From the NCBI GenBank assembly GCA_016183565.1, contig JACPEJ010000001.1, positions 358,479 to 422,478 on the forward strand: a stretch of DNA of 64,000 nt, read 5' to 3'. The notes under the pieces are model-generated. The model did not search any database and had not been told where the DNA came from. It was given only the letters and a program-made list of their open reading frames with translations. Positions 1 through 64,000 of this stretch are shown in pieces (positions within the stretch are counted from its first letter, which is position 1; each line of letters opens with the position of its first letter). The translations under genes and the position numbers were made by a program. The stretch is from Candidatus Blackburnbacteria bacterium. GTDB taxonomy: Bacteria > Patescibacteriota > Microgenomatia > UBA8517 > UBA10165.

Positions 1-3
1 GCG

Positions 4-906
4 TTGCATAATAAATTCATATGGTGGGGAGATGTTTTGTTGCGCAACTATTTTCAACCATACTCCACTCAATTTCTTTTTATAAATGGTGATCTTAACC
101 CCAGGCACTCTCCTTCCGGAATTGGTCAGCTTTATAAATATGAAGCGCCTTTCCTTTTGCTAGGCGTGGCTTTCTTTCTCACTCGTCCTTTTGATAAAAA
201 AGTTAAATTATTTTTTGCATTTTGGTTATTAGCGTCTCCGATTCCTGCGGCTTTGACTCGCGATGGGGGTATGCATGCTACTCGGCTATTTTTTTGGGTA
301 GCTCCCCTGCTGTTTTTAGTTGCGTTGGGAATTTATTATTCTTTTGAGTTATTTAAAGGTTTAGGGCGCAAGATTTTTATATTGGCAACAGTGGGTGTTT
401 TTGTGATAAGTTTTCTTTTCTACCAACATAAGTTTTGGGTTCATTATCCATGGGATTCGGAGCGTTGGTGGCATGCTGGATACGAAGATGCAATAAAAAC
501 AGCAGTTGCCGAAAGTGGCAAATACGACAGGGTGATTATAAGTATGTCTTCAGAGCCTGCATACATATTCTTTTTGGGGTGGTCCCAGTTTGACCCAAAT
601 ATATTTCACCAAAATTATCAGGAAAGAGGTAAGGGAAAGTGGCTTCCTTTAGAAACCCTTCCCGGTTTTGGACAAATATCAAAACTAGAAAAGTATTATT
701 TCGGCTCAGCTGGAGTAGATCTTTACAGTCTTGCGCAAGTGCTACCTGATAGTAGTCTTTATCTTGCAACAGCAAAAGACGTAAATGTAAATTTGATTTT
801 GGAACCCGAACGGTTGCCGAAAGATTTAAAACTTATAAAGTCGTCGCCGTTCCCCTCAGGTGAACCAGCGTACTACCTCTTGACCAAAAACACTTTGACA
901 CAATGA
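4..906 (+). CDS. C-terminal part of a PMT/ArnT-like (GT39-type) GT-C membrane glycosyltransferase paralog, truncated at the 5' end by the window edge
   Basis: The frame is open from the window start. 'ASPIPAALTRDGGMHATRLFF' aligns with 'LAPIPAALTKGAGFAANR' (3813 gene), 'APLPAALSRDSVHAIR' (8900 gene) and 'APVAAALTFQSPHALR' (10589 gene). The C-terminal 'YEDAIK..YDRVII..EPAYIFFLGW..FDP' domain is shared with the tandem paralogs. The TGA stop overlaps the next gene's ATG (ATGA). Confidence 0.6.
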   Translation: MHNKFIWWGDVLLRNYFQPYSTQFLFINGDLNPRHSPSGIGQLYKYEAPFLLLGVAFFLTRPFDKKVKLFFAFWLLASPIPAALTRDGGMHATRLFFWVAPLLFLVALGIYYSFELFKGLGRKIFILATVGVFVISFLFYQHKFWVHYPWDSERWWHAGYEDAIKTAVAESGKYDRVIISMSSEPAYIFFLGWSQFDPNIFHQNYQERGKGKWLPLETLPGFGQISKLEKYYFGSAGVDLYSLAQVLPDSSLYLATAKDVNVNLILEPERLPKDLKLIKSSPFPSGEPAYYLLTKNTLTQ

Positions 907-2180
907 AATCCATAACAAAAATACTCTTGATGGCTTTTCTCCTTCGAGTTGTCTTCTCATTTGTAACTTGGCATCCTGATTTGAATAACCATGTAGATTG
1001 GGGGATTAGGTTTTGGCAATATGGACCGGCAAAGTTTTACAGTCCGCAAGCAAATGTTTGGAGTTTTACATGGCCTAATCAGCCTCCAGGAACTATTTAT
1101 ATGTTTGCAGGAGTAAGGAAGGTTTTTGAAGCTGTTTTTGCATTCTTTTGGTTTATAAATGTAAAAGTGCCACTTTTTCCTTCTGGTATTATGTTGTTTT
1201 TTGAAAGAACACTTTATCAGGCACTTTTGAAATTACCAGCTATACTTGCTGATGTGGGAATGGCCTATCTGATATATCGAATCTTTGCAAAAGTTGGCAA
1301 GGAACGTATTGGCATTTTGGGGAGTATCTTGTTCTTGGCAAATCCGGTTGTTTGGTATAACTCAACAATTTGGGGACAGACAGATGCAACTATAAACTTT
1401 TTTGGCCTCTTGGCTTTTGTTTTGCTTTTAGAAAGAAGGCTTACTTTAGCAGTTGCTAGCCTTCTATTGTCTTTTTACATAAAAGTGTCACTTTTGGTGT
1501 TTTTGCCGATTTTTGCCATTGTTGTGTGGAGGCAGAGATACTCAGTGAAGAATATTCTTACGTCTATTGTCGTGCCTGTGTTTCTTGTTGGGTTGGTTAC
1601 CATTCCCTTTTCGCGAGGGGAACCGTATGGTTGGTTGTATGAGATTTACAAAAGCAAAGTTTTTACACAACAGCTACAGGTAATTACTGCTAATGCATTT
1701 AATATCTGGGCAGCATTAACAGGCATCCACGAGCGACCTCACACGCTAATGCTTGGACCGCTCTCTTATCAAATGTGGGGCTTGATTTTGTTTTTGGGAG
1801 CTATGGTTTCGATATTCAAAATGGTTTATAGAAAACAAGATGCAACCTTGGTTTTCTGGGCGCTGTCTATTACTGCCTTTGCGTCATTTATGTTCTTAAC
1901 GAATATGCATGAGCGTTATATATACCCGTTGTTTCCCATGCTTACTATATTGGTAGCGCAGAGCAAGAAATTATTGCCATTGTATCTTGGTATTTCAGCA
2001 ATCAGTCTTCTTAACTTGTACAATTTTTGGTGGTATCCGAGGATAGAGGTGTTGATTTATGCAATGTCTGCTTTTGATAGGTTAGCTCCTCGAGTTTTGG
2101 GATTAGTAAGTTTTGTGCTCTTTGTGTTTTTATATCTCCGCTTTGTTAAAAATTCCCAAGCGGAAGGAAAGCATATTTAA
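903..2180 (+). CDS. polytopic membrane protein, GT-C-fold glycosyl/mannosyltransferase-like
   Basis: 425 aa with about 10 hydrophobic helices. The conserved first loop reads 'WHPDLNNHVDWGIRFW'. ATGA overlap with the upstream gene. Family assignment is uncertain. Confidence 0.45.
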   Translation: MKSITKILLMAFLLRVVFSFVTWHPDLNNHVDWGIRFWQYGPAKFYSPQANVWSFTWPNQPPGTIYMFAGVRKVFEAVFAFFWFINVKVPLFPSGIMLFFERTLYQALLKLPAILADVGMAYLIYRIFAKVGKERIGILGSILFLANPVVWYNSTIWGQTDATINFFGLLAFVLLLERRLTLAVASLLLSFYIKVSLLVFLPIFAIVVWRQRYSVKNILTSIVVPVFLVGLVTIPFSRGEPYGWLYEIYKSKVFTQQLQVITANAFNIWAALTGIHERPHTLMLGPLSYQMWGLILFLGAMVSIFKMVYRKQDATLVFWALSITAFASFMFLTNMHERYIYPLFPMLTILVAQSKKLLPLYLGISAISLLNLYNFWWYPRIEVLIYAMSAFDRLAPRVLGLVSFVLFVFLYLRFVKNSQAEGKHI

Positions 2181-2200
2181 GCAATAACTTCAATTATTAT

Positions 2201-3757
2201 ATGAAAAAAACTATTGTTTACTCTGGTTTTGTGTTGTTTTTTGCTCTTACTGCTATTGTTTATGGAGCTTTATTAAGCCGGACTCCTGTTTATCTTAATC
2301 AAGATGAATTGGGGTTTGCACTAAATGCTTATTCAATTGCACAAACGGGGTTTGATGATAATAATCGTTTTTTCCCTTTGTATTTTTGGCACCTGGGTGT
2401 TATGTGGGCAACTCCGATAATTGTCTACGCAACAGCATTAGTTCTTAGGTTTTTACCCTTAACAGAGGGGATGATAAGATTGCCAAGTGTTTTTGTAGGG
2501 CTTTTGGATATTTTCTTAGTGTGGATTCTGGCAGGTAAGATTTTTAAGGAGAAAATATATGTTTTTCTTGCTGGATTTTTGCTAGCCACAACCCCTGTGC
2601 ATTTTATCCATAGCAGAATTCTTTTGGATAATCTTTTTGTGATTCCATTCGTGATTTTGTGGCTTATCTTATTGTCACTGTTTATCAAGGAAGGGCGAAT
2701 TGTTGATCTTGGGCTTGGGTTTTTTGTGCTCGGAGTAGGGGTCCATAGTTATCATGCAGCAAAGATTATGATGCCTTTGTATATTTTTCTTACAATTTGG
2801 GTTTTATGGTCGCAGGTAAAAAACAACAAGAAGCTTCTTGGAGTTGTTTTGGTTTCTTTTTTACTTCCTCTTCTGCCTTTTATTCCTTGGCTTTCTAAGT
2901 ATCCCGATACGCTTATTGACCAAGTTAAGTATACACAGCTTTATGATGCAAAGTTAAATCCCTTGGTTGGAGTTTTGAGTCTTTTGACTCCAAGAAGTTT
3001 GTTGCACAGAGTAGACGTATATGTGAATTACTTTAATCCGAAGTTTCTTTTCTTGAGGGGTGATGCTAGTTTGATTCATTCAACACAGAAGACTGGAGTA
3101 TTGTTATTCCCATTGGCTATATTTGTTCCTCTTGGAATTTTTAGTGCCTTAAGGAAATGGGAACCACTTGAGAAAATTTTGGTTGCTGGTTTCTTTACTG
3201 CGCCAATAGCTGCAACGATTGCTGGAGATCATTATAGAATTTCGAGGGCTCTTTTTATTTTACCTTTTGCTGTAATCTTAGCTACTTATGGAGTTAAATT
3301 CTTGTTTTCCTTGCGAAGTAGAAAGTGTCAAGTACTTGGGCTAGTTTTACTTTTCGCAATTCCTCTGCAAGGTTTTTATTTCCTATATGATTATTTTACT
3401 GATTACAGGTTGCGTTCGTATTCGTGGTTTAATAACAATGTTCCTGGTGCACTTGAATCGATTATTAAATATGATAGGCAACAATCATTGGTTCATGTAT
3501 ATTTCGATAAAACAATAGACTTCTTACCTAGTTATTGGAAGTTTTATTTAATAAAACATGACAGGCGAGATCTTCTTTGGAAAACAGAGTTTTTTGACCC
3601 GAAGTTTGTTGATACAGAATTGCTTCCTCAAAACACCCTTTTACTATACAGTCACCATAATGTTGATGGGCAAAAGCAAAGCATAGGTCAATTTAATAAG
3701 CTGGATCCAATATTTGAGCCAGACGGAGTCCAAAAGCTATACCTCTACAAAAACTAG
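2201..3757 (+). CDS. divergent PMT/ArnT-like GT-C membrane glycosyltransferase paralog
   Basis: 'LNQDELGFALNAYSIAQTGFDDNNRFFPLYF' parallels the 'DE..GYNAYS..TGRDEWG' loop-1 motif of the tandem paralogs. 'FFTAPIAATIAGDHYRISRALFILPF' parallels the 'APIPAALT' motif. About 12 TM helices. Confidence 0.5.
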   Translation: MKKTIVYSGFVLFFALTAIVYGALLSRTPVYLNQDELGFALNAYSIAQTGFDDNNRFFPLYFWHLGVMWATPIIVYATALVLRFLPLTEGMIRLPSVFVGLLDIFLVWILAGKIFKEKIYVFLAGFLLATTPVHFIHSRILLDNLFVIPFVILWLILLSLFIKEGRIVDLGLGFFVLGVGVHSYHAAKIMMPLYIFLTIWVLWSQVKNNKKLLGVVLVSFLLPLLPFIPWLSKYPDTLIDQVKYTQLYDAKLNPLVGVLSLLTPRSLLHRVDVYVNYFNPKFLFLRGDASLIHSTQKTGVLLFPLAIFVPLGIFSALRKWEPLEKILVAGFFTAPIAATIAGDHYRISRALFILPFAVILATYGVKFLFSLRSRKCQVLGLVLLFAIPLQGFYFLYDYFTDYRLRSYSWFNNNVPGALESIIKYDRQQSLVHVYFDKTIDFLPSYWKFYLIKHDRRDLLWKTEFFDPKFVDTELLPQNTLLLYSHHNVDGQKQSIGQFNKLDPIFEPDGVQKLYLYKN

Positions 3758-3812
3758 TTTCTTTGCCCCTTTTTCTTAATTGAATGTATAATCGTAGTAG
3801 TAGAGTTGCTAC

Positions 3813-5549
3813 TTGTATACCATGCTTTGTAACCTACGCAAGTATAATGTCTCGCACATACTGCTTTTAAGCAGCATTGTCTTGCTGGCATTTCTTTTGC
3901 GTTTTGTTGGAATTTCTTCTTACCCGGTTGGTTTTACACCGGATGAGGCTTCTTTTGGGTATGATGCTTATTCACTTTTGAAGACTGGGAGGGATCAGTG
4001 GGGGGAATCATGGCCTTTAACTTTTCGCTCGTTTGGAGATTTTAAACTTCCTCTTTATGGTTATTTGACCGTTCCCTCGATCGCTCTTTTTGGCCTTAAT
4101 GAGTTTGCGGTTAGGTTGCCCAATGCTATTTTTGGCACTCTAGCGATTTTGGCAACATACCTTATGGTTGGACAAATGTTCAGAGACAGAAAAATACAAT
4201 TGTTTTCTGCGTTTTTGTTAGCAATTTCTCCTTGGCATGTTTCACTATCAAGAGGGGCTTTCGAGGCAAACCTGACAACCTTTTTTATGCCTTTTGGTAT
4301 TTGGGCTTTTTTGAAAGGTGTAAAGAAACCGCATTGGATGGTTGTTTCGGCAATAGCGTTTGGGCTCAACCTGTTTTCTTATCATTCTGCCCGACTTATA
4401 ACACCTCTAATAGTTCTTTCATTGTTGTGGTTTAATACTACACTCCTACGAACAGATCATTCCCTTTGGGAATGGAGGAGTGTAGGAAAACACAAGTGGG
4501 GATTAAGTGTTTTCAGCGCTTTTTTGGTGATTGCGGTCTATACAGTGTTTTTTGGGGCTGGTGCAAGAGGAGCGGATATTGCAATATTTAATCCAACGGA
4601 CAAATGGTCTGCAGTTTCTGATAGGCGGTACGAAGCTTTTTTGCAAGGGCTTCCAGATGGCGTGGCACGAGTTTTTTCGAACAAAGTGGTTTATGTGATT
4701 GATAATTTTGTTAACAATTACTTTTCTTATTTATCGCCACAATTTCTTTTTACTCAAGGAGCAGGAGAGTGGACTTATGGAATGATTCCAGGGTGGGGGG
4801 TGCTTTATTTAATTGAACTACCGTTTTTGTTATTTGCTTTATGGGGTGTTTTTGCAAGGCGTCCCCTTGCAGGATTGTCAAGGGGACGCCTTATTAAGGT
4901 TATATTGATCTGGATTCTACTTGCACCAATCCCGGCAGCCTTAACTAAAGGAGCGGGGTTTGCGGCAAATCGTGTTTCAGTAATGATGCCGGCGGTTCAA
5001 GTGTTATCAGCATACGGCGCAGTGGTATTGTGGGATGTTATGCAAAAGAGATGGCCAAAGTATAAGCAAGCATTGCTAGCTTGTTACCTTGTTAGTGTCT
5101 TAGTAAGTTTAGGTTTCTTTTTGGAAGACTATCGTTATCACGCACCTAAAAGTGCTGCTGGCGCTATGCTTTATGGAAGACGTGATGCTGTTGATTTTGC
5201 CGAGAGTTTGCAGGATCGATATGGGCGGATTGTTTTTTCAAAGAGTTTGTCTGAGCCCCAAATTTATGTTGCTTTTTATGGAGCTTGGGATCCCAAAGAC
5301 TATCAGGAGCAAGCACAAGGTTGGTTGCGATACGAGAAAGAATGGCTTCTTTTTGTTGATCAACTTGGTGAATATGGCCTAGGTAAGTACGTTTTTAGTG
5401 GTGTAAACAATATTAGAGAGAAGAATGAAAGCAACATTGTTTTGGTTGGTAAGCCCGAGGAATTTCGAAAAGAAGATAATATTTTGAAGGCAATATATTA
5501 TCCTGGCGGTAAGCCGGCAATTTTATTAACAGAATTTAATCCAAATTAA
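3813..5549 (+). CDS. PMT/ArnT-like (GT39/PMT_2-type) GT-C membrane glycosyltransferase, paralog 1 of the tandem array
   Basis: Motifs 'GFTPDEASFGYDAYSLLKTGRDQWGESWPLTFRSFGDFKLPLYGY' and 'LLAPIPAALTKGAGFAANR'. The first in-frame ATG is at 3822; 3813 is a TTG. Confidence 0.65.
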   Translation: MYTMLCNLRKYNVSHILLLSSIVLLAFLLRFVGISSYPVGFTPDEASFGYDAYSLLKTGRDQWGESWPLTFRSFGDFKLPLYGYLTVPSIALFGLNEFAVRLPNAIFGTLAILATYLMVGQMFRDRKIQLFSAFLLAISPWHVSLSRGAFEANLTTFFMPFGIWAFLKGVKKPHWMVVSAIAFGLNLFSYHSARLITPLIVLSLLWFNTTLLRTDHSLWEWRSVGKHKWGLSVFSAFLVIAVYTVFFGAGARGADIAIFNPTDKWSAVSDRRYEAFLQGLPDGVARVFSNKVVYVIDNFVNNYFSYLSPQFLFTQGAGEWTYGMIPGWGVLYLIELPFLLFALWGVFARRPLAGLSRGRLIKVILIWILLAPIPAALTKGAGFAANRVSVMMPAVQVLSAYGAVVLWDVMQKRWPKYKQALLACYLVSVLVSLGFFLEDYRYHAPKSAAGAMLYGRRDAVDFAESLQDRYGRIVFSKSLSEPQIYVAFYGAWDPKDYQEQAQGWLRYEKEWLLFVDQLGEYGLGKYVFSGVNNIREKNESNIVLVGKPEEFRKEDNILKAIYYPGGKPAILLTEFNPN

Positions 5550-5563
5550 TTCTTCTTGCTTTA

Positions 5564-7201
5564 ATGTTTAAAAAGTCAACTTTATTAATAATTGCTTTGT
5601 TGATAGTTGTTGTTGCTCCGACCTTCGCAAGAATGCTTAGGCCTGGTATTTATTCGATGCAGGACTATCACTTTTTTAGACTTTACGAATTTGACCGTTG
5701 TGTTCGGGATTTACAAATTCCTTGCCGGTGGTCTCCGGATGCAGGACTTGGTTTTGGTGAACCATTGTTTAATTTCTATGGACAGTTGGCCTATGTGCCA
5801 GGAGCAGTACTTCATTTGTTGGGTGTTTCGCTTACTGATTCTTTGAAATTACTTTTTATTTTTTCTCTTTTCGGTTCGGCTTTAACTATGTTTTTTTTGG
5901 CACGACAAATTTGGGGGAATAATTCTGCTGCATTCCTATCGTCTGTGCTGTATGTTTGGGCGCCTTACAGAGCAATTGATGTTTGGGTGCGAGGTGCCCT
6001 TCCAGAGGCTTTGAGTTTTGTGATATTTCCGCTTGTTGTATATAGGTTTAACTTACTTGTTAAAAGAGGGAAAGCTTTTGATTTGTTATTGTTTAGTGTT
6101 GTTTTTGCCCTTCTTATACTGACTCACAATCTTTCCACATTTATGTTTGGCTTTTTTCTATTGGGTTGGATTTTTTACAAATTAATATCTTTGAAAAAAT
6201 TTAGAGTTTTACCAAAGATTTTGGGAGGATTTATTCTTTCAGGGCTTTTGTCTGCTTTTTACCTCTTGCCTGTTGTTTTTGAATCGCAGTTTGTGCGTCT
6301 TGAAAATATGACTCAAGGATATTTTGATTTCAGAGGACATTTTGCTGGTATTTGGCAACTTTTGTTTTCAAGATTTTGGGGATATGGTGCTTCGCTTTTT
6401 GGGCCGAATGATGATTTAAATATTTCAATTGGACACCTTCAATGGATTATTCCTCTTTTAGCTTTGGTTGTTTGTGTTGTAAGAAGTAGAAAAAATTTGG
6501 GTAGACTTGTGATGTTGGTTGGTATGGGTTGGTTCTTACTGTTTTTGACACATAACAAGTCTTCTTTTATTTGGGAGAGTTTTCCACAAATGGCCTTTAT
6601 TCAGTTTCCTTGGAGATTTTTAGCTGTTGCTGTTTTTGCTTTTTCGTTAGCTGGAGGAGCTTTTGTGATAACTTTTGGCAGGTATGCTAAGTTTATGGTT
6701 TTAGGTCTTAGCGTGTTTGCAGTTTTTTTAAATTATTCGTTTTTCAAAGAAGATATTTGGAGGAATGTGGGTGATAAAGACATTACTAGTGGAATTTATT
6801 GGGAGGAGCAAACTAGGGCTTCTATACAAGATTATTGGCCTCGGTATGGAAATATTCCTCCTGAGTCTGTGCCCTCTGACTTTGATAACGCCAAGTTAGT
6901 GGATAAGAAAAGTAACGTTGTTTCGTACTATGTTACTACTCAAGAAAAACAAGAGGTCCAATTTCCTGTTACTTATTTTCCGGGATGGGTTGCTAGAATA
7001 GAAAGTACAAAATATGAAACACATCCAACGGGGGAGTATGGTTTGGTAACAAGCACGTTGCCGCAGCTTAACAATACTCTTGTTACTTTGGAATTTAGGG
7101 ATACGTTTGTAAGATTGATTGGTAATGTGGTTAGCATGGTGTCGTTTGTAGCTTTAGTGGTGGTGTTCGGCATTTTTAGAAAAAGAACACATGCAACGTA
7201 A
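5564..7201 (+). CDS. YfhO/PTPS-related-like GT-C-fold membrane protein
   Basis: The N-terminal motif 'DYHFFRLYEFDRCVRDLQIPCRWSPDAGLGFGEPLFNFYGQLAY' follows the D..Q/H..lP.W..G.P pattern of YfhO / 6-pyruvoyl-tetrahydropterin-synthase-related membrane proteins. About 13 TM helices, then a C-terminal extracytoplasmic domain and a terminal TM. Confidence 0.45.
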   Translation: MFKKSTLLIIALLIVVVAPTFARMLRPGIYSMQDYHFFRLYEFDRCVRDLQIPCRWSPDAGLGFGEPLFNFYGQLAYVPGAVLHLLGVSLTDSLKLLFIFSLFGSALTMFFLARQIWGNNSAAFLSSVLYVWAPYRAIDVWVRGALPEALSFVIFPLVVYRFNLLVKRGKAFDLLLFSVVFALLILTHNLSTFMFGFFLLGWIFYKLISLKKFRVLPKILGGFILSGLLSAFYLLPVVFESQFVRLENMTQGYFDFRGHFAGIWQLLFSRFWGYGASLFGPNDDLNISIGHLQWIIPLLALVVCVVRSRKNLGRLVMLVGMGWFLLFLTHNKSSFIWESFPQMAFIQFPWRFLAVAVFAFSLAGGAFVITFGRYAKFMVLGLSVFAVFLNYSFFKEDIWRNVGDKDITSGIYWEEQTRASIQDYWPRYGNIPPESVPSDFDNAKLVDKKSNVVSYYVTTQEKQEVQFPVTYFPGWVARIESTKYETHPTGEYGLVTSTLPQLNNTLVTLEFRDTFVRLIGNVVSMVSFVALVVVFGIFRKRTHAT

Positions 7202-8903
7202 TTCTTTTGCTCTTTTGTTCCTGATTGTTATTTTTGGATTGGGGTTGCGCCTTTATAATATTTCCGATGTGCCCCCTAGTCTTAATTGGGATGAGGTAAG
7301 TCATGGTTATAATGCTTATTCTATTCTTAGGACAGGAAGAGATGAGTGGGGGAAGCAGTTTCCGGTGACTAATTTTCGAGCGTATGGTGATTACCCTTTA
7401 CCGTTAAATTTGTATTTTCTTATTCCGTCTGTTGCGGTTTTTGGTTTAACTGAGTTTGGAATTCGGTTTCCTCATGTTATTTTAGGCACACTCACAATTA
7501 TCAGCTCGTTTTTTCTTGCTTACGGGGTAGCTAGGAGGCGGGTAGTAGGTTTTCTAGTTGCTCTTTTGGTAGCTATTGAGCCTTGGTATGTTTTTCCCTC
7601 GCGCTTTGTTCTTCAGTCTAACATGTCGGTGTTTTTAATCATCACGAGTATGGCTTTGTTTTTTAATCGTGAGAAACACAGGATTTTTTTACCATTAGCA
7701 GCCTTTTTGTTGGGGCTGACCTTATTTGCTTATCACAGTACCAGAATTTTCTCACCACTTCTTTTATTAGCAGTTATTTTTATATACAGACCTGACTTGT
7801 TTAAATGCTTGAAGAAGGAGAGCGTATTGTCGATGATCTTGTGGGGTGTGGCTTCTGTATTTTTTTTATCCTTGCCTGTGATACTTTTGAATAATGAAGC
7901 GCGAGCAAGAGCAAATTGGGTTTTTTTAATTGATCAAGGAGCTGTCAATAAGATTATTGAGAGCAGGAGTAATTCTCACCTTCCTCCAATTCTTGTTAAA
8001 GCGGTTTATAATCGGCCTGTTTATTTTATTAAAGCGTTCTCACAGCGCTATGTTGAATACTTTTCTCCGGAATTTCTCTTCTATAAAGGGGGAACTCACT
8101 ATCAATTTAGTGTGCCGGACACAGGATTATTGTACAAAATAAATTTGCCGTTTTTCTACCTAGGCTTATTCTGTATTATATGTGCTGCTCTTAAGCGTAA
8201 AAAGGATTACATTTTTGTAACTGTGTGGTTTTTATTAGCTCCAATTCCAGCAAGTATAACCCAAGAACATTTTGCCGTGCTGCGTTCTACAACCTTCTTA
8301 CCTCTGCCGCAGCTTTCTGTAGCATTAGGATTTTTGTTTGGACTAGATTTAATAAAAAGAAAGTTTGGAAGGGGCGAGGTATCTGGAAAGGTTGCTGTTA
8401 CACTTTATGTTGCACTCCTTTTAATTGAGTTAGAAGGATATTTAACTGTATTGTTTACTGAGTATAATCAAAAATATTCTTGGGCATGGCAGTATGGTTA
8501 TAAACAAGTAGCAGAGTATGCGAAGCAGAGATATGGAAATTATGACAAATTTATTGTTACTAAAAAGTATGGCGAACCACACGAGTTTTTCCTTTTCTAT
8601 TTGCATTATGATCCGCGAAAATATATGAACGACCTTGGTACTGTTCGATACTTTAAGTCGGATTGGTATTGGGTAGATGGGTTTGATAAGTTTTATTTTC
8701 TCAATGACTGGAATGTAGTAGGAGACACAGGTACAGATGGAGGTACAGAATTTGTGTTGGAGAGTGGTGGAACTGTGGATTGCAGGATGTTACGGTGTTT
8801 GATGATTACTAGTCCAGGGAATTATCCCTTGGGATGGCGATTGGTCGAAACTATTTATTTTCTTGACGGAAAGACTGCTTTTGAGATTTTGGAAAACATA
8901 TGA
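7191..8903 (+). CDS. PMT/ArnT-like GT-C membrane glycosyltransferase, tandem paralog 2
   Basis: Motifs 'LNWDEVSHGYNAYSILRTGRDEWGKQFPVTNFRAYGDYPLPLNLYF', 'LLAPIPASIT', and the C-terminal 'YGYKQVAEYAKQRYGNYDKFIVTKKYGEPHEFFLFYLHYDPRKY'. The start overlaps the upstream stop. Confidence 0.65.
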   Translation: MQRNSFALLFLIVIFGLGLRLYNISDVPPSLNWDEVSHGYNAYSILRTGRDEWGKQFPVTNFRAYGDYPLPLNLYFLIPSVAVFGLTEFGIRFPHVILGTLTIISSFFLAYGVARRRVVGFLVALLVAIEPWYVFPSRFVLQSNMSVFLIITSMALFFNREKHRIFLPLAAFLLGLTLFAYHSTRIFSPLLLLAVIFIYRPDLFKCLKKESVLSMILWGVASVFFLSLPVILLNNEARARANWVFLIDQGAVNKIIESRSNSHLPPILVKAVYNRPVYFIKAFSQRYVEYFSPEFLFYKGGTHYQFSVPDTGLLYKINLPFFYLGLFCIICAALKRKKDYIFVTVWFLLAPIPASITQEHFAVLRSTTFLPLPQLSVALGFLFGLDLIKRKFGRGEVSGKVAVTLYVALLLIELEGYLTVLFTEYNQKYSWAWQYGYKQVAEYAKQRYGNYDKFIVTKKYGEPHEFFLFYLHYDPRKYMNDLGTVRYFKSDWYWVDGFDKFYFLNDWNVVGDTGTDGGTEFVLESGGTVDCRMLRCLMITSPGNYPLGWRLVETIYFLDGKTAFEILENI

Positions 8904-10570
8904 AAATGAAATACATCCTTATTGTAATAGTTCTTCTTGGTTCAGTTTTTAGGTTGTGGGGTCTTTCCGAGAATCCTCCTCACTTGACGAGTGACGAAGC
9001 GGCGCTTGGCTATAACGCTTATTCTATTTTAAAAACTGGGCGGGATGAGCACGGTGAATTATTCCCAATAGTTTTTAAATCATTTGGGGACTGGAAACCG
9101 GGGCTTTATGTGTATCTTACAGTACCGTTTGTAGCGACCCTTGGTTTAACAGAACTTGCAGTAAGATTACCAGCGGCTATAGCTGGTGTCTCGGCAATAG
9201 TTCTTCTGTTTTTGATAACACACCAACTTTTTGATAACAAAAAGGTTGCTCTTTTTGCAAGTTTCTTTTTAGCTATTTCTCCTTGGCATATACAGTTTTC
9301 GCGGGGGGCATGGGAGGCTGGTATTGCTTTAACACTTACCCTTTTAGGAATTTACTTTTTCCTTCTAGTGGTTAAGGGCAGACCACGCATGCTTATTGTT
9401 GCGGGTTTATTTTTTGCCTTAACCCTTTGGACATATCAGGGTGCAAAGCTTGCAACTGCCGTAGTGGGGCTTGGACTTTTGATCTGTTTTTGGAAGGAAC
9501 TCTCGAAAGTTTCGCTAAAGATTTTAGGCAAAAGTTTAGCAATTGGTTTTTTGGTTGCCTTACCAGTTTTGGTGGGTTTTTGGCAGGGGAAAACAGGTAG
9601 GCTTGAGGTTTATAGTATTTTTTCGTACAGACGGCCTGAGGATTATGTGCAAGCTATTCTTGGCCAAGAACGTGTGAGCCGTGATTCTTGGCAATATATT
9701 CTTTACCACTCCGAATCTCTAAATTTTGTACGGGGCATATTGGGCAGGTGGTTTAATTACTATTCAGGACGATTTTTGTTTTTCGATGGTGATTGGACTA
9801 ATCCTCGTCATGCTGTCCCTAATTCAGGGAATTTATTGATAATAGATAGTATAATGCTCGTCCTTGGTCTCTTTGCCTTGTCACGGGTAGGTGCAAAGAA
9901 GGAAGCGCTTTTTGTTTGGTTTTGGATTATTTTTGCTCCATTGCCAGCAGCTTTGTCTCGAGACTCGGTTCATGCTATACGTACGTTAAATATGGTAATT
10001 CCGCTAACAATTTTATTGGCGTTGGGTGCAAATGCTGTCTGGGATCAAAGAAAGAGAGTTGGGAAATTGCTGCCTGTGTTGTTGGTAGTTTTCAGTGGGA
10101 TCTATATAGCAAACTATGTGTATTATCTTGATCAATACTGGATTCATGGGCCAAAGAGAAATTCCAAATATTGGCAGTATGGTTATAAGCAGATGGTTGA
10201 GAAACTCACTCCACTTCAACAAAAATATGATGAGATAGTTGTTATTCAGGATTATACGCAACCGTATATATTTTTCCTTTTCTACCAAAAGTACGATCCT
10301 GTAAAGTATCAAGGAATGGTCAGTCAAGTTTATATGCCTAACAAATATGGGGATGTTGGTCTTGTTTCGGGATTGGATAATATTACGTTTAGGGATATAA
10401 ACTGGCAAGATGATCGTGGTATGGTTGGGAAACTTTTTGTTGTAGATCCGATTCGTGTTCCTATTGTGGATTCAAGTAGCCCGGCGGAATTTAAATTAGT
10501 TGATCAGGTGAATTATTTAAATGGAGATGTGGCATTTCGTATTTTAGAAATCCTTGGGGAAAAGAGATAA
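8900..10570 (+). CDS. PMT/ArnT-like GT-C membrane glycosyltransferase, tandem paralog 3
   Basis: Motifs 'LTSDEAALGYNAYSILKTGRDEHGELFPIVFKSFGDWKPGLYVY', 'IFAPLPAALSRDSVHAIR', and the C-terminal 'YGYKQMVEKL..YDEIVVIQDYTQPYIFFLFYQKYDPVKY'. ATGA overlap with the upstream gene. Confidence 0.65.
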   Translation: MKMKYILIVIVLLGSVFRLWGLSENPPHLTSDEAALGYNAYSILKTGRDEHGELFPIVFKSFGDWKPGLYVYLTVPFVATLGLTELAVRLPAAIAGVSAIVLLFLITHQLFDNKKVALFASFFLAISPWHIQFSRGAWEAGIALTLTLLGIYFFLLVVKGRPRMLIVAGLFFALTLWTYQGAKLATAVVGLGLLICFWKELSKVSLKILGKSLAIGFLVALPVLVGFWQGKTGRLEVYSIFSYRRPEDYVQAILGQERVSRDSWQYILYHSESLNFVRGILGRWFNYYSGRFLFFDGDWTNPRHAVPNSGNLLIIDSIMLVLGLFALSRVGAKKEALFVWFWIIFAPLPAALSRDSVHAIRTLNMVIPLTILLALGANAVWDQRKRVGKLLPVLLVVFSGIYIANYVYYLDQYWIHGPKRNSKYWQYGYKQMVEKLTPLQQKYDEIVVIQDYTQPYIFFLFYQKYDPVKYQGMVSQVYMPNKYGDVGLVSGLDNITFRDINWQDDRGMVGKLFVVDPIRVPIVDSSSPAEFKLVDQVNYLNGDVAFRILEILGEKR

Positions 10571-10588
10571 ATTAGAATTTAAAAACAA

Positions 10589-12277
10589 ATGAGAATTTGT
10601 CTTCAACTATATATGAAACGTTTAATTTGGCTAATTATAATTCTTGCTGCAATACTGCGTTTTTATCGTTTGGATGTTTTGCCTGCGTTGAATGCTGATG
10701 AGGCAGCGATAGGATATAATAGTTATTCACTTATTAAAACAGGTAATGATGAGCATGGGAACTTATGGCCAGTTCATTTTCAGTCTTTTAATGACTATAA
10801 ACCGGGATTGTATTTTTACTTGGTTTTACCTTTTGTCGCGTTTTTTGGTTTGAATGAGTGGGCAGTAAGAATACCTGGGGCTTTTCTTGGGGTTTCTACG
10901 GTTTTTGTAGTTTGGCTTCTTGTGAAAGAGTTGTTTCCAGATAGAAAGTGGCTGCCAGAGTTATCAGCATTTTTTCTTACTATTTCTCCTTGGCATATTC
11001 ATTTTTCTCGAGGGGGATGGGAAGTGAATGTGGCGACATTTTTTATAACCGTGGGGGTTTGGGGATTTATTAAAGGGGTTAGAGATAACAGATGGTTTTG
11101 GCTTTCGAGTTTAGCTTTTGTTGCCTCACTGTATACTTATCATACTGCGAGGATTGTTGTTCCATTATTGATATTGGGTTTTTTGTTTATTTTTAAAAAA
11201 GCTCTTTTTTGGGATAGTAAGGATGCTGTTTTTAAATTCTTGAAAGTTGGTGTACCCAAGCATTTTTTCTTGAGTGTTGTGGTAGGGGTATTGTTTTTAG
11301 TGCCTTTAGTAAGAGGTCTTTTAGGACCGGCAGGTGTTTCTCGTGTTGCGGGTGTTGGGCTTTTTGCTGATACTGGTCCTTTTTGGCTAACAAATCAGCA
11401 ACGTGGGGAACATGAAGATTTTCAGGGTAAATTTGCTTTACTTTTACACAATAAACCAATCAACTATGGTATTGCTTTTTTGGAAAATTATGCTGGGCAT
11501 TTTTGGGGAGAATTTCTTTTCTTGTCAGGTGATGAAATTCAGCGAAACAAGGTTCCAGAAATTGGCCAAATGTACTTGTTTGATCTTTTGTTTTTGGCTC
11601 TGGGTTTAATAGTTATTGCAAGAAGTCCTAAAAACTGGGGAGTTGTAATCTTGTGGATTATGGTTGCTCCTGTTGCAGCGGCCCTTACGTTTCAGTCCCC
11701 CCATGCCTTAAGAGCTGAGAATATGGTAGTCCCTTTGACGATGATTAGTGCGTATGGTGGATATTGGTTATGGGGGAAGTGCAGACCCTCGGACAGAGGG
11801 AAGTTAGGCAGGTTAGGGAAGTTATGTGAGATACTGCTTGTAGTTTGGGTATTATGGGATTTTTCTCGATATTTACACCAGTATTATTTTCATATGGCGA
11901 AGACTTATGATTACTCTTCCCAGTATGGAATGAAGGAATTAGTACAATATATTACTCACAATAATAGCGAGAATAGGAGAGTGGTGGTAACTAATAGGTA
12001 TGATCAGCCGTATATTCTTTTCTTGTTCTATTTAAAATATCCGCCGGAGCAGTTTCAAAAGGAGCATGTTTTGACCCCAAGAGATAAATTTGGTTTTTCC
12101 ACAGTGGAGGGGTTTGGGAATTACACTTTTCGAGAGATTGGAAATTGGGATGAGATAAGGCGAGATTATCCGGGTGCTTTAATAGCTGGGACAGAGGACG
12201 AGATCCCGGGTGGAAATATACTTAGCACTATTACCTTTCCAAGTGGGAGAACGGTGTTTAAGATTGTAGCTAACTAG
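10589..12277 (+). CDS. PMT/ArnT-like GT-C membrane glycosyltransferase, tandem paralog 4
   Basis: Motifs 'LNADEAAIGYNSYSLIKTGNDEHGNLWPVHFQSFNDYKPGLYFY', 'IMVAPVAAALTFQSPHALR', and the C-terminal 'QYGMKELVQYI..RRVVVTNRYDQPYILFLFYLKYPPEQF'. Confidence 0.65.
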   Translation: MRICLQLYMKRLIWLIIILAAILRFYRLDVLPALNADEAAIGYNSYSLIKTGNDEHGNLWPVHFQSFNDYKPGLYFYLVLPFVAFFGLNEWAVRIPGAFLGVSTVFVVWLLVKELFPDRKWLPELSAFFLTISPWHIHFSRGGWEVNVATFFITVGVWGFIKGVRDNRWFWLSSLAFVASLYTYHTARIVVPLLILGFLFIFKKALFWDSKDAVFKFLKVGVPKHFFLSVVVGVLFLVPLVRGLLGPAGVSRVAGVGLFADTGPFWLTNQQRGEHEDFQGKFALLLHNKPINYGIAFLENYAGHFWGEFLFLSGDEIQRNKVPEIGQMYLFDLLFLALGLIVIARSPKNWGVVILWIMVAPVAAALTFQSPHALRAENMVVPLTMISAYGGYWLWGKCRPSDRGKLGRLGKLCEILLVVWVLWDFSRYLHQYYFHMAKTYDYSSQYGMKELVQYITHNNSENRRVVVTNRYDQPYILFLFYLKYPPEQFQKEHVLTPRDKFGFSTVEGFGNYTFREIGNWDEIRRDYPGALIAGTEDEIPGGNILSTITFPSGRTVFKIVAN

Positions 12278-12279
12278 AT

Positions 12280-13155
12280 ATGAAAAAAAGTCGAGCGAAG
12301 ATATCAGTAGTTTTAGCAACATTCAATGAAGAAAAAAACATAGGTGTTTGTCTTGAATCGATTCGACAACTGGCAGATGAGATAGTAGTGGTTGATGGTT
12401 CTTCAACTGATAGAACAAGAGAGATAGCTAAGTCATATGGCGCTCATGTTATAAAAGTAAAGAACTATCCTATTTTTCATATTAATAAACAGAGGGCGTT
12501 AGAGAGTGCAACTAGTGAGTGGATACTTCAGCTTGATGCTGATGAACGTGTGACAAAAGAACTGGCAGACGAAATATTGAAGGTAGTGAATATGAGTAAT
12601 GATGAGATAGAGGCTTATCAGAAACAGTTAGAGAATCGAGCACTATTTTTAAGACATCAGCAAATACTTACAGAGAGAGATGGTACTATTGGTGCAAAAG
12701 ACGGAGAATATGCAGCGTTTTTCCTTCCACGGTTGAATTATTTTCTTGGTGGTTACTTAAGACATGGAGGGACTTATCCTGATGGGGTGATTAGGTTGGT
12801 TAAGCGGGGGAAAGCACATTTTCCTGCGAAGAGTGTTCATGAGCAGATTGTTGTTGATGGTAAGGTTGGTTGGCTAGGGAACGATCTTTTACATTTGGAT
12901 TCCCCGAATTTTAAACGATATTTAGAGAGAAACAGTCGTTACGTAGACTTAATTAGAGATGAAATGAAGCAAGAAAAAGTAGGTAAGAACTTTCTTCAGT
13001 TTGTAAATTACTTTTTAGTTAAACCGTTTGGGTGGTTTTTTCTGACGCAGTTTAGACATAAGGGAATTTTGGATGGTTACCGGGGAGTTGTTTTCTCGTT
13101 TTTTTCTGCCCTGAGATTCCCTAGGGCATATTGGAGGTACATAAAGGAAAGTTAA
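12280..13155 (+). CDS. GT2-family (GT-A fold) glycosyltransferase
   Basis: 'ISVVLATFNEEKNIGVCLESI...EIVVVDGSSTDRTREIA...LQLDADE' is the classic GT2 signature with DxD. Confidence 0.7.
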   Translation: MKKSRAKISVVLATFNEEKNIGVCLESIRQLADEIVVVDGSSTDRTREIAKSYGAHVIKVKNYPIFHINKQRALESATSEWILQLDADERVTKELADEILKVVNMSNDEIEAYQKQLENRALFLRHQQILTERDGTIGAKDGEYAAFFLPRLNYFLGGYLRHGGTYPDGVIRLVKRGKAHFPAKSVHEQIVVDGKVGWLGNDLLHLDSPNFKRYLERNSRYVDLIRDEMKQEKVGKNFLQFVNYFLVKPFGWFFLTQFRHKGILDGYRGVVFSFFSALRFPRAYWRYIKES

Positions 13156-13171
13156 AAATGAAAAGTCAAAA

Positions 13172-14209
13172 ATGAAAGTTTTTATTGACGAACAAGTGTT
13201 AAATATCAGACACACGATTCGGGGTATTGGGGTGTATACTAGAAATCTTGTTGATGCTTTAAAAAAGCAGAAAGACATAGTTTTAGTTTCTGACGGGAGA
13301 GCGGCAGATATAATCCACTATCCATATTTTGACTTGTTTTTTAGTACTTTAAAAGTTCAGGGTGGGGAAAAGACTATAGTTACTATCTACGATACCATTC
13401 CGCTTATTTATCCGCAACATTATCCATCGGGAATTAAAGGAAAATTAAACTTTATTAGGCAAAAGAAAGCACTTCAGAAGATAGATGCTGTAGTTACAAT
13501 ATCGGAGACATCTAAGAAGGATATTGTACGATTTTTAGATGTACCGCAAGAAAAGATCTATACGGTTTATCTAGCACCTGGTGCAATTTTCAGGAAAGTG
13601 GAAGGTGGAAAGTGGAAAGTGGAAGTTGCAAAACGTTATGCTCTTCCAGAGCGTTTTGTCCTATATGTTGGTGATGTAAACTACAATAAAAATTTGAGTG
13701 GATTGGCCCAAGCATGTGTGCTGGCAAAGCTGCCTTTGGTTATTGTAGGTAAGCAAGCGGCCACTGCTGAATTTGATAAGCAACACCTGGAAAACAGACC
13801 GTTTGCCTCTTTCTTAGAGAAGTATGGAGGTAATTCGAATATTAGGCGTTTGGGTTTTGTGCCAGATGAGGATTTGGTGTTAATTTATAATTTGGCGACA
13901 GTGTATTGCCAACCATCTTTTTACGAAGGGTTTGGGCTTCCTGTTTTAGAGGCGATGGCTTGTGGTTGTCCTGTTGTTGCTTCTCGGACACAAGCGTTGG
14001 TAGAAATATGTGGTGACAGTGCGCTTTTTGCTGATCCGAAGGATCCTCGGGATATTGCTGTTAAGATTAAAACTGTGTCTGGAAACAGAAAATTGGCCAG
14101 TTCATTAGGTAGAAGTGGTATTGAGAAAGTAAAGCAGTTCTCATGGGAGAAACTTGCTTATGAAACAACTAAAGTATATACAACGATTCTTAAACAAAAT
14201 AGACACTAA
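13172..14209 (+). CDS. GT4-family (GT-B fold, group 1) glycosyltransferase
   Basis: Carries the C-terminal 'EGFGLPVLEAMACGCPVVASRT' E-x7-E-type GT4 motif. The N-terminal domain reads 'GIGVYTRNLVDAL'. Confidence 0.75.
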   Translation: MKVFIDEQVLNIRHTIRGIGVYTRNLVDALKKQKDIVLVSDGRAADIIHYPYFDLFFSTLKVQGGEKTIVTIYDTIPLIYPQHYPSGIKGKLNFIRQKKALQKIDAVVTISETSKKDIVRFLDVPQEKIYTVYLAPGAIFRKVEGGKWKVEVAKRYALPERFVLYVGDVNYNKNLSGLAQACVLAKLPLVIVGKQAATAEFDKQHLENRPFASFLEKYGGNSNIRRLGFVPDEDLVLIYNLATVYCQPSFYEGFGLPVLEAMACGCPVVASRTQALVEICGDSALFADPKDPRDIAVKIKTVSGNRKLASSLGRSGIEKVKQFSWEKLAYETTKVYTTILKQNRH

Positions 14210-15347
14210 ACAAATTTTACTACTCTTTTTGGTTTGGAGAGTTTGGACTTTTGTCTTTGCCTTACTTGGGATAATTTTAGTTCCTTTATATAGTCGGGAC
14301 TTTTTTGGGGGTGGATTAGACCACTACCTTGAAAATCCTGTGTTTTGGAGTTGGGCTAATTTTGATGGTGAGCATTATATTTCCTTAGTCCAACATGGTT
14401 ATCAGAAATTAACTCATTCCTTTTTCCCGTTTTATCCGTTGGTTGTGAGGATTGCTTCTACGGAAAGTATTTCTAATATAACTGCGGTTGGAGTTTTGAT
14501 TTCAAGCGTATCTTTGTTTGTGGGTATTTGTTTATTTTGGAGACTTGTATGTGTTGATTTTTCACCAAAGGTGGCTTTGTATTCGCTTGTTTCTCTTCTT
14601 GTTTTTCCAACGTCTTTCTTTTTTGGGGCTTTTTATACAGAGTCTTTGTTTTTCTTGCTTGTTGTTGGTTCTTTTTTCGCTGCCAGGAAGTCTAACTGGT
14701 TCTTGAGTGGGATCTTGGGTGCTCTAGCGAGTTCTACGCGAATAATTGGGATTTTTCTTTTGCCGGCTCTTATTGTTGAGTGGTTATTACAAGGTAGAGA
14801 CGAGTCTTTAAAAAAGTCTCTAGGTAAGAGAATATTGCAGTTTCTGTGTATCTTCCTTGTACCTTTGGGCTTGGGGATATATATGTTTTATTTGTATAGA
14901 ACTACGGGTAATTGGCTGAGTTTTTATACGGACCTTTCCCCTTTTGGGGAGCAACGCGGGGGTGGTACAATCGTATTTCTTCCTCAAGTGTTGTGGCGAT
15001 ATGTAAGGATGATTTTTACTGTTGATAAGACAAGTTTGTTCTATCTAACACTTCTGATGGAGTTTTTGACTGGTATCGGTGTATTGTTTCTGGGGGTGTG
15101 GGGGTGGATGAAAAACGTGCGTTTGTCGTACTTGGTTTTTATGGGGTTGGGTTATATACTTCCTACTTTGACGGGAAGTTTTAGTTCCCTTCCGAGATAT
15201 GTTTTGGTATTGTTTCCTTTGTTTATTATCATGGGCATGTTTTTGTCTAAACAGAGAATGTTTGTGCGTATGGCAATTCTTTCTCTGTTGACTGTTTTAT
15301 TGATAATTGAAACAATGCTCTTTGTGCGCGGTTATTGGGTAGGATAG
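14160..15347 (+). CDS. PIG-V/Gpi18-like (Mannosyl_trans2, GT76-type) GT-C membrane mannosyltransferase-like protein
   Basis: 'WANFDGEHYISLVQHGYQKLTHSFFPFYPLVVR' matches the W-D..H/Y-F..IA..GY...AFFPLYP hallmark of GPI mannosyltransferase 2-like proteins. About 10 TM helices. ATG 14160 is given as the start; the ORF track begins at an upstream TTG (14154). Either way it overlaps the end of the GT4 gene by about 50 nt. Confidence 0.5.
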   Translation: MKQLKYIQRFLNKIDTKQILLLFLVWRVWTFVFALLGIILVPLYSRDFFGGGLDHYLENPVFWSWANFDGEHYISLVQHGYQKLTHSFFPFYPLVVRIASTESISNITAVGVLISSVSLFVGICLFWRLVCVDFSPKVALYSLVSLLVFPTSFFFGAFYTESLFFLLVVGSFFAARKSNWFLSGILGALASSTRIIGIFLLPALIVEWLLQGRDESLKKSLGKRILQFLCIFLVPLGLGIYMFYLYRTTGNWLSFYTDLSPFGEQRGGGTIVFLPQVLWRYVRMIFTVDKTSLFYLTLLMEFLTGIGVLFLGVWGWMKNVRLSYLVFMGLGYILPTLTGSFSSLPRYVLVLFPLFIIMGMFLSKQRMFVRMAILSLLTVLLIIETMLFVRGYWVG

Positions 15348-15348
15348 T

Positions 15349-16611
15349 ATGAAATTTACAAAGATATTATTCCTGTATTTTTTGTCTTTGGCCGGAAGCT
15401 CGTTTTTTGCGGGAAGTATTATTATGGTGCTTGGTACAAATTTTCATAACCTTGGCCAGTTGGTCTACCACTTTCTGGCCGGCAGACTTTTAGGCAAAGT
15501 TTTCTATGGAGACCTGGCGGCCCTAATTTCTATTTTTGGTCTTCTTGCAATAATTCAACAAGCTTTTGGTTTAACAATTATTAAGTTTGTTGCATCAGCA
15601 AAAAGTCCCGAGGAAGCTAATAACTTTACCAAGTGGGTGTGGTTCTGGAGTATTTGGGTAGGTGTTATAGTTTTTGTCTTGCTTTTGTTTTCCTCACCAT
15701 TTATAGTCCAATTTTTAAACATTAGTCAACCGCAGGTAATTTATATATTTATTCCCGTCGTTCTTGTTGGCTTTATCTCAAATACTGGTAGAGCGCTTTT
15801 ACAAGGTTTTACTAGATTTACCCAGTTTGTTGTTAGTATGGTTGCAGAAGTAGGAGCAAAGATTGTTGCTATGGTACTTCTTGTATATCTCGGCTACTCA
15901 CTTTTTGGGGCAGTAGCAGCACTTCCTGTGGGAGCTGTGGTTGGATTTGTTATTGTCTGGTTGGGGTTGAGGAAAAACCTTAAAGGACCAAGAGCCAAGA
16001 TGCCCAATCTCTCCCCTCTTTTTGCATATTCATTTCCCGTGTTTATTCAAAGTATTGCTCTTACTTCAATGTATTCATCAGATATTTTGCTTGCTAAGCA
16101 CTTTTTTACCGCAGAGCAGGCAGGACTTTATGCTGCCTTGGCAAAACTTGGAACGATTGCATTCTTCAGCTCTTCTCCGATAACGAGTGTGATGTTTCCA
16201 ATAATTGCGAGAAATCATACGCATGGTCAGCCCTATCACAGAATTTTTTACCTTAGTGTCGCTTTAGTTACACTGATTTCATTAGCCGTAATAATCTCCT
16301 ATATATTCCTTTCTGGTTTTATTATCGGGATTCTTTTTGGCAAAGATTTTGTTGAAGGCGCCCCGATTTTATGGTGGTTTAGTCTTTATATGTTCCTATT
16401 GGGGGTCGGAATGCTTTTTGTTCATTTTTATTTGTCGATTGGTAAAACAAAAGTCGTTTGGTTGTTTGCCGCAGCAGCACTTACTCAAATAGTTCTGATT
16501 CTGGTGTTTCACGCCACCTTATTAAGTGTTATTCAAATGTCAATAATTGCAGCAGCTTTACTCGTTCTGGGTCTTCTTCTATACTTTCCTTACCACCACA
16601 GACAAAGATGA
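15349..16611 (+). CDS. Wzx-like polysaccharide / lipid-linked oligosaccharide flippase (MOP superfamily)
   Basis: 420 aa with 12-14 TM helices and the typical 'polysaccharide biosynthesis protein' topology. Short positively charged loops ('GLRKNLKGPRAKMPN') lie between two 6-TM halves. Overlapping boundaries on both sides. Confidence 0.55.
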   Translation: MKFTKILFLYFLSLAGSSFFAGSIIMVLGTNFHNLGQLVYHFLAGRLLGKVFYGDLAALISIFGLLAIIQQAFGLTIIKFVASAKSPEEANNFTKWVWFWSIWVGVIVFVLLLFSSPFIVQFLNISQPQVIYIFIPVVLVGFISNTGRALLQGFTRFTQFVVSMVAEVGAKIVAMVLLVYLGYSLFGAVAALPVGAVVGFVIVWLGLRKNLKGPRAKMPNLSPLFAYSFPVFIQSIALTSMYSSDILLAKHFFTAEQAGLYAALAKLGTIAFFSSSPITSVMFPIIARNHTHGQPYHRIFYLSVALVTLISLAVIISYIFLSGFIIGILFGKDFVEGAPILWWFSLYMFLLGVGMLFVHFYLSIGKTKVVWLFAAAALTQIVLILVFHATLLSVIQMSIIAAALLVLGLLLYFPYHHRQR

Positions 16612-17396
16612 AAAACGGGCTGTTATCTATTGTTGTACCGGCGTACAAGCAAGAGCAAACGATTAAAAGAGATCTTGAGAATATAGATCAAACGTTGCGT
16701 GAGGGACTAAAAGGCTATATTTATGAAATTATATGTGTTGTGGATGGTAGGGTTGATCGAACTTGGGAAGAGGCTAAGAAAGTGAAGTCTAGAAGAGTTA
16801 AGGTTGTTGGCTATGATGCAAATCGTGGCAAGGGTTACGCAGTTAGATATGGTATGGCAACATCCAGGGGTGATTGGGTTTCGTTTTTGGATGCTGGTAT
16901 GGAAATAAGCCCAACTGGAATTATGATGCTGATGGCGCATATGGAGTGGTATGGTGCCGATATTATAGTTGGGTCCAAACGCCACCCTGCTTCCCGAGTA
17001 AACTATCCTTTCCTTCGTTATATTCTAAGTATTGGCTATCATGGTTTATCGATGTTTTTTTTTGGTTTACCACTTAGGGATACACAAAGCGGAATAAAAA
17101 TTTTCAAAAGAGAAGTACTTAAAAAGATTCTTCCTCGACTTCTGGTTAAAAGGTATGCAATGGACATAGAAATGTTAGCAGTAGCCAAATATCTTGGATT
17201 TGATAGAATTTTTGAGGCTCCTATAGAAGTAAGATTTGATCAAAGAACGAGTAGGGTTTCCTGGCGCAGTATTTTTAACATGGCATGGGACACACTGGCA
17301 GTGTTTTATCGCCTAAAAATCTTGCATTATTATGATGATAAAAACAGGAAAAACTGGCTTGTTGATCATGAATATTCTTATTCTTTCTTGGCGTGA
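16608..17396 (+). CDS. GT2 polyprenyl-phosphate sugar synthase-like glycosyltransferase (DPM1-like)
   Basis: 'LSIVVPAYKQEQTI', 'CVVDGRVDRT', 'VSFLDAG', 'GSKRHPASRVN' and 'RDTQSGIKIFKREVL' are DPM1/GtrB hallmarks. The real ATG is at 16608, overlapping the flippase stop (ATGA); the upstream part of tracked ORF 16458 lies inside the flippase. Contains a T9 homopolymer at 17055-17063. Confidence 0.7.
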   Translation: MKNGLLSIVVPAYKQEQTIKRDLENIDQTLREGLKGYIYEIICVVDGRVDRTWEEAKKVKSRRVKVVGYDANRGKGYAVRYGMATSRGDWVSFLDAGMEISPTGIMMLMAHMEWYGADIIVGSKRHPASRVNYPFLRYILSIGYHGLSMFFFGLPLRDTQSGIKIFKREVLKKILPRLLVKRYAMDIEMLAVAKYLGFDRIFEAPIEVRFDQRTSRVSWRSIFNMAWDTLAVFYRLKILHYYDDKNRKNWLVDHEYSYSFLA

Positions 17397-18486
17397 CCCC
17401 AAACATCCATTAGCTGGTGGTGCAGAGCAAGTTATGCATGAACATGCAAAGGGGTGGGTGGAGGCTGGCCATAATGTTACCCTTTTTGCCTCTCACTTTA
17501 AGTATGCACCCCGCTGTCAGGTGTTGGACGGTGTAACCGTAATAAGATATGGTTTTCAATATCTTGGTGTCCATTTGGCAGCCTTTTTCTGGTACTTGTT
17601 TGGCAAACACGCGCATTTTGATTTGGTTGTTGATCAGTTCCATGGCATTCCTTTTTTTACGCCCTTTTATGCAAGAGTGCCTAAACTTGCGGTACTTCAA
17701 GAAGTGGCACGCGAAGTTTGGCTGATTAACCACTTACCGTGGCCATTTAGTTGGATTGTAGGATGGATGGGGTATCTTAGCGAACCGTTGGTCTTTATTT
17801 TTTATAAACATGCTCCGTTCATGGTGGGTTCTGAATCGGCAAAACAAGACCTAATTAAATTGGGAATTGGTGATAATAATATTACAGTTGTACCTCATGG
17901 TGTGTTGATAAGAAAACCTAAGCCAGTGCCTCAAAAAGAAAAAGTTAAATCAATTGTCTTTTTGGGTGCTTTGGCAAAAGATAAGGGTGTTGAAGACGCA
18001 ATAAAGGCATTTGGCTTACTCACTAAATTTGGTAAGTTTGAGTTTTGGATAATTGGTAGAGGTTCTGTAAGTTATATAGCTAAACTTAAAAAACTTGCAA
18101 GTTGTGTTGGAGTAGAGAAAAGTACTATCTTTTGGGGTTTTGTATCTGATAAGAAAAAGTTTGAATTACTTGCAAGAGCGCATGTTATGGTTAATCCGTC
18201 TGTTCGAGAAGGATGGGGACTTGTTAATATTGAGGCAAATGCAATGGGTACACCAGTTGTGGCTTATAGGTCTCCAGGTTTGGTTGACTCGGTGAAAGAT
18301 GGGGTTAGTGGTGTTTTATGTTACCACAATACTCCTGAAGCCCTAGCAGAAGCTATTTTTGCTTTACTAAAAGATGCTAGTTATTTGGCGAGCATAAGTA
18401 AAACTTCAGTTGCGTGGAGTAAACAGTTTACTTGGGTAGAATCGCGCGCAAGGAGTTTAAAACTGATTGAGAAAATAGCTACTTGA
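17368..18486 (+). CDS. GT4-family glycosyltransferase
   Basis: The 'EGWGLVNIEANAMGTPVVAYRSPGLVDSVKDGVSGVL' GT4 C-terminal motif. The likely start is M13 (ATG 17368) of tracked ORF 17332, which reduces the overlap with the upstream gene. Confidence 0.75.
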   Translation: MNILILSWRDPKHPLAGGAEQVMHEHAKGWVEAGHNVTLFASHFKYAPRCQVLDGVTVIRYGFQYLGVHLAAFFWYLFGKHAHFDLVVDQFHGIPFFTPFYARVPKLAVLQEVAREVWLINHLPWPFSWIVGWMGYLSEPLVFIFYKHAPFMVGSESAKQDLIKLGIGDNNITVVPHGVLIRKPKPVPQKEKVKSIVFLGALAKDKGVEDAIKAFGLLTKFGKFEFWIIGRGSVSYIAKLKKLASCVGVEKSTIFWGFVSDKKKFELLARAHVMVNPSVREGWGLVNIEANAMGTPVVAYRSPGLVDSVKDGVSGVLCYHNTPEALAEAIFALLKDASYLASISKTSVAWSKQFTWVESRARSLKLIEKIAT

Positions 18487-18528
18487 TTTTATATAAGTAA
18501 GAGTGTAACAATATGTTATGCTAGGTGT

Positions 18529-19098
18529 ATGAACAAGGTTTTTGCGGTCGCAACAATTGTTTTGGGATTGTCACTTATTCTAGTAGCACCAGTATATGCT
18601 GTACAGAGGAGGTTGCCTACCTCCGCACCGACTCCAACTCCCACCCCTACCCCCACTGTTGTTCCTGTCAATTCGTTTGAGTTGTTTTGGCCACTTGTTG
18701 CAGGCAAAACAGAAGGTGATTCTTTTTATTCTTTGAAGCTTATTAAAGAACAGGTTCAAGGTTGGTTTATTTTTGACGGTTCAAAAAAAGCAGATTATCA
18801 AGTTTTCTTGGGTACAAAGCGTGTACTAGAATCAGAGAAGCTTATTAAAGAAAGTAAAGCCAAAAATGCTGAGAAAACACTTGAACGAGCAAGTAGTAAC
18901 TTTTCTCGAGCGTATGATTTTGCCAAGACCGCAGGAGACAAAGGTAACTTTGATGCAGGCAAAGTTAGAAAGGATAGGCTGTTTAACGTAAAAACCTTGA
19001 TTGACTCACTGAAGGTGTTTGCCCCGAGTGATCTGAACATAGGTCTTGATGTGGTTAGGGGTAAAGCAGATAGACTTCTAAGCGACTATTTACCCTAG
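18529..19098 (+). CDS. small secreted protein with a signal peptide and Pro/Thr-rich linker, a putative O-glycosylation acceptor
   Basis: N-terminal 'MNKVFAVATIVLGLSLILVAPVYA' is signal-peptide-like. It is followed by 'PTSAPTPTPTPTPTVVP' and then a charged, helix-rich domain. Paralogous to the 62546 gene. Confidence 0.5.
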   Translation: MNKVFAVATIVLGLSLILVAPVYAVQRRLPTSAPTPTPTPTPTVVPVNSFELFWPLVAGKTEGDSFYSLKLIKEQVQGWFIFDGSKKADYQVFLGTKRVLESEKLIKESKAKNAEKTLERASSNFSRAYDFAKTAGDKGNFDAGKVRKDRLFNVKTLIDSLKVFAPSDLNIGLDVVRGKADRLLSDYLP

Positions 19099-19115
19099 GA
19101 CTATTAAGGGTGGAC

Positions 19116-21233
19116 CTACTCCCCGAAAGTGAAGATCCGGAGACCAATACTTGATAGGTCACAAGGATAATTTACAGGAGAAACTAGTCTTATATACTGA
19201 GCGTTATCTCCTGGAAAAAGAAAAACAAAATCTGCATTATATCCGGCTATTTCCCTCACAGAGAAATTATTTACACTCTCGTCTTTTTGAAAGTACTGAT
19301 CTCCGTCCGTAGAAATGTACACAGTTGCGCCAATTAACTTATTTTTACACTCATCCGAAGGAAAAGAAAAAGTCAAAGCCTTAAGCTTTTTTATTCTATA
19401 AAGCGAAATAAAAATTTCTTTTTTACCATCATAGGCAGAGTATGTTCTCTTGAATTGCTCACTTGTTCCTTCTATATTAAGACCTTCTTTAAGGTATTGC
19501 TTGTCATTTTTCCATATTTTTAAAACTGGAACACCATCCACTCTTACGGCATATACCTCGTTGAGAAAGTTATCTAAGTATTTATGTCTAAAAGTATTAC
19601 TGAATATATCTTGTCCAACAACAAGCGCCATTTGGTATTCTCCCTCTTGGTTGTAGCCGCTTCTGGAACCATTAGAAAAATCGATATCTTCTCGAAGAGA
19701 TAGGCGAGATATATTTTGTGCATTTCCAGAAACTAGTGCAAGTTTTGCTCTTAGTTCTGCATTTTGGTTTATCCACTTTACGCCTTGTAAGTAAGCGTTA
19801 CCGTAAGTATTTCCATATCCAGGGAAATCTTTTTCCGCTGCACCTTTTAGCCCTCCTATGAGAAAGTTAAAATAAACATTTTGGTTTGGATGTATTTTCC
19901 AAAGAGTCGAGAGTGTGGGTATAAAACCAGCTAAGATTAGAAGAGATACAATTAAGCTGATAATTTTTTTCTTTGGTCGTTGAGACAGAAAATACTTTGT
20001 CAGGATTTTAGCAATAAAGTTTCGCAAAAAAAGTGCGCCAACACTCGCTATCATTGCCATGGGTGCAACAAATTCCATAATTTGTCTTAACCCCCCATAT
20101 ATATTAGTTATTGAAAAAGTTACCCTAAGAATTGTAAAGTAAAAGAAAGTAAGCCAAAGAATAGTGACAGAACCTTTTTCCTTAAAACGAAAAACGCCAA
20201 CGATAGAACCTACAAGAAGCAGAAAAAGGGTAAAGGGGGGAATTGTATACAGGAAATATTTGATGCTAATAAGTTGTGTGCACTCTGTGAACCAGAATTT
20301 CGTTAAGGGAGAATGGGGACATGTTGGTCCGCCAATGTCTTTATAGTACATAACGACTTGATAAATTTTTTCTGCGGGATTAGGCCACAAAGCTGGCCAA
20401 GTCAGAAAGAAAACCAAAAATATGATTATTGGATAGATGGCAAGAGCAAGAAGCATTCTTTTTGAGAAGATCTGTTTTAGGCGGTGGTAGTTTGTGAATA
20501 GGTAGGCTGCAAACCAAGGGAAAAGAATAAATGGAGCAAATACAAAATTAAACTTTGTGCCGAACGATGCTCCTCCTGCTAACGCAGAGAGAATAAGGTA
20601 TAAAATCCTCTTTTTTGTAAATGACAGCCAAAAGAAATATAGAGAAATAATAAAAAACGTTGCCATTGGAGGGTCTTTGATATTAAAATGTTGTTCTGCA
20701 AAAAGAAGCGGAAGGGTGTAAATTGTTAGTACGGATATAATGGAAGCAAAGGTTCCGAAAGTTCGTTTTGCCCAAATAGAGACGGTTAAAGCCAGCAAAA
20801 ATGTGGTAAACACACTGTAGAGGTGATAACTGTCTATATCTTCGACCCAACCCAGATATTTGAAAAAGACTGTGTTGCTTGCCGCAAGCATCAAGTCACT
20901 AAAAGCAGGATGTCCGTAGGTGCCTTTTGCAACCCAGCTATTAAAGTCAAGAAGATTGCTTTCGTATTCACTAACACGCACTTTGCGATGTCTGTCGCAG
21001 ACTTCGCCCGTAGCCGCGTCTACGTGGGAGTTTAAATTATATTCACTTTTACAAAGACTGGGTAAATCGGAATAGTCCGTTTTATGAGATAAAATATAGC
21101 GTAAATAAGCTTGGCCGCGTGCAAAGTGAACTGGTGAATCCCAATTCATTCCATAGTCATATTGTGTTGTAAGGGCAACAATAAAAAACAGTATTGGAAT
21201 TAAAAAGGAGGAAAAGCGTTGGATTAAGGTCAT
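19116..21233 (-). CDS. large GT-C-fold-like polytopic membrane protein with a C-terminal extracytoplasmic domain (paralog A of an inverted pair)
   Basis: The N-terminus 'MTLIQRFSSFLIPILFFIVALTTQYDYGMNWDSPVHFARGQAYLRYILSHKTDYSDL' parallels the 25672 gene. 'NIYGGLRQIMEFVAPMAMIASVG' and 'NVYFNFLIGGLKGAAEKDFPGYG' are shared with it. ATG at 21233; the track starts at an upstream alternative start codon (21278). Confidence 0.55.
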   Translation of the reverse strand: MTLIQRFSSFLIPILFFIVALTTQYDYGMNWDSPVHFARGQAYLRYILSHKTDYSDLPSLCKSEYNLNSHVDAATGEVCDRHRKVRVSEYESNLLDFNSWVAKGTYGHPAFSDLMLAASNTVFFKYLGWVEDIDSYHLYSVFTTFLLALTVSIWAKRTFGTFASIISVLTIYTLPLLFAEQHFNIKDPPMATFFIISLYFFWLSFTKKRILYLILSALAGGASFGTKFNFVFAPFILFPWFAAYLFTNYHRLKQIFSKRMLLALAIYPIIIFLVFFLTWPALWPNPAEKIYQVVMYYKDIGGPTCPHSPLTKFWFTECTQLISIKYFLYTIPPFTLFLLLVGSIVGVFRFKEKGSVTILWLTFFYFTILRVTFSITNIYGGLRQIMEFVAPMAMIASVGALFLRNFIAKILTKYFLSQRPKKKIISLIVSLLILAGFIPTLSTLWKIHPNQNVYFNFLIGGLKGAAEKDFPGYGNTYGNAYLQGVKWINQNAELRAKLALVSGNAQNISRLSLREDIDFSNGSRSGYNQEGEYQMALVVGQDIFSNTFRHKYLDNFLNEVYAVRVDGVPVLKIWKNDKQYLKEGLNIEGTSEQFKRTYSAYDGKKEIFISLYRIKKLKALTFSFPSDECKNKLIGATVYISTDGDQYFQKDESVNNFSVREIAGYNADFVFLFPGDNAQYIRLVSPVNYPCDLSSIGLRIFTFGE

Positions 21234-21257
21234 GCTTGTACAAATAGGGCTTCGTAG

Positions 21258-21290
21258 TACCCTTAGACGTGGTATCATTATATACTAGTT
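21258..21290. promoter_or_regulatory. compact divergent promoter region for the 21233(-) and 21309(+) genes, with overlapping -10 elements
   Basis: The 75-bp intergenic space contains 'CATTATATACT'. This reads TATACT on the + strand (21281-21286) and TATAAT on the - strand (21277-21282). The -35 elements are weak. Confidence 0.3.
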
Positions 21291-21308
21291 GCTCAGGGGT
21301 AAAAGATA

Positions 21309-22316
21309 ATGATTGTAGTAAGAGCGCCGCTACGAGTAAGTTTTGTTGGTGGAGGTACAGACCTTGCCGATTTTTATACACGCACACCGGGCCGCGTAAT
21401 TTCAACAGCTATCGACAAATGGGTGTATTTAGTTATCAACAAAACTCCAATGATTGATAAAATATCAGCCCGTTATTCTATTACTGAAACTGTAGATAAG
21501 CTCGATGAGCTACAACATACTCGTATTAAAGCAGCATTACTCGACTTAGGGATTGAAAAAGGAATTGAGATTGGCTCATTTGCTTCACTTCCAGCTAAGA
21601 CTGGTTTGGGGTCTTCCTCCAGCTTTTCGGTTGCATTGATGAAGGGCCTCCATGCTTCTTTTGGGAGAAGCCTAACACCATACCAGGCTGCAGAAGAAGC
21701 ATGCCGGCTTGAGATTACGCTGTTGGGAGAACCTATAGGCAAGCAAGACCAATATGCAGCGGCTTTTGGTGGCTTGAACCGCATTCAATTTAATCCAGAC
21801 CATAGTGTGGAAGTCAAACCAATACTGATAAACTACCGTGTCCAATCAAAAATTGAAGATCATTTGCTTATGTTTTTTACGGGTATCACACGTTTTGCCT
21901 CGGAAATTCTGACAGAACAAAAAAACAATATTTATCAAAAATTCGACACCCTCTGTGAAATGGCCGACTCAACCTTTGATTTTGAAAAGATGCTTCTTGG
22001 GGGAGATGTAGAAGGTATGGCAAAGATGCTCCACAGTGGGTGGCTTCTCAAACGCTCTCTCGCATCCTCTGTCTCCAATTCTGCCATTGACAATCTTTAC
22101 AGTATTGGAGTAGGGGCGGGTGCATTGGGTGGAAAGGTGCTTGGTGCTGGCGGGGGTGGTTGTATTCTTTTTATAGTGCCTCCTAAAAAATGGAGTGGAG
22201 TATCTAAGGAGCTTTTGAAAGAATCGGCAAGGAATAGTCTTTCTCAAGCAAGAGTTATCCCTTTCCGTTTTGCTAATTTTGGAACTGAAGTTGTATTTGA
22301 TGACCAAATAACATAA
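21309..22316 (+). CDS. GHMP-family sugar kinase (heptose-7-phosphate-kinase / fucokinase-like)
   Basis: 'IVVRAPLRVSFVGGGTDLADFY', the GHMP motif 'PAKTGLGSSSSFSVALMKGL', and C-terminal 'GKVLGAGGGGCILFIVP'. Confidence 0.75.
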   Translation: MIVVRAPLRVSFVGGGTDLADFYTRTPGRVISTAIDKWVYLVINKTPMIDKISARYSITETVDKLDELQHTRIKAALLDLGIEKGIEIGSFASLPAKTGLGSSSSFSVALMKGLHASFGRSLTPYQAAEEACRLEITLLGEPIGKQDQYAAAFGGLNRIQFNPDHSVEVKPILINYRVQSKIEDHLLMFFTGITRFASEILTEQKNNIYQKFDTLCEMADSTFDFEKMLLGGDVEGMAKMLHSGWLLKRSLASSVSNSAIDNLYSIGVGAGALGGKVLGAGGGGCILFIVPPKKWSGVSKELLKESARNSLSQARVIPFRFANFGTEVVFDDQIT

Positions 22317-22326
22317 ATTAATAGTA

Positions 22327-22353
22327 TCAGCCATACCCAGCGGCTAGGGCTGA
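22327..22353. terminator. putative bidirectional hairpin between convergent genes
   Basis: TCAGCC(22327-22332)...GGCTGA(22348-22353) forms a 6-bp perfect stem with a 15-nt loop. It sits in the 59-bp space between the GHMP kinase (+) and epimerase (-) stops. The flanking U-tract is weak. Confidence 0.25.
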
Positions 22354-22375
22354 CTGACAAAAGAGAAATTACCTT

Positions 22376-23500
22376 TTATGTTTTCTTTGTTTTTCGTATA
22401 ACTCCCAATGCCATCATTTTTTTAAAAGCCTCGTCAGATCTATCTTCAATAGGTCCTAAACTCTCAAGATACTCCTTATACTGCTGCATGGACTTTTCCA
22501 AACTTACTTTAGGTTTCCAACCTAACTTGCTTATTGCCTTAATACTCGAAACCGTTGAGCGAGTATCACCCAATCGGAAAATACCTGGAATTTCTGGCTC
22601 TAAAGAGGAATCGAACATTCTTAATATTATCTTTGCGAAACTTAAGTTTGTATAACCTCGGCCACTTCCAACAAAGAAAACTCTATTGTTTGCCCGATTA
22701 TCTTCTAAAACTAATAAATTAGCTGCAGCAACATCATATACACTCACATAATCCTTAAGTCCTAAACCGTCTTCAAACAGAACGGGGCGTTTATTGTTTA
22801 AAATTCTTTGAGCAAATACTCGGGCTATTCCTGAGTAAGCGTTGTAAATTGAATTCCTTGGACCCTGCACGTAGGTATATCGCATGCACACTGTTGGTAT
22901 ACCGTGCTTTTTACCCAGTACATCAGCCAGTAATTCAATTACATACTTAGAAACACCATAAGTAGTAGTTGGCCGGGCGATGTCCTCTGTCATTAGAACG
23001 TTCTTTGCTGGTTTGCCACAATTCGGGCATTTCAAATCCCACTCACCCCTTTCTAGTTGCACTAAAGGACGTTGTACAGCCCAAAACTTACCGTGCACAG
23101 AGCATTTCCATTTCCCATCTCCTGCAACTGCCTGAGAGGAAGCAAAAATTATTTTCTTAATGGGGAGTTTGTGTTGTAATATAAGTTCAAACATGAGCGC
23201 GGAACTTTCTGTGTTAGTGTGTATGAAATGCGAAAAGTCAGGAAGATAATCTTGGTAGGCAGCTAAATGATAAACTGCGTCAACTCCTTTTAATCCTTTT
23301 AATAGATCCTTTGGATTTGCCACATCTCCTTTAATAAATTCCACTTCGTTGGGAATATAGTCAGGCTTGCCTTTTGGATGTACTCTTTCTTGGAGATTAT
23401 CTAAAATCTTGACGGAATATCCTTTTTTCAGAAGTAAATCTATTGTGTGAGACCCGATGAATCCAGCTCCACCGGTGACTAAAACCTTGTGATATTTCAT
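22376..23500 (-). CDS. NAD-dependent sugar epimerase/dehydratase (extended SDR) with an inserted Cys/His zinc-ribbon
   Basis: 'KVLVTGGAGFIGSHTIDLLLKKGYSVKILDNL' is the Rossmann fold, and 'YGVSKYVIE' is the catalytic YxxxK. The insert 'CSVHGKFWAVQRPLVQLERGEWDLKCPNCGKP' (C-x3-H...C-x2-C) lies between the catalytic Ser and Tyr regions. Confidence 0.8.
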   Translation of the reverse strand: MKYHKVLVTGGAGFIGSHTIDLLLKKGYSVKILDNLQERVHPKGKPDYIPNEVEFIKGDVANPKDLLKGLKGVDAVYHLAAYQDYLPDFSHFIHTNTESSALMFELILQHKLPIKKIIFASSQAVAGDGKWKCSVHGKFWAVQRPLVQLERGEWDLKCPNCGKPAKNVLMTEDIARPTTTYGVSKYVIELLADVLGKKHGIPTVCMRYTYVQGPRNSIYNAYSGIARVFAQRILNNKRPVLFEDGLGLKDYVSVYDVAAANLLVLEDNRANNRVFFVGSGRGYTNLSFAKIILRMFDSSLEPEIPGIFRLGDTRSTVSSIKAISKLGWKPKVSLEKSMQQYKEYLESLGPIEDRSDEAFKKMMALGVIRKTKKT

Positions 23501-23536
23501 GAACTATTCTAACATTAGAGTGATTTTTGAGCAAAC

Positions 23537-24313
23537 ATGGTTAAGTCTTTAACAAAGGGAGCCTGGATACTATTTTCTGAAAAGTTTGGAACTAGTATTT
23601 TGCACCCACAGTTTATATTGCTAAGGTTTCAGAGAGAGGTACTCGAAGAGGCGAAAAAGTATGCAAAAGGTAAGTTGGTGGATATAGGGTGCGGCCGGAT
23701 GCCTTATAGGAAAGAATTCGAACCTCTTGTGGAATCTTATATAGGTGTGGATCACCCGGAGGTTTCGAAACTTTATGGTCCAGATAATTCGCCGGAAGTG
23801 TTAGCAGATGCGAAGAAACTTCCTTTTAAGACTAATTCTTTTGACACTGCTTTGTTGCTTCAGGTGTTAGAGCATGTTGATGATCCAGAGAGGGTAATTA
23901 AAGAAGCCTCAAGAGTTTTAAAGCCGAACGGAGTGCTGATTGTTTCGGTACCCTTTTTTTATCCACTTCATGATATGCCTTACGACTGGGGTAGGTATAC
24001 AAGTGTGGCCTTAAAAAGTTTAATGAAGGGTGCATCTCTTCGTCTTGTTAAGATAAAGACACAAGGAGGGTTTTTTGAATTTTGGTTGCAAATGTTGAAC
24101 ACATTTCTTGTCAAGCGTATAAACGACATACTCTTGACTAATTTTGGGTTTCATTCTATTGTTTTACTTGTCGTTATTGTGGCTTTTTCCCTACCTATGT
24201 TTTTGTTTAATAATTTATTAATAGTAATTATTAGTTCTATGTCACGCCTGTTTCCCAAGTACCCTGATTATTTCCCATTAGGTTATTTAGTAGTTGCGAG
24301 GAAAAAGCCATGA
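23537..24313 (+). CDS. class I SAM-dependent methyltransferase (Methyltransf_11-like) with C-terminal TM helices
   Basis: 'VDIGCGRMPY' is motif I; 'LLQVLEHVDDPERVIKEASRVLKPNGVLIVSVP' is the post-II region. The hydrophobic C-terminus is 'IVLLVVIVAFSLPMFLFNNLLIVIISS'. Confidence 0.7.
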   Translation: MVKSLTKGAWILFSEKFGTSILHPQFILLRFQREVLEEAKKYAKGKLVDIGCGRMPYRKEFEPLVESYIGVDHPEVSKLYGPDNSPEVLADAKKLPFKTNSFDTALLLQVLEHVDDPERVIKEASRVLKPNGVLIVSVPFFYPLHDMPYDWGRYTSVALKSLMKGASLRLVKIKTQGGFFEFWLQMLNTFLVKRINDILLTNFGFHSIVLLVVIVAFSLPMFLFNNLLIVIISSMSRLFPKYPDYFPLGYLVVARKKP

Positions 24314-25539
24314 ACCGTCGGAAGATTAAAGTACTTGTTTTAACAAGCTCATTCCCTAGGTATAAGAATGATTGGTGGCAACGTACAATTTTGAGTATTT
24401 ATAGTAATATGGATCTGAAAAAATATTCTGTCACTGTTGTCGCTCCGTCGGGTCCAGACTCATTGATTTCAGAAAAAATTGGCGGAATAAATATTAGAAG
24501 GTTTAACTATTTTTACCCAAGATCTCTACAAGTTCTTACGTCTGGGGAGGGCATACTATATAGCGGTAAGAAAAATAGAATATTGGGTAAGGTCCAGATG
24601 TTTACTTTTATTCTTGCTGAATTCTTTACAGCTTTAAAGTCATTAATGCAAGAAGATTTCGACATTATACACGCAAATTGGATTATTCCCCAAGGTTTTA
24701 CAGCAGTTCTTTTGGGATTCATTTTCCATAAGAAAGTAGTAGTCACAGTACACGGTACAGATGTTTTTGCTTTGAAAAAACTGAATTTTATTAAAGCCTT
24801 TATTCTTAAATATTGTGATCTGTGTACTGCAAACAGTTCTGTTACCAGAGATGCCGTAAAAGAAATATACCCGAAGGCAAAAGTGGAGATAGCATACATG
24901 GGAGTTGACGTAAGGTTATTCAATCCGCTTAAGCGCAACAAATCGTGGATAGAAGGATTTGGAAACAATCCAAAAATAATTTTGGGCGTAGGAAGGTTGA
25001 TTAAATGGAAAGGCTTTGAATATCTAATAAAAGCATATGCCCAAGTTTTAAAGTCTGTTCCTAATGTAAAACTAGTTTTAATTGGCAAGGGTCCTGAAGA
25101 AGATGCTCTAAAAAAGTTGGCAAGCAAACTTGGCCTTAAAGAAAATGAAGAAATATTTTTTATGGGAACATTTGGACCTGACAAATTACCAACGATTTAC
25201 GCATCAAGCAATTTAGTCGTTTCACCATCAATAACAATTGCTAAAACCGGCGAAAAAGAAGGCCAGGGAAATGTTGTGCTGGAAGCACGAGCCTCAGGAG
25301 TTCCTGTAATAGCAAGTAGGTCAGGCGGACTTGTTGATACAGTCGATGGGAAAACAAATGGGCTTTTATTTGAAGAAAGAGACTATAAAGAACTAGCCAA
25401 AAAAATTATACTTATTCTTTCTGACGAGGTGTTAAAGAAGAGACTATCAAAAAACGGATTAAAGTATGTAAGAGAGAACTTCTTCTGGAAAAAGGCAAGT
25501 GCGAGATTTTGTGAGCTGTATGAAAGTATTCTCTCTTGA
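24310..25539 (+). CDS. GT4-family glycosyltransferase
   Basis: 'EGQGNVVLEARASGVPVIASRSGGLVDTVDGKTNGLLFEE'. ATGA overlap with the upstream gene. Confidence 0.8.
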   Translation: MNRRKIKVLVLTSSFPRYKNDWWQRTILSIYSNMDLKKYSVTVVAPSGPDSLISEKIGGINIRRFNYFYPRSLQVLTSGEGILYSGKKNRILGKVQMFTFILAEFFTALKSLMQEDFDIIHANWIIPQGFTAVLLGFIFHKKVVVTVHGTDVFALKKLNFIKAFILKYCDLCTANSSVTRDAVKEIYPKAKVEIAYMGVDVRLFNPLKRNKSWIEGFGNNPKIILGVGRLIKWKGFEYLIKAYAQVLKSVPNVKLVLIGKGPEEDALKKLASKLGLKENEEIFFMGTFGPDKLPTIYASSNLVVSPSITIAKTGEKEGQGNVVLEARASGVPVIASRSGGLVDTVDGKTNGLLFEERDYKELAKKIILILSDEVLKKRLSKNGLKYVRENFFWKKASARFCELYESILS

Positions 25540-25671
25540 CCTAAAAGGTCTATTTCTAGTTCCTTTGGGCTCCCTCTTGTTTTTAGTGATGGTGTTATTT
25601 GCCCTAAGTGGTTATGGTATTGGTTGGGATGAACCCCAATATATTATTCAAGGTTGGGCATGGGGAGGCAA

Positions 25672-27741
25672 ATGTTGAGTAACAAAGTTGTAGCTCTGTT
25701 TCTATCTTTTTTGTTTTTTATTTTGGGTTTAGCCACCCTATCGCACTATGGGATTAACTGGGATGCACCGAGCCACCTTATCCGAGGTCAGGCATATTTG
25801 CATTATTATCTGACAGGAAAAAAAGACTACACAGATATTGATCAATGGAATTTATATAGAGAAAAAGAAGAGGAGATTCGAATAAAAACTGCGCATGATA
25901 GTGTGCCAAGGTACAGACTTTATTTTCAACAGGTTGACACTATTTTTTTTAACCCCGATGTACCTAAAGATCAAGTTCCTCGAATAAGTATATACCAGAA
26001 CACAGGTAAGGATCTTAATGATGTAGTGGCGCATTATGACTATGGCCATCCTCACATAAGCGATGTTTTGTCTTCTGTATTTAATCTTGTATTTTTCCAA
26101 AAACTTGGCTTTTTAAATGACATAGACTCATATCGCGTTTATGGAGTTTTGCTCTCGAGCCTGCTTGTGGGCTTAGTATTTTGGTGGACTGCAAACTCAT
26201 ATGGGAAATTTTCTGGACTTGTTGCCGCATTGTCACTTTCCCTTTATCCACTTTTCTGGTCAGAATCGCACTTTAACAACGAGAAGGATATTCCACAGAC
26301 TGTTTATTGGAGTTTCCTGCTGTTTTCCGTGTGGCGTGGTATTACAACTAAAAGTTGGAAATGGATATTGACATCTGGGGTATTTTTTGGTCTTGCTCTA
26401 GGTAGTAAATTTAATGCCCTTTTTTCGATATTTGTCATTGTTCCATGGCTTACTCTGTATCTTGCTTCTAAGCGCAAGAGGTCCTTCTCTGTTGTCGCTT
26501 TTCTAAAAAGACACACTAAGTCTATTTTGGCTTTGGCTACTGCGCCAGTTTTAGGCCTCACCATCTTTTTTGGTACTTGGCCATATTTTTGGGTGGATCC
26601 GGTAGGTAAGATTACAAAAATGATAAATTTTTATGTAACTATAGGTATGGCTGACAATGTTGACCACCGCTTTCTTGGCCTGTTGGGGGTAAACACATAC
26701 CCGCTTCAGTGGATTTTGTATACTACTCCACTCGTGATCTTGTTTCTGTTTTTTGTGGGAGTTGGAGTAGCTGTGTCGAGATTGTTTCGGGAAGATAAAA
26801 TGCAGTCTTTGCTTTTTTTGCTATGGTTGACTGTACCCATAGCAAGAGTTACGTGGCCAGGTACTAATATATATGGTGGAGTGAGACAGATTATGGAGTT
26901 TATACCGGCCATAGCTATAATTGCGGGAGTCGGAGGAGGGCAACTTTGTAAGTGGGTAGGGGGTGGTTTGGGGAGGTGGGGAATTGGGGTGTATGGGCAG
27001 ACTTTTGGTGCTTCTCTTTTGATACTGGTGCTTTTTGTGCCGTTAACGCTAAAGCTTGTTGAGATTCACCCTAATGAGAATGTCTATTTTAATCCTTTAA
27101 TAGGGGGACTTAGAGGTGCTGAGGAACGGGATTTTCCGAGCTGGGGTGTTTCGTTTGGCGCCCCGTACAGAGAGGCTATTGAGTGGATAAATAAAAATGC
27201 TGAGCCAGGGGCAAAATTGACTCTCCCTGAGATATTGAGTAATATTCCGGGTGTATTTATTCGACCGGATATAGATTACGATTACAAAGGTGACAGTGGG
27301 TATCTTCAGCAAGGAGAATATGTGATATCACTTAGATTTGACGGGACTGAGAATCGGTCCTATTTTGACATGTACCTAGACAGAATGATTGAGCCGTTGT
27401 ACGAGATAAAAGTTGATGATGTCGCGATCCTCAAAATCTGGAAAAATGATAAAAGATATCTTAAAAAGGAGTGGAAAATTGAGAGCGTTTTGGATAAAAT
27501 CAAAGTTGTAAATAAAGACTCAGTTATTCTTTTTGACTTAGGCAAAGAGGTAAAACTGTCAAGGTTGGAATTGGAGTACGTAGAAAATTCCGCCTGCTCA
27601 GAGCTTTCTTGGGCTTATTTGATAGTTTCAAAAAACGGTAGAGACTGGGAGAGAGTTCCTGGAGTTTTACCAGAGGAGGTCAGGATCAAAGCCTTAGGTA
27701 TTCAGCCATCAGGAGGAAAGTTTATTGAGCCTTTCGCCTGA
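25672..27741 (+). CDS. large GT-C-fold-like polytopic membrane protein (paralog B, inverted relative to the 19116-21233 gene)
   Basis: 'INWDAPSHLIRGQAYLHYYLTGKKDYTDI', 'NIYGGVRQIMEFIPAIAIIAGVGGG' and 'NVYFNPLIGGLRGAEERDFPSWG' are shared with paralog A. GGAGG lies at 25664-25668 just upstream of ATG 25672; the track starts at TTG 25654. Confidence 0.55.
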   Translation: MLSNKVVALFLSFLFFILGLATLSHYGINWDAPSHLIRGQAYLHYYLTGKKDYTDIDQWNLYREKEEEIRIKTAHDSVPRYRLYFQQVDTIFFNPDVPKDQVPRISIYQNTGKDLNDVVAHYDYGHPHISDVLSSVFNLVFFQKLGFLNDIDSYRVYGVLLSSLLVGLVFWWTANSYGKFSGLVAALSLSLYPLFWSESHFNNEKDIPQTVYWSFLLFSVWRGITTKSWKWILTSGVFFGLALGSKFNALFSIFVIVPWLTLYLASKRKRSFSVVAFLKRHTKSILALATAPVLGLTIFFGTWPYFWVDPVGKITKMINFYVTIGMADNVDHRFLGLLGVNTYPLQWILYTTPLVILFLFFVGVGVAVSRLFREDKMQSLLFLLWLTVPIARVTWPGTNIYGGVRQIMEFIPAIAIIAGVGGGQLCKWVGGGLGRWGIGVYGQTFGASLLILVLFVPLTLKLVEIHPNENVYFNPLIGGLRGAEERDFPSWGVSFGAPYREAIEWINKNAEPGAKLTLPEILSNIPGVFIRPDIDYDYKGDSGYLQQGEYVISLRFDGTENRSYFDMYLDRMIEPLYEIKVDDVAILKIWKNDKRYLKKEWKIESVLDKIKVVNKDSVILFDLGKEVKLSRLELEYVENSACSELSWAYLIVSKNGRDWERVPGVLPEEVRIKALGIQPSGGKFIEPFA

Positions 27742-27802
27742 CAAGTTGCCAAGTTTATTGAAATTAAACTTAATCCAGAAAACTCTTGCCTTAAAAATGT
27801 TA

Positions 27803-27832
27803 TTGACTCACGTTTGTATTACTTTGAATAAT
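27803..27832 (+). promoter_or_regulatory. candidate sigma70-like promoter for the 27845 methyltransferase gene
   Basis: TTGACT(27803-27808), an 18-nt spacer, AATAAT(27827-27832), and 12 nt to the ATG. Confidence 0.3.
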
Positions 27833-27844
27833 TAAACAAAAATA

Positions 27845-28585
27845 ATGATATTTACTGACGACACCATAAAAAGAATTAAGAAAGACCCCTTTAGAGTAAT
27901 ATTTAGAGCATTTAATAAATATATTTTTGGGACAATGCGTTACAAAAAAGGAAAAGGTTATGATGCCGCCTTGTATTGGCAGGATCGTTTTAGTAAATAC
28001 AAAGACTCAATAAAGGGACCTGGCGACGAAGGTTTAACGGAAAAGGAAAATTTAGAAATGTATAACCAAGCGAAAAAAACTTTCCTAAAATTTTGTAAGG
28101 CAGAGAAAATATCATTTACAAAGTCAAAAGTTTTAGAAATTGGACCGGGTACGGGTTTTTACACAGGGATTCTTAAAAACTCTGGGGTAAAAAATTACAC
28201 AGGTCTTGATATAACCGATGTGGCTTTTAGCAAACTAAAGAAAGAATACCCCTATTTTAGGTTTATTAAACGCGATATAACAAAATTTTCTCCCACAGAA
28301 AAATATGATGTTGTGGTTATGATTGACGTTATCGAGCATATAGTAGAGGAAGAGAAACTTAAAAAAGCCATGGAGAATATAAGCAGATCTCTTGGATCAA
28401 AAGGAGTTTTTATTCTTGCACCGATTATGAGGAACAGTAAAAAGAAGTTCTTTTATGTTAGGTATTGGACACTAGAAGAGCTTGAAGTAATTCTCAAAAA
28501 TCATAAGTTTAGCAAACCTATACGATTCCGGAATGGATATTTGGTATCTGTAAGGCATAGATACAACTCGTTTCAAAACTCATAA
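27845..28585 (+). CDS. class I SAM-dependent methyltransferase
   Basis: 'VLEIGPGTGFYTG' is motif I; 'YDVVVMIDVIEHIVEEE' and 'SKGVFILAP' follow. Confidence 0.65.
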   Translation: MIFTDDTIKRIKKDPFRVIFRAFNKYIFGTMRYKKGKGYDAALYWQDRFSKYKDSIKGPGDEGLTEKENLEMYNQAKKTFLKFCKAEKISFTKSKVLEIGPGTGFYTGILKNSGVKNYTGLDITDVAFSKLKKEYPYFRFIKRDITKFSPTEKYDVVVMIDVIEHIVEEEKLKKAMENISRSLGSKGVFILAPIMRNSKKKFFYVRYWTLEELEVILKNHKFSKPIRFRNGYLVSVRHRYNSFQNS

Positions 28586-28620
28586 ATTGGTCTTATTAAA
28601 TTTTTTGAGACGAGATTGGA

Positions 28621-28657
28621 GAAGTTGTTTTGAAACAGCTTCATAGTTCTTATTTTT
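28621..28657. terminator. putative bidirectional intrinsic terminator between convergent methyltransferase genes
   Basis: Stem GAAGTTGT(28621-28628), loop TTTGAA, stem ACAGCTTC(28635-28642), giving 8 bp with one G-U pair. A T-rich run TTATTTTTAC(28650-28659) follows. There is a 7-nt gap between stem and U-run, which is not ideal. Confidence 0.3.
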
Positions 28658-29396
28658 ACTTTGAAGGTTTTTGAGCAACTACTACAATACCAAGTCCAAA
28701 TGGTAGGTCGAAATAAGTAATTATTTTTGATTCCATAGACAAAAGTGATAATAAAATATCATTAAGTAGCTTGCTTTCAGAACTCACACCTGAAGAAATC
28801 TCTTCTTTGGGGGTAACGCTCTCTGCGAACTGTTTGATCACCGCTAGAGGTAAAAGAATCATATTTACATAGGAAATCCTTTTGACTTCAAAACCTGAGT
28901 TGATTATTTTTCTCTTAATTTCGTTGGTCGAGTACCGCTGTCTTGTGTGTACATGTTTATCATGATTGAGGTGCAACCATTTGTTTGCTGGTACTCTCAC
29001 GATGACAAGCCCGCCAGGTTTTAACACCCGATAAAATTCTTCTAGTGCTTTTGCGTCATTTACTTGTTTGTGGTAAAGAACATCGAGACTCACAATAAGG
29101 TTAAAGCTATCTTTTTTGAAAGGAAGTTTGTTTACCGATCCCTGCTTCACCCGCGCCCCTCTTTTTTTTGCATATTTGATCGCCTCAGTGTTTATGTCAA
29201 TTCCACAAACCTTCCCAAAGCGTCCCAATTTTTTAGCAAGAAGGCCTGTTCCACAGCCGGCATCAAGAATTTTTGCTTTAGATGGTGGAACTTTGAGATA
29301 TTTTTTGACAAGAGAAATTATTATATTGTGATTGCTTACATAGAAGAAATGGGAAGACTCGTTTTTATAGATGTTTTCGTATTCTGAGGTTTGCAT
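28656..29396 (-). CDS. class I SAM-dependent methyltransferase
   Basis: 'ILDAGCGTGLLAKKLGRFGKVCGIDINTEAIKYAKKRG', 'SFNLIVSLDVLYH' and 'VLKPGGLVIV'. Confidence 0.7.
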   Translation of the reverse strand: MQTSEYENIYKNESSHFFYVSNHNIIISLVKKYLKVPPSKAKILDAGCGTGLLAKKLGRFGKVCGIDINTEAIKYAKKRGARVKQGSVNKLPFKKDSFNLIVSLDVLYHKQVNDAKALEEFYRVLKPGGLVIVRVPANKWLHLNHDKHVHTRQRYSTNEIKRKIINSGFEVKRISYVNMILLPLAVIKQFAESVTPKEEISSGVSSESKLLNDILLSLLSMESKIITYFDLPFGLGIVVVAQKPSK

Positions 29397-29404
29397 GATT
29401 AAAC

Positions 29405-30127
29405 CTACCTAGAAGAATTATCAAATATCATCAGCTTAAGCCACAAAGCGCCAATATCTAAATAAGTTTTAATTATTTTTGACGGTCTAAAAAATTGCGA
29501 CTGTCCATATTTTCTGTCGTAATGATGTACAGAAACTTGGCGAAATACTGCCCCGGCCCTTTCTGCTTTCTTTGCAAGCTCTATACAGATTGAGCCACTA
29601 TTGGATTGAAGTTTTATTTTTTTGATGATATCTCGCCTGATTAATCTAAAATCGCAGTCTACGTCATATATTGGGAGCCAAAAAAGCCAGCGGTTTATGA
29701 ATCTATGCATATTACCGAAGAAAATTCGGTGTGGCACATCGCCTCTCCGCATCTTTATGCCATTTATAAAGCTAACGTCTGGAGTCATTAGGCTAAGAAG
29801 TATTGGCATTTCATTTACATCATATTGCCCGTCCCCGTCAGTATAAAAAACTAAATCCTTAGAAGCATTAGCGAAACCGCTTTTTAGTGCCCCACCGTAT
29901 CCGCGATTCTTTTTATGTGTTACTACTTTTAACTTCTTGTGTTTTTTGGCTAATTTCAATAGTACCTCTCCACTTTCATCACGTGATCCATCATTAACTA
30001 CAATAACCTCATGGTCTTTTGCAATTTTTGCTAGAGTATCGAATGCGTCTTTTACTAACCCTCCGATAGTTTTTGCGTCATTATAGCAGGGGAAAAATAC
30101 GGAGATACTTGTGGATTTTTTTGCCAT
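29405..30127 (-). CDS. GT2 polyprenyl-phosphate sugar synthase-like glycosyltransferase (GtrB/DPM1-like, soluble form)
   Basis: 'ISVFFPCYNDAKTIGGLVKDAFDTL', 'EVIVVNDGSRDESGEVL', 'VFYTDGDGQYD', 'GIKMRRGDVPHRIFFGN' and 'DVDCDFRLIRRDII'. The true ATG is at 30127 (M106 of the tracked ORF), overlapping the upstream gene's TGA by 1 nt. The first 105 codons of tracked ORF 29405-30442 lie inside the upstream gene. Confidence 0.65.
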   Translation of the reverse strand: MAKKSTSISVFFPCYNDAKTIGGLVKDAFDTLAKIAKDHEVIVVNDGSRDESGEVLLKLAKKHKKLKVVTHKKNRGYGGALKSGFANASKDLVFYTDGDGQYDVNEMPILLSLMTPDVSFINGIKMRRGDVPHRIFFGNMHRFINRWLFWLPIYDVDCDFRLIRRDIIKKIKLQSNSGSICIELAKKAERAGAVFRQVSVHHYDRKYGQSQFFRPSKIIKTYLDIGALWLKLMIFDNSSR

Positions 30128-31074
30128 CACTTGATAATTTCCTTGATGTTGGCAGAATAATCTATTTTGCCACGGGAGGCAAGCATCATTTCGGCAAGTA
30201 GCCCGGTTGATATAAGCTGAACTCCGACAATTATTAAGAGTATCCCTAAAATAAGGAGCGGTTGTCGACCTTGGACACCTCCTGTTGTTACCCTTAGATA
30301 AGTAATATAAAGACCAATCAGAAATCCAAAAAAGAAAGATATTAAGCCAAATGTGCCAAAGAAATGCCCAGGACGCCTGTTGTATCCGGTTAAGAAGAAT
30401 ATTGTTAAAAGATCCAAAAAGCCCTTGATATTTCTCTCCCAACCAAATTTAGAGATACCATGTTGTCTTGCTCTGTGTTCTACGGGGATCTCTGTTACGC
30501 GGAAAGCCTGTTTTACAGCAAAAACTGGGATGAAACGATACAGCTCTCCGTACAGGTTAAGGCTTTTTACAACTTCTTTTCGATATGCCTTAAATCCGCA
30601 ATTTATATCATGAAGCTTGACACCTGTCAGCAAGGGAGTTAAAAAATTATTCAAAATTCTTGAAGGAATTACTTTAACGGAAGGGTCAAACCTTCGCTTT
30701 TTCCAACCCGATACAAGATCATAACCCTGATCAAGCTTTGCAAGAAAATGTGGGATTTCGGAAGGATTATCTTGAAGATCTCCGTCAAGAGTAAGAACTA
30801 TTTCTCCTGAAGCTTTCTCAAAACCGACCTGAAGAGCTGCTGATTTACCAAAGTTTCCCCTAAAACGGATAACTTTTACATCTATGTCTTTTTTATGCAG
30901 CGCCTTCATTTTTTCAAACGTGCTGTCTGTCGATCCATCATCAATGAAAATTATTTCGTAGCTTTTCTTGAGCTTGCGAACAACAGACACGATTTCTTGG
31001 TATAAAGTAGGAATTGATTCTGCTTCATTTTTGGCGGGAATGATAAATGATAGGTCTGTAGATTTAAGTTTCAT
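30127..31074 (-). CDS. membrane-anchored GT2 polyprenyl-phosphate glycosyltransferase (ArnC/GtrB/CsbB-like)
   Basis: 'LSFIIPAKNEAESI', 'EIIFIDDGSTDST', 'VLTLDGDLQDNPSEIP' and 'DINCGFKAYRKEVV'. Two C-terminal TM helices: 'FFGTFGLISFFFGFLIGLYITYL' and 'LILGILLIIVGVQLISTGLLAEM'. Confidence 0.75.
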   Translation of the reverse strand: MKLKSTDLSFIIPAKNEAESIPTLYQEIVSVVRKLKKSYEIIFIDDGSTDSTFEKMKALHKKDIDVKVIRFRGNFGKSAALQVGFEKASGEIVLTLDGDLQDNPSEIPHFLAKLDQGYDLVSGWKKRRFDPSVKVIPSRILNNFLTPLLTGVKLHDINCGFKAYRKEVVKSLNLYGELYRFIPVFAVKQAFRVTEIPVEHRARQHGISKFGWERNIKGFLDLLTIFFLTGYNRRPGHFFGTFGLISFFFGFLIGLYITYLRVTTGGVQGRQPLLILGILLIIVGVQLISTGLLAEMMLASRGKIDYSANIKEIIK

Positions 31075-31125
31075 TCAAGCAAATTCTATCATTTCCTAAA
31101 GTGCGTTGCCAGCGTGATTATTTTT

Positions 31126-32376
31126 TTAGATAAACTTAATTTTTTTGGCTGCAACTGCGACCATTTTAAGAAGTAGCCAGCCATGGATAATACGATTGAT
31201 ATTGCTTTTACCATATTTTCTTTCTCTATATCTTACCGGTACTTCTATAATTTTTAAGTTTAATTTGGTGGCGCCAAACAAAAGGTCAAAGTCTCCGAAG
31301 GGGTCTAGTTCCCCAAATGTTTTTCTATTCTTTTCAATTTCTAAATAGTCTTTTCGAAAAAGAACTTTGGTGCCGCACAAAGTGTCTTTAATTTTTTGCC
31401 CTAAAAGGAAAGTGAAGGTGAGGCTAAATAATTTGTTGCCTAGATAGTTTAGAGATCTCATTGCTTGTTTGGGTACCGGATAAATAAGGCGCGAGCCATT
31501 TGCAAAATCGCAATGATTTTCTGAGAGTGCACGGTAGAACTTGATTAGATCAGAGGGAGGGACAGTTAGGTCTGCGTCAAGAATTATTAAAATATCATTC
31601 TTTGCTTTTTGGAAACCTAGGCGCACTGCGTCGGCTTTTCCTTTGTTTTTTTGTTTGCATAAAAGGGTCTTGAATTTTTTCGCGTTCATTATTTCTTTTT
31701 GTATTACGGCATAAGTATTGTCAGTTGAGTGTCCTTCTATAAATATAACTTCGGTTTTTTTCCCTAGATTTGGGATTTCTTTTAATAACTTTTTGATGTT
31801 ACCTGCTTCGTTGCGGGCTGGGATGATTATGGAGACCGAATAGTGTTTGGGTTGGGGTTTTAGACGGAATATTTGGTAGGTTACTAGACAAAGCTTGTTT
31901 ATTAGAGGTAGTTGTCCTATGAAGTTGTTTATTAGGGGTGAGAAGGATCCTAGGGGTATTGGTAGAAGAAGCCTTCTTCCTCTTTTTACCTCTTCGCACC
32001 CTTCTAGTTGGAAAATATTGTTAATGTCTTGTTGTGATAGCCAATTGGGTTCTCTTGGGTCTTTTTTTCGGAGACCAAAAAATGTAGCAAGGTCAAGAAT
32101 TGGTTTCCATAGAAAACTATAGCCAACTACCACGATGCGGCTGCGCGGTTTGCAGTATTTTTTTAGTTTTCCTACTGAGTTTTGTACATCTTCACTATAT
32201 GCCAAAGAATTTTGCAGTAGGAGGTAATCAGATTTTCCATTGGCTTTCTCTTCGCCGATTCTTGTTGAAGAATACCCTCGCGGAACGATTTGTTTAAAGA
32301 ACCTTTCCAGATCTTTCTGGTAATAATCTGCAAAGATATTCATCTTGTTGTTTTTGTGGTGATCCACTATTATCAT
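31126..32376 (-). CDS. GT2 polyprenyl-phosphate sugar synthase-like glycosyltransferase with a ~170-aa N-terminal extension of unknown function
   Basis: The C-terminal 245 aa read 'VSIIIPARNEAGNI', 'EVIFIEGHSTDNT', 'ILIILDADLTVPPSD', 'GSRLIYPVPKQAMRS' and 'KDTLCGTKVLFRKDY'. The N-terminal region 'MNIFADYYQKDLERFF...RIVVVGYSFLW' has no GT motif. Confidence 0.65.
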   Translation of the reverse strand: MIIVDHHKNNKMNIFADYYQKDLERFFKQIVPRGYSSTRIGEEKANGKSDYLLLQNSLAYSEDVQNSVGKLKKYCKPRSRIVVVGYSFLWKPILDLATFFGLRKKDPREPNWLSQQDINNIFQLEGCEEVKRGRRLLLPIPLGSFSPLINNFIGQLPLINKLCLVTYQIFRLKPQPKHYSVSIIIPARNEAGNIKKLLKEIPNLGKKTEVIFIEGHSTDNTYAVIQKEIMNAKKFKTLLCKQKNKGKADAVRLGFQKAKNDILIILDADLTVPPSDLIKFYRALSENHCDFANGSRLIYPVPKQAMRSLNYLGNKLFSLTFTFLLGQKIKDTLCGTKVLFRKDYLEIEKNRKTFGELDPFGDFDLLFGATKLNLKIIEVPVRYRERKYGKSNINRIIHGWLLLKMVAVAAKKIKFI

Positions 32377-32393
32377 ACGTAGTATACAAGTTC

Positions 32394-33239
32394 ATGCAAA
32401 AGGGTCTAGTGTCGGTAATTATTACAACCAAAAACGAGCAAGATGTTATTAGGGATTTGCTTTCGAGTATAAAAGAGCAAAGTTACGAAAAATTCGAAAT
32501 CATTGTGGTTGATAACAATTCTACGGATAAAACGCGGGAGATTGCTAGAAAATATACAAAAAAAGTTTACACAAAAGGGCCGGAGCGTTCAGCGCAGAGG
32601 AATTATGGAGTTGAGAACGCAAGTGGAGAATATGTGCTTATTTTAGATGCAGATCAACAGCTTGCGCCAACGATTCTGCAGGAATGTGTGGATCAGTTTG
32701 AAAAGGACTCTACACTTGGTGCTTTGGTGATACCGGAAAAATCTTTCGGTAAAGGATTCTGGACGCAATTTAAAGTGTTTGAAAGGGAATTTTATGTTGG
32801 CGAGGATGATATAGAAGCTGCACGATTTTTTCAAAAAAGTTTGTTTGATAAATTTGGTGGTTATGACCTTTCGATTACCGGACCCGAGGATTGGGATTTA
32901 CCACTGAGAATGAGGAAGGCAGGTGTAAAAATTGGCCGGATTAAAAGTTTTATTTTGCACAATGAGAGGGTTTTCAACCCCTGGAAATCCGCGAAAAAGA
33001 AGTTTTATTATGCCAAAGGTAGCCGTGAGTACCTGAGAAGGCATCCGGAGAAAGCTTTTACACAGGGTAACCTTCTTTTCAGGAATGTTTTTTTTAGAAA
33101 GTGGAGAAGGCTTGTAGCAAACCCATTTTTAGCGTTAGGTATGTTTAGTATTAGAGCGCTTGAGATGAGCGGTGCTCTGGTAGGTGTAATATATTCTGTC
33201 GTGTGTCCGTTAAGCAAAGTTAAGCATTACATTTTTTGA
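32394..33239 (+). CDS. GT2-family glycosyltransferase
   Basis: 'VSVIITTKNEQDVI', 'EIIVVDNNSTDKTREIA' and 'VLILDADQ'. Only 17 bp separate it from the divergent upstream gene. Confidence 0.65.
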   Translation: MQKGLVSVIITTKNEQDVIRDLLSSIKEQSYEKFEIIVVDNNSTDKTREIARKYTKKVYTKGPERSAQRNYGVENASGEYVLILDADQQLAPTILQECVDQFEKDSTLGALVIPEKSFGKGFWTQFKVFEREFYVGEDDIEAARFFQKSLFDKFGGYDLSITGPEDWDLPLRMRKAGVKIGRIKSFILHNERVFNPWKSAKKKFYYAKGSREYLRRHPEKAFTQGNLLFRNVFFRKWRRLVANPFLALGMFSIRALEMSGALVGVIYSVVCPLSKVKHYIF

Positions 33240-33253
33240 GAAATGGAGAGCGA

Positions 33254-34462
33254 ATGGAGAAAACAGCACTTCAAGATAAACTTAGTTCTATGAATGTAGT
33301 GATCGCGTCTCATGTGTTTGCATCAGGACCTTCTTTAGACTTGGAGGAATATTTAAAAGATAAAGTGAGATACCTTCTTTATATTGGGCACCCTTTTGCT
33401 GAAAGGACTGATGTGCGTTCTTTTTGTAGAGAGTACCGAAAGGGAACTTTGGTGAGGAAACACGAAGCATATCCAGTAAGATTATCGAGTTTTTTTGTTT
33501 ATTTTAAGGAGGCGTTTTATACAATGTTTTGGCTTCTGTTTACTAGGGAAAAAATTGACTTGTATATAGGCTCTGATAATTATATGGCGTATTTGGGTTT
33601 ATTGGCGAAAAAGACTGGAAGGGTTAGGAAGGTGGTTTTATATACGATTGATTTTGTTCCAAAGAGATTTAAAAATCCAGCGTTGAATTGGCTTTATCAT
33701 TTTTTTGATAGAGAATGCTTGAATAAATGCGATATGGTATGGAATGTTTCTTCTGCGATAACTCAAGCGCGAGAGGAGTATTACAGAGGTCTGAGAAGGT
33801 GTGCAAAACAGATTGTAGTGCCTTTAGGGATTTGGCACGACCGTATATCGAAGTTACCTTTTACCAAAAGGAGTGAGAATAAGATAATATTTCTTGGTCA
33901 TTTATTAGAAAAACAGGGATTGTCTTTAGTCATAGAAGCTTTGCCTTTGATAGCAAGAAAGTTGCCGAGTTTGAAACTTGTTATTATTGGTACAGGTCCG
34001 TTTGAGAGGCACCTGAAGTTGTTGGTAGCCAAACTGAGAGTTGGTAGACGTGTTGAGTTTAGAGGATATGTAGAAAATCACCGAGATGTAGAAGAGGAGC
34101 TTTCAGACAGTACGATTGCAGTGGCTATGTATAAGCCAGATCCGGAATCCTTTACTTATTTTGCTGATCCTGCGAAAATTAAAAATTATTTATCTGCTGG
34201 TTTACCGGTGATTCTTACTGATGTCCCGCCAATAGCAGAGGAAATTGCCCAAAAACGCTGTGCGTTGATTGCAAAATATGATGTTTATGATTTTGCTGAT
34301 AAGGTTGATGCTTTGTTAACTGATCGAAGAATGCTTAGCGAGTACAGTAAAAATGCTATAAAATTTGCAGAACAGTTTGATTGGGATAAGGTTTTTACAG
34401 AGGCTTTAGAAAAAACCCTTCAGCAACCTGCTTCATCATTGCTTCTTAAGCAAAAAAATTAA
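33254..34462 (+). CDS. GT4-family glycosyltransferase (member of a three-paralog family with 37640-38824 and 55454-56592)
   Basis: 'LYTIDFVPKRFKNPALNWLYHFFDRECLNKCDMVWNVSSAITQARE' and 'KIIFLGHLLEKQGLSLVIEALPLIARKLPSLKLVIIGTGP'. ATG at 33254 is preceded by GGAGAG; the track starts at TTG 33236. Confidence 0.65.
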   Translation: MEKTALQDKLSSMNVVIASHVFASGPSLDLEEYLKDKVRYLLYIGHPFAERTDVRSFCREYRKGTLVRKHEAYPVRLSSFFVYFKEAFYTMFWLLFTREKIDLYIGSDNYMAYLGLLAKKTGRVRKVVLYTIDFVPKRFKNPALNWLYHFFDRECLNKCDMVWNVSSAITQAREEYYRGLRRCAKQIVVPLGIWHDRISKLPFTKRSENKIIFLGHLLEKQGLSLVIEALPLIARKLPSLKLVIIGTGPFERHLKLLVAKLRVGRRVEFRGYVENHRDVEEELSDSTIAVAMYKPDPESFTYFADPAKIKNYLSAGLPVILTDVPPIAEEIAQKRCALIAKYDVYDFADKVDALLTDRRMLSEYSKNAIKFAEQFDWDKVFTEALEKTLQQPASSLLLKQKN

Positions 34463-35152
34463 ATTGTTGTGATTCTTATAGACTTTCTTATACCTTGCCT
34501 TAACCAACAACCTTTCCATGGCTTCATCTGTCAGTATATCAGCCTCGACACAAACTATCGTAGGTCTAAATTTCCCCCAATCGTTACTTTTTAAAACCTC
34601 AAGATCGTATCCCTCAACATCCACACTTAAAAAATCAATTTTTTTGTTTTTGCAATATTCTTTGAATATTTCACTTAGTCTTGAAACTTTTATTCTTGAA
34701 GTCTCAACTAGCTTAAATCCTTCCTTTTTATAATTCTCTGCGGCTTTTTTCGAAAAAGTTGAAAGTGTTTCCGGTTCAAACTTAAAATACTCAAGTTTTC
34801 CACTTTTGTTTGCAATCCCGAGGTTTAAGTTTGTGTCTCTGGGACGCGAGTTATAGAATTTCTTAATTTTTCGAGGATCTGGTTCAATATTTATTCCTGT
34901 CCAACCGCGTGCATAAAACCTCTTTGTGTTGCTGAGTCTTGTAGGATTGTATGCGCCCACATCAACGTAAAACCCAGATTTTCTATTTCCCAACAAGTTA
35001 TCGATCAAAATATCCTCTCCGTTTTGACTAAACGATTTTTGAAGAAACCCTCTTTTTAACATCAGAATCTCTCCGATTAAGTACTGAAATAGTCTCATTG
35101 GGCCGTACAGTTTTAAATAGTTGTAAGATTTTAGAATCATCGAGATTTTCAA
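34436..35152 (-). CDS. FkbM-family methyltransferase
   Basis: 'GFYVDVGAYNPTRLSNTKRFYARGWTGINIEPDP' and 'IDFLSVDVEGYDLEVL' are FkbM hallmarks. TTG start at 35152 with an internal ATG at 35140. Its 3' end overlaps the convergent GT4 gene by 27 nt. Confidence 0.7.
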   Translation of the reverse strand: MKISMILKSYNYLKLYGPMRLFQYLIGEILMLKRGFLQKSFSQNGEDILIDNLLGNRKSGFYVDVGAYNPTRLSNTKRFYARGWTGINIEPDPRKIKKFYNSRPRDTNLNLGIANKSGKLEYFKFEPETLSTFSKKAAENYKKEGFKLVETSRIKVSRLSEIFKEYCKNKKIDFLSVDVEGYDLEVLKSNDWGKFRPTIVCVEADILTDEAMERLLVKARYKKVYKNHNNLIFLLKKQ

Positions 35153-36222
35153 TAATGCGTATGCAACTGATAGTCTCTACATATTTGGCTAATTAGTTGG
35201 GGTCCTTCGAAGATAATACCTGTTATTAGTTGGATTAGGTCTGCGCCAGCGGAAAATTTCTCCAGGGCGTCTTTTGTATTAAACACGCCTCCGCAGCCAA
35301 TGATTGCGACATTGCCCCCAAACTTTTTACGTGTATGGGAAATGAGGTGGTTGGCACCTTTTGTAGTCGGTTTTCCACTGAAATTGCCTTTGAGGTTAGC
35401 GACATTTAAAATTTCGTTCTGATCGAAAGCCCGATTTTCTCTGTTTTTGACTAAGTTAGAAAATATGAAGCCACTGATTCCCTGGGTTAAAGCTGCCTCT
35501 ACTAACAAGTCGCTTTTTTTAGCGTCAATCTCATTGGGCATTTTTACAAAAATGGGCTTTTCCATACTAAGAGAGGTAACCTCTTTGACGAGATTTTTGA
35601 AATTTTGTACCTCGATAAACGACTCGGTCATGTTGGTATTTGGACAGCTTATATTTAGTTCGAAATATTTAATGTATTTTTTCTTTTTAAAGATATCAAA
35701 AGAAAATGTATAATCATCAATAGCTTTGTTGATTGTGTTGACTTTTGGACTGTTGGTACTGCCTATGCTTATTCCCACTGTGTGGCCCTGCAGGTCTTTT
35801 TTATCGAGCCTTTGAGCTACTGCAATGGCGCCTTCTGATTTGAAGCCCTTGTTAACTAATATTGACCTTGATTTAGGGAGTCTTACCAATCTTGGCTTAG
35901 GATTTCCTTCATAAGGTTTTGCTGTAACTGTACCAACTGTATTAAATCCAAAGCCTATGTACTTTAAGACTTTTGCCAGATGTCCATCGTAATCAAAACC
36001 TGCTGATAAACCGGTCGGGTTTTCAAAATCTATGCCAAGTACTTTCCTCTTTAAGGCTGGGTCTCTAAAGGCAAAGAGCCAAGATAGTAGACTGTTTTGG
36101 TTTTCTAGATTCTCTCCGAGCTTTGTGATTGTATCGTGTACAATTTCGGCATCTATCTGAAAGGCAATTGGTCTAAAGAGGTTTTTGTATAAAAGGGTTG
36201 CTATGTGACTTTTGTAATTCAT
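35149..36222 (-). CDS. pyrD: dihydroorotate dehydrogenase (class 2, quinone-type)-like flavoenzyme
   Basis: 'GIDFENPTGLSAGFDYDGH', 'NTVGTVTAKPYEGNPKPRLVRLPKSRSILVNKGFKSEG', 'ISCPNT' and 'IIGCGGVFNTKDALEKFSAGADLIQL'. ATG at 36222 overlaps the upstream TGA (ATGA). Confidence 0.65.
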   Translation of the reverse strand: MNYKSHIATLLYKNLFRPIAFQIDAEIVHDTITKLGENLENQNSLLSWLFAFRDPALKRKVLGIDFENPTGLSAGFDYDGHLAKVLKYIGFGFNTVGTVTAKPYEGNPKPRLVRLPKSRSILVNKGFKSEGAIAVAQRLDKKDLQGHTVGISIGSTNSPKVNTINKAIDDYTFSFDIFKKKKYIKYFELNISCPNTNMTESFIEVQNFKNLVKEVTSLSMEKPIFVKMPNEIDAKKSDLLVEAALTQGISGFIFSNLVKNRENRAFDQNEILNVANLKGNFSGKPTTKGANHLISHTRKKFGGNVAIIGCGGVFNTKDALEKFSAGADLIQLITGIIFEGPQLISQICRDYQLHTHY

Positions 36223-37628
36223 GGTTGAAATTTCTTGAGGACATTTTTCCCGACTCTTGCAGCATTGGCCATTATTGTTAATGTTGGTGGTTTTGCGGGC
36301 AATACTTTCCATGTTGAGGAATCGGCAATGTAAATTCTTTTGGCTTGGTGTAACCTCCCTTTTGAATCTGTTGACAGTTTACCTTGCTTAGATTGAAAAG
36401 AAACCCCGCCAGCGTAATGTGAAGTGACATTGCTTGTGATCGTTTTCATTGGAAGTAGCCCAAAAGACTGAATTTTTCTGTAGATCTTTTTCAGTTCCTC
36501 TTTGTGCTTTTTAATCTCCCTATCTGTTGTATGTGATGATACTTCTAAAACACCTATATCGCACTTTTCCTTTTTTAATCTACAGAAACTCTTATTTGAT
36601 TTAAATGTTGGAAAACGTACGTCTACTATTACCAGGTATGGTGCGATTATTGAAAAAAACAAAGAAGCAAGTGGCTTTGGTAAAGGAATATATTGAAGAG
36701 CCAAATCTTGCGCAAGAGGGTTACATCTATAAAACTGGACGAAAAAAGAATTTAAGTCTTGGTCAAGATCATTGCAAGTTAGTGAAACTTGGCCGAGGCT
36801 AGCTATATTATTCTGGCGTCTTTTTAGTAATGTTTGGGGGTGTAAGCATACAAGCATTGTGTGCCCTTTTGTCAAGAAAGGAACCTGGTAATTATAAAGC
36901 CTAAAGCTTTGCAAGAGAATTCTTGTGGTGTTAATGGCACCTGCTGCCAAAATTAAATAACGTGATTTAATATACGATTTTTCTTGACTCTCAATCGAAA
37001 TACTCTCGATTTCTACGTGTTTGTTTTTATCTTTTACTTTCAGAACCAATTGTTTGGGTATATAGGTAAAGTTTTTGTACTTTTTTAAATCTTCGATCAC
37101 ACTCTTAGTACGGTAAGGATATGCAATAGGTAGTCTATAAACTTGATTCTTTGCTTTTTTCAAGATTAGTTGTCCATGTAAATCAAGCTGTGGTTTAGTT
37201 TTAAGGTTTATGCGCTTTGCGATCTCTTTATATTCTTTTTGAATCTCTAGAGCTGGAAGACCAGTCTCAGCGAGCTCTGAATCTGTGAAATAGTCACAAA
37301 TGCCGTGCCAAATTTCTGACAAGCCACCCTTTGCCAAACTTTGGATGATCTCAATATTGCTTTGAACTTTCAGAAGTTGGTAAGTTTTGGTAAAAACATA
37401 ACCACTTTTTATTAAGAGATCATACGGGTTGCTTTTGTTGTGTAGTTTTTTGTTTATAGGTTGGTTATCTTGCTTTTTGCTGTCTAACCCGCCGTCTATA
37501 ATTGCAACTCGCAATCCTGCTTCAACTAGAGGGTATGCTGCGTGTACTCCCGCCGGGCCTGAACCCACAACGATCACATCATGGAGAGTGTTTGGCTTAG
37601 CTGTAGAATGGCCCGAATTGTGTAGCAT
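36219..37628 (-). CDS. GMC-family FAD-dependent oxidoreductase
   Basis: N-terminal 'VIVVGSGPAGVHAAYPLVEAGLRVAIIDGG' is the GxGxxG FAD site. The C-terminal 'HYAGGVSF...RIYIADSSTWKVLPAKPPTLTIMANAARVGKNV' is the GMC substrate-binding and active-site His region. Confidence 0.6.
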   Translation of the reverse strand: MLHNSGHSTAKPNTLHDVIVVGSGPAGVHAAYPLVEAGLRVAIIDGGLDSKKQDNQPINKKLHNKSNPYDLLIKSGYVFTKTYQLLKVQSNIEIIQSLAKGGLSEIWHGICDYFTDSELAETGLPALEIQKEYKEIAKRINLKTKPQLDLHGQLILKKAKNQVYRLPIAYPYRTKSVIEDLKKYKNFTYIPKQLVLKVKDKNKHVEIESISIESQEKSYIKSRYLILAAGAINTTRILLQSFRLYNYQVPFLTKGHTMLVCLHPQTLLKRRQNNIASLGQVSLTCNDLDQDLNSFFVQFYRCNPLAQDLALQYIPLPKPLASLFFSIIAPYLVIVDVRFPTFKSNKSFCRLKKEKCDIGVLEVSSHTTDREIKKHKEELKKIYRKIQSFGLLPMKTITSNVTSHYAGGVSFQSKQGKLSTDSKGRLHQAKRIYIADSSTWKVLPAKPPTLTIMANAARVGKNVLKKFQP

Positions 37629-37639
37629 TTTAATATTAT

Positions 37640-38824
37640 CTAGCCTAGCAGGCGAGATATATTTTTACTAAAAATAATATTCCAGTCAAATTGTTTTACA
37701 TACTGCAAAGCGTTCTTCCTATATTCTTTCCATAACTTACGGTTAGATAAAAGTTTAATTACAGCATCTGCGAATGATTCGGTACTAAAATTAACGACCA
37801 TGCTACACCTTGCTTTCTGGATTTCTTTGGCAATAGAAGGTGCCTTCGTTGTTATAACTGGTATGCCAAGGGAAAGATACTCCTTAATTTTAGCGGGATC
37901 AGCGTTTTTGGCAGGGGGGTTGTTTTTTGTGCGGTATGGGGCAAGTGCAATTGCTGAATTGGAAATAATATTCAATGCAGTTTTGTTGCTTTCAACAAAT
38001 CCATGAAATTTAATCATTTGATTTACTTGAAGTTTCTGCGCTAGCTGTTTTAGATATTCCAACTGTTCTCCTCCACCAACAATTTCCAGGGTAACGTCAG
38101 GAATGGTTTTTGCAATGATTGGCAGAGCTTTAATTGCCAAATCTACTCCTCGAAAAGCTACAAGGTGTCCAATAAATACGAGTTTTGTTTTTTTTATTCT
38201 ATTCAACGGGATTATATTTCTTTGGTTTAACCATACACCTATTGGAACTGTAAACTGTCTGGAATGACCTGTTTCCGGTATACCGTTTTCTGCTCTAAAC
38301 CTTTTCATAAATGGTGAGACGTTCCAAGTTTCATCACAGTTCGCAACGCATAATTTGTCAAGTTTGTGATATATCCAATTGATAAATGTATTGCTAAACC
38401 TCTCTGGGTACAAATCAATTGTGTAATATATGACCTTATTTACTTTCCCAAGTTTTTTGAGCACCAAGCCCGCTAGAGCATTTAGGTTGTTAATGCCAAA
38501 ATATAAATCGTAAGTATTTCTTGATTTGAGTATCCAATATGTTGTGTAGAGAAAATCTTTAATATAGTGGCCTGACTCAGGAAGTATGACCCGAGGTGCT
38601 TTTGAAGTTTTTACAGGAGAGTTTCCATTGTAATGTTCAACTTCAGAGTGGAGCTTGTAACTTTCTTTAAGCAAAAGAAGTGGATGCTTAATATACAATA
38701 GAGACTTGCAGTTGTGTGTTAGCAGAAACCTTTTTAAGTCATCTCCTGGTATACAAGGCATTATTGATCTGTGTGTAACGATAGCTATATTCTTGCTTCC
38801 CAGGTTTATCTTTGGTCTGCCCAT
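37640..38824 (-). CDS. GT4-family glycosyltransferase (paralog family member)
   Basis: 'YYTIDLYPERFSNTFINWIYHKLDKLCVANCDETWNVSPFM' and 'KLVFIGHLVAFRGVDLAIKALPIIAKTIPDVTLEIVGGG'. There is a 29-bp divergent gap to the 38854 gene. Confidence 0.65.
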   Translation of the reverse strand: MGRPKINLGSKNIAIVTHRSIMPCIPGDDLKRFLLTHNCKSLLYIKHPLLLLKESYKLHSEVEHYNGNSPVKTSKAPRVILPESGHYIKDFLYTTYWILKSRNTYDLYFGINNLNALAGLVLKKLGKVNKVIYYTIDLYPERFSNTFINWIYHKLDKLCVANCDETWNVSPFMKRFRAENGIPETGHSRQFTVPIGVWLNQRNIIPLNRIKKTKLVFIGHLVAFRGVDLAIKALPIIAKTIPDVTLEIVGGGEQLEYLKQLAQKLQVNQMIKFHGFVESNKTALNIISNSAIALAPYRTKNNPPAKNADPAKIKEYLSLGIPVITTKAPSIAKEIQKARCSMVVNFSTESFADAVIKLLSNRKLWKEYRKNALQYVKQFDWNIIFSKNISRLLG

Positions 38825-38853
38825 CTGTTAATTTTACCTAATATGCCGACAAA

Positions 38854-39699
38854 ATGTTAGAATTTGTTAATCGTACTAGCATGAACAGAATTAAAGTGTC
38901 GGTTTTGATGCCTGTCTACAATGCAGAAAAGTATGTAGATTTTGCAATCCAAAGCATACTTGGACAAACTTTTCGCAATTTCGAGTTTGTCATTGTCGAT
39001 GACTACTCGACTGACAAAAGCTGGGAGATTATTAAAAAATATGCCAAACTGGACAAGCGAATCATTGTACTTAGAAATAGAGAAAATTTGAGAACTACAA
39101 AGAGCCTTAATCGGGGATTGAAACTTGCCAGGGGTAAGTATGTTGCTCGTATGGACGCTGACGATTGGAGTTATCCTGATAGATTAGAAAAGCAATTTCA
39201 GTTTATGGAACAACATCTAATGGTTGGAGTTAGTGGAGGAACTATTGAGATCTGTGACAGAAACCTGAAAGTTTTGAATCTTCGGAGATATCCATTAAAT
39301 GATCAAGCGGCCAGAAAAATAATTTTTAGATACAGCCCTTTTGCACATCCTGTCACAATATGGAGAACAGAGGTTATAAAGAGGGTGGGTGGTTACAATG
39401 AAAATATACCATTAAGCCAAGATTACGAGTTGTACTTCAGGATAGGAAAAGTATCAAAATTTGCTAACCTTCCGGATGTGTTGTTAAAGTTGCGAACGCA
39501 TAATAATTCAAGTTCGATAGTGAGAGGAAAGTATCAAGAACAGTATGCGCTTTACTCGAGAATTAAGGCATTTTTAGAATATGGGTATGACATGACAACT
39601 GCTGATAAATTTTATTCCTTTTTTCAAATGTTGAGCATTGTAATAGTTCCACCAAAAATAAAGTTTTGGCTATTCAATTTCTTGAGGAGAGCAAGGTAA
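38854..39699 (+). CDS. GT2-family glycosyltransferase
   Basis: 'VSVLMPVYNAEKYVDFAIQSILGQTFRNFEFVIVDDYSTDKSWEII' and 'VARMDADD'. Confidence 0.7.
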   Translation: MLEFVNRTSMNRIKVSVLMPVYNAEKYVDFAIQSILGQTFRNFEFVIVDDYSTDKSWEIIKKYAKLDKRIIVLRNRENLRTTKSLNRGLKLARGKYVARMDADDWSYPDRLEKQFQFMEQHLMVGVSGGTIEICDRNLKVLNLRRYPLNDQAARKIIFRYSPFAHPVTIWRTEVIKRVGGYNENIPLSQDYELYFRIGKVSKFANLPDVLLKLRTHNNSSSIVRGKYQEQYALYSRIKAFLEYGYDMTTADKFYSFFQMLSIVIVPPKIKFWLFNFLRRAR

Positions 39700-41558
39700 T
39701 GTGTGCTATAGCTGGTTATTGTGGAGACGGAAATAAAGCATGCCTTGAGAAAATGCTTCAAATTCTCAAACATCGTGGTCCTGATGATAGCGGAATATTT
39801 ATAAATGGGTATGTTGGATTGGGCAGTAACAGACTTTCGATAATAGATCTATCCGCAAGAGGCCATCAACCTATATTCAACGAAGATAATTCAATTTGTA
39901 TTGTTTACAACGGTGAAGTCTACAACTTTCAAGCCCTAAGAAAGAAACTCGAGCGCAAACATAAATTTAGATCTCACACAGATACAGAAGTGATACTTCA
40001 TGCTTACGAAGAGTGGGGTATCGATTGTCTAAAGGTGTTAAACGGGATGTTCGCGTTTGTTATTTATGACAAAAACAAAGACTTGCTGTTTGGGGCAAGG
40101 GACAGGCTTGGAGAAAAACCCTTAAAATATTTCTGGGACGGCAAACTTTTTGCGTTTGCATCGGAGATAAAAGGGCTTTTGCCAATTGTAAAAAAGCGAG
40201 AAATACATTCAGAGGCGATTGACGACTACCTAACTCTTCAATATATTCCCTCTCCAAAAACTGGTTTTAAAAATATTTTCAAGGTTCCGGCTGGGCATTA
40301 TTTTATTTTCAAAAGTGGGAAACTGGTAGTTAAGAGATATTGGGGGCTAGATTATTCTCAAAAGTTGAAGCTAAAGGAGGAAGAGTGGGAGGAGATAATT
40401 TTTGAAAAGATTAATGAGTCAGTTGCAAGTCGAACGATATCCGATGTGCCAATTGGCGCTTTTTTGTCGGGGGGTGTTGATTCAAGCACTATAGTTGCTT
40501 TTCTTAGTCAGGACATAAACTCGAAACTTAAAACATTCAGTATCGGTTTTGAAGACCCTCGATTTGACGAAAGCAAATGTGCACTACAGATTGCAAAGCA
40601 ATATCACACCGAGCACTCCCTCTTGAAAGTTGGGTTAAAGGAGATGGAGGGTGTCTTTACCCATTTGGCTGACTATTATGATGAACCTTTTGCAGATAAC
40701 TCTAGTATTCCCACGATAATACTATCGCGATTTGCAAGGAAGGACGTAAAAGTTGCACTAAGCGGTGATGGAGGAGATGAGAATTTTGGAGGATACGAAC
40801 GGTACAGTGTTGTAAGGTTTTCAGAAAGTTACAAACGAGTTTTGAAAATGGCACGAGGTTTGGTTAAAAGCATAAGTGGCATTGGCGCAAAATTACACAA
40901 AAGCCAACTTTTGGATAGAATGAATATTTTTGCCTTAAGCTTTGATGACCCTTTCTATAAAAAGTATGTATATTACAACTGTTTTTTTAAACATAACGAC
41001 AAAAGAGCACTTTACTCAAGGGAATTTTTAAGCCGAATTTGCAAAAACGATACATTTAATATTTTTAGAAATTTCTATAATAGAAAATTGAGCGATTTGG
41101 ATAACGCTTTAAGCATAGACATCCAGTCTTATCTGCCTGAAGATCTTTTGTATAAAATGGACACGAGTTCTATGAGTGCTTCTTTAGAAGTGCGAGCACC
41201 GTTTCTTAATCACGAACTTTTCGAGTTAACTGCCAAAATGCCAGACAAACTAAAAGTACGGCTTTTTGAGAAAAAATACATTTTCAAAAAAATGCTTGGT
41301 AAAAAGCAGATACTCTTACCGGGGATATTAAACCGAAGAAAGCAAGGTTTTGTTGCTCCAATTGAGCAATGGATGAGGGGGGACCTTGGAAATTTTGTGA
41401 TAGATCAGACAACCTCTAAAAAAAACAAACAGATGAATATCTTTGATTCTTCAAAAATTGAGATATATTTGTCTGACTATTTAGCTGGCAAGCACAACGA
41501 AAACAATAATATCTTTGCTTTATTTTCTTTGTGTTCATGGATAAATAAATATTTTTAA
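39699..41558 (+). CDS. asnB: asparagine synthetase B-type glutamine amidotransferase (WbpS-like, sugar amidation)
   Basis: 'MCAIAGY' gives the N-terminal Cys nucleophile directly after the ATG at 39699 (TAATG overlap). 'SGGVDSS' is the PP-loop. 620 aa. Confidence 0.85.
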   Translation: MCAIAGYCGDGNKACLEKMLQILKHRGPDDSGIFINGYVGLGSNRLSIIDLSARGHQPIFNEDNSICIVYNGEVYNFQALRKKLERKHKFRSHTDTEVILHAYEEWGIDCLKVLNGMFAFVIYDKNKDLLFGARDRLGEKPLKYFWDGKLFAFASEIKGLLPIVKKREIHSEAIDDYLTLQYIPSPKTGFKNIFKVPAGHYFIFKSGKLVVKRYWGLDYSQKLKLKEEEWEEIIFEKINESVASRTISDVPIGAFLSGGVDSSTIVAFLSQDINSKLKTFSIGFEDPRFDESKCALQIAKQYHTEHSLLKVGLKEMEGVFTHLADYYDEPFADNSSIPTIILSRFARKDVKVALSGDGGDENFGGYERYSVVRFSESYKRVLKMARGLVKSISGIGAKLHKSQLLDRMNIFALSFDDPFYKKYVYYNCFFKHNDKRALYSREFLSRICKNDTFNIFRNFYNRKLSDLDNALSIDIQSYLPEDLLYKMDTSSMSASLEVRAPFLNHELFELTAKMPDKLKVRLFEKKYIFKKMLGKKQILLPGILNRRKQGFVAPIEQWMRGDLGNFVIDQTTSKKNKQMNIFDSSKIEIYLSDYLAGKHNENNNIFALFSLCSWINKYF

Positions 41559-42274
41559 TGGCCATCTTAAAAAAACTCTTCCCATTTTTAAGAAACGATG
41601 AAAGGAGAGAAATTTGGGTTTGCCAAAAACTGGCTTCAATTCCAAAGAGGGAAAAAATCTTAGATGTTGGTGCAGGAGAGTGTCGATATAAAAAATACTG
41701 CCAGCATTTGCTCTACAAAAGCCAAGACTTTGGACAGTATACAGGACAGGGCGACTATTCTGGTCTGCAGACTGGTACATGGGATACCTCAAAGATTGAT
41801 ATAATCTCTGATATAACAAATATTCCCGTTTCAAGTAGTTCTTATGACAATATATTGTGCACTGAGGTTCTTGAACACATACCATATCCCGATATGGCAA
41901 TAAAAGAGATATCAAGAATTTTGAAAAAAGGTGGTAGACTTATTTTGACGGCTCCATTTTGCTCGCTAACTCACATGTCGCCCTATTTTTACTGCACTGG
42001 ATTTAGTATTAGTTGGTATAATCGAATCTTAAAAGAAAATAAACTAGACATTGTTGAAATGGAGGCAAATGGGAATTTTTTTGATTTTGTATCTCAGGAA
42101 CTTGCTCGTTTGCCTCTTACGCTTAAAAAGTATTCCTTCTTGGGGCTTCTGGCGCTGATTTTATACATGCTTCTACTACCGATAATTCTATTGGTTTCTT
42201 TACTTTCCTACCTGGATAAAGGCTCAGAAAAGCAGCTTTGCTTCGGGTGGCATGTCTTAGCTAAAAAATGTTGA
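41558..42274 (+). CDS. class I SAM methyltransferase with a C-terminal TM anchor (paralog of the 23537 gene)
   Basis: 'ILDVGAGECRY', 'CTEVLEHIPYPDMAIKEISRILKKGGRLILTAPF', and the C-terminal 'LLALILYMLLLPIILLVSLLSYL'. TAATG overlap with the upstream gene. Confidence 0.65.
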   Translation: MAILKKLFPFLRNDERREIWVCQKLASIPKREKILDVGAGECRYKKYCQHLLYKSQDFGQYTGQGDYSGLQTGTWDTSKIDIISDITNIPVSSSSYDNILCTEVLEHIPYPDMAIKEISRILKKGGRLILTAPFCSLTHMSPYFYCTGFSISWYNRILKENKLDIVEMEANGNFFDFVSQELARLPLTLKKYSFLGLLALILYMLLLPIILLVSLLSYLDKGSEKQLCFGWHVLAKKC

Positions 42275-43899
42275 TTAATACTTTAAAAAAATTGCTACCT
42301 TTTCTATCACTCGCAGTGGTAGTAGTTTTTGTTTTTAAAGATTTGCCGCAAACTTTCTATCAGCAGGACGAGTGGAACGGGTTGGGGCTAGCCCTTGCTG
42401 AAGGGTCGAGATCCATTTTGAATGGTGTCCAAAGTGTTATCAGTATTTTCCTTGGTAAGGGACGGTTGATATCTAATGGGATTTTTTATTTATTCCTCTA
42501 CGGGTTCCCTTTTCAGAATTCTCAAATGGCAATTTTTGCTATTTTTTTGCACCTGATTGCAACATCTCTAGTATATTTTCTTGTAAATAGATTTCTCAAA
42601 AATTCCACTATTTCATTTTTAGGAGCGCTATTTTTTGCTGTGAACTCAGTCTCACATGGTGCTGTTACCTGGCCTTTTGTTGCAACAAGCGCTGTGGGGT
42701 CTAGTATTTTTGTTCTTTTAGCAACACTTTTTTTCTTTAGATATATAGATACCACTAAGACAAAGTGGTTATTTCTAGCAGGTCTGTTGCTTTATCTCTC
42801 TTTGTGGTTTAAAGAAACCGGACTCTACATGTTTATTTTCCTTCCATTTGCAACACTTATCTTTAAGAAGTACGAGCCCTTAATTTTTCTGAAAAAATTT
42901 TGGTTGTTTCTACTGCCATTCCTATTAATTGTTGGTTATAGAGTTTTGGAACTTCGCCTTAGAATAACAGGCTCAAACCTTTATATCACAGGTAACAACG
43001 ACAACTTCTTTTTAACCTTAATAATTCGCGCGATTTTATATCCTCTTACTTCTTTTTCGCTAATGTTTGTGCCAGGAAATCACTTTATAGAATTTGCCAG
43101 AGAAGTAGTGCATGATAACTACCCATTTTTTGCCGGTGCTCCCAACTTTGTATTAATCGCACAATCTGCAATTTTAGATATCCTTGCCGTAGTTCTGACA
43201 GGCTTCATTATTTTTGTAATCTTTTTATTTTTAAGGAAAGAGAAGTCTGAAAACATTAATATTGTTATATTCTGGTTAGCATTCTCGCTCTTTAGTTTTA
43301 TTCCTTACATTGTACTTGCTAAAGATTTTTCATACCTTGAGTCGAGATATTACTATGTTTCGGTCGCAGGCGGGTCTTTTTTGCTAGCATGGTTGCTTCA
43401 AAGGCTTAGACAAATTATTGGGAAGGTAGGATTTTTGGTTTTTGTTGCACCGCTTTATGTGTTTTTTCTCTGGTGGCATGTGAATACAGTAAGGGCCGCT
43501 ATCTCTGAGCAGGTGGTGTTAAGCAATATACGAAATAATTTTATTATCCAGTTAAGAGAACAGCTGCCCACGCTGAATGCTAAAAAAAATATCTTTTATG
43601 TTACTAGTGATAAAAATTACTGGGCGGATACAAATATGCTTCCTTTTCAGCAGGGTTCGGGATATACTCTTATGGTCTTATATTACTATTCCGGAAAAAT
43701 ACCAAGTGAGTTTTTAAAAAATGGGTATCTATTTGAGATCGGGAGTCAAGGATACAAGGAGTCGGGCGATTTAGGCTTTGGTTTCTTCTGGAATAAAGAA
43801 GAACTTACAAAAGCTATGGAAACCCACAAACTTCCTGAAAATAGTATAATTTACTTAAGTTACAATTCCAAAAAAGAAAGTGTGACTATATCTAAATGA
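42268..43899 (+). CDS. polytopic membrane protein, GT-C-like (first-loop 'QDEWNG' acidic motif)
   Basis: 543 aa with about 12 TM helices. 'FYQQDEWNGLGLALAEG' comes after TM1. C-terminal soluble domain. Confidence 0.4.
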   Translation: MLINTLKKLLPFLSLAVVVVFVFKDLPQTFYQQDEWNGLGLALAEGSRSILNGVQSVISIFLGKGRLISNGIFYLFLYGFPFQNSQMAIFAIFLHLIATSLVYFLVNRFLKNSTISFLGALFFAVNSVSHGAVTWPFVATSAVGSSIFVLLATLFFFRYIDTTKTKWLFLAGLLLYLSLWFKETGLYMFIFLPFATLIFKKYEPLIFLKKFWLFLLPFLLIVGYRVLELRLRITGSNLYITGNNDNFFLTLIIRAILYPLTSFSLMFVPGNHFIEFAREVVHDNYPFFAGAPNFVLIAQSAILDILAVVLTGFIIFVIFLFLRKEKSENINIVIFWLAFSLFSFIPYIVLAKDFSYLESRYYYVSVAGGSFLLAWLLQRLRQIIGKVGFLVFVAPLYVFFLWWHVNTVRAAISEQVVLSNIRNNFIIQLREQLPTLNAKKNIFYVTSDKNYWADTNMLPFQQGSGYTLMVLYYYSGKIPSEFLKNGYLFEIGSQGYKESGDLGFGFFWNKEELTKAMETHKLPENSIIYLSYNSKKESVTISK

Positions 43900-44507
43900 T
43901 TAAAGCGGTTATTTTTGATTTAGACGGTGTGCTTGTTGATGCTACTGAATGGCATTTTGAGGCTCTTAATGATGCTCTCAAGCTTTTTGGCTTTGAGATA
44001 ACTCGTGATGAGCATGTTGGTTTTTATAATGGCCTTCCTACTGCGGAGAAGTTAAGGGTTCTTTCAGAAAAAAAGGCATTGCCAGTGGGTTTACATGAGG
44101 TTATAAAATCAATGAAGAGAAAATATACTGACGAAAGAGTGGCTCGGTTATGCAGGCCAAGTTATGAAAAGCAGTTAATGCTTCGCCAATTAAAAGCAAA
44201 AGGTTATAAATTAGCATGTTGTAGTAATGCACAAAAATATTCTGTTGTGAATATGCTTACATTCGCGGGGATTATCGATTTTTTTGATCTGGTAATCGGT
44301 AACGACGAAGGTTTTAAACCTAAACCAGCACCTGATATTTATTTGGCAGCTTTTGAACGCTTGAGTATCTTGCCTTCCGAAGCGGTTATAATAGAAGATG
44401 CTCCCCACGGGATTCAGTCGGCAAAGGCCTCTGGGGCAAGGGTAATTGAGGTTAAAGGATATCATGATGTGGACTTGTCGCTTTTTGCCAACTCGAAGGT
44501 AATCTAA
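43896..44507 (+). CDS. HAD-superfamily phosphatase (beta-phosphoglucomutase-like subfamily IA)
   Basis: 'VIFDLDGVLVD' is motif I with nucleophile Asp. Also 'LACCSNA' and 'IIEDAPHGIQSAKASGARVIEV'. Confidence 0.75.
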   Translation: MIKAVIFDLDGVLVDATEWHFEALNDALKLFGFEITRDEHVGFYNGLPTAEKLRVLSEKKALPVGLHEVIKSMKRKYTDERVARLCRPSYEKQLMLRQLKAKGYKLACCSNAQKYSVVNMLTFAGIIDFFDLVIGNDEGFKPKPAPDIYLAAFERLSILPSEAVIIEDAPHGIQSAKASGARVIEVKGYHDVDLSLFANSKVI

Positions 44508-45239
44508 ATGCAAAAAACACTTAATATAGTAATTCCTTTGGCCGGAGCTGGTTCAAGTTTCGTTAAAGCTGGATATAGTTTTCCTAAACCTTTAATCGAT
44601 ATAAATGGCAAGCCGATGATTCAAGCAGTAATTGAAAACCTTATTCCCAAGTTTAGTCATAGGTTTATTCTTATTTGTAGAGAAGAACATTATGAAAAGT
44701 ACTCACTTTACCAAATTTTTGCCAATGCTACCCGTGATAACTATGAGTGTGTTCGCCTCTTGGCTCCAACGCAGGGGGCTGCCTGTACTGTTCTAACAGC
44801 CGTTGATTATATAAACAATGATGATGAGCTTGTTATTGCCAACGCCGATCAGTTGGTGGATGTGAGTTTGGAAGACTTTGTCAAATTTGCTCGAGAGAAC
44901 AAGCTTGATGGTGCCTTAATGACATTTAATTCAAGTCATCCTCGGTGGAGTTATGCTCTTTCGGACAAAAGGGGGAATGTTTTAGAGGTTGCTGAAAAAC
45001 GAGTAATTTCTGATAATGCAACTGTTGGTCTTTACTACTTCCGAAAAGGGAGTTTTTTTGTAGAGAGTGCGGCAAAGATGATAGGGAAGGATATTAGGGT
45101 TAATGGTGAGTTCTATGTAAGCCCGGTATATAATGAGATGATACTAGCGGATAAGAAGATTAAGATATTGCCGATTGATAAAACAAAAATGCATAGTTTG
45201 GGTACACCGGAGGATTTGCGCGAATATCTAAAAAAATGA
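44508..45239 (+). CDS. sugar-phosphate nucleotidyltransferase (LicC/IspD/MobA-like NTP_transferase fold)
   Basis: 'IVIPLAGAGSSFVKAGYSFPKPLIDINGKPMIQAVIENL' is the G-rich NTP-binding loop plus 'KPL..I.GKPMI'. C-terminal 'LGTPEDLREY'. Confidence 0.6.
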   Translation: MQKTLNIVIPLAGAGSSFVKAGYSFPKPLIDINGKPMIQAVIENLIPKFSHRFILICREEHYEKYSLYQIFANATRDNYECVRLLAPTQGAACTVLTAVDYINNDDELVIANADQLVDVSLEDFVKFARENKLDGALMTFNSSHPRWSYALSDKRGNVLEVAEKRVISDNATVGLYYFRKGSFFVESAAKMIGKDIRVNGEFYVSPVYNEMILADKKIKILPIDKTKMHSLGTPEDLREYLKK

Positions 45240-46042
45240 TTATTGTTGTTCCGATGGCAGGTAGAGGTTCCAGGTTTTTTGATGCTCAGCATCTCAATCC
45301 CGAGTATGCTAACCCTAAGCCATTGATTGCTATTCTTGGTAAACCTATGGTGTGTTGGGCTATTGAATCGCTTCCATTTATTGATTTGCCAAAAAGGCCA
45401 GCTAGTACAGAACTCAAGGTCCCAACTAGTAAACTTGTTTTTATTTGCAGGAGGGATCATGAAGATGAATTTGCAATTTCCTCCAAGCTTAAAGAAGTAT
45501 TCGCAGAGGATATAACAGTTCTCTTTGTCGATCAGATAACCCGAGGTGCTGCGGAGACTGTACTTATAGCAAAGGATTTGATAAACACAGATGAAGAAAT
45601 TATAATTTCTGACTCAGACCATTACTTTGACGGAACAAATCTTTACGAAGCAATACGTTCAAAAAATAGTGAAACCGTAGGCATAATTCCTGTTTTTCAG
45701 CCGCCTGACAACGAGCCTAAGTGGAGCTACACACTTTTTGACGAGAACAGAGTTGCTTCTGCTGTTGGAGAAAAAGACGCGGAGTTAGCTGCAAAAGGCG
45801 CTTGGGCGAATATTGGGGGGTATTACTTCTCAAAGGGGAAGATTTATGTTGAGGAGGCAGAGGAGATGATTGCAAATGGTGATATGTACGGAGCCGAGGG
45901 GAAGAAAGAGTTTTACCTTGCGCCGGTTTATGACAGACTTATTAAAAAAGGGCATAGGGTGGAGGTGGCACTTATTCCTCAAGTGTGGGGTTTGGGTACA
46001 CCTAAAGATGTAGAGTATTTTGAGAATAACTTCAAGCAATGA
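45236..46042 (+). CDS. sugar-phosphate nucleotidyltransferase, paralog of the 44508 gene, with a ~35-aa insertion
   Basis: 'IIVVPMAGRGSRFFDAQHLNPEYANPKPLIAILGKPMVCWAIESL' and C-terminal 'LGTPKDVEYF'. ATGA overlap with the upstream gene. Confidence 0.6.
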   Translation: MIIVVPMAGRGSRFFDAQHLNPEYANPKPLIAILGKPMVCWAIESLPFIDLPKRPASTELKVPTSKLVFICRRDHEDEFAISSKLKEVFAEDITVLFVDQITRGAAETVLIAKDLINTDEEIIISDSDHYFDGTNLYEAIRSKNSETVGIIPVFQPPDNEPKWSYTLFDENRVASAVGEKDAELAAKGAWANIGGYYFSKGKIYVEEAEEMIANGDMYGAEGKKEFYLAPVYDRLIKKGHRVEVALIPQVWGLGTPKDVEYFENNFKQ

Positions 46043-46380
46043 AAACTTATAGATTGAATGAGTTTAAAGGGGGTTGGTTTGTGGGTAATTTTTTACCAAC
46101 TATAATTGATACAAAGGAATGTGAGGTTGCTGTTAAAGTTTATAAGAAAGGTGACTTTGACGAAGCACACTATCACAAGTTAGCTGATGAGATAACTGTT
46201 GTGGTTTATGGAAAATGTAGTATTAATGGCCAAATTTATGGGCCGGGGGATATTATTTGGCTTGAGAGAAATGATGTTTCTAAATTTGAAGCATTGGAAG
46301 ATTCGGCAAATGTTATTGTAAAAATTCCCTCAGTAGTAGGTGATAAGTACGTGGTGGAATCAGAAGTTGCTGCGAAGTAA
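46039..46380 (+). CDS. small cupin-fold protein (possible sugar isomerase/epimerase-type)
   Basis: 113 aa. 'HYHKLADEITVVVYGKCSINGQIYGPGDIIWLE' shows a cupin His and a beta-strand pattern. Confidence 0.4.
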   Translation: MKTYRLNEFKGGWFVGNFLPTIIDTKECEVAVKVYKKGDFDEAHYHKLADEITVVVYGKCSINGQIYGPGDIIWLERNDVSKFEALEDSANVIVKIPSVVGDKYVVESEVAAK

Positions 46381-47061
46381 GTTGAGGGGAGATCCGGTTG
46401 ATGCTGCTCCAATTTCTAAAACCAGCGGTTCAGCAGAAATCTGGTGTCTGAGTTTAGCCATTCTTTGCCCATAAACCCTAAGCTTTTGTGCCTGATCCTC
46501 AGTTGGCAAACCGGTTATCCTGGCTGCACTAATGTGTAACATGTCTGTTATAAGAAGAGGCTTTAGCCCCTGACCTGTGTAGGCCTCGGCAAGTTCTTCC
46601 CTTGCTGCAAGTACCCATTCTGGTATTTCAAGAGCAGTTAAGAGTAAATTACCTTTATCAACCAGTAAATATTTGTATTCAATCGTTTTGCCAACTAGGC
46701 CGTTTAACAGTGCTCCAACAGATTGGCCATCTAGCACTTGTGCAAACTTCTGTTGCCTCTCGGCAACATCTGTGCCTTCGTATAGACCTTCTAGCAGAGT
46801 AGAGTGAAGTTTAAAGTCACGTCCAGCGAGAAAGAAGTCAACACCTAGCTCGTCTCCGATTGCAGTAATTTGGTTCCCAACTTTTTCTCTGAACCGAGCT
46901 TCGGAATCTGAAGTGAAGCATAGAGCGGTGTTGAATCGGTTATTTAGGCTTTCTGGAAAGCTGCTAAATTCCTGTATAGCTCCTTCTTGGTAGAGTGCTG
47001 CTGTTCCAGCACGATCTATTCCTGCGTATTTTCTACCGGTTCCACTGACACTTTCTGTCAT
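46360..47061 (-). CDS. 2H-phosphoesterase (LigT-like)-family protein
   Basis: Two H-x-[ST]-x motifs about 80 aa apart: 'KLHSTLLEG' and 'MLHISAARITG'. The GC content is visibly higher than in neighbouring genes. Confidence 0.4.
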   Translation of the reverse strand: MTESVSGTGRKYAGIDRAGTAALYQEGAIQEFSSFPESLNNRFNTALCFTSDSEARFREKVGNQITAIGDELGVDFFLAGRDFKLHSTLLEGLYEGTDVAERQQKFAQVLDGQSVGALLNGLVGKTIEYKYLLVDKGNLLLTALEIPEWVLAAREELAEAYTGQGLKPLLITDMLHISAARITGLPTEDQAQKLRVYGQRMAKLRHQISAEPLVLEIGAASTGSPLNLLRSNF

Positions 47062-47167
47062 GTGGGGATATTATAGTTGTTCGACAGAGATCAGTCAAGT
47101 TCTCGGTTTGGATTACGGAAAGCGCCTGGGTACCTAAAGGTGGGTGCCAAATTGAGGTGGTAAATAG

Positions 47168-48073
47168 CTACAAGCGGGAAACTTCCTCGGGATAGTCTGT
47201 GCAGAGATAGTCAGCTCCGGCTTGTTTGATTTGTTTGATTCTTGCCATAAGTGTAGGTAAATCTTTTGCATCTCTATGTGATTCTCCACCATAAAGTCCA
47301 GGAGAGGTTCCGTGCAGTTCGGGGGTTACAAGTGCTACGAAAAGTCCAGCGTTGTGGAGTTTTTCAAAAAATTCTGGGGTATATAGTTGCTTTGTTGTTC
47401 CATTCTCGCCTTGAGTATCCCACTCATCTCCCCATACCCCGTCAATTAGCCCTTTGGACCTTAATGCTAATGCTTCTTCCACAGATATCAGTGTGCCGCC
47501 TACAGAATCGTTGTAGCGGGCAATGTCGTAGGGGTGGGTAACAGAGGGAGCAAGCCTTATAGTTGGAAACTGTTTCTTTAGAGTTCTGGCAGTGTCTGGC
47601 TTTACATCAAAGATAATGAATTTACTAAATATGTCGGAATGTTTCGATAGTGCTTCCATAATTCTTTCGAGAGTCTCAGGGGTTTGGAAGCGTGCCTTAA
47701 GGTGCAAGGCGCTAATTGTGGAGTCGCTATTTCTTATTAAGTCCATTACTTCATCAAAGGTTGGGATTCTGCCGTTTGCAAGGGGGATTTGTGTAGTTTC
47801 GGCAGTTGTAACTTCTGCAACTGGGCGTTCATCTCTTCCACCAGTTGGCCTTTTAAGAGTGGCATCATGCATGACGATAATGCCGTCTTTTGTTGGATTT
47901 GGGTCGAATTCTATGCTGAAACCACGTTTCAGGTGGTTTTCGAAAGCCTCGAAACTGCTTTCTGAAAAAAAATTTGGCTTGCTTGGCTCAAGTCCTCTGT
48001 GGGTTATAACTCTTGCTTTGCCAATCGCTTCCTGTTCTTTTCTCTCCATGGATTTTCCTGATTCTGTGACCAC
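47168..48073 (-). CDS. glycerophosphodiester phosphodiesterase (GDPD family)
   Basis: 'VITHRGLEPSKPNFFSESSFEAFENHLKRGFSIEFDPNPTKDGIIVMHDATL' gives the GDPD HR..E..D..H signature. Elevated GC. Confidence 0.7.
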   Translation of the reverse strand: MVTESGKSMERKEQEAIGKARVITHRGLEPSKPNFFSESSFEAFENHLKRGFSIEFDPNPTKDGIIVMHDATLKRPTGGRDERPVAEVTTAETTQIPLANGRIPTFDEVMDLIRNSDSTISALHLKARFQTPETLERIMEALSKHSDIFSKFIIFDVKPDTARTLKKQFPTIRLAPSVTHPYDIARYNDSVGGTLISVEEALALRSKGLIDGVWGDEWDTQGENGTTKQLYTPEFFEKLHNAGLFVALVTPELHGTSPGLYGGESHRDAKDLPTLMARIKQIKQAGADYLCTDYPEEVSRL

Positions 48074-48234
48074 GAGGGTATTTTACCCTGTAACCATTAC
48101 TAAGTCTATCACAAACAAAGACACGTCTTTATAAGTCTTGATGGCAGCATCTTTGATTTTAAGGGTAGGTTGAAATTTCATGACATAAAATTTTAGAAAT
48201 TCATATTTATGATATTTTCGTCCACAGCAAAGGG

Positions 48235-48263
48235 TTGACAAAGTTTACGCATTGAATTAATAA
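48235..48263 (+). promoter_or_regulatory. candidate sigma70-like promoter for the 48294 membrane-protein gene, in the divergent intergenic region
   Basis: TTGACA(48235-48240), a 17-nt spacer, TAATAA(48258-48263). The 220-bp gap is AT-rich. Confidence 0.4.
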
Positions 48264-48293
48264 TGGGTTAATTTCTGAACTAATTTTTAATTT

Positions 48294-50252
48294 ATGAAAA
48301 TGGAAAAGGGCCTTCTGGCCATAATCGGGATATACACATTATTGATCCTGTTGATGTTGCCCTTAAGGGAGGTGGGCTATCATATGGACTTTGCCTATCA
48401 TCACGCTGTTGGAGATTTCCTTGAATCAGGCATTCTTAAAAACCACACAGCCGTTGTACCAAGTTTCATTTTACAAGAAGTGTGGGGAGCACTATTTAGT
48501 TATTTATTGGGATTTTCATATAAGACTCTTCATATATCAGTTATAGTTTTATTCTTCTTCGGCATAGTAGCCTTTTATAAAGCATTAAGAGAACTCAACT
48601 TAAGTGAGGTTAGGTCAGTAGTTTTTACCACCACATTGTTGGTTTTTCCACATCTTCTACGTTTTATATTCACTTTCATGACCAATATTCCTCATCTTTC
48701 TCTTCAACTGGTTTCTTTGCTTTTTGGAATTTGGGCGATAAAAAGGAACTCTTGGCGTTATGCCTTTAGCTCGAGCGCATTCGGCATGCTTGCGTTTTTA
48801 ATAAGAAATTTTAGTATCGTTTTTCCGATTTCTTTATTTATCGTGTTTGCCATAAAATCGTATTATGATAAAAAGTTTTATTTTAAACATTTACTTGCAA
48901 TTGCTATTCCTGCACTGTTTATTACTTCTGCCTATTATTACTGGCTGATTGTCGGTGACAACATTACCTCAGGGCAATATCACTTCGTATACAACAACCT
49001 AGAAGAAACTAAGCGCCATCTGTTCCCTCCAAATTTACGTGCAGTGGCAACATATTATCATTCATATATTGGCTATTACTACCGTGTTAGTCTTTTTGTT
49101 CTTCTACTCTTCACGATCCTACTACCGCTTGTCATGATGTTTAAAATTCCAAAGCTTGATACCATAAAAAGAAACAAAGGTTTTCTATTACGCACATTCT
49201 TCATAGGCTCTGTACTTTTCGCACTCATCTATATAAAGCTAATTGCAGATCATGGAATAAGACTTGAAGGAGCATACTGGCGAGTTTATCTACCATTAAT
49301 TGGACCAATCTCTTGGGGACATGCCCTCTATCGTTACGTCAGTGACAATATTTACTACGACGTGAACAATTGGGCTAGGGCGATTCTATTATTTTTATCC
49401 TACGCTACACTTCCATTGGCAATTTTTGCAGGAGGGGTAATGATTTATAAAACGCACTTGATGTTTTTCGAGTTTAAGAAAATTAGGAATTTTTTTAACA
49501 ACAAACTATTTATTGGCATTCTTGTGATTGCAGGTTTAATATTTCGAAAACAACTTGTTGAATTACTTTATGTTTATCACGAGTCTGCACGAGACGCTTT
49601 CGGGTTTTGGGTCTTCTGGACTATAATTCTTGCTGTTTTTATACATACGTTTGTATTTCGGCCTAGGAAAAAGTTAATCTCACCAGACGCTTTTTTTACT
49701 TTGTTCTTTTCATTATCTCTCGTTTTTCAATTATTTATGTTAATGATATACGACACTGGGTTAGATTTTGAGTATATGTTTCCGCTATTTCCACTTGCAA
49801 TCCTTATTTTTGCTATCGTCTTTAGAGAAGCGCCTCTCAGTCCCATACGCGCAACCATAATTACAATAGTGCTTGTTGTAATTGGATTACATTGGGCAAG
49901 GAGGGATTATCAAATACCGGGTATTTTTTGGGAAAAGTCTGTGCAAATTATTAATAACGGAATAGTTGAACCAAGAAATGTTGAGCAATTTACTTGGGCA
50001 TGGCTTCCATACTTTTATTATGAAGATGGATACAAGCTAGAATTAGCAAAAAGAGGTGGAGATAGAAAAAAAGTTTTGTTGCACACATGGAGGGAGGTGC
50101 CACATCTTGATCCAGACCTTAACAAACCATTCTTAGTTCATCAAGAGTGCAGGAAAGTTAATTGGTCTGAAGGAGATCCTAAAATTATCGATCGTACTTA
50201 CGAAAGAAGTTTATTTATAAACACGGAATTCTGCCACATAATGAAGAACTAG
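48294..50252 (+). CDS. large polytopic membrane protein of unknown function (GT-C-like candidate)
   Basis: 652 aa with about 14 hydrophobic helices and a C-terminal ~90-aa soluble tail. No recognisable soluble-enzyme motifs. Confidence 0.45.
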   Translation: MKMEKGLLAIIGIYTLLILLMLPLREVGYHMDFAYHHAVGDFLESGILKNHTAVVPSFILQEVWGALFSYLLGFSYKTLHISVIVLFFFGIVAFYKALRELNLSEVRSVVFTTTLLVFPHLLRFIFTFMTNIPHLSLQLVSLLFGIWAIKRNSWRYAFSSSAFGMLAFLIRNFSIVFPISLFIVFAIKSYYDKKFYFKHLLAIAIPALFITSAYYYWLIVGDNITSGQYHFVYNNLEETKRHLFPPNLRAVATYYHSYIGYYYRVSLFVLLLFTILLPLVMMFKIPKLDTIKRNKGFLLRTFFIGSVLFALIYIKLIADHGIRLEGAYWRVYLPLIGPISWGHALYRYVSDNIYYDVNNWARAILLFLSYATLPLAIFAGGVMIYKTHLMFFEFKKIRNFFNNKLFIGILVIAGLIFRKQLVELLYVYHESARDAFGFWVFWTIILAVFIHTFVFRPRKKLISPDAFFTLFFSLSLVFQLFMLMIYDTGLDFEYMFPLFPLAILIFAIVFREAPLSPIRATIITIVLVVIGLHWARRDYQIPGIFWEKSVQIINNGIVEPRNVEQFTWAWLPYFYYEDGYKLELAKRGGDRKKVLLHTWREVPHLDPDLNKPFLVHQECRKVNWSEGDPKIIDRTYERSLFINTEFCHIMKN

Positions 50253-50278
50253 AAACGATAGAAACCGCATTTGCAATA

Positions 50279-51085
50279 ATGAGATTAGCAAAACCCCCTA
50301 AGTTAGATGTTTCGGATTGGCAAGTACCACCTTATAAAATTAACCAATTCCGTCCCAAACGCACAGAATATTGTGTTTGTATTCCGGTCATAAATGAGGG
50401 TACGAGGTTAAAAAAACAACTGGATCGAATGCGCCCTTTTTCAAAAGATATTGACATCATAATTTCGGACAAAGGGAGTTCAGATGGCTCAACTGATCCT
50501 AAGTTTCTAAGATCTAAGAATGTGAGAGCATTAATAACCCTAACAGGGCAAGGGCGACAGGGGTCACAATTGAGAGCCGGTTCTTCATTCGCGATAAAGG
50601 ACGGTTATCAAGGCATTATTATTTTAGATGGAAATAATAAAGATGGAGTTGAGGCTATACCCAGTTTTATTAAAAAGCTAGAAGAAGGTTACGACTATAT
50701 CCAAGGGTCTCGCTTTGCCAGAGGAGGAAAACACGCGAATACCCCCATGTCACGGTTTTTAGGAATTCGATTTGTGGCATCACCATTATTAAGCCTTGCT
50801 GCAGGTTACTGGTATACAGATGTTACCAATGGCTTTCGGGGGGTAAGTAAAAAATACATACTTCACCCTCGACTTAAACCGTTTAGAGATGAGTTTGTTG
50901 GGTATGAGTTTTTGATGTATTTAACAGTCAGGGCTAAACGTTTAGGTCTTAAAACTTTGGAGATACCAGTAAACAGGGTTTACCCAAGAGGAATGACTCC
51001 TACAAAAATAGTTGGTATTAGAAACAAACTTGACATGCTTTTAAAATTATTTAAAGTAGTGCTTGGGCATTTTAATCCAAATTGA
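50279..51085 (+). CDS. GT2 polyprenyl-phosphate mannose/sugar synthase-like glycosyltransferase (DPM1-like)
   Basis: 'CVCIPVINEGTRL', 'IIISDKGSSDGS', 'IILDGNNKDG', 'IQGSRFARGG' and 'TDVTNGFRGVSKKYI' are DPM1 hallmarks. Confidence 0.7.
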   Translation: MRLAKPPKLDVSDWQVPPYKINQFRPKRTEYCVCIPVINEGTRLKKQLDRMRPFSKDIDIIISDKGSSDGSTDPKFLRSKNVRALITLTGQGRQGSQLRAGSSFAIKDGYQGIIILDGNNKDGVEAIPSFIKKLEEGYDYIQGSRFARGGKHANTPMSRFLGIRFVASPLLSLAAGYWYTDVTNGFRGVSKKYILHPRLKPFRDEFVGYEFLMYLTVRAKRLGLKTLEIPVNRVYPRGMTPTKIVGIRNKLDMLLKLFKVVLGHFNPN

Positions 51086-51086
51086 T

Positions 51087-51650
51087 ATGGCAAGAAACAT
51101 TCTGAGCTTTACTCAAAAATTCAGAAGTTCTTTGATAACAAGAACATACAAAAATTGGTTGAAAAGAAATGAGAAGGTTTTAGATGTCGGATGTGGAACT
51201 GGTGTGGTGTCAGAATATCTCGCTTCGCATTTTAACGTTACAATTACTGGTTGTGATATAAACAACCACTTGAGTAGAGATATAAAGTTTGTGAAGATGG
51301 CATATAAAGATAAGCTACCATTACCCAAAAACAGCTTTGATACTGCTATGCTTAATGATGTTTTACACCACGTAGAGTGGGATGATCAAGAAAGACTATT
51401 AAGAGAAGCGCTTCGGGTAAGCAAGAAAGTACTATTATTTGAAGTGCAACCAACTCTTGTGGGCAAGTTGTGTGATTATCTTCTCGGGAAAATTTACTAC
51501 AAGAATATGTTGATACCATTTACTTTTCGAACATCTGCGGAATGGAAAATCTTATTTAAAAAGTTACCTGTCAAGAGATTGAAAACCAAATACGTACATA
51601 GACCTTTTTTTTATCCTTTTTCACACATTGCGTTCTGTTTAGAGAAATAG
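51087..51650 (+). CDS. class I SAM-dependent methyltransferase
   Basis: 'VLDVGCGTGVVSEYLASHF' and 'AMLNDVLHHVEWDDQERLLREALRVSKKVLLFE'. ATG at 51087; the tracked ORF starts upstream at 51063 and overlaps the previous gene. Confidence 0.6.
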   Translation: MARNILSFTQKFRSSLITRTYKNWLKRNEKVLDVGCGTGVVSEYLASHFNVTITGCDINNHLSRDIKFVKMAYKDKLPLPKNSFDTAMLNDVLHHVEWDDQERLLREALRVSKKVLLFEVQPTLVGKLCDYLLGKIYYKNMLIPFTFRTSAEWKILFKKLPVKRLKTKYVHRPFFYPFSHIAFCLEK

Positions 51651-51674
51651 CCTAGCTAAGTTCAAAAGTCAAGG

Positions 51675-51704
51675 TTGCACACTTGGTGAAAATAGCCTTA
51701 TACT
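51675..51704 (+). promoter_or_regulatory. candidate sigma70-like promoter for the 51712 gene
   Basis: TTGCAC(51675-51680), a 17/18-nt spacer, TTATAC / TATACT(51698-51704). ATG at 51712, so the leader is short. Confidence 0.35.
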
Positions 51705-51711
51705 CATTCTC

Positions 51712-52971
51712 ATGTTAGATCTTTCAAGTAAACCTAGTGTTAATGGAGCAAAGCATTGGTGTGAAGAAATAAACCAGCTTTATCATCCGACAGGTGTTTT
51801 TGAACAGGATTCTCAGGACTTGGTTTATTCATTTGGAAATTTAAATTCTACGAAGTTTGTTCCTATTCTTCTTAAGGAGTGGTTTTATCTTCTTAAAAAG
51901 GATGGGTATTTAGTAGTTGATTATCTTCCAAACAAAACATGTAATTTTCAAAAACTGGAAGAACAGATGTGGTGGCTTTGGAAGATGAAGTATAACATTA
52001 TTTACCATGGGTATGTAAGTACAAAGGAACTGAAGAACAAAAAAACTGAAGGACTTATAAATTTTGTGAAGAACGCCCCGAGTCAAGCGAATCCTTCCGA
52101 GGAAGATGGCAGCTACTTTAGGTTTGTCTGCAAAAAGTTGGTGTCAACCAAGATACCAGGAGACGATATAAACAAATGGACGTTTGGTATGATAACCAAA
52201 GGCGAAAGGAATGAATGGATAGAGGAGATTATTCAGGCAATTCACAAACAAAAAGTTCCTCAGTATGAGATTATAGTATGCGGGACTTATCATGGTAGGA
52301 AAGAGAGGAATTTTATATATATTCCTTTTAAAGAAAGAGATGATAAAGGTTGGATTACAAAAAAGAAGAATTTAATTGTAAGACAAGCAAGATATGAGAA
52401 TCTTTGTATTCTGCATGACAGGATAGTCTTAGGAGATGATTGGTTTAAAGGAGTAAAAAAGTATGGCAATTGCTTTGAGCTTATGTGCGTTAAACAAACT
52501 CTTCGTGGTAGCAGCCTAAGAACAGGCGATTGGATTACTTATGGCGGGAGTACGTTAGACATGCCTTACGGGATTTCAAAGTTAGATTACGAGGATTGGG
52601 ACGAATATGTATATGTTGGGGGGATGCTTACAATTCTTAAAAAGCATATCGCTCTTGAGGCTCCTTGGGATGAAACACGTTATTGGGGAGAGTTCGAAGA
52701 TGTTGAATTAACCTTTAGACAAAGGGATTTGGGATTCCTTGCCCGATTTAATCCTTACTCATCTGTCGAGGCGTTGTCATGGAGGTTTGGCGATCTGCCT
52801 TTAAAGTATTACCCCTCAGAGGGTTTTTTGCCGAAAGACATGTTAATGCGTCGCTTAATGCGGCAGTTAAATAAGGCTCTTTTTTCTGTGTCTATCTTAA
52901 AGATGATATTTTTTCCTCTGATTAATCGACTTGTACGGTCTCGGATTTACAACTTTTTGACACAACATTAG
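51712..52971 (+). CDS. two-domain hypothetical protein: a degenerate methyltransferase-like N-terminus plus a GT-A-like C-terminal domain lacking canonical DxD
   Basis: N-terminal 'ILLKEWFYLLKKDGYLVVDY' looks like a methyltransferase post-II region but has no GxG motif I. The middle 'WTFGMITKGERNEWIEEIIQAIHKQKVPQYEIIVCGTYHG' resembles the start of a GT2 domain. Confidence 0.35.
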   Translation: MLDLSSKPSVNGAKHWCEEINQLYHPTGVFEQDSQDLVYSFGNLNSTKFVPILLKEWFYLLKKDGYLVVDYLPNKTCNFQKLEEQMWWLWKMKYNIIYHGYVSTKELKNKKTEGLINFVKNAPSQANPSEEDGSYFRFVCKKLVSTKIPGDDINKWTFGMITKGERNEWIEEIIQAIHKQKVPQYEIIVCGTYHGRKERNFIYIPFKERDDKGWITKKKNLIVRQARYENLCILHDRIVLGDDWFKGVKKYGNCFELMCVKQTLRGSSLRTGDWITYGGSTLDMPYGISKLDYEDWDEYVYVGGMLTILKKHIALEAPWDETRYWGEFEDVELTFRQRDLGFLARFNPYSSVEALSWRFGDLPLKYYPSEGFLPKDMLMRRLMRQLNKALFSVSILKMIFFPLINRLVRSRIYNFLTQH

Positions 52972-52972
52972 T

Positions 52973-53854
52973 ATGGGTGAAAAATTTGACTACGACAAGG
53001 TTTTTATGGGAGTTACCCCTGGAAAGAGAAAAGATTACCACCTTTCCGTCAAAGATGATTACCGGCTTGAGCATTTAACAGAAGCTGTTAGGGGTAAATT
53101 TGGAAAGCTTATAGATTTAGGCTGCGGTGGAGGGCTCCTTACCGAAAGTCTTGTTTATTATTATCCCAAAACGAAGATATACGGTTGCGACGTCAGTAGG
53201 ACAGCAATTTCCTATGCAAAAAAGTTTGGAAGTGGAAAAGTGGTGTACAATGTTATAAAAAGTAAGAAACTTCCGTATAAAAACAATTTTTCTGACGTTT
53301 GCATATGCTTAGACGTGTTAGAGCACGTACCGGATGTTGATTTTTTTCTTAAGGAAGTTAAAAGAATTCTCAAAAAGGATGGTAGGTTTTTTTTGATTGT
53401 TCCTTGCGAGGGACAGCCTTTTACATACACGTGGCTTTTTCAGAAAATAAAAAGAGGAGATAAGTTAACACAAAAAAACTGGGGACATATCCATCCGGAG
53501 TTTACACACAAAAACATTGAAGACCTTTTGATAAAACATGAATTTTTTATCGAGAGAAAAACTTATGGTGATCACATTTTCTATCAACTTTTTAATCTTC
53601 TTCCTTACTTCCTCGTCAAAGAAATTATGGATCTAGTTTTGGGCAAGAATGCACAAAAGTATTATGACCGTGGTATCGTTGATAGGGTGGTTAAGCAAGA
53701 AAGAAATACTGATATATTCGATTTGATTCGGGGAACATGGCTCTTTTGGGGAGGCATTTTAAGCCGAGCCATAATAAGCACCGAAATGCACCTTCTAAAA
53801 AAAGTACCTTTTACCGCTTGGAAAATATTTATATATAGTGGTATAAGTAAATAA
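52973..53854 (+). CDS. class I SAM-dependent methyltransferase
   Basis: 'LIDLGCGGGLLTESL', 'CLDVLEHVPDVDFFLKEVKRILKKDGRFFLIVP'. Confidence 0.7.
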   Translation: MGEKFDYDKVFMGVTPGKRKDYHLSVKDDYRLEHLTEAVRGKFGKLIDLGCGGGLLTESLVYYYPKTKIYGCDVSRTAISYAKKFGSGKVVYNVIKSKKLPYKNNFSDVCICLDVLEHVPDVDFFLKEVKRILKKDGRFFLIVPCEGQPFTYTWLFQKIKRGDKLTQKNWGHIHPEFTHKNIEDLLIKHEFFIERKTYGDHIFYQLFNLLPYFLVKEIMDLVLGKNAQKYYDRGIVDRVVKQERNTDIFDLIRGTWLFWGGILSRAIISTEMHLLKKVPFTAWKIFIYSGISK

Positions 53855-53856
53855 CA

Positions 53857-55428
53857 ATGCTCAAAAAGTTGTCCTCAAATACCTATATTCACATTATTTT
53901 AGTTTTTGCGGTTGCGGTCCTTGCTTTTCTTCCGACACTTAAAATGTACTTTTATATGGATGAATGGGGGAATCTATATGAGTGGACTCATAACTATGAA
54001 TATAAATACTCCGTTTTTCCAGGAGAGGTTTTTCATTTTCTTTTTAAAACTTTTGGTCTTAACGCGACAGGGTATTATGCAACTGGGCTTTTGGTCTATG
54101 CCCTCTCGGTGGTCATTTTCTATCTCTTCGTAAGTCGGTTGTTGAGAAATAAATTGTTGGGGTTTATCGCAGGTTTGGTTTATGCAACCTGTCCTATTGG
54201 GATAAATACTGTACAAATGGTATGGACATATGTAGCAGAAGGTGGCTACCCACTTACAGTTGCACTTCTAACTCTGCTTTATTTAATTGTTGGGTACTTT
54301 CAAGAAAAAAAGATTTACTATTTTATTTTGGCTGCTGTATGTTTTTTGCTTTTCTTAGAATTTGAGCCAAGGCGTGTTTTTCTATTTCTACCGCTGCTGT
54401 TTCTTTTTGATTATTTTTACAATTACAAAAAAATTATTCCTAGCGTTGGATTCTTCCTGCGGCAAGCAACATTTTTCCTTATCTTTGTTGCTTATTACAG
54501 ATACAATGTTACGTTGTCTAACATAATACTTCATAGTGGTGTGGCATTTTGGTCTGGTGCATCGACTTTTGATTGGCAGACTAAAGCAAATTTCAGCAAG
54601 GTGGCGCTCACGAGCCCAGAGCCATTAATAAGCTTAACAAACATTCTTCTTGCGGGACCTTGGATATTCCTAAGCGAACGTCTGAAAGGACATGTCGACC
54701 TTGTGGATATAAAGCAAGTCTACCAGGTTGTAGTTATAACTCTTGCTGCTGTTGTCGCGATAATTGCAATAGCCTTAAAAACTAAAAAACAGTGGGGACT
54801 ACTTTTATTATTCTCGTTGGGATGGATATACGCAAATATTTTAGGTTTTTATATCTTTAGCTCGCCTGGTGTGAATGATGCACCGCATAGATATCTGTCT
54901 CTTGCTGCTCCAGGCTATGCCCTCTTTGTTACGCTTTCCATTACTTCTTTATATGCATTTTTTGTAAGGAGGAATAAAAAAGCCAAGCCAAAACTTAAAA
55001 AGGTGTTTGCAGCTTTATTGTTTGGCATTATAGCAGTAAACTTTTTGGCAACCAAGATCAATTTCGATAAATTTAATGATTTTCATGGAACCCCTGCACG
55101 TGCATTTTATAAAGATTTAAAGAATTTTTACCCGACATTCCCGTCTGATTCTCTTATTTATTTTGAAACACCACCAAGTGCAGCGATTAAGTATAAGTTG
55201 AGCAGAATCTACGGGGGAAATAACTATGGTATTGCTGCAACCATAGCTGTTTTTTATCCTGAGAGGAAGAAGGAAGAACTCCAAGTCGTTCGTGATTATG
55301 TATTGGTCGAAAAATTTATTGGTAATGATTCAACAAAAATTGACCGCGTTTTTGCATTCTACTATGACAAGACTGGCTTGCAAAATAAAACAGAAGAAAC
55401 AAGAGCAAAATTAAGAGAGAAGATTTAA
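53857..55428 (+). CDS. polytopic membrane protein, GT-C-like (first-loop 'YMDEWGN' acidic motif)
   Basis: 523 aa with about 11 TM helices. 'LKMYFYMDEWGNLYEW' comes after TM1. C-terminal ~140-aa soluble domain. Confidence 0.4.
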   Translation: MLKKLSSNTYIHIILVFAVAVLAFLPTLKMYFYMDEWGNLYEWTHNYEYKYSVFPGEVFHFLFKTFGLNATGYYATGLLVYALSVVIFYLFVSRLLRNKLLGFIAGLVYATCPIGINTVQMVWTYVAEGGYPLTVALLTLLYLIVGYFQEKKIYYFILAAVCFLLFLEFEPRRVFLFLPLLFLFDYFYNYKKIIPSVGFFLRQATFFLIFVAYYRYNVTLSNIILHSGVAFWSGASTFDWQTKANFSKVALTSPEPLISLTNILLAGPWIFLSERLKGHVDLVDIKQVYQVVVITLAAVVAIIAIALKTKKQWGLLLLFSLGWIYANILGFYIFSSPGVNDAPHRYLSLAAPGYALFVTLSITSLYAFFVRRNKKAKPKLKKVFAALLFGIIAVNFLATKINFDKFNDFHGTPARAFYKDLKNFYPTFPSDSLIYFETPPSAAIKYKLSRIYGGNNYGIAATIAVFYPERKKEELQVVRDYVLVEKFIGNDSTKIDRVFAFYYDKTGLQNKTEETRAKLREKI

Positions 55429-55453
55429 ACTCTCGGCTTGTACATTTCTCACA

Positions 55454-56592
55454 CTACAAACCCATTTTTTTCAAGGCCTGAGAGTAGGTATTTTCCCATG
55501 TGTTGTCTGTTGCTCGTTTTATTGCGTTTTTCCGCATTTTTAAATAGGTTTTCTTGTCTTTTAATAGTTTTAATACAGCTTCAGCTTGCTCTTGGGGATT
55601 ATCTTTTGCAATTACTCCAGCCTCGTCCCTTTCAATCTCTTTTCCCAAGGGCGGTACTTGGGTTGTGATAACCGGTACACCTGCGGCAAGGTAAAGCCTT
55701 ATCTTCGTAGCATCGGCCCACCATCTGGGAGAGCCAGGTACTGCAAGATAAGGTGCAAGTCCGATTGCATACATACTTGTCTCTTTTGAGAGTTTAACTT
55801 GGTTGGATATGAAACCATGAAATATAACTTTATTGTTCAGTTTGAGTTTTTCGGTTAACTTCTTTAATCTTGTCATGTCTGGTTCGCCACTCCCGTAAAT
55901 GTGGAGTGATGTGCTGGGAATAGATTTTAACACTATTTTTAATGCTTTAATTGCAAGGTCAGGTCCGTTTATTTTGCCTAGAGTTCCCACAAAAACTAAA
56001 CTGTTGGGAATTATGCGAGATGTAGGAAGGTAATTTATTTGTTTGGGGAATAATGCATTTGGCACATGGATAACCGGTGTTGCTTTTTGAGGGTCAAGAC
56101 CAACTTTTATTCTTGCGGGCATCATGGCAAGTGAGACGTCCCAAATAAAGTCCGAGTGTGTCGCGGCATACCGATCAAGCCAAAGATAGAGGTCGTTAAA
56201 CCATTTGGGCTTGTATCTTTCTGGTGAATAGTCCGACACGTAATAAACCACTCTCCTAACTTTTCTTAGTTTTCGCAGAACAATACCTGCAAGCGCGTTG
56301 ATGGATTCCAAACCTATGAACAAGTCATATTTTTTACCTTCTAATAAAACGTACTCTAATACGGAAAAAAAATCGCGGATCTTGAAGATAACTGATGTTT
56401 CCGGTGTGTTGATAAATTTTAAAAAAGGATATAGAAGATATGAGGTTATGAAGTTTCGGGATCGTTTAATTAATTTGTTGTGTTGGTAGACCTCGAGAAA
56501 TGGGATAACGGAATCGCTTCCTGGATGTGGCTGCTCAATTAAAACAAATTTTTTGCTTTCGGAGCAAAGAACAAACTGAGAGGTTCTATCAT
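55454..56592 (-). pseudogene. GT4-family glycosyltransferase (paralog of the 33254 and 37640 genes) interrupted by a frameshift in a T6/A6 homopolymer at 56549-56554
   Basis: Tracked ORF 55454-56323 starts at 'MFIGLESINALAG', which aligns to residue ~100 of the paralogs. The same frame stays open upstream for ~90 more codons ('...KKFVLIEQPHPGSDSVIPFLEVY...VLEYVLLEGKKYDLFIGLES') with no ATG/GTG/TTG. The only ATG (56592) is in the +1 frame ('MIEPLSLFFAPKAKNLF*'). Adding one A to the A6 run would fuse the two frames into a ~379-aa protein. Confidence 0.5.
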
Positions 56593-56663
56593 GCCGTTGG
56601 TGGCTGTCCTCTCACTATTTGTTCGTACTGAGAAAGTTGCGAAGAGTATTGAACTTATTTTTT

Positions 56664-56691
56664 TTGCCATTTAAACTTCAAAGAGTATACT
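56664..56691 (+). promoter_or_regulatory. strong candidate sigma70-like promoter for the giant membrane-protein gene
   Basis: TTGCCA(56664-56669), a 16-nt spacer, TATACT(56686-56691), with an upstream T8 tract. ATG 56703 lies 11 nt downstream, so the mRNA is leaderless or has a very short leader. Confidence 0.45.
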
Positions 56692-56702
56692 TCAAGTATA
56701 TT

Positions 56703-59700
56703 ATGTGGTTCAAGTCAAAAGACAGGTTTTTACTGATTGGGATTTTATATGTTCTTGTGGTTCTTGTGGCATTATTTATCTTGACACTTACGTGGTTACC
56801 TCCGGGTTACACCCTGGCGGGACACGATTCGGGTTTGCCACTTGACGCAAAGGAATTCTTACGAACGCGTCTTTATGCTTGGGATGATCGCTTGGGTTTT
56901 GGCTTAGACAATTCTGTTAACCTTGGAAGCTTAACGATCCATTTTTTTGACTGGCTTTCAGCTATCATTGCTGGGGTACCGTATTCGGGTAACTACATCT
57001 CCGTCTTTTTTTGGTTAAGTTTAATTTTTGTATCAGCATTCTTCTTTGCATATCAATTAAAAGATATTTTTGGAAAAACTTTCATTTTTATCTTGCCGCC
57101 TCTTGCAACATTTAACTTTTATATTTTTCAGTCAGTTTTTATGCTTGAGAGAGGCAAGTTTGGAGTTTTCTCAGCAATGCTTATTCTCCTGACGGTGTAT
57201 TTTAGAGTGCAGAGTAGGAAAATGCGTGTTTTTTCGGCAGCTCTAATCTCATCGGTGGTATTCTCGATATTTAACGGCGGAGGACTATTTGGAATTACAT
57301 TATTTGGCGGAGTAGTTCTTGTGTTGGGACTGATGTTTCTTTCCTCGTTGTTTGCTGCGATAAAAGAGGATCAGTACAAGGATTTTAAGAGAATCATTTC
57401 CTTTTTGCTTCTAACAATTGCCCTCTACGTCGCATTTAATGCGTATTCGCTTCTCCCTTTTTTTGCTCATTATATCAAAGACGATCCAACCGCTATTTTC
57501 AAAGAATCACTTGCCAGAGTCAATCAAGAATGGCTTGAGTATGTGAGTCGGTCTGCGTCATATTTAAATTTATTTAGATTTTATGGTGTTCCGGATTGGT
57601 ACGGAGGATGGGAGGTATTAGACAAAGCAGATCCTTCTCACCCATACGCTTCTTTTTATCTTAACAACAAAGCCCTGGTCTTTATCAGTTTCCTTTTTCC
57701 TGTGTTTTCTTTCTCCAGTTTGCTATTGGCAAGACGCGGATTGCAGAGAAGAATTCTGGCCACTTTTGGAATGATTGCACTTTTGGGTATTTTCTTGGCT
57801 GCTGGTTCCCATAGGCCATTAGGATTCATCTACGAATTTTTGATGGAAAAATTGCCAGGTTTTGTGCTGTTTCGCTCAGCTTTCTACAAATTTGGAATTT
57901 TTTATCTGTTCGGCATGCTTGTTATGCTTGCTTTTACGATCAGTTTTTTGCTCGAGAGGCTCTCGGGTTTTCTACCCCCAAGGTTGGCTAAGGTTTCACT
58001 TGTGGTAGGTGTCTTTTTGTTTCTGGGACTGTGGTTTGGCTACCATTGGGTGTTGTTTGATGGTGCCAAGGTTTTTGCTTGGAAGACCGATCAAGCGACA
58101 AAGGTTCATGTGCCTTCTTATGTCTATGATTTTTCAAGTTGGGTGGAAGGGAGTGACTTGGGTGAGAGGAGGATGCTTCTACTACCTCCTGTCAATAAAG
58201 ATTGGGAGGCCGATGCGTATAAATGGGGATATTGGAGTCTTTCGCCCTTACCGTATGCCTTAAGTTCCGTAAGTATTTTATCAAATTGGCATGCGCTGAC
58301 AAATGATGAGAGAGCTTTGGTTAATAATCTTTATAGCGCAGTAAGAGGAATGGATGAGGTTAGATTTTTAACATTAGTAGAAAAGCTTAATATTGGGTAT
58401 TTTCTAGTAAGACACGATGTGCTGGTTGATTCTAGCTGGTCTGCCGTCGAGCGGCCGGAGAACTATCAGAAAGCATTGGAGTCATTCACGAGTGTGGATA
58501 AAATTAAGAGCTTTGGAGAGTGGGACGTATACAAGCTTGTACTAGATAATGATACTGGAGTTTATGCAACCAGAGTGCTTAATATCGCTCCAGACAAATA
58601 TGTATCTTTGGCTAATGATTTTTTCGGACAAGGGCATTCAATTGATCTGTCTGCAACAAAGTTATACAAAGACATTGATTACATAGCTTCTAACAAGATG
58701 GAGGTTTATGACTGTTTATCCTGTCGCCTGGAACGAAAAGCAAGTTTACAGAGCCTTCCTGAGGTGAGTTTGCTTCCAAGCTCGATATTTTACCCCCTTA
58801 AAGAGAGGCAAGAAGAAGAGCTTTTGTCACAGTCTAAGGACCCTGGAAGTAAGTTGGCGGATTATCTTGGTTTGGTTTTGAGGAGAACTGCTGAGCAAAA
58901 AAGGATGATTGATATGGATGTGAAAGAAAAATATTTGATGCAAAATGCGAAAGTCATAAGGGGCTACTTGGACAAAGTTTACTCACAATTAGAATCTTCG
59001 CCGGAGATTTTCCAAGACTTTGAGACCGCAAGTCTATTTCGGGACTTCTTAGGCCCTGTTGAGCGTGTGCTTAACGATGATGTTAAAAGTAGTGCATTTA
59101 AAGCCTCTGACCGTAACTTTATTGATGAAACACTTGGTATTCTTTGGAGTATAAACAGGATTAACGATTTTTTTGCGCCTTTTTTAACAAATCCTGAAAG
59201 GTGGTCGAACCGGAAGGTTTATAAAATAGATCTGCCTGGGGATGGGGAATATAACTTGTTCTTTCCTGTATCCTCTTTCCCTCAACATAAGAATGGAGAG
59301 ACCATCCTTCCCAAATCTGTGGAGTTGAAAAAAAATAATTGGAAAAAGACATTAAAAGTTGAAGAGGAAAAAGATGGTTGGCTTAGAGCTCCTGTTGATT
59401 ATGAAATTAGAGGACAAGCGGAGCTTCTCTTGAATTTTGAAGAATTACCGAATTTGTTGACTATCGATAGTTCAGGGTTGGAGGAGTTTTCCTCTGGTAA
59501 GGCAGCATGTTTCCGGGGTAATATAGCAAACTTTGACAGGAAGCGAGTATACGAGATTAGGGTATGGAGGACCGATAGACTTAGGCCAGCAAGAGCTATT
59601 TTTAAAGATAGGTCTTTTGTTTATTCTGAAAAACATGGGTTTTTGCAAGGCGAAGATAGTTTTGAAATACCGGTGATCGCTGGTGGAGGGTTTGCTAGGT

Positions 59701-60197
59701 ATGTCTTCTTCCCTTCGGTTTCAGCAAATATCATCTCTTTGTATGTTTGTAGTGATAATGTAGATCTTCCGCAGATTGACAAAATTGAGGTTATAGAATC
59801 TTTTGCACCGCCGATTATTGGAGTGACTGGTTTTAATCTGCCTGCTAATTCACTTGTAAATGTTGACTATGTTCGCGCTAATCCTACAGGATACGAAGCT
59901 GAGGTGGGTGATGTACAGGTCCCGTATGTTTTAGTTTTGAACCAAAAGTTTAATCCCTCTTGGAGCTTGTCTGTTAAAAACAGGGATGGTAGTTCTACTC
60001 CACTTAAGGAGCATTTCAAAGTGGATGGTTATGCTAATGGTTGGCTTGTTAACCAGCCGGGTGCTAAGAAGTTCCAAATTGAATATACGCCGCAATCTGT
60101 GCTTCGTGCTTCTAGTATCTTTTCACTAATATCAGTGTTCGTTGGTATCTCTTGGCTTGTTGTTTTGCTGATTAGGAGCAAAAAGAATGGGAATTAG
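56703..60197 (+). CDS. giant (~1160 aa) membrane protein: N-terminal polytopic GT-C-like domain, long extracytoplasmic beta-rich region, C-terminal TM anchor (AftD/DUF3367-like architecture)
   Basis: 'LPPGYTLAGHDSGLPLDAKEFLRTRLYAWDDRLGFG' follows TM1. There are about 12 TM helices in the first 450 aa. A ~700-aa hydrophilic region is followed by the terminal 'IFSLISVFVGISWLVVLLI' TM helix. The first ATG is 56703; the track starts at TTG 56619. Confidence 0.5.
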   Translation: MWFKSKDRFLLIGILYVLVVLVALFILTLTWLPPGYTLAGHDSGLPLDAKEFLRTRLYAWDDRLGFGLDNSVNLGSLTIHFFDWLSAIIAGVPYSGNYISVFFWLSLIFVSAFFFAYQLKDIFGKTFIFILPPLATFNFYIFQSVFMLERGKFGVFSAMLILLTVYFRVQSRKMRVFSAALISSVVFSIFNGGGLFGITLFGGVVLVLGLMFLSSLFAAIKEDQYKDFKRIISFLLLTIALYVAFNAYSLLPFFAHYIKDDPTAIFKESLARVNQEWLEYVSRSASYLNLFRFYGVPDWYGGWEVLDKADPSHPYASFYLNNKALVFISFLFPVFSFSSLLLARRGLQRRILATFGMIALLGIFLAAGSHRPLGFIYEFLMEKLPGFVLFRSAFYKFGIFYLFGMLVMLAFTISFLLERLSGFLPPRLAKVSLVVGVFLFLGLWFGYHWVLFDGAKVFAWKTDQATKVHVPSYVYDFSSWVEGSDLGERRMLLLPPVNKDWEADAYKWGYWSLSPLPYALSSVSILSNWHALTNDERALVNNLYSAVRGMDEVRFLTLVEKLNIGYFLVRHDVLVDSSWSAVERPENYQKALESFTSVDKIKSFGEWDVYKLVLDNDTGVYATRVLNIAPDKYVSLANDFFGQGHSIDLSATKLYKDIDYIASNKMEVYDCLSCRLERKASLQSLPEVSLLPSSIFYPLKERQEEELLSQSKDPGSKLADYLGLVLRRTAEQKRMIDMDVKEKYLMQNAKVIRGYLDKVYSQLESSPEIFQDFETASLFRDFLGPVERVLNDDVKSSAFKASDRNFIDETLGILWSINRINDFFAPFLTNPERWSNRKVYKIDLPGDGEYNLFFPVSSFPQHKNGETILPKSVELKKNNWKKTLKVEEEKDGWLRAPVDYEIRGQAELLLNFEELPNLLTIDSSGLEEFSSGKAACFRGNIANFDRKRVYEIRVWRTDRLRPARAIFKDRSFVYSEKHGFLQGEDSFEIPVIAGGGFARYVFFPSVSANIISLYVCSDNVDLPQIDKIEVIESFAPPIIGVTGFNLPANSLVNVDYVRANPTGYEAEVGDVQVPYVLVLNQKFNPSWSLSVKNRDGSSTPLKEHFKVDGYANGWLVNQPGAKKFQIEYTPQSVLRASSIFSLISVFVGISWLVVLLIRSKKNGN

Positions 60198-60552
60198 AAA
60201 ATTCACTTTTGCAGATATAGAGAGGGTAGAAAAAACTCTTTTCCAATGGATTCTTCCAAAAAGGTATAGACTGGTACTTTTACTTTTTGTTATTTCTATG
60301 TTGACTGCCGCAGGGTTTGCCCCCTATTTTAATTTAATTCTAAATTTTTACATAATTGTGCTCGTTTCTCTTGTTCTTACACCCATTATTTTAAATGTGG
60401 ACTCTAAAATATTTTTTGTGGTAGGCATAGTGTGTTTTTTTCTTGCAGCACTTCTGTGGTTTATGGGTCAGACTGAAGAGGCAGAAGTTTTGACTGAATA
60501 TATTTTTATCATTCTACTGTCTGGTTCTTTTAAAGCTTTTCTGTCGTCTTGA
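60187..60552 (+). CDS. small 3-TM membrane protein of unknown function
   Basis: 121 aa with three hydrophobic helices. Its start overlaps the upstream stop. Its 3' end overlaps the convergent gene by 39 nt, so it could be spurious. Confidence 0.3.
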   Translation: MGIRKFTFADIERVEKTLFQWILPKRYRLVLLLFVISMLTAAGFAPYFNLILNFYIIVLVSLVLTPIILNVDSKIFFVVGIVCFFLAALLWFMGQTEEAEVLTEYIFIILLSGSFKAFLSS

Positions 60553-62481
60553 TATCCAAAGAGAATATGAAAGTATTGTAAGAAGCGTAAAAATACTGAT
60601 AGTTCTACCTAGTTGATAACTCTCAGGGTAATAATACAGTTCGACGGACTGTATTTCGTTTCCGAATGTAACTTTTATTAATTTGTTAGTTGTTTCAACT
60701 ACTCTGATTTTTTTGCCATCATTTGTTTTTGCTTTCCATCCAGGGCTCCAGGTTTCAGCAAGAACCATTTCTTTCGCTTTGTGTTTTGATGTGTCAATAA
60801 TGATTTTGTTAGGTGAGTAATACAGAATCGGGGCTTCGATTTCTGATTTATTGCCTTTAGCAACGAAATATGCTCTAGATTTGAATAGTGTATTCTCGAA
60901 AACAAAAAATTTATCGAACTGTTTGACTAACTTGAAATCTATTCCAGTGAGCTTGTGTGGGCTGATAACGTACTTAACATTATGGTCTGCAAGTATTGAG
61001 GCAATAGGTTGTATCTCGCGGAAGTTATATATAGAAGGAGGGGGAAGCATTGACGTATATTTATCCCAAAAAACTTGCGATAGTTGAATGAACTGATTGT
61101 AATAATTTTTTTGGTAAATCGTGCCATAACCTTCGATCGTCTCGAGATTGTACTTTGCTACATCTTGTTGGGACAAACAACGGTTGACACAAAAAACACG
61201 GAAACGTTCTGGATCCTTTTTGAGGAATTCATATAGGGCAACTGGAACTTTTTCTCTTTGGTGGGGTATTGGTCTTTCAAGTCGTATCCACGAAAGTATA
61301 AGCAATTCGCCTATCGTTAGTGCAGCGAGTACTCCCGCAAGTCTTTTTAGTTTTTTCTTTTGAAGAGTCTCAAAACCAGAACCGGCAAGGAAGACTAAGC
61401 TCAAGATTACGATGAACCAGTTTCTTGTTGATACACGGCTTAAGACATACCAATCAGATGACAACAACAAAGGTTGGATTGGCGAAACGTTGTTGAGACT
61501 GATAAGAAATATCCCAGAAACAAAAAGGATTAGTAAAATTTTGAATTTGTTTTGGAGTTTTAAGAATCCGATTAAGGCAAGAATAGATATAAAAAATCCG
61601 ATGGCGATCCATTTTTCGGAGTCGAGATCGTTAATTAAATTTTTTCCACCAAAAACGTGAGGGTATATTGCTTTTATAAACTCAGTTTTTCCATTCCATT
61701 TAGGATATACATCGCGGTCTTGGAGCAATATAAATCGAGTAGTTTGGGGTAGCCATTCTAATTGCGGGAAGAGTGTTATTGCAGTAAGGCCAATAGTAAT
61801 GGCGATACCAAAACCCAGAAATATTAAGGTTTTCAGGGAACGATTCTTGGAAAAAAAATAACTTCCTCCGACAAATAAGACTGTTGATGCGGCCGCTGTG
61901 ACAAAAGTTGTTGCAAACGTAAAAAAAAGTCCCGATAGACTGATTGCTAAAAGTATAGACCATTTAAAATTCGGAAATTTAATTAATTTTATGGCAGCAA
62001 GTAAGAGGTATGGCATCCATGCCGTTGTCGCTACAAATGGAAAATGGCCTGTTTCTAGAAAACCTGCGGTTCTAGGGAAAGTAATGTAAAATATGGCGGT
62101 AAAAATACTGGATGTTTTTGAAAAACGTAACCCCTTTTTGGCTACTAGATAAGTGCCTAAACCTCCAAAAAAGGTGTGAAGTATGAACGATGCGATGAAC
62201 GCATAGTCAATTGGCAAGACAAGAAAAATAATATTTGGAAGATAAAACAAGAATGATCCTGGATCGGAAATGAGTGGTGTGCCTGAAAAAAACATATTGT
62301 TCCATAAGGGTAGTGTATGATTTTGAAGAAGAGATTCTTTTGTAAAGTAGAAAATTGGCCAGTAGAATTCCTGAAGGTCATTTCCGCGATTTAGAATGAT
62401 TGCTGGATTTAGGATCGCTGGTAAGTATAATAGTAAAGTTATAGCTAAAATTACTAATAGACAGGTTGTATTTTGTCTCAT
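60514..62481 (-). CDS. YfhO-family-like GT-C membrane glycosyltransferase
   Basis: 'NRGNDLQEFYWPIFYFTKESLLQNHTLPLWNNMFFSGTPLISDP' is the YfhO N-terminal D..Q..P...G.lP.W...G.P signature. About 13 TM helices, then a C-terminal extracytoplasmic domain and a final TM. ATG 62481 is preferred; the alternative ATG 62565 would overlap the divergent gene's start. Confidence 0.5.
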   Translation of the reverse strand: MRQNTTCLLVILAITLLLYLPAILNPAIILNRGNDLQEFYWPIFYFTKESLLQNHTLPLWNNMFFSGTPLISDPGSFLFYLPNIIFLVLPIDYAFIASFILHTFFGGLGTYLVAKKGLRFSKTSSIFTAIFYITFPRTAGFLETGHFPFVATTAWMPYLLLAAIKLIKFPNFKWSILLAISLSGLFFTFATTFVTAAASTVLFVGGSYFFSKNRSLKTLIFLGFGIAITIGLTAITLFPQLEWLPQTTRFILLQDRDVYPKWNGKTEFIKAIYPHVFGGKNLINDLDSEKWIAIGFFISILALIGFLKLQNKFKILLILFVSGIFLISLNNVSPIQPLLLSSDWYVLSRVSTRNWFIVILSLVFLAGSGFETLQKKKLKRLAGVLAALTIGELLILSWIRLERPIPHQREKVPVALYEFLKKDPERFRVFCVNRCLSQQDVAKYNLETIEGYGTIYQKNYYNQFIQLSQVFWDKYTSMLPPPSIYNFREIQPIASILADHNVKYVISPHKLTGIDFKLVKQFDKFFVFENTLFKSRAYFVAKGNKSEIEAPILYYSPNKIIIDTSKHKAKEMVLAETWSPGWKAKTNDGKKIRVVETTNKLIKVTFGNEIQSVELYYYPESYQLGRTISIFTLLTILSYSLWISRRQKSFKRTRQ

Positions 62482-62545
62482 TTGTTTCCTTAGGATATCA
62501 TAAATGTTGTTTTTACCTGGCAGGTATGTTAATCTTTTTAACAGT

Positions 62546-63064
62546 ATGAAGGTTACAGGCGTCATATTTTTTAGTTTTCTATTTGGTATTTTATCCTTTT
62601 CTTTTCCATATAGTGCTTTAGCTCAAACTGATACTGCTCCTGTTGCGGCTGAGGAGGTAACTTATGAAAAAGTTAATCCAGATGGTGGGTTTGCGTACCT
62701 CCAGAAGAGATTTAGTGAAAAGGCGAAATTGTTCTTTCTTTCTTTTTCGACGGAGCGATCGGAGGATTATTATAGGCAATTAGCTAATAGGAGGTTGGCA
62801 GAGGTGAAGTACATAATAGATCAAAATAAGATGGCTTATTTTGAAAAAGCTACAGTTAGATACTCAACAGCAGTTGGAAATTGGGTTGAGTATATAAATA
62901 AAAAAGGTCTAAGTCGCGAAAAAGAACCTGCGGTTCAACTTCTTTCGCAGCATGTACCGGTTGTTCAAAAGTTGATGGAGAAATACGATCCGACTACGGC
63001 AGAATGGCGTTTTGTTAAACACGATTTAGATTATTTAAATATTTATATTTCCCAGCTTAAATAA
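62546..63064 (+). CDS. small secreted protein, paralog of the 18529 gene
   Basis: Signal-peptide-like 'MKVTGVIFFSFLFGILSFSFPYSALAQT' followed by 'DTAPVAAEE'. 'FAYLQKRFSEKAKLFFLSFSTERSEDYYRQLANRRLAEVKYII' aligns with 'FYSLKLIKEQVQGWFIFDGSKKADYQVFLGTKRVLESEKLI' in the 18529 protein. Confidence 0.45.
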   Translation: MKVTGVIFFSFLFGILSFSFPYSALAQTDTAPVAAEEVTYEKVNPDGGFAYLQKRFSEKAKLFFLSFSTERSEDYYRQLANRRLAEVKYIIDQNKMAYFEKATVRYSTAVGNWVEYINKKGLSREKEPAVQLLSQHVPVVQKLMEKYDPTTAEWRFVKHDLDYLNIYISQLK

Positions 63065-63092
63065 AGTTCAAAATCTTCTCTCCTCAAAATAA

Positions 63093-63121
63093 TTGTGCCA
63101 GTCTTGAGAAAAAGCTACAAT
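63093..63121 (+). promoter_or_regulatory. candidate sigma70-like promoter
   Basis: TTGTGC(63093-63098), a 17-nt spacer, TACAAT(63116-63121). ATG 63128 lies 7 nt downstream. Confidence 0.4.
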
Positions 63122-63127
63122 TAAAGC

Positions 63128-63295
63128 ATGTTTTTGCGCCTAGCTTTTTTGTGTATACTTTCTAGTTTTTTGCTCATTGCGCTTCTTCTTGCGACTGGGC
63201 ATCCTGGATTTGCTATTCGAATTGCTAATTATCTGTTTCTTCTAATTTTGGCTATAACGATAGTGGGCTTAATACATGGGAAAATTCAAAAATAG
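63128..63295 (+). CDS. possible 55-aa small hydrophobic protein / leader peptide
   Basis: 'MFLRLAFLCILSSFLLIALLLATGHPGFAIRIANYLFLLILAITIVGLIHGKIQK'. It sits immediately after a good promoter and overlaps the next ORF's start by 20 nt. It is not in the ORF track because it is under 60 aa. Confidence 0.25.
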   Translation: MFLRLAFLCILSSFLLIALLLATGHPGFAIRIANYLFLLILAITIVGLIHGKIQK

Positions 63296-64000
63296 TATCT
63301 TGCTTCTAGGTCTGGTTGTTATTCCAGTTATTTTGGTTTTTAGAGCATTTTTTTTGCTTGGTCCGGCGGTTTGGGGGGATGCTCCGTATTTTTACCCCGA
63401 AGCATTTAGGGATTTTTTCTCCGAGCCTCTTGTTTGGGAAAGCAGAGGCAGATTGGGAGTAGTGAATGATCTTTATTTTATTTATCCTTTGATGCTTATT
63501 TATCGGGGACTTGGTTTTTTGGGTTTAAGTAATGATTTGGTTATTCGGGCCCTTTTTTACTTTCCCGCAATATTTTTTGCTTTTTTATCGCCTTGGCTAC
63601 TCGCTCGATATCTTCGATTTTCGCCTATTGTGGTCATGTTTTCGAGTCTTGTTTATGTTCTTAATACTTACTTTATTCTTGTTGTTGACGGTGGCCAGGT
63701 GGGTGTTGCCTTGGCTTATGGTTTGTTTCCGTTTGCCCTTCTCGAGCTTTTTAAGTTAGTTGACAAAAGAGGAACTTCACAGTTTTTTACTAGCTTATGT
63801 GTGTTCATGTTACTTGTAATTGCTGATGTAAGGTTTGCGTTAATTGCAATTTTTACATTTTTTGTTTGGTTGGTTCTTAATCGGTTGAGTGTACAGCGGA
63901 GAAGGCTGATATTTTTTGGTATCGCTGTTTTGGCGCTTAGTTCGTATTGGTTGATTCCAAATTTGAGACTTGAACCGACTACTGGTTCTGGTACTAGATC
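63276..64000 (+). CDS. N-terminal part of a polytopic membrane protein, truncated at the 3' end by the window edge (GT-C-like candidate)
   Basis: The frame stays open from ATG 63276 to the window end ('MGKFKNSILLLGLVVIPVILVFRAFFLLGPAVWGDAPYFYPEAFRDFF...'). At least 6 hydrophobic helices. It is missing from the ORF track because no stop falls inside the window. Confidence 0.45.
   Translation, partial: MGKFKNSILLLGLVVIPVILVFRAFFLLGPAVWGDAPYFYPEAFRDFFSEPLVWESRGRLGVVNDLYFIYPLMLIYRGLGFLGLSNDLVIRALFYFPAIFFAFLSPWLLARYLRFSPIVVMFSSLVYVLNTYFILVVDGGQVGVALAYGLFPFALLELFKLVDKRGTSQFFTSLCVFMLLVIADVRFALIAIFTFFVWLVLNRLSVQRRRLIFFGIAVLALSSYWLIPNLRLEPTTGSGTR

Follow-up and report, generated by a model that had tools for sequence, protein, structure and literature searches.

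The question raised by this locus is what three successive GT2 genes, here called A, B and C, contribute to an uncultured Candidatus Blackburnbacteria bacterium (Microgenomates, Patescibacteria/CPR) with a tiny genome. The whole stretch of DNA analysed, 64 kb in length and referred to as the window, was described in an earlier note as encoding polyprenyl-phosphate-sugar synthases that load several different sugars for membrane glycosyltransferases of the GT-C type. Our observations concern family placement, residue conservation, fold and synteny, and we consider it likely that A, B and C are anciently diverged polyprenyl-phosphate glycosyltransferases (Pren-P GTs) making lipid-linked sugar donors for the PMT_2/ArnT-like GT-Cs of the window.

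The three genes do follow one another on the minus strand, as had been described, and with MT1, the final gene of the run and 8 bp downstream of A, they form a group of four close-packed genes, C-B-A-MT1, spanning 28656-32343 (Table 1). The ATG start of A at 30127 overlaps the TGA stop of B by 1 nt; a 345-aa open reading frame for A reaching 30442 was rejected as an ORF-listing artefact. For C, a start at M12 is favoured by both the NCBI call and the homolog alignment over the ORF start at 32376.

Table 1. Features of the 64-kb window discussed in the text, in order of position.
Feature	Position	Strand	Description
Tandem array, five paralogous PMT/PMT_2 GT-C genes	2201..12277	(+)	starts 2201, 3813, 7191, 8900, 10589; Pfam matches
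Wzx-like (Polysacc_synt) flippase candidate	15349..16611	(+)	PF01943 4.7e-25
Gene D	16608..17396	(+)	262 aa DPMS-like GT2; variant D-x-D DAGMEI 16890-16907
GT-C (PMT_2)	19116..21278	(-)	720 aa; Pfam 7.5e-6, 26.7 bits
GT-C (PMT_2)	25654..27741	(+)	695 aa; Pfam 4e-13; 8 hydrophobic segments
MT1	28656..29396	(-)	246 aa class I SAM-dependent methyltransferase; Pfam Methyltransf_11 2.4e-22
Gene A	29405..30127	(-)	240 aa; soluble ArnC-like Pren-P GT-type GT2; D-x-D DGDGQY 29822-29839
Gene B	30127..31074	(-)	315 aa; full-length ArnC/GtrB-type Pren-P GT; D-x-D DGDLQD 30769-30786; 2 C-terminal TM helices 30187-30369
Gene C	31126..32343	(-)	405 aa; ORF extends to 32376; D-x-D DADLTV 31561-31578; vestigial methyltransferase-like domain, about aa 1-160, 31834-32343
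GT-C candidate	42268..43899	(+)	543 aa; PMT_2 26.1 bits vs cut-off 26.1; 8 hydrophobic segments
GT-C candidate	48294..50252	(+)	652 aa; PMT_2 26.0 bits; many hydrophobic segments; upstream of E
Gene E	50279..51085	(+)	268 aa weak DPMS/AglJ-like GT2; DGNNKD 50627-50644
MT5	51063..51650	(+)	class I methyltransferase; Methyltransf_11 3e-16; overlaps end of E

All three proteins score above the Pfam cut-off for PF00535 (A 89.9 bits, E value 2.3e-25; B 115.9 bits, 2e-33; C 86.4 bits, 2.7e-24), as do the products of two further genes, D (86.2 bits) and E (30.7 bits). Classification by HMM, set beforehand as a refuting check, and by PDB comparison placed A, B and C nearest to ArnC, PgfS, AglJ, DPMS and GtrB and not with processive or unrelated soluble GT2 enzymes. 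The best NCBIfam models (ArnC, PgfS, AglJ and haloarchaeal Dol-P hexose transferase) cover the entire catalytic domain, and the best PDB sequence matches are the Pren-P GTs ArnC, GtrB and Pyrococcus DPMS. The AF2 models of A (pLDDT 81) and C (pLDDT 86) are GT-A folds for which Foldseek returned ArnC, DPMS and GtrB as best PDB matches, B being placed by sequence; the rmsd for C was 3.1-3.5 A over 237-250 columns, with P. furiosus DPMS (PfDPMS, 5mlz) superposing at 3.1 A over 250 columns. Pairwise identity among A, B and C is 25-34%, and they are old, anciently diverged paralogs within the Pren-P GT clade of GT2 (DPMS/DPM1, GtrB, ArnC).

The likeness is closest for B, which corresponds end to end, through the juxtamembrane (JM) and both TM helices, to ArnC, the undecaprenyl-phosphate 4-deoxy-4-formamido-L-arabinose transferase (PDB 9bhc, 8vxh, 9hwj). 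It is 34% identical to E. coli ArnC over 290 aa and matches the NCBIfam models of ArnC (181.9 bits, covering 7-297 of 316) and PgfS (155 bits over 8-306) and the PDB entries of ArnC (8e-48, residues 8-296), GtrB (3e-28, 5ekp) and DPMS (5e-20). A resembles ArnC over the catalytic domain (NCBIfam 76.3 bits over 5-212; PDB 7.6e-17 over 7-213), and C matches AglJ (96 bits) and PfDPMS (phmmer, 1.7e-13). All NCBIfam scores lie far under the equivalog cut-offs, B with 182 bits and A likewise failing the 529 bits demanded of ArnC orthologs (NF007986), and they assign no sugar to A, B or C.

The motifs that the earlier note had quoted as hallmarks of DPM1, GtrB and ArnC were found in all three proteins. 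The D-x-D signature reads 100DADLQN in ArnC, 94DADLQD in GtrB and 89DADLQH in PfDPMS (PMC12690121); A and B keep D-x-D-x-Q, and C keeps both Asp residues with Thr replacing the metal-binding Gln. The motif given as D..CGFK/DFRL appears as DINCGFKA in B, DVDCDFRL in A and DTLCGTKV in C. The acceptor-phosphate site of ArnC is formed by R128, R137 and S141, equivalent to R117, R131 and S135 of PfDPMS, and the donor-phosphate Arg is R205 in ArnC and R202 in PfDPMS (PMC12690121). At ArnC R128/R137/S141/R205, MAFFT and HMMER alignments place K125/R134/G138/R205 in A, K/K/S/R in B and R/R/N/R in C, where the first Arg belongs to a GSR motif. All three retain basic residues at the acceptor-phosphate positions, along with the donor Arg; the acceptor-site Ser is present in B only, and its position in A is an invariant Gly. 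The AF2 models predict helices equivalent in position to JM1 and JM2, in A (132-148 and 215-239) and C (293-314 and 384-403), and the alignment of B runs through JM1 and JM2 of ArnC; confidence in the A model is low for the JM region (pLDDT 52-66, rmsd ~10 A to ArnC), and a hydrophobic-moment scan did not separate these proteins from control GT2s.

The three architectures attributed to these genes are real: B carries TM helices, A has none, and C has an N-terminal domain of ~170 aa. Hydrophobic segments were found in B only (about aa 236-262 and 268-296, aligned to TM1 and TM2 of ArnC) and in none of A, C, D and E. B shares its arrangement of GT2 domain, two JM and two TM helices with the Und-P-glucose (or GlcNAc) synthases GtrB, CsbB and PgfS. 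The membrane anchor of Pren-P GTs comprises two TM helices in GtrB and ArnC and four in PfDPMS. An anchor is not universal, as the short profiles of mycobacterial PpgS (NF058614, 226 positions) and haloarchaeal Dol-P hexose transferase (NF041391, 213 positions) are without one. A and D are likewise short and soluble, and both models match A, B and D with E values of 1e-10 to 1e-14; the scores of 38-53 bits, where the cut-offs are 370-375, show these three to be orthologs of neither enzyme. PpgS partners a small membrane protein; no gene for such a partner was identified within the window.

The N-terminal extension of C requires a correction, in that the domain is a decayed class I methyltransferase without SAM motif I. 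C belongs to a family of fusion proteins annotated as bifunctional class I SAM-dependent methyltransferase/GT2, widespread over many phyla, and shares 46-58% identity with members from Anaerolineales, Bacteroidota, Verrucomicrobiota, Cyanobacteria and other CPR. Members of 450-473 aa retain a recognisable methyltransferase domain, whereas C and its Microgenomates relatives have lost ~45 aa. In the alignment, which took in one close Microgenomates relative (P0021), the missing segment of both proteins includes SAM motif I (E/D-x-G-x-G-x-G); other close Microgenomates relatives are equally short, at 392-423 aa. The N-terminal domain of C alone gave no Pfam match even at E<=10 and full-length relatives match five methyltransferase models, so that the homology is visible only through the latter. 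C thus joins this vestigial domain to a DPMS-like, Pren-P GT-type GT2 domain. One family member is named 'type 12 methyltransferase' by one source, and no characterised member was found as far as our searching extended.

Further DPM1-like genes had been proposed at 16608 and 50279. Both D and E are GT2 genes and, like C, have PfDPMS as best PDB match over the full catalytic domain and share the GSR acceptor-site motif of DPMS; their D-x-D is non-canonical, the second Asp being missing. C, D and E differ from the four-helix PfDPMS in having no TM helices. D matches the Pfam GT2 model at 3e-24 and PfDPMS at 4.5e-15 over 6-209, and an ortholog of 72% identity has the variant motif too (as DAGMD). 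As the start of D overlaps the Wzx-like gene by 4 nt inside a GT2/GT4/Wzx block, D may be a repeat-unit transferase of the ordinary kind. E matches AglJ (NCBIfam, 38 bits over 31-260) and PfDPMS (1e-6 over 31-239) and lies between a GT-C gene, 26 bp upstream, and MT5. Three other GT2 genes (12280, 32394, 38854) are not of the Pren-P type; their alignment to the Pren-P GTs is confined to the first ~100 residues, and EPS-type models are their best matches.

The order B-A-methyltransferase recurs across the Microgenomates (L085, L087, L092, L105, L117) with a B-A spacing of 1 or -3 nt, and an MT1 homolog lies directly beside the A-family gene in 19/44 loci and within 2.5 kb in 29/44. This conserved, translationally coupled arrangement counts for the reading preferred here; it would also fit one in which only B were a true polyprenyl-P-monosaccharide synthase and A, possibly also C, extended or modified the lipid-linked product for methylation by the methyltransferase, yielding one glycan and not three donors, in the manner of haloarchaeal AglG, AglI and AglE, which add a second sugar to the Pren-P-sugar after AglJ. 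That A has neither TM helices nor the acceptor-site Ser is consistent with such a role. We regard it as unlikely, however, as A retains both acceptor-phosphate basic residues of ArnC/DPMS and the donor Arg, its best models over the full domain are Pren-P monosaccharide synthases, the AglG model NF041394 gave no match at E<=1e-3, and the short PpgS and Dol-P hexose transferase enzymes provide a precedent for Pren-P GTs without TM helices.

The same gene order could reflect a single hetero-oligomeric enzyme in which the TM-anchored B tethers the soluble A, as DPM3 does with catalytic DPM1 in mammals. The 1-nt stop/start overlap, the B-A order in at least six loci, the 25 same-size contigs common to the A and B match lists and the collinearity of the two paralogs, whose motifs have the same residue numbers, all fit this possibility, as does the ArnC tetramer, held together via its TM bundle and C-terminal hairpin (PMC12690121). 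Nevertheless, B is shifted to two genes from A in one locus (L086), and the majority of the more distant A-family loci have no B ortholog; we judge a joint enzyme rather improbable and prefer to treat A and B as independent synthases. At more distant loci the A-family gene has an Arn-like neighbourhood, with genes for a DegT aminotransferase and a dehydratase-fold enzyme and with PMT_2 genes, and in two loci (L151 and L164) the PMT_2 gene is translationally coupled to it.

PMT_2-type proteins, or polytopic membrane proteins of other kinds, are often encoded close to relatives of A and C. For the C family, such a protein adjoins the gene in 32/69 loci against about 21 expected, and for the A family in 11/49, no excess over the local background. 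The position of C beside B-A was seen in this lineage only. That A and/or C might instead be soluble GT2s, unrelated to GT-C supply and acting on a non-lipid phosphorylated or small-molecule acceptor like GpgS and MpgS, or on a protein or glycan of the cytoplasm, is suggested by their want of TM helices, by GpgS, MpgS and WrtF forming the second tier of Foldseek matches (E ~1e-9) and by a weak Osmo_MPGsynth match in one C-family member, yet it is highly improbable given that Pren-P GTs rank first in both sequence and fold, that GpgS sequence matches are confined to the N-terminal ~100-130 residues, that a long amphipathic helix, equivalent in position to JM2, is predicted at the end of both proteins, and that GT-C, Wzm/Wzt and envelope-glycan genes predominate in the surroundings of both.

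Returning to Pren-P GTs as donor synthases, the window encodes five candidate synthases together with at least nine PMT/PMT_2 GT-C genes, seven over the Pfam cut-off and two at it, plus two weaker ones. The GT-C gene nearest to the run, at 25654, is convergent with it and paralogous to the one at 19116 (phmmer 1e-114); members of the tandem array match one another at E 1e-16 to 1e-91, and between them lies an unrelated gene for a PTPS_related membrane protein (5564-7201). This number of GT-Cs makes the supply role plausible. The synthase reading of the earlier note is borne out in part, namely in family placement, in catalytic and acceptor residues and in the abundance of GT-Cs; its proposals of several different donors, and of one sugar and one GT-C partner per enzyme, are predictions from homology. 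By homology, each of A, B and C, at the cytoplasmic membrane face, would use D-x-D and a divalent metal to bind an NDP-sugar, and its conserved Lys/Arg residues, at the mouth that two amphipathic JM helices form, would grip undecaprenyl phosphate, or a different polyprenyl phosphate, by the phosphate group. B would be anchored by its two TM helices, and A and C would have to reach the membrane via their amphipathic helices or a partner. The expected product is a polyprenyl-P-monosaccharide, which after flipping could serve as donor for PMT_2/ArnT-like GT-Cs that then glycosylate extracytoplasmic targets. The Wzx-like protein is the only flippase-type gene product recognised within the window; the 64 kb yielded no flippase gene of the GtrA, SMR or MATE type, and Pfam gave no match for the sole small ORF with several TM segments (60187-60552).

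The proposed arrangement differs from those of known systems. Three-component systems of the GtrA/GtrB/GtrC type consist of a synthase, a GtrA flippase and a GT-C partner (PMC11127046, PMC11092751), i.e., one synthase for one GT-C; synthase and GT-C genes are likewise encoded together here, but several synthases accompany many GT-Cs. An arnBCADTEF context, as expected for ArnC orthologs, was not seen: in Pfam scans none of the window proteins had a formyltransferase, aminotransferase or deformylase domain like those of ArnA, ArnB or ArnD. Microgenomates are generally regarded as being without lipid A. A, B and C appear to be novel members of an already known kind of enzyme, a sensible and fairly ordinary finding of modest interest. 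Their products, we infer, differ from one another, and the three enzymes probably supply the nearby membrane glycosyltransferases.

The earlier note had described three consecutive minus-strand GT2 genes at 29405-32376, in three architectures, and both descriptions hold. The ORF listing, the quoted motifs and Pfam GT2 matches (E-values of 2e-25, 2e-33 and 3e-24) recover the genes termed here A, B and C, respectively, while a Kyte-Doolittle scan places hydrophobic segments in B only (about residues 236-296, aligned with TM1 and TM2 of ArnC) and an N-terminal domain lies on C. A 345-aa ORF for A was rejected, as it only reflects the choice of the earliest possible start, and the adopted ATG shares its first base with the last base of the TGA of the upstream gene B. 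For C, the NCBI call and the homolog alignment agree on the most likely start. The methyltransferase gene MT1 follows A after only 8 bp, thus C-B-A-MT1 appears to form a single transcription unit; across 28300-32700, consensus searches for promoters and terminators gave counts no higher than shuffled controls.

Coordinates of the GT2, GT-C and accompanying genes in the window (single numbers are the positions by which genes are named)
Feature	Position	Strand	Description
A	29405-30127	minus	GT2, 240 aa, ATG at 30127
B	30127-31074	minus	GT2, 315 aa
C	31126-32343	minus	GT2, 405 aa, probable start at M12 of a 416-aa ORF
MT1	28656-29396	minus	methyltransferase, 246 aa
D	16608-17396		DPMS-like GT2
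E	50279-51085		DPMS-like GT2
Contrast GT2 genes	12280, 32394, 38854		GT2
Tandem GT-C array	2201-12277	plus	PMT/PMT_2 genes 2201, 3813, 7191, 8900, 10589 (Pfam)
Paired GT-C gene 1	19116-21278	minus	PMT_2, ~700 aa (Pfam)
Paired GT-C gene 2	25654-27741	plus	PMT_2, ~700 aa (Pfam)
GT-C genes scoring at cut-off	42268-43899; 48294		Pfam
Weaker GT-C candidates	5564, 14154		Pfam
PTPS_related gene	5564-7201		12-TM membrane protein
Sugar-nucleotide module	43896-46380	plus	HAD phosphatase, two nucleotidyltransferases, small cupin
Oxidoreductase pair	35149-37628	minus	PF01180 protein and FAD/GMC-like protein
GDPD pair	46360-48073	minus	233-aa protein without Pfam match and GDPD-family glycerophosphodiester phosphodiesterase
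DUF5667 proteins	18529-19098 and 62504-63064	plus	~187 aa each
11-TM protein	56619-60197	plus	1192 aa, weak DUF5667 match
Small ORF	60187-60552	plus	121 aa, three hydrophobic segments

The best-supported reading, which we consider probable, is that A, B and C are polyprenyl-phosphate (Pren-P) monosaccharide synthases, which would act by the ArnC/GtrB/DPMS mechanism and supply the GT-C enzymes. Against NCBIfam, B scores 182 bits with ArnC (7-297 of 316 positions), 155 bits with PgfS and 99 bits with AglJ; A scores 76 bits with ArnC (5-212) and also matches the haloarchaeal Dol-P hexose transferase and AglJ, and C matches AglJ (96 bits) across its entire GT2 part. All these scores lie far under the equivalog cut-offs, so sugar specificity cannot be transferred. 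The PDB sequences give the same picture: B matches ArnC with both TM helices included (8e-48), GtrB (3e-28) and P. furiosus DPMS (5e-20), A matches ArnC over residues 7-213 (7.6e-17), and C matches DPMS over residues 180-393 of the 416-aa ORF (1.7e-13). In Foldseek searches of the PDB, ArnC, DPMS and GtrB rank first for the AlphaFold2 models of A and C, which were built from family alignments (pLDDT 80.7 and 86.2), with an rmsd of 3.1-3.5 A over 237-250 columns for C. The contrast GT2 genes align with A, B, C, E. coli ArnC and GtrB only over their N-terminal ~100 residues, and their best NCBIfam matches are EPS-type models. HMM placement in unrelated GT2 families, the outcome that the earlier note had named as fatal to its assignment, was thus sought and did not occur for A, B or C. 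B shares the GtrB/ArnC architecture with ArnC but is not its ortholog, as it stays below the equivalog cut-off and has no arn context; the architecture of A is not new either, since short TM-less Pren-P glycosyltransferase families are known (226-position PpgS and 213-position haloarchaeal profiles). A recent duplication was rejected as the origin of the three genes because their identity is only 25-34%, and judged by their sequences they are ancient paralogs.

The cryo-EM study of ArnC (PMC12690121) reports a D-A-D-L-Q signature in ArnC, GtrB and DPMS, acceptor-phosphate residues R128/R137/S141 in ArnC (R117/R131/S135 in DPMS), a donor-phosphate Arg (R205 in ArnC, R202 in DPMS), and two amphipathic juxtamembrane helices that also define the family. 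In a MAFFT alignment with E. coli ArnC, GtrB and the DPMS segment, the D-x-D region reads DGDLQD in B, DGDGQY in A and DADLTV in C. The acceptor positions are K/K/S in B, K125/R134/G138 in A and R/R/N in C, where the first Arg lies in GSR as in DPMS; the donor-phosphate Arg is kept in all three (R205 in A). Every motif stands at identical residue numbers in A and B despite their low identity. These two share the '(K/R)xxRxD' acceptor segment of ArnC/GtrB type, whereas C, D and E have the 'GSR/GSK' segment of DPMS type, so that two subclades are represented. A hydrophobic-moment scan for the juxtamembrane helices was uninformative, as control GT2s scored equally high.

The earlier note had counted at least five such genes in the window, which stands for DPMS/ArnC-like GT2s as a whole, while the full signature is confined to three. 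P. furiosus DPMS is the best PDB match of both D (4.5e-15) and E (1e-6), in each case along the entire catalytic domain, but the second Asp of D-x-D is absent from both (DAGMEI in D, DGNNKD in E). The variant of D is kept in a 72%-identical ortholog (DAGMD), which makes it a trait of the family and not a sign of decay. D belongs to a GT2/GT4/Wzx block, where it shares a 4-nt overlap with a Wzx-like gene, and it may just as well be an ordinary repeat-unit transferase. E is flanked by a GT-C gene and, overlapping its end, a methyltransferase gene, which mirrors the presence of both gene types near A; the GT-C gene nearest to A (25654) is separated from it by MT1 and MT2 and lies on the other strand.

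The coupling of B, A and a methyltransferase gene recurs in relatives. In Daviesbacteria, another member of Blackburnbacteria and three metagenome contigs, the A ortholog is directly preceded by a true B ortholog (62-71% identity, C-terminal TM helices present) at a spacing of -3 to +6 nt, mostly 1 or -3, and an MT1 homolog comes next in four of five loci (not in L105). In the Microgenomates contig L086, B is two genes from A. Among the top 120 matches of A and B, 25 agree in the length of their longest contig, contigs of only 2.2-4 kb included. The match list of C has only the source contig in common with those of A and B, which argues for a lineage-specific C-B-A triple; this gene order is also present on two metagenome assemblies, was not found outside the lineage, and no B or A orthologs occur at 80 C-family loci of GTDB genomes. 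Among the more remote A-family loci (48-67% identity), the genes after A commonly encode an enzyme of the NAD-dependent dehydratase/epimerase fold, a DegT-type aminotransferase (PF01041, 8e-120) and a methyltransferase; this Arn-like amino-sugar neighbourhood, which the window lacks, was seen at L088, L095, L099, L129, L133, L134, L140, L157 and L165. Some of the remote loci have a PMT_2 gene that lies upstream of A and overlaps it (spacing -3 nt). A methyltransferase gene directly adjoins the A-family gene in 19/44 loci and lies within 2.5 kb in 29/44. Polytopic membrane proteins adjoin it in 11/49, which is not above the local background, and we therefore claim no such adjacency for A beyond individual translationally coupled cases.

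This conserved order bears on two alternatives. A, and perhaps C, might extend or modify the lipid-linked product of B, with the methyltransferase finishing it; the recurrent gene order is consistent with such a pathway, the ArnC-type acceptor segment of A with direct use of polyprenyl phosphate, and we regard the pathway as unlikely. A search of MT1 against the PDB for a substrate matched only generic class I methyltransferases. Slightly less likely still is a hetero-oligomer in which B tethers A, an arrangement compatible with the best-supported reading and in keeping with the tight B-A spacing; we found no description of a paralog-tethered bacterial Pren-P glycosyltransferase in the literature. 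That the soluble forms use non-lipid acceptors is improbable, the soluble enzymes GpgS/MpgS and WrtF ranking about four orders of magnitude behind the Pren-P glycosyltransferases in the Foldseek searches with A and C.

The 170-aa extension that the earlier note had seen on C is real, and homolog alignment now gives it an identity. With 8000 candidates scored, all of them significant, and at least 599 loci in a one-genome-per-species set, the C family is very large; identity across Anaerolineales, Bacteroidota, Verrucomicrobiota, Cyanobacteria and CPR is 46-58%. At the N-terminus, relatives of 450-473 aa have Pfam methyltransferase domains, and a 463-aa Verrucomicrobiota member (L052:9731-11122) has a canonical 'VLEAGCGIGD' motif I and matches five methyltransferase models. 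In C and its close Microgenomates relative P0021, ~45 residues including the SAM-binding motif I are missing from the alignment, and the remainder of the domain is well conserved; other close relatives are similarly short (392-423 aa), and the N-domain of C alone has no Pfam match even at E<=10. The gap at motif I and the domains of the longer relatives identify the extension as a vestigial methyltransferase domain, and the pTM of the model (0.85) suggests that it persists as a structural domain. The family of methyltransferase-GT2 fusions is broadly conserved and apparently uncharacterised, and the dead domain of its Microgenomates branch is a variant worth noting. Neighbours of C-family genes (L005-L084) include FkbM methyltransferases, Wzm/Wzt-like ABC transporter genes and PMT/PMT_2 proteins; a separate methyltransferase stands beside the gene in 24/80 loci, and a polytopic membrane protein adjoins it in 32/69 versus ~21 expected, a modest enrichment. 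A Rosetta-stone relation, with MT1 as the split equivalent of the fused methyltransferase, was rejected, as the similarity is only generic (22 bits).

The window (~9% of the 686-kb contig) consists almost entirely of glycosylation genes. Pfam scans of all its ORFs of at least 150 aa gave at least nine GT-C, eight GT2, six GT4 and at least seven methyltransferase genes, one Wzx-like gene and sugar-nucleotide genes; Pfam recognised none of five further polytopic membrane proteins. All characterised GT-C enzymes take lipid-phosphate-linked donors (PMC11127046), hence this repertoire needs Pren-P-sugar synthases, which fits supply by A, B and C. The five paralogs of the tandem array (mutual phmmer E-values of 1e-16 to 1e-91) look like a locally amplified GT-C family, within which the unrelated PTPS_related gene sits. 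The paired GT-C genes are close paralogs (1e-114) that enclose GHMP kinase, epimerase/dehydratase, methyltransferase and GT4 genes, and the sugar-nucleotide module comes directly after the candidate 42268. A check of all unassigned ORFs of the window, with Pfam run on the three-TM candidate, yielded no flippase gene of GtrA, SMR or MATE type. That candidate, a small ORF which fills an otherwise empty 316-bp gap and has no Pfam match, is the one small multi-TM ORF of the window with the potential to be a GtrA-like flippase.

Other genes of the island are less readily placed. The oxidoreductase pair, whose ORFs overlap by 94 nt, combines a dihydroorotate-dehydrogenase-family protein (9e-56) with its partner in mid-island, where pyrimidine metabolism would not be expected; the pair also occurs in the relative L001 and could act in redox chemistry on a sugar or lipid-linked sugar. 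The GDPD pair, in the stretch of highest G+C (46-48 kb, 0.43 versus ~0.37), may have been inserted from a foreign source or may form a unit with a function of its own. Both DUF5667 proteins have an N-terminal hydrophobic segment (the TM scan gave one segment in the first and two overlapping in the second), and DUF5667-type proteins may be glycosylation targets or envelope proteins.

Pren-P glycosyltransferase-type enzymes could, as far as gene content and order tell, be teamed systematically with methyltransferases in Microgenomates and more widely. Such teaming (fused in the C family, adjoining A, overlapping E) makes methylated donors possible. Methylated polyprenyl-phosphate sugars might even form a distinct class of lipid-linked donors for the expanded GT-C repertoire, with soluble A possibly in a hetero-oligomer with TM-anchored B, a combination to which we give only a small chance. 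In the literature searched, we saw no account of such lipid-linked methyl-sugar donors or of an expansion of Pren-P glycosyltransferases or GT-C enzymes in CPR.

The CPR, or Patescibacteria, have tiny genomes and an episymbiotic lifestyle, and surface chemistry is therefore likely to be central to their attachment to the host. The enzymology of A, B and C is expected to follow the ArnC/GtrB/DPMS paradigm, so our results extend a known kind of enzyme and do not reveal a new one. The leads most worth experiment are the recurrent methyltransferase pairing and the conserved B-A coupling. CPR surface chemistry is almost uncharacterised, and the donor-synthase genes offer concrete, clonable entry points to it, in particular the B-A-methyltransferase unit with its conserved order and C's widely conserved family of methyltransferase-GT2 fusions.

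Follow-up and report, generated by a model that had tools for sequence, protein, structure and literature searches.

A candidate glycan-tailoring gene pair and an altered DHODH-like flavoprotein in a surface-glycan island of Candidatus Blackburnbacteria

Why should a homologue of class 2 dihydroorotate dehydrogenase (DHODH) lie within a cluster of glycan genes? The question is raised by a stretch of 64,000 nucleotides (henceforth the window) from a genome of Candidatus Blackburnbacteria, an ultra-small bacterium of the CPR/Patescibacteria. The window holds a glycan island made up of GT2, GT4 and GT-C/PMT_2 paralogues, a flippase and sugar-nucleotide genes. The initial annotation placed three co-directional genes in this island, and all three open reading frames are indeed found on the minus strand: a GMC-superfamily FAD oxidoreductase resembling pyranose and C-glycoside oxidases (36219 to 37628; 469 aa), a class-2-type DHODH homologue of the CPR Tyr/Cys subfamily (35149 to 36222; 357 aa), and an FkbM-family methyltransferase (34436 to 35140; 234 aa counted from the ATG at 35140). 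The family names given to them are borne out by profile matches and, for the GMC-like protein, by the fold of its model as well. The block consists of four minus-strand genes, the first of which, lying outside the earlier finding, encodes a GT4 glycosyltransferase (37640 to 38824, minus strand; PF00534, E 2.7e-23) whose end is 11 nt from the start of the GMC-like gene.

The reading I favor, with slightly more confidence than doubt, is that the GMC-like protein and FkbM are a glycan-tailoring pair and that the DHODH-like protein, a member of an altered family, is a passenger that is only co-expressed with them. The four genes (GT4, GMC-like, DHODH-like, FkbM) would be co-transcribed within the large surface-glycan island. 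Co-translation had been thought likely from two ATGA overlaps, one of which is real: the stop of the GMC-like gene overlaps the start of the DHODH-like gene at 36219 to 36222 (minus strand), and that start, the ATG at 36222, is backed by 20 homologues. At the other junction (35149 to 35152, minus strand), the bases are TTGA, comprising the stop TGA of the DHODH-like gene and a possible TTG start. The FkbM start is rather the ATG at 35140, judging from N-terminal conservation in four homologues, which have in common the motif MIxKxYxYLxxYGP that this Met opens. An 8-nt spacer then follows the DHODH-like gene, with no overlap, and the public gene call puts the FkbM start later still, at window position 35062. 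Tight packing and probable co-transcription are what is left of the argument. Overlaps of 4 nt are routine in this genome (8 of 36 co-directional neighbor pairs in the window), and the ATGA overlap is therefore no evidence for a specific functional link. The same 4-nt arrangement joins a DHODH-like homologue elsewhere to glmS.

The GMC-like protein is weakly marked at the level of sequence, by a match to GMC_oxred_C (25.9 bits against a cutoff of 24.6) and an N-terminal FAD Rossmann motif, and GMC_oxred_N was not detected in the Pfam profile search. At the level of fold the assignment is clear. The AlphaFold model (pLDDT 88, pTM 0.89) finds its best PDB matches in the C-glycoside oxidase 7DVE and the bacterial pyranose 2-oxidases 7QVA, 7QF8 and 7QFD (E about 1e-23, TM 0.70 to 0.73), and by this modeled fold the protein is a divergent relative of the pyranose and C-glycoside oxidases. 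With these enzymes, including the bacterial C-glycoside 3-oxidases CarA (7DVE) and DaCGO1 (8QVE), it shares a size of about 460 to 500 aa, an N-terminal GxGxxG and a C-terminal motif containing His, whereas identity is only 14 to 16% and the second catalytic His/Asn, canonical in GMC enzymes, is absent, KPP standing in its place. The GSGPAG dinucleotide-binding motif (37548 to 37565, minus strand) is invariant among 60 homologues, as are H404, Y405 and G408 of the motif TSHYAGG (both motifs checked by translation). Its resemblance to the corresponding GMC motif suggests His404 (codon at 36417 to 36419, minus strand) as the putative catalytic His. The homologues are confined to glycan clusters of Microgenomates, a biosynthetic context rather than the catabolic one of the C-glycoside and pyranose oxidases. 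Most likely, the enzyme would oxidize a sugar hydroxyl (C2 or C3) to a keto group, acting on a glycan or on a lipid- or nucleotide-linked sugar.

The FkbM protein has a clear domain match to known FkbM-family SAM methyltransferases (PF05050, E 1.9e-25; TIGR01444, 49.4 bits against a cutoff of 37.7), a family common in glycan clusters and often present there in several copies. Its subgroup differs from the family at large by the conserved N-terminal extension with the motif given above. The most likely substrate would be the same glycan on which the GMC-like protein acts.

Comparison across relatives separates this pair from the gene between them. Each of the 13 GMC-like loci examined belongs to a glycan cluster, and in 8 of them (the window, L011, L017, L115, L117, L014, L018 and L116) a methyltransferase gene stands no more than about two genes away from the GMC-like gene. 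In L017, the stop of the GMC-like gene overlaps the orthologous FkbM gene directly through an ATGA, with no gene between. GMC-like protein plus methyltransferase is a recurring unit of glycan clusters. A DHODH-like neighbor is present only in the window and in L011 and is absent from the other 11 loci, including L115, the closest of all (78% identity to the GMC-like protein of the window) and syntenic with it. The slot between the GMC-like and FkbM genes is occupied by the DHODH-like gene in the window and L011, by an unrelated membrane ORF of 144 aa in L115, and by nothing in L117 and L017. From the other side, 80 metagenome loci of the DHODH-like gene include none with a GMC-like or FkbM neighbor. 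Conservation of the three-gene linkage, a comparison that the initial annotation had put forward, thus fails. Its proposal of a redox and methylation module that tailors a sugar or lipid carrier holds insofar as the GMC-like protein recurs with a methyltransferase and breaks down over the membership of the DHODH-like protein, whose linkage is not conserved. Its surprise at finding such a gene in a glycosylation cluster was justified. On the favored reading, the DHODH-like gene would have landed in this slot in the present lineage, simply to be co-expressed there, as the local copy of a CPR-wide family and not as a dedicated part of the glycan chemistry. Against this reading, the order of the GMC-like and DHODH-like genes and the ATGA between them are kept in two lineages at 60 to 74% protein identity, which could reflect selection for co-expression.

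The same conservation in L011 (74% identity for the DHODH-like protein and 60% for the GMC-like protein) counts in favor of a module in which all three proteins act in sequence on one sugar or polyprenyl carrier: the GMC-like enzyme would oxidize an alcohol or sugar, the DHODH-like enzyme would reduce the C=C bond of an enone or enal, and methylation would follow. The chemistry is suitable, redox of C=C bonds next to a carbonyl being what the DHODH family does, and GT-C enzymes, users of polyprenyl-phosphate sugars, abound in the island. Members of the DHODH-like family show strong conservation of the N-terminal lipid/quinone-tunnel domain; some lie near envelope genes (glmS, GT4, GT2, PAP2, bacA), and one relative, of type B, is fused to PAP2; a role linked to lipid carriers or the envelope is possible from these associations. 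An SDR is also a recurrent neighbor, recalling the logic of SDR plus ene-reductase used in dolichol synthesis. I nonetheless consider such a module improbable. Besides the scarcity of the linkage, the different gene in the slot of L115 and the generic nature of 4-nt overlaps, the GMC-like protein has its best structural neighbors among sugar oxidases rather than lipid-alcohol oxidases, and the DHODH-like protein shows no extra divergence from its stand-alone orthologues. It is about equally similar to those (71%, Woesebacteria) and to the cluster-embedded one (74%), and there is therefore no sign of neofunctionalization. The GC content of its gene matches that of the window.

Translational coupling of an FAD protein with an FMN protein through the ATGA suggests another arrangement, in which the GMC-like protein would be the electron-transfer partner of the DHODH-like protein, a pair analogous to class 1B PyrK-PyrD. 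The host has neither a respiratory chain nor quinone synthesis (PMC7143001) and so would need some other acceptor. The distribution of the genes makes this highly unlikely: the DHODH-like loci have no GMC-like neighbor, 11 of the 13 GMC-like loci do without a DHODH-like gene, and one family is restricted to Microgenomates glycan clusters whereas the other is CPR-wide. The GMC-like protein, moreover, appears to keep its own substrate-oxidizing His motif and, in its model, a sugar-oxidase fold.

What, then, is the DHODH-like protein? It agrees with an NCBI protein of Candidatus Blackburnbacteria at every residue (100% identity), has no predicted transmembrane segment, matches PF01180 (E 6.9e-56), and passes the cutoffs of two equivalogs for quinone-dependent DHODH (NF003652, 280.7 against 267; TIGR01036, 215.7 against 200). 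In the PDB, every one of the top matches by sequence is a class 2 DHODH (E about 1e-40 to 1e-54). With the class 2 enzymes (E. coli 1F76, human 1D3G, 7UT5) it shares the FMN TIM barrel at about 35% identity, the N-terminal two-helix domain with the quinone-tunnel His and Arg (equivalents of His56 and Arg136), the equivalents of Asn212, Asn217, Asn284 and Lys255, and the motifs GGxSG and GxGG. It differs from them at three places in the active site. Cys193, in the motif NISCPN (35638 to 35655, minus strand; translation checked), occupies the position of the class 2 catalytic Ser. Tyr78, in GFDYDG (codon at 35989 to 35991, minus strand; translation checked), occupies that of Lys100 (human) or Lys66 (E. 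coli) in profile-to-PDB alignments. The substrate loop LVNKGFK (35839 to 35859, minus strand) has its Asn one residue off the canonical N-x-x-G-F-N, giving V-N-K-G-F-K, with Lys for the second Asn. Thr285 and Tyr356 are also replaced, by Leu and Ile. No member of the family that was examined lacks the three active-site changes: the Cys of NISCPN stands in all 120 homologues and all 80 loci, and the Lys position has Y, W, N or H, never K, in each of the 120 as well as in the metagenome loci. The alignment with PyrD that had been proposed as a check thus gives a divided result, the catalytic Ser, the orotate/FMN Lys and the Asn loop being altered while the other Asn and Lys residues and the quinone-tunnel residues are kept. 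In the reading favored here, a class 2 architecture (FMN TIM barrel and N-terminal helical quinone-tunnel domain) would carry a remodeled active site, with Cys as acid/base, no equivalent of Lys100 and a shifted Asn loop.

The protein may still have true DHODH activity, because the equivalog cutoffs are passed and the six residues named above are retained, among them the FMN Lys and most of the Asn residues that bind the ring. The protein could be a genuine housekeeping DHODH that uses a non-respiratory acceptor (a flavin, a flavoprotein or scavenged quinone) and came to the island by chance. Relatives form a graded series at the Lys and Ser positions, from canonical K/S through K/C to Y/C, and a precedent exists in the Cys-type class II enzymes of anaerobic fungi (ArUra9, SjUra9, DbUra9), which function independently of respiration, ArUra9 with free FMN or FAD as acceptor (PMC8520639). 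Those enzymes complement a ura1 mutant and are true DHODs in hosts with a full pyrimidine pathway (PMC8520639). The CPR family has in common with them the class II architecture, the Cys for Ser and a host without respiration; unlike canonical class II enzymes it also lacks the Lys and has the loop shifted, the fungal proteins having been compared by the Cys only.

Contexts likewise speak in two directions. The family is large, spread over many CPR classes and found mostly in housekeeping surroundings, such as glmS, lon and infC-rplT-pheST. The commonest families among 148 non-redundant neighbor genes are PNPOx_N (11), adh_short (6), IF3, thrS, L20 and the CCA-adding enzyme, and the PNPOx-like FMN protein, which adjoins the DHODH-like gene in 23 of 86 loci, could serve as acceptor. 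No pyr genes, however, appear among the 25 commonest families of these neighbors. Microgenomates have neither respiration nor a complete nucleotide synthesis (PMC7143001), and de novo nucleotide synthesis is absent from 93% of Patescibacteria genomes (bioRxiv 10.64898/2026.06.21.733656), yet the family occurs in many CPR classes. Together with the missing Lys and the shift of the loop that holds the substrate carboxylate, this makes a housekeeping DHODH unlikely in my judgment, if still the most serious of the alternatives. The suggestion that the gene is the organism's real pyrD, placed here by chance, can be retained as regards chance; an ordinary pyrD sits badly with the evidence.

A further difference from class 2 PyrD, besides a host phylum without respiration and mostly without pyrimidine synthesis, is that the family is often fused to VKOR, the bacterial DsbB-like quinone-dependent disulfide oxidoreductase. 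Such fusions occur in at least 120 protein clusters, and 9 of 10 long DHODH-like representatives carry the domain. The best 120 matches to P0252 are all fusions of PF07884 with PF01180, and those with a source name come from Patescibacteria. The VKOR part is N-terminal, with a CxxC (120 of 120), a second Cys pair and about four transmembrane segments (four predicted in 94 of 120). VKOR is fused to or adjacent to the DHODH-like gene in 5 of the 80 loci, and the fusions are scattered among unfused proteins within the one Tyr/Cys clade. The gene in the window is unfused, and the 64 kb contain no VKOR gene. If the DHODH ran forward, the fusion would join two quinone reducers with no evident use, and this too speaks against a housekeeping DHODH. 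The VKOR fusions and the PNPOx-like and SDR partners, in a phylum without respiration or pyrimidine synthesis, point most likely to a peripheral-membrane flavoenzyme that would swap electrons with a flavin carrier or with scavenged quinone in the membrane, probably serving as an electron sink or source and not as a step of UMP synthesis coupled to respiration. The DHODH-like protein is unlikely to tailor sugars or to be a classical PyrD linked to quinone respiration.

A literature search found no published description of a VKOR-DHODH-like fusion, and the fusion is a real lead from this locus. The known partner of bacterial VKOR is a periplasmic thioredoxin-like domain; in the CPR, by contrast, the partner is a DHODH-like flavoenzyme that would lie in the cytoplasm.

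The initial annotation described three co-directional genes joined at both junctions by ATGA overlaps of stop and start codons. The three minus-strand ORFs were confirmed, at 34436-35152 (an FkbM methyltransferase), 35149-36222 (a homologue of class 2 dihydroorotate dehydrogenase, henceforth DHODH-like) and 36219-37628 (an FAD oxidoreductase, henceforth GMC-like). Reading the bases also confirmed the ATGA at 36219-36222, between GMC-like and DHODH-like, but the claim of another at 35149-35152 was mistaken, the bases there being TTGA. The N-terminus of FkbM is conserved (MIxKxYxYLxxYGP), and since the Met encoded by the ATG at 35140 is the first residue in four FkbM homologues, the gene most likely starts there, 8 nt past the DHODH-like stop. 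The same N-terminal conservation led me to reject the TTG at 35152 and the public gene call at 35062. The DHODH-like gene lies in a longer ORF that extends to 36312, a start that is ruled out because every homologue begins at the Met of 36222. A GT4 glycosyltransferase gene (37640-38824) makes a fourth member of the block, its end preceding the start of GMC-like by 11 nt. Overlaps of 4 nt occur in 8 of the 36 co-directional gene pairs of the window, and a DHODH-like homologue elsewhere shares the same overlap with glmS; the overlap therefore reflects the compactness of the genome and in itself is no indication of a functional link. A scan of 34000-39200 for promoters and terminators gave counts at chance level and did not locate the operon boundaries.

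I lean, though not heavily, toward a reading in which GT4, GMC-like and FkbM would be members of a glycan pathway, GMC-like probably making a keto-sugar and FkbM probably methylating the glycan. DHODH-like would be a co-expressed passenger, drawn from a family of remodeled class-2-type flavoenzymes found throughout the candidate phyla radiation (CPR), and its role would be tied to membrane quinone/flavin redox rather than to sugar tailoring or to respiration-coupled UMP synthesis.

The linkage of the genes was considered from both sides. Thirteen distinct GMC-like loci were compared (the window, which is also locus L001, L011, L012, L013, the locus of protein P0164, L014-L019 and L115-L117), and all 13 lie within glycan clusters, amongst GT2, GT4, GT10, FdtA-like isomerases and methyltransferases. 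The clusters also hold GDP-mannose-dehydratase-like or other SDR epimerases, and SDR genes adjoin the GMC-like gene in several loci, which raised the idea of a DprE1/DprE2-like oxidase working with an SDR in epimerization, a role that I do not claim for GMC-like. A DHODH-like gene is present at only two of the 13, the window and L011. In L017, from another Blackburnbacteria genome, the GMC-like stop and the FkbM start overlap by ATGA with no gene between them, and in L117 two FkbM genes come after GMC-like. L115 is a syntenic cluster, with the GMC-like protein nearest to that of the window amongst those available (78% identical). As the slot is empty or otherwise filled in L017, L117 and L115, the recurring unit is GMC-like plus a methyltransferase, and the position between them is variable. 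The slot in L115 (6361-6795) holds a hydrophobic ORF of 144 amino acids with no Pfam match. I considered whether this might be a decayed remnant of DHODH-like, but it has no tblastn similarity and is a hydrophobic membrane protein.

From the other side, the DHODH-like query matched more than 6000 protein clusters, and those named among the best 120 (58-74% identity) are all from CPR: Woesebacteria, Amesbacteria, Collierbacteria, Vogelbacteria, Paceibacterota and Saccharimonadia. The neighborhoods vary among relatives, from glmS to GT4 with pyrG, infC-rplT-pheST, and greA/aspS with lon, and in none of 80 metagenome loci is there a homologue of GMC-like or FkbM within 6 kb. The linkage of the three genes, on which the idea of a redox/methylation module turned, is thus not conserved in relatives. 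That the three enzymes do form a module working on a sugar or the polyprenyl carrier would fit with the retention of the GMC-like/DHODH-like overlap in L011 and with the envelope or lipid flavor of some DHODH-like contexts; I consider it rather improbable. That GMC-like serves as the electron partner of DHODH-like is far less probable still, a PyrK-like role being rejected on the distribution of the families. The DHODH-like protein of the window is 74% identical to the cluster-embedded copy of L011 and 71% identical to a stand-alone copy from Woesebacteria, a simple neighbor-joining tree of distances groups it with both, and the GC content of its gene is that of the window. Judged by these comparisons, it looks like an ordinary orthologue of the CPR family that moved into the operon and not like a specialized paralogue.

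Amongst 148 non-redundant genes lying no more than two positions from a DHODH-like gene, the commonest Pfam families are PNPOx_N (11) and adh_short (6), and IF3, thrS domains, L20 and the CCA-adding enzyme are also common; no family of the pyrimidine pathway appears in the 25 commonest. Counted by locus, 23 of 86 have, no farther than 2.5 kb away, an FMN split-barrel protein of PNPOx_N type (about 156 amino acids), which makes it the most frequent neighbor of DHODH-like in CPR; its gene either diverges from the DHODH-like gene or lies immediately upstream of it. An SDR of the adh_short family is nearby in 8 of the 86, often alongside the PNPOx-like gene. Such neighbors are found at L007 (5111-5973), L046 (1077-1556), L053 (4305-6084), L056 (1333-2525), L063, L068, L101, L107 and other loci. 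The PNPOx-like protein may be a redox partner of DHODH-like or a member of a small pathway with it.

The GMC-like protein is divergent. Pfam reported GMC_oxred_C at 25.9 bits (cutoff 24.6) over the last 56 residues only and did not report GMC_oxred_N; the FAD Rossmann motif was also matched. Common to 60 homologues of 50-79% identity are an invariant GSGPAG, the GxGxxG motif for FAD, a TSHYAGG motif with an invariant His404, and a C-terminal TLTIMANA segment. By motif comparison His404 resembles the catalytic His of GMC enzymes and is putatively its counterpart, and the second catalytic His/Asn is unrecognizable, the usual downstream "N/H-P" reading K-P-P. A search of PDB sequences with the GMC-like profile matched only the Rossmann N-terminus (pyranose oxidase, FAD-GDH, fructose dehydrogenase), so a search by fold was needed. 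An AlphaFold model built on the alignment of homologues (pLDDT 88, pTM 0.89) gave as its top Foldseek match the FAD-dependent C-glycoside oxidase 7DVE (E 2.6e-23), followed by the bacterial pyranose 2-oxidases 7QVA, 7QF8 and 7QFD and by DaCGO1 (8QVE), and lower down by fungal pyranose 2-oxidases, fructose and glucose dehydrogenases and cholesterol oxidase. With E values of about 1e-23, TM scores of 0.70-0.73 and 14-16% identity, the matches cover the two-domain GMC fold, and on the strength of the model GMC-like is placed as a divergent member of the sugar-oxidizing branch of the GMC superfamily. FkbM scores above both family cutoffs (PF05050, E 1.9e-25, 90.4 bits against 22.7; TIGR01444, 49.4 bits against 37.7).

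Taking one representative genome per species, close homologues of GMC-like are confined to Levybacteria, Blackburnbacteria and three metagenome-assembled genomes named "uncultured Gammaproteobacteria", and the protein search adds one named as Daviesbacteria. Those three assemblies (L015, L016 and L018, all binchicken MAGs) carry a GMC-like protein of Microgenomates type (51-55% identity), situated within glycan clusters of GT10, epimerases and methyltransferases, and their label is probably wrong. The word-indexed protein search missed the exact GMC-like protein of the window, its best match having 78-79% identity, despite identical copies on the Logan contigs L001 and L002; failure to appear in that search is therefore no evidence of absence.

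Whether DHODH-like is the organism's real pyrD, placed here by chance, was the alternative put forward initially. The protein, identical to one deposited at NCBI for Candidatus Blackburnbacteria (Microgenomates), is related to class 2 enzymes. It matches PF01180 with 190 bits (E 6.9e-56), its strong matches amongst PDB sequences are only to class 2 DHODHs, and it passes two class 2 equivalog models marginally (NF003652, 280.7 against 267 bits; TIGR01036, 215.7 against 200), falling below the cutoff of eight others. The N-terminal helices of the quinone tunnel, which the initial annotation had marked for checking, are present: the N-terminal domain of bacterial class 2 enzymes, the predicted quinone site, is matched by residues 11-55, and the equivalents of the tunnel residues His56 and Arg136 are H29, at least 90% conserved, and R114, which is invariant. 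The active site is another matter. In what follows, the roles of residues in canonical DHODH are those known from solved structures, read together with the present alignments. The catalytic Ser (Ser215 in human, Ser175 in E. coli) is not kept, its place being taken by Cys193 in the sequence NISCPN, and Cys is found there in 120 of 120 homologues and at 80 of 80 loci. Of the residues that bind the ring and FMN, N190, N195, N256 and K227 (Asn212, Asn217, Asn284 and Lys255) are invariant. The Lys of the GFDK motif (Lys100 in human, Lys66 in E. coli), which in canonical enzymes contacts FMN and the orotate carboxylate, is replaced by Tyr (GFDYDG), and the family has Y, W, N or H at the position, never K. 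Where class 2 DHODHs have the substrate loop N-x-x-G-F-N (Asn145 in human), the window's protein has V-N-K-G-F-K, so that the first Asn is one residue off and the second has become Lys; Thr285 has become Leu. The active-site changes are found in all 120 homologues and in metagenome loci down to 43% identity.

These changes form a graded series in an exhaustive search that covered 1.84 billion representatives: the canonical type with Lys and Ser (K/S); K/C with the canonical loop, e.g., a protein from Elusimicrobia; K/C with a V-[NYH]-Y-G-L-K loop; and last the Tyr/Cys (Y/C) clade, within which the window's protein falls. The third type (type B), sister to that of CPR, is represented by P0258, P0261/P0392, P0265 and P0283; P0266 was noted alongside them. 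One of the clusters of this type comes from an archaeon of Woesearchaeota (DPANN), another lineage of ultra-small symbionts, and one member carries a fused PAP2 lipid phosphatase domain.

That DHODH-like is a true DHODH with a non-respiratory acceptor is conceivable but improbable. Three fungal Ura9 class II DHODs that function anaerobically carry Cys and work independently of respiration, one of them reducing free FMN/FAD (PMC8520639), and in light of it Cys alone is compatible with DHODH activity; having lost Lys and shifted the loop, the CPR family nonetheless goes beyond this precedent. For Microgenomates, a lack of respiration and of complete nucleotide synthesis has been reported (PMC7143001), and 93% of the Patescibacteria genomes examined in another study lack de novo nucleotide synthesis (bioRxiv 10.64898/2026.06.21.733656). 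There are no pyr genes among the scanned ORFs of the 64-kb window, and in the literature nothing relevant turned up on dihydroorotate or its dehydrogenase in Patescibacteria or the candidate phyla radiation; a broader search across five CPR groups likewise listed no paper that mentions dihydroorotate.

Unexpectedly, other members of the DHODH-like family proved to be fusions. Of ten long representatives related to the Y/C clade, nine carry an N-terminal domain of VKOR, a membrane enzyme of quinone and disulfide exchange (PF07884, E 1e-9 to 1e-26), and the tenth, of K/C type, carries PAP2. When one of the fusions, P0252, was used as query, all of the 120 best matches were likewise PF07884 plus PF01180, at 501-559 amino acids, with Patescibacteria and Pacebacteria as the named sources. 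Altogether the fusion proteins are P0245, P0248, P0251, P0252, P0254-P0256, P0259, P0260 and P0408-P0526. CxxC and at least four Cys are present in 120 of 120 VKOR fusions, and 94 of the 120 have four predicted transmembrane segments. VKOR is fused to DHODH-like at three of the 80 metagenome loci (L093, L101 and L107) and encoded separately nearby at two (L095, 7775-8224; L108, 2624-2968); two of the fused loci also have PNPOx-like and SDR neighbors. There is no VKOR within the 64-kb window, and the literature search found no paper describing a VKOR-DHODH fusion.

In known bacterial VKORs the N-terminus is cytoplasmic, and if the same holds for the fusions, the DHODH-like domain would be cytoplasmic, at the face of the membrane. 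VKOR reduces quinone as it oxidizes thiols, and a DHODH running forward likewise reduces quinone. Because both would then reduce it, the fusion suggests that the flavoenzyme re-oxidizes quinol or otherwise shares the quinone site, which I infer from the domain arrangement. A more specific proposal, which I offer tentatively and think unlikely to hold as a whole, is that the Cys-type, Lys-less DHODH-like proteins of CPR and related DPANN are non-pyrimidine flavoenzymes that run in reverse, oxidizing quinol supplied by VKOR. VKOR would reduce scavenged membrane quinone during the formation of extracytoplasmic disulfide bonds, and electrons would pass through FMN to a cytoplasmic acceptor, be it fumarate or another enoate, a PNPOx-like flavoprotein, or O2. 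The unfused copy in the window would work with a separately encoded VKOR. Were this so, organisms without a respiratory chain would have a self-contained sink for the electrons of oxidative protein folding.

Thousands of CPR proteins carry the database name "quinone-dependent dihydroorotate dehydrogenase", in a phylum mostly without quinone synthesis, respiration or pyrimidine synthesis. Given this background, the loss of two class 2 hallmarks (the Ser base and Lys100/Lys66) and the frequent fusion to VKOR, the annotation as PyrD is probably misleading, with consequences for metabolic reconstructions that count the protein as pyrD. The fusions and the PNPOx-like and SDR neighbors hint at membrane redox or disulfide handling without a respiratory chain in ultra-small symbionts. 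The other part of the block, a homologue of sugar oxidases with a methyltransferase, is a recurring tailoring unit of Microgenomates surface glycans and a possible origin of keto- or methyl-sugars on cells that use their surface for host attachment.

The block is surrounded by a large glycan island, with several GT2 and GT4, a Wzx-type flippase, an AsnB-like amidotransferase, class I methyltransferases and sugar-nucleotide genes. At 2201-12277 six ORFs, each of 518-578 amino acids, follow one another in tandem, and the four that were scanned (2201-3757, 3813-5549, 7191-8903 and 10589-12277) match polyprenyl-phosphate-sugar glycosyltransferases of GT-C/PMT_2 type, a number of paralogues that is unusually high for a small genome. 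The run is followed by GT2, GT4 and the Wzx-like flippase (12280-16611). GC skew is positive in 30 of the 32 2-kb bins of the window (1-64000), and the cumulative skew climbs nearly monotonically, independent of the local gene strand, which fits with the strong strand-composition disparity and unidirectional replication described for Microgenomates genomes (PMC7143001).

What the first reader, a model, noticed from the sequence alone, without database searches (positions are those of the whole stretch)
55454..56592. GT4 paralog disrupted by a +/-1 frameshift at a T6/A6 homopolymer: phase-variable switch, pseudogene or sequencing error
Tracked ORF 55454-56323 lacks its N-terminal ~100 residues compared with its two paralogs. 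Its frame stays open a further ~270 nt upstream without any ATG, GTG or TTG, and it still encodes paralog-like sequence ('KKFVLIEQPHPGSD..', '..KKYDLFIGLES'). The only ATG (56592, minus strand) is in the +1 frame and stops right after the A6 run (plus-strand T6 at 56549-56554). One extra A would restore a ~379-aa protein, 'MIEPLSLFFAPKAKKFVLIEQ...'. Homopolymer slippage is a classic phase-variation mechanism for surface-glycan glycosyltransferases, but an assembly or sequencing indel explains it equally well.
Basis: seen in the sequence. Interest (0 to 1): 0.6.

Follow-up and report, generated by a model that had tools for sequence, protein, structure and literature searches.

The report
One-base frameshift in a glycosyltransferase gene
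One copy of a conserved sugar-transferase gene in this uncultured groundwater bacterium has lost a single A from an ordinary run of seven, while five other assemblies of the same population carry the intact gene, so it is an ordinary private lesion or assembly error and not a dedicated on/off switch.

Summary
The frameshift is real in this sequence. A minus-strand GT4 glycosyltransferase gene (56670 to 55454) is broken at an A6 run (plus-strand T6, 56549-56554). Adding one A restores a 405-aa protein.

That exact 405-aa protein is encoded with A7 on contigs from five independent assemblies of Illumina runs. These appear to come from the same groundwater project. Those contigs are otherwise almost identical to the window. 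This is the only indel in about 61.7 kb compared.

The tract is unremarkable:
- It is one of about 80 A/T runs of 7 or more in the window, which matches chance expectation.
- It is shorter than tracts accepted as phase-variable (poly-A/T of 10 or more).
- It is not conserved in orthologues, and nearly all of the 61 related loci carry uninterrupted genes.

The A6 allele is private to this deposited MAG, a Candidatus Blackburnbacteria genome. The MAG also carries a private nonsense change and a private Gly>Trp change elsewhere in the window.

Most likely this is a recent, unselected one-base slippage deletion. I put a real strain-level null allele at about 0.5 and a consensus error at about 0.35. 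An evolved phase-variable switch is unlikely, at 0.1 or less. Only the reads can settle real versus artefact. The finding is ordinary and of low interest.

The parts
55454..56670 (-). Whole GT4 (Glycos_transf_1) glycosyltransferase gene, broken by a 1-nt deletion. With one A restored it encodes 405 aa.
   Evidence: tblastn of the repaired protein places residues 1-40 at 56670-56551 and residues 35-405 at 56569-55457. Pfam PF00534 scores 79.4 bits against a cut-off of 26.4. The repaired protein is identical to P0001 at 100% identity and 100% coverage.
56549..56554 (-). A6 run on the coding strand (T6 on the plus strand). It is A7 in all five other assemblies and covers the codons for Lys40-Lys41.
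   Evidence: Direct reading. Base-by-base comparison with L001-L005 shows GCAAAAAAATTTG there against GCAAAAAA-TTTG in the window.
56539..56670 (-). N-terminal fragment ORF: ATG at 56670, 43 codons, stop TAA at 56541-56539.
   Evidence: Three-frame translation. Homologues begin at the same position and have invariant residues in this stretch.
55454..56323 (-). Mechanical 289-aa ORF (TTG start), the C-terminal 71% of the protein. NCBI deposits a 285-aa version, MBI2268241.1.
   Evidence: ORF list. P0030 is 285 aa, 100% identical over 70% of the query, and named 'MAG: glycosyltransferase [Candidatus Blackburnbacteria bacterium]'.
56324..56548 (-). Start-less stretch of the downstream reading frame, from the codon after the A run up to the TTG of the 289-aa ORF. 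It encodes the conserved residues 42-116, including the invariant H-P-G motif. The same frame stays open a further 21 codons upstream, to 56611, but that part is out-of-frame sequence.
   Evidence: Translation. Conservation in a 34-sequence alignment.
37640..38824 (-). Intact paralogue, 394 aa, 37% identical.
   Evidence: Identical in the Logan contig.
33236..34462 (+). Intact paralogue, 30% identical. The mechanical ORF is 408 aa. The Logan gene call is 402 aa, starting at 33254.
56703..60197 (+). Divergent neighbour gene, 1164 aa with no Pfam match. Only 32 bp separate the two start codons, so the GT gene is a single-gene unit and the frameshift has no polar effect on other genes.
   Evidence: Logan gene call L001 6474-9968 mapped to the window. 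No Pfam hit.

Best explanation
The locus is one ordinary protein-coding gene. It encodes a conserved 405-aa GT-B/GT4-type glycosyltransferase inside a large cell-surface glycosylation island of a Candidatus Blackburnbacteria (Microgenomates/Patescibacteria) genome.

The population's normal allele has an A7 run (AAA-AAA-T, Lys40-Lys41-Phe42). In the genome sampled here one A is missing. Translation from ATG 56670 therefore stops after 43 codons. The remaining 365 codons have no usable start before TTG 56323, and any product from there would lack the conserved N-terminal 116 residues. The allele is therefore a null.

The lesion is most likely a recent, unselected replication-slippage deletion carried by the particular strain that dominated the sample from which this MAG was assembled. 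It is a plain strain-level loss-of-function allele, not a dedicated switch.

Shown: the break, its repair, the intact A7 allele in five other assemblies, that the tract is unremarkable, and that the tract is not conserved.

Inferred: that A6 is a true allele and not a consensus error, and that the truncated product is inactive.
For: - **Repair and intact allele.** The repaired protein is 100% identical over 100% of its length to P0001. P0001 is encoded on 5 Logan contigs from runs SRR12113420, -430, -424, -384 and -383.
- **Only indel.** Those contigs match the window at 99.96-99.98%, and the A7/A6 difference is the only indel. With L006-L015, 61.7 kb of the window is covered and no other indel exists.
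- **A distinct strain.** The MAG differs from the Logan contigs at two SNP clusters that are mostly synonymous: 24834/24840, both synonymous, and 62148/54/55, two synonymous plus Ala>Thr. The window therefore represents a genuinely different strain. This makes a strain-specific allele plausible.
- **Sequencing method.** One run of the same series, SRR12113421, is tied to PRJNA640378. By inference the five runs come from that project. Its data are Illumina 150-bp paired-end reads, assembled per filter with MEGAHIT (PMC7906910).
- **Contig length.** The source contig is 686 kb. From general knowledge, an assembler adopting a 1-nt homopolymer error at A7 is uncommon at the coverage such a contig needs.
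- **Purifying selection on the family.** The gene family has 793 homologues. Nearly all of 61 related loci are uninterrupted: three are cut by a contig end and one has an in-frame stop. Residues before the break are invariant.
Against: - **A6 is seen nowhere else.** No Logan gene product corresponds to the A6 allele: neither the 43-aa fragment nor the 285-aa fragment is on record. P0030 has an NCBI source only.
- **The MAG-specific haplotype is also unseen.** Its 655-, 575- and 689-aa products are all absent from the Logan collection. The MAG's alleles therefore have no independent confirmation.
- **The private single-site changes look unselected.** All three of the MAG's private single-site changes in 61.7 kb damage a protein: this frameshift, GGA>TGA at 27739 and Gly>Trp at 5343. 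There is no private synonymous singleton. This is what noise looks like.
- **Possible damage signature.** The two substitutions are G>T, the direction of oxidative-damage artefacts in Illumina libraries (general knowledge).
- Reads could not be inspected.
Confidence: 0.5

Rival explanations
1. Consensus or assembly artefact. The organism's gene is intact (A7), and the deposited MAG sequence lost one A during sequencing, assembly, scaffolding or curation.
For: - All 5 independent assemblies that cover the site have A7.
- A6 and every other MAG-specific protein-changing allele are absent from the Logan collection.
- The MAG's private single-site changes are all damaging, and two are G>T. This pattern matches unselected noise.
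- The gene is otherwise identical to the intact allele.
- Short Logan contigs also carry private non-synonymous G<->T singletons (L012 at 3328 and 3338, L013 at 3884). The data set may therefore be prone to such changes.
Against: - The project data are Illumina, not long reads.
- The source contig is 686 kb, which implies good coverage. A k-mer assembler rarely prefers an erroneous path at such coverage (general knowledge).
- None of the other roughly 80 A/T runs of 7 or more differs, including 17 of length 8-9 in the compared part of the window. These longer runs should be more error-prone.
- The MAG is a genuinely different strain at two mostly synonymous SNP clusters.
Confidence: 0.35
2. 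Evolved phase-variable (contingency) locus. The A tract is a hypermutable switch that turns a surface-glycan glycosyltransferase on (A7) and off (A6) at high, reversible frequency.
For: - Two tract lengths exist within one very closely related population, and they differ by exactly the ON/OFF step.
- The gene is a glycosyltransferase in a surface-glycosylation island. This is the class of gene that is often phase-variable in host-associated bacteria (general knowledge).
- The gene is a stand-alone transcription unit near its own start codon.
Against: - The A7 tract is below accepted cut-offs (poly-A/T of 10 or more).
- Such tracts occur at chance frequency (82 observed against 86 +/- 10 expected), and longer ones are depleted (18 against 34 +/- 6).
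- In the compared part of the window, none of the other roughly 80 tracts of 7 or more varies. This includes two 8-base runs in this same gene.
- The site is K-R, K-K or another sequence in orthologues. An A run of 7 or more is present in only 9 of 59 loci, and in one of the six closest.
- Only one of the 61 loci shows an internal disruption, an in-frame stop in L060.
- The OFF allele is seen once, in an assembly that also differs in SNP haplotype. That points to a lineage marker, not rapid switching.
Confidence: 0.08
3. The A6 allele is still expressed, either by -1 ribosomal frameshifting on the in-frame heptamer A_AAA_AAT or by transcriptional slippage on the A run. This would give a near-normal protein (Lys41 becoming Asn, or an unchanged sequence).
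For: The deletion creates a textbook X_XXY_YYZ heptamer in the zero frame: A-AAA-AAT at 56555-56549. A -1 shift there enters the correct downstream frame.
Against: - There is no stimulatory structure downstream. The minimum free energy is -11.7 kcal/mol against -10.7 +/- 2.7 for shuffles, z = -0.37.
- The arrangement is not conserved. All conspecific assemblies and nearly all related loci have one uninterrupted frame.
- The heptamer is a by-product of deleting one A from A7T.
- Six A's are too few for efficient RNA-polymerase slippage (general knowledge).
Confidence: 0.04
4. Established pseudogene. The gene is dispensable because of its two paralogues and is decaying.
For: Two paralogues in the same island could be redundant.
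Against: - There is no second lesion. The 1217-nt gene is identical to the intact allele apart from the one missing A.
- The paralogues are only 30-37% identical, while orthologues at 60-82% identity are conserved across many genomes. Each paralogue is therefore probably a distinct enzyme.
Confidence: 0.03

Closest known systems
Homopolymer frameshift alleles or assembly indels in metagenome-assembled genomes (ordinary slipped-strand 1-nt deletions)
   Same: A single-base contraction of a short A/T run splits a conserved gene in two. The intact allele is present in sister assemblies of the same population.
   Different: Nothing distinctive. The only unusual point is that the same MAG also carries a private nonsense codon in another glycosylation gene in the window.
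SSR-mediated phase-variable glycosyltransferases (Campylobacter jejuni LOS/capsule poly-G genes; Haemophilus and Neisseria LOS genes such as lgtA, lgtC and lic2A)
   Same: The gene is a surface-glycan glycosyltransferase, the repeat lies in the 5' coding region, and the two alleles differ by one repeat unit that sets the frame ON or OFF.
   Different: - Known loci use tracts long enough to be hypermutable (poly-G/C of 7-8 or more, poly-A/T of 10 or more, or tetranucleotide arrays).
- Such tracts are over-represented and conserved at the locus, and they vary within single cultures.
- Here the tract is A7, occurs at chance frequency, is not conserved, and varies in one assembly only.
CAZy GT4 / Pfam Glycos_transf_1 (PF00534) GT-B glycosyltransferases, e.g. 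WbnH (PDB 4xyw), MshA (3c48, 3c4q) and SdgA/SdgB
   Same: The C-terminal domain matches PF00534 and PF13692 well above threshold. There is weak profile similarity to WbnH, MshA and the SdgA/B class.
   Different: - No NCBIfam equivalog comes near its cut-off. The best is MshA at 41.5 bits against 462.5.
- The family is a Patescibacteria-rich clade with its own invariant motifs (HPG; YYVSDYSP; RWWADATK).
- The donor and acceptor substrates are unknown.
Programmed -1 ribosomal frameshifting (dnaX A_AAA_AAG type)
   Same: An in-frame A_AAA_AAT heptamer lies exactly at the break, and a -1 shift there restores the frame.
   Different: There is no downstream stimulator and no conservation. The heptamer exists only because one A was lost from A7.

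Membership tests
SSR-mediated phase-variable (contingency) locus | Repeat tract long enough to be hypermutable (poly-A/T of 10 or more, poly-G/C of 7 or more in PhasomeIt) | tested here: not met
   The tract is A7 in the intact allele and A6 in the window. Cut-offs are quoted from PMC6321876.
SSR-mediated phase-variable (contingency) locus | Tract length varies among closely related genomes independently of strain background | tested here: inconclusive
   The split is 5 assemblies with A7 against 1 with A6. The A6 assembly also differs at SNP clusters 62148-62155 and 24834/24840. The variant could therefore be a lineage marker. Only two lengths were seen.
SSR-mediated phase-variable (contingency) locus | Tract conserved at the locus in related species, or long tracts over-represented in the genome | tested here: not met
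   An A run of 7 or more sits at the homologous site in 9 of 59 loci, and in one of the six closest. The window has 82 runs of 7 or more against 86 +/- 10 expected, and 18 runs of 8 or more against 34 +/- 6 expected.
SSR-mediated phase-variable (contingency) locus | Mixed tract lengths among reads or cells of a single population | not testable with these tools
   No read-level data are available. This needs mapping of the PRJNA640378 reads.
GT4 / Glycos_transf_1 glycosyltransferase (GT-B fold) | Significant match to PF00534/PF13692 above the gathering score | tested here: met
   PF00534 scores 79.4 bits (cut-off 26.4) and PF13692 scores 64.2 bits (cut-off 27).
GT4 / Glycos_transf_1 glycosyltransferase (GT-B fold) | Complete two-domain protein (N-terminal acceptor domain plus C-terminal nucleotide-sugar domain) in one reading frame | tested here: not met
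   This is met only after one A is restored. In that case the protein aligns full-length with paralogues and 33 homologues. As it stands in the window, the protein is split 43 aa + 289 aa.
GT4 / Glycos_transf_1 glycosyltransferase (GT-B fold) | Catalytic E-x7-E motif of retaining GT4 enzymes | not tested
   By eye, the family has invariant RWWADATK...RLY where the motif would lie. No structure-based alignment was made.
Programmed -1 ribosomal frameshift site | Slippery heptamer X_XXY_YYZ in the zero frame | tested here: met
   A_AAA_AAT lies at 56555-56549 in the frame of ATG 56670.
Programmed -1 ribosomal frameshift site | Downstream stimulatory RNA structure, and conservation of the two-frame arrangement | tested here: not met
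   The fold z-score is -0.37. Relatives have a single frame.
Decaying pseudogene | Multiple independent inactivating lesions or relaxed constraint | tested here: not met
   The single missing A is the only difference from the intact allele across the gene.

The most novel reading that the evidence does not exclude
The A7/A6 difference is genuine, reversible ON/OFF switching of a surface-glycan glycosyltransferase in an episymbiotic Patescibacteria (CPR) bacterium. That would require a lineage with weak mismatch repair, in which even 7-base A runs slip often enough to diversify the cell surface, for example against phage or for host attachment. The private nonsense codon in a neighbouring PMT_2 glycosyltransferase (27739) would then be a second sign of ongoing surface-glycan remodelling in this strain.
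Probability: 0.07. Interest if true: 0.55.

Novelty: already known. Interest (0 to 1): 0.1.

Why it matters
It matters little. In practice, the deposited annotation of this gene (285-aa 'glycosyltransferase', MBI2268241.1) describes a truncated product. The population's real gene is a 405-aa protein starting at ATG 56670. Metabolic or glycosylation inventories of this MAG should count the gene as present in the species.

The case also shows that a homopolymer frameshift in a glycosyltransferase is not evidence of phase variation by itself. If reads showed within-sample A6/A7 mixtures, this would be an early hint of contingency-type variation in CPR bacteria. Nothing here points that way.

Tried and rejected
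1. **Exact-pattern scans across the tract** (T6-T8 allowed) found nothing in GTDB species representatives or in JGI metagenome contigs. This gave no extra alleles and no confirmation of the source record.
2. **Look-ups of products specific to the window's alleles** were all 'not on record': the 285-aa P0030, the 43-aa N-terminal fragment, the 655-aa protein carrying the 62148-55 haplotype, the 575-aa Trp variant and the 689-aa truncated PMT_2. I could therefore find no independent assembly of the MAG's haplotype, and could not test whether A6 travels with it.
3. **A look-up with a mechanical ORF** (35149-36312) failed, probably because the called start differs.
4. **Looking for the MAG haplotype through the synonymous SNP pair.** I used the unchanged 409-aa GT4 protein as the query. 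It returned only the SRR12113420-type contigs.
5. **Supplement search of He et al. 2021** for the SRR numbers or a 37-40% GC Blackburnbacteria bin found nothing, because the stored tables are cut. The link between the runs and the project rests (SRR12113421 used from PRJNA640378). The link between the MAG and that project rests on my recollection of the accession and locus-tag series, and on the similar record names seen.
6. **-1 frameshifting** was considered because of the A_AAA_AAT heptamer. I rejected it for lack of a downstream structure and lack of conservation.
7. **Old pseudogene** was rejected because there is no second lesion.
8. **General homopolymer-error-prone assembly** (long-read type) was rejected. 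This is the only indel in 61.7 kb, and the project used Illumina.

Full report
**1. What is in the sequence**

- On the minus strand an ATG at 56670 opens a frame reading MAKKISSILFATFSVRTNSERTATNGMIEPLSLFFAPKAKNLF*. Its stop is at 56541-56539.
- The last Lys-Asn codons lie in an A6 run, which is T6 on the plus strand at 56549-56554.
- A second frame, shifted by one base, is open from 56611 down to the stop at 55454. From the A run onward it encodes '..FVLIEQPHPGSD...'.
- The first ATG, GTG or TTG in that second frame is TTG 56323. This gives the mechanical 289-aa ORF, and 96 start-less codons lie upstream of it.
- Inserting one A into the run joins the two frames into a 405-codon gene.
Its statement that ATG 56592 is the only ATG is wrong, because that ATG is Met27 of the real protein. 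The restored protein is 405 aa, not about 379.

**2. The repaired protein is real**

- It matches Pfam Glycos_transf_1 (79.4 bits) and Glyco_trans_1_4.
- It aligns from Met1 to the C-terminus with the two paralogues in the window, 37640-38824 (-) at 37% identity and 33236-34462 (+) at 30%.
- A search of the large protein collection gave 793 homologues, most about 405 aa long and from Microgenomates/Patescibacteria.
- In a 34-sequence alignment the residues before the break are invariant (T12, F13, R21, N25, G26, M27, E29, P30). So is the H-P-G motif just after it.
- The 289-aa remnant lacks 116 conserved residues, so I infer the window's allele is a null.
- No NCBIfam equivalog comes near its cut-off. 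The nearest solved structures (WbnH, MshA, SdgA/B-like) are only distant. The enzyme's substrates are therefore unknown.

**3. Related sequences**

- The top hit, P0001, is 100% identical over 100% of the repaired protein. It is encoded on five contigs from independent Logan assemblies of runs SRR12113420, -430, -424, -384 and -383.
- Base-by-base comparison shows all five carry GCAAAAAAATTTG (A7), where the window has A6.
- Over 18.5 kb the only other difference is a cluster of three SNPs at 62148, 62154 and 62155.
- Further contigs (L006-L015) extend the comparison to window 2280-64000. The A7/A6 site is the only indel in 61.7 kb.
- The window's own truncated product is P0030, also MBI2268241.1, 'MAG: glycosyltransferase [Candidatus Blackburnbacteria bacterium]', from a 686,250-bp contig.
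- One run of this series, SRR12113421, comes from BioProject PRJNA640378. By inference the five runs do too. That project is the groundwater study of He et al. 2021, which used Illumina 150-bp paired-end reads, MEGAHIT per filter and IDBA-UD scaffolding (PMC7906910).
- That the MAG itself belongs to this project is my inference from its accession series and from the record names seen.

**4. Is the tract special?** It is not.

- The window has 82 A/T runs of 7 or more, against a first-order Markov expectation of 86 +/- 10.
- It has 18 runs of 8 or more against 34 +/- 6 expected, so long runs are depleted and not enriched.
- The gene itself contains two 8-base runs and a 7-base run that are identical in all assemblies.
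- Accepted cut-offs for candidate phase-variable poly-A/T tracts are 10 or more (PMC6321876).
- In 59 related loci from GTDB genomes that cover the site, it reads K-R, K-K, E-R and other sequences. An A run of 7 or more is present in only 9 of them, and in one of the six closest relatives.
- Of the 61 loci, 57 match as one uninterrupted stretch. One (L060) has an in-frame stop and three are cut by a contig end.
- There is therefore no sign of selection for mutability at this site, and no recurrent switching-off in relatives.

**5. What kind of difference is it?** The differences between the window and the other assemblies fall into two classes.

- *Clustered differences.* These are 24834/24840 (both synonymous) and 62148/54/55 (two synonymous plus Ala>Thr). 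They look like older, selected strain polymorphism. They show that the MAG is a slightly different strain from the one in the Logan contigs.
- *Isolated differences private to one assembly.* For the window these are 5343 (GGG>TGG, Gly>Trp), 27739 (GGA>TGA, which cuts 30 codons off a 719-aa PMT_2 protein) and the missing A. L012 has private changes at 3328 and 3338, and L013 at 3884.
- All five isolated substitutions are G<->T transversions, and all are non-synonymous. This class looks unselected. It is either very recent mutation or noise.
- The frameshift belongs to this second class.

**6. Real allele or artefact?**

- *For a real allele:*
  - The project data are Illumina.
  - The contig is 686 kb, which implies solid coverage.
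  - In the compared part of the window, no other homopolymer differs, including 17 runs of 8-9 bases that should be more error-prone.
  - The MAG is a genuinely distinct strain.
- *For an artefact:*
  - A6 is seen in none of five independent assemblies.
  - None of the MAG-specific protein variants could be found elsewhere.
  - Every private single-site change in the MAG is damaging.
- I put a real, non-programmed null allele at about 0.5 and an artefact at about 0.35. The reads would settle it in minutes.

**7. Other rivals**

- *Dedicated phase-variable switch (about 0.08).* It fails three of the four defining features I could test. The only supporting fact is that two tract lengths exist.
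- *Leaky expression by -1 frameshifting (about 0.04).* The A_AAA_AAT heptamer created by the deletion makes this formally possible. However, there is no downstream structure (z = -0.37) and the arrangement is not conserved.
- *Old pseudogene (about 0.03).* This is excluded by the absence of any second lesion.

**8. Context**

- The gene sits alone on the minus strand. It is convergent with a 523-aa gene (53857-55428) and divergent from a 1164-aa gene (56703-60197).
- Neither neighbour has a Pfam match. Only 32 bp separate the divergent start codons.
- The whole window is a glycosylation island. It holds many PMT/PMT_2 membrane glycosyltransferases, GT2 and GT4 enzymes, methyltransferases, flippases and sugar-nucleotide enzymes.

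**9. Verdict**

- It is not novel, and I score interest at 0.1.

Noticed in passing
window 27739 (gene 25672-27831, +): The window has T where the SRR12113420 contig has G. GGA becomes TGA, so a 719-aa PMT_2 membrane glycosyltransferase ends 30 codons early (689 aa). This is a second potentially disabling change in a glycosylation gene that is private to this MAG.
   Followed up: partly
window 5343 (gene 3822-5549, +): A private G>T change (GGG>TGG, Gly>Trp) in a 575-aa PMT_2 protein. Two Logan contigs from different runs both have G.
   Followed up: partly
window 3328, 3338, 3884, 5343, 27739 versus 24834/24840 and 62148/62154/62155: All five isolated single-site differences between assemblies are G<->T transversions on the plus strand, and all are non-synonymous. 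The clustered differences are mostly synonymous transitions. This suggests two sources of variation: old strain SNPs, and either oxidative-damage-type artefacts or a real G>T mutational bias with weak selection.
   Followed up: partly
window 2201-12277 and throughout: Six tandem paralogous PMT/PMT_2 (GT-C type) membrane glycosyltransferases of about 520-575 aa, with at least four more elsewhere in the window (19116-21278, 25672-27831, 42268-43899, 48294-50252). Alongside them are many GT2 and GT4 enzymes, at least 8 SAM methyltransferases, flippases and sugar-activating enzymes. This is an unusually large glycosylation island for a genome whose main contig is 686 kb.
   Followed up: no
whole window: A/T homopolymers of 8 or more are about half as frequent as a first-order Markov model predicts (18 against 34 +/- 6). 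Runs of 7 or more are at expectation. This is consistent with selection against slippage-prone tracts.
   Followed up: partly
window 56671-56702: Only 32 bp separate the divergent start codons of the GT gene (56670, -) and a 1164-aa protein with no Pfam match (56703, +). Both promoters must therefore overlap the neighbouring coding sequence.
   Followed up: no
L017, L022, L024, L028-L030, L046, L056 and others: GTDB records holding 45-72% identical orthologues of this Patescibacteria-type gene are titled 'uncultured Gammaproteobacteria bacterium', 'Nanoarchaeota archaeon', 'Deltaproteobacteria' or 'Eisenbacteria'. These are probably mislabelled bins.
   Followed up: no
residues 316-336 of the repaired protein (window about 55663-55725, -): The family has an invariant RWWADATK..RLY..G.P..T segment where GT4 enzymes usually carry the catalytic E-x7-E motif. 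It also has its own invariant motifs (HPG, YYVSDYSP). It may be a distinct GT-B subfamily. This was judged by eye only.
   Followed up: no
window 53857-55428 (+), 56703-60197 (+), 60514-62481 (-), 51712-52971 (+): Several large ORFs flanking the GT gene (523, 1164, 655 and 419 aa) have no Pfam match at all.
   Followed up: no
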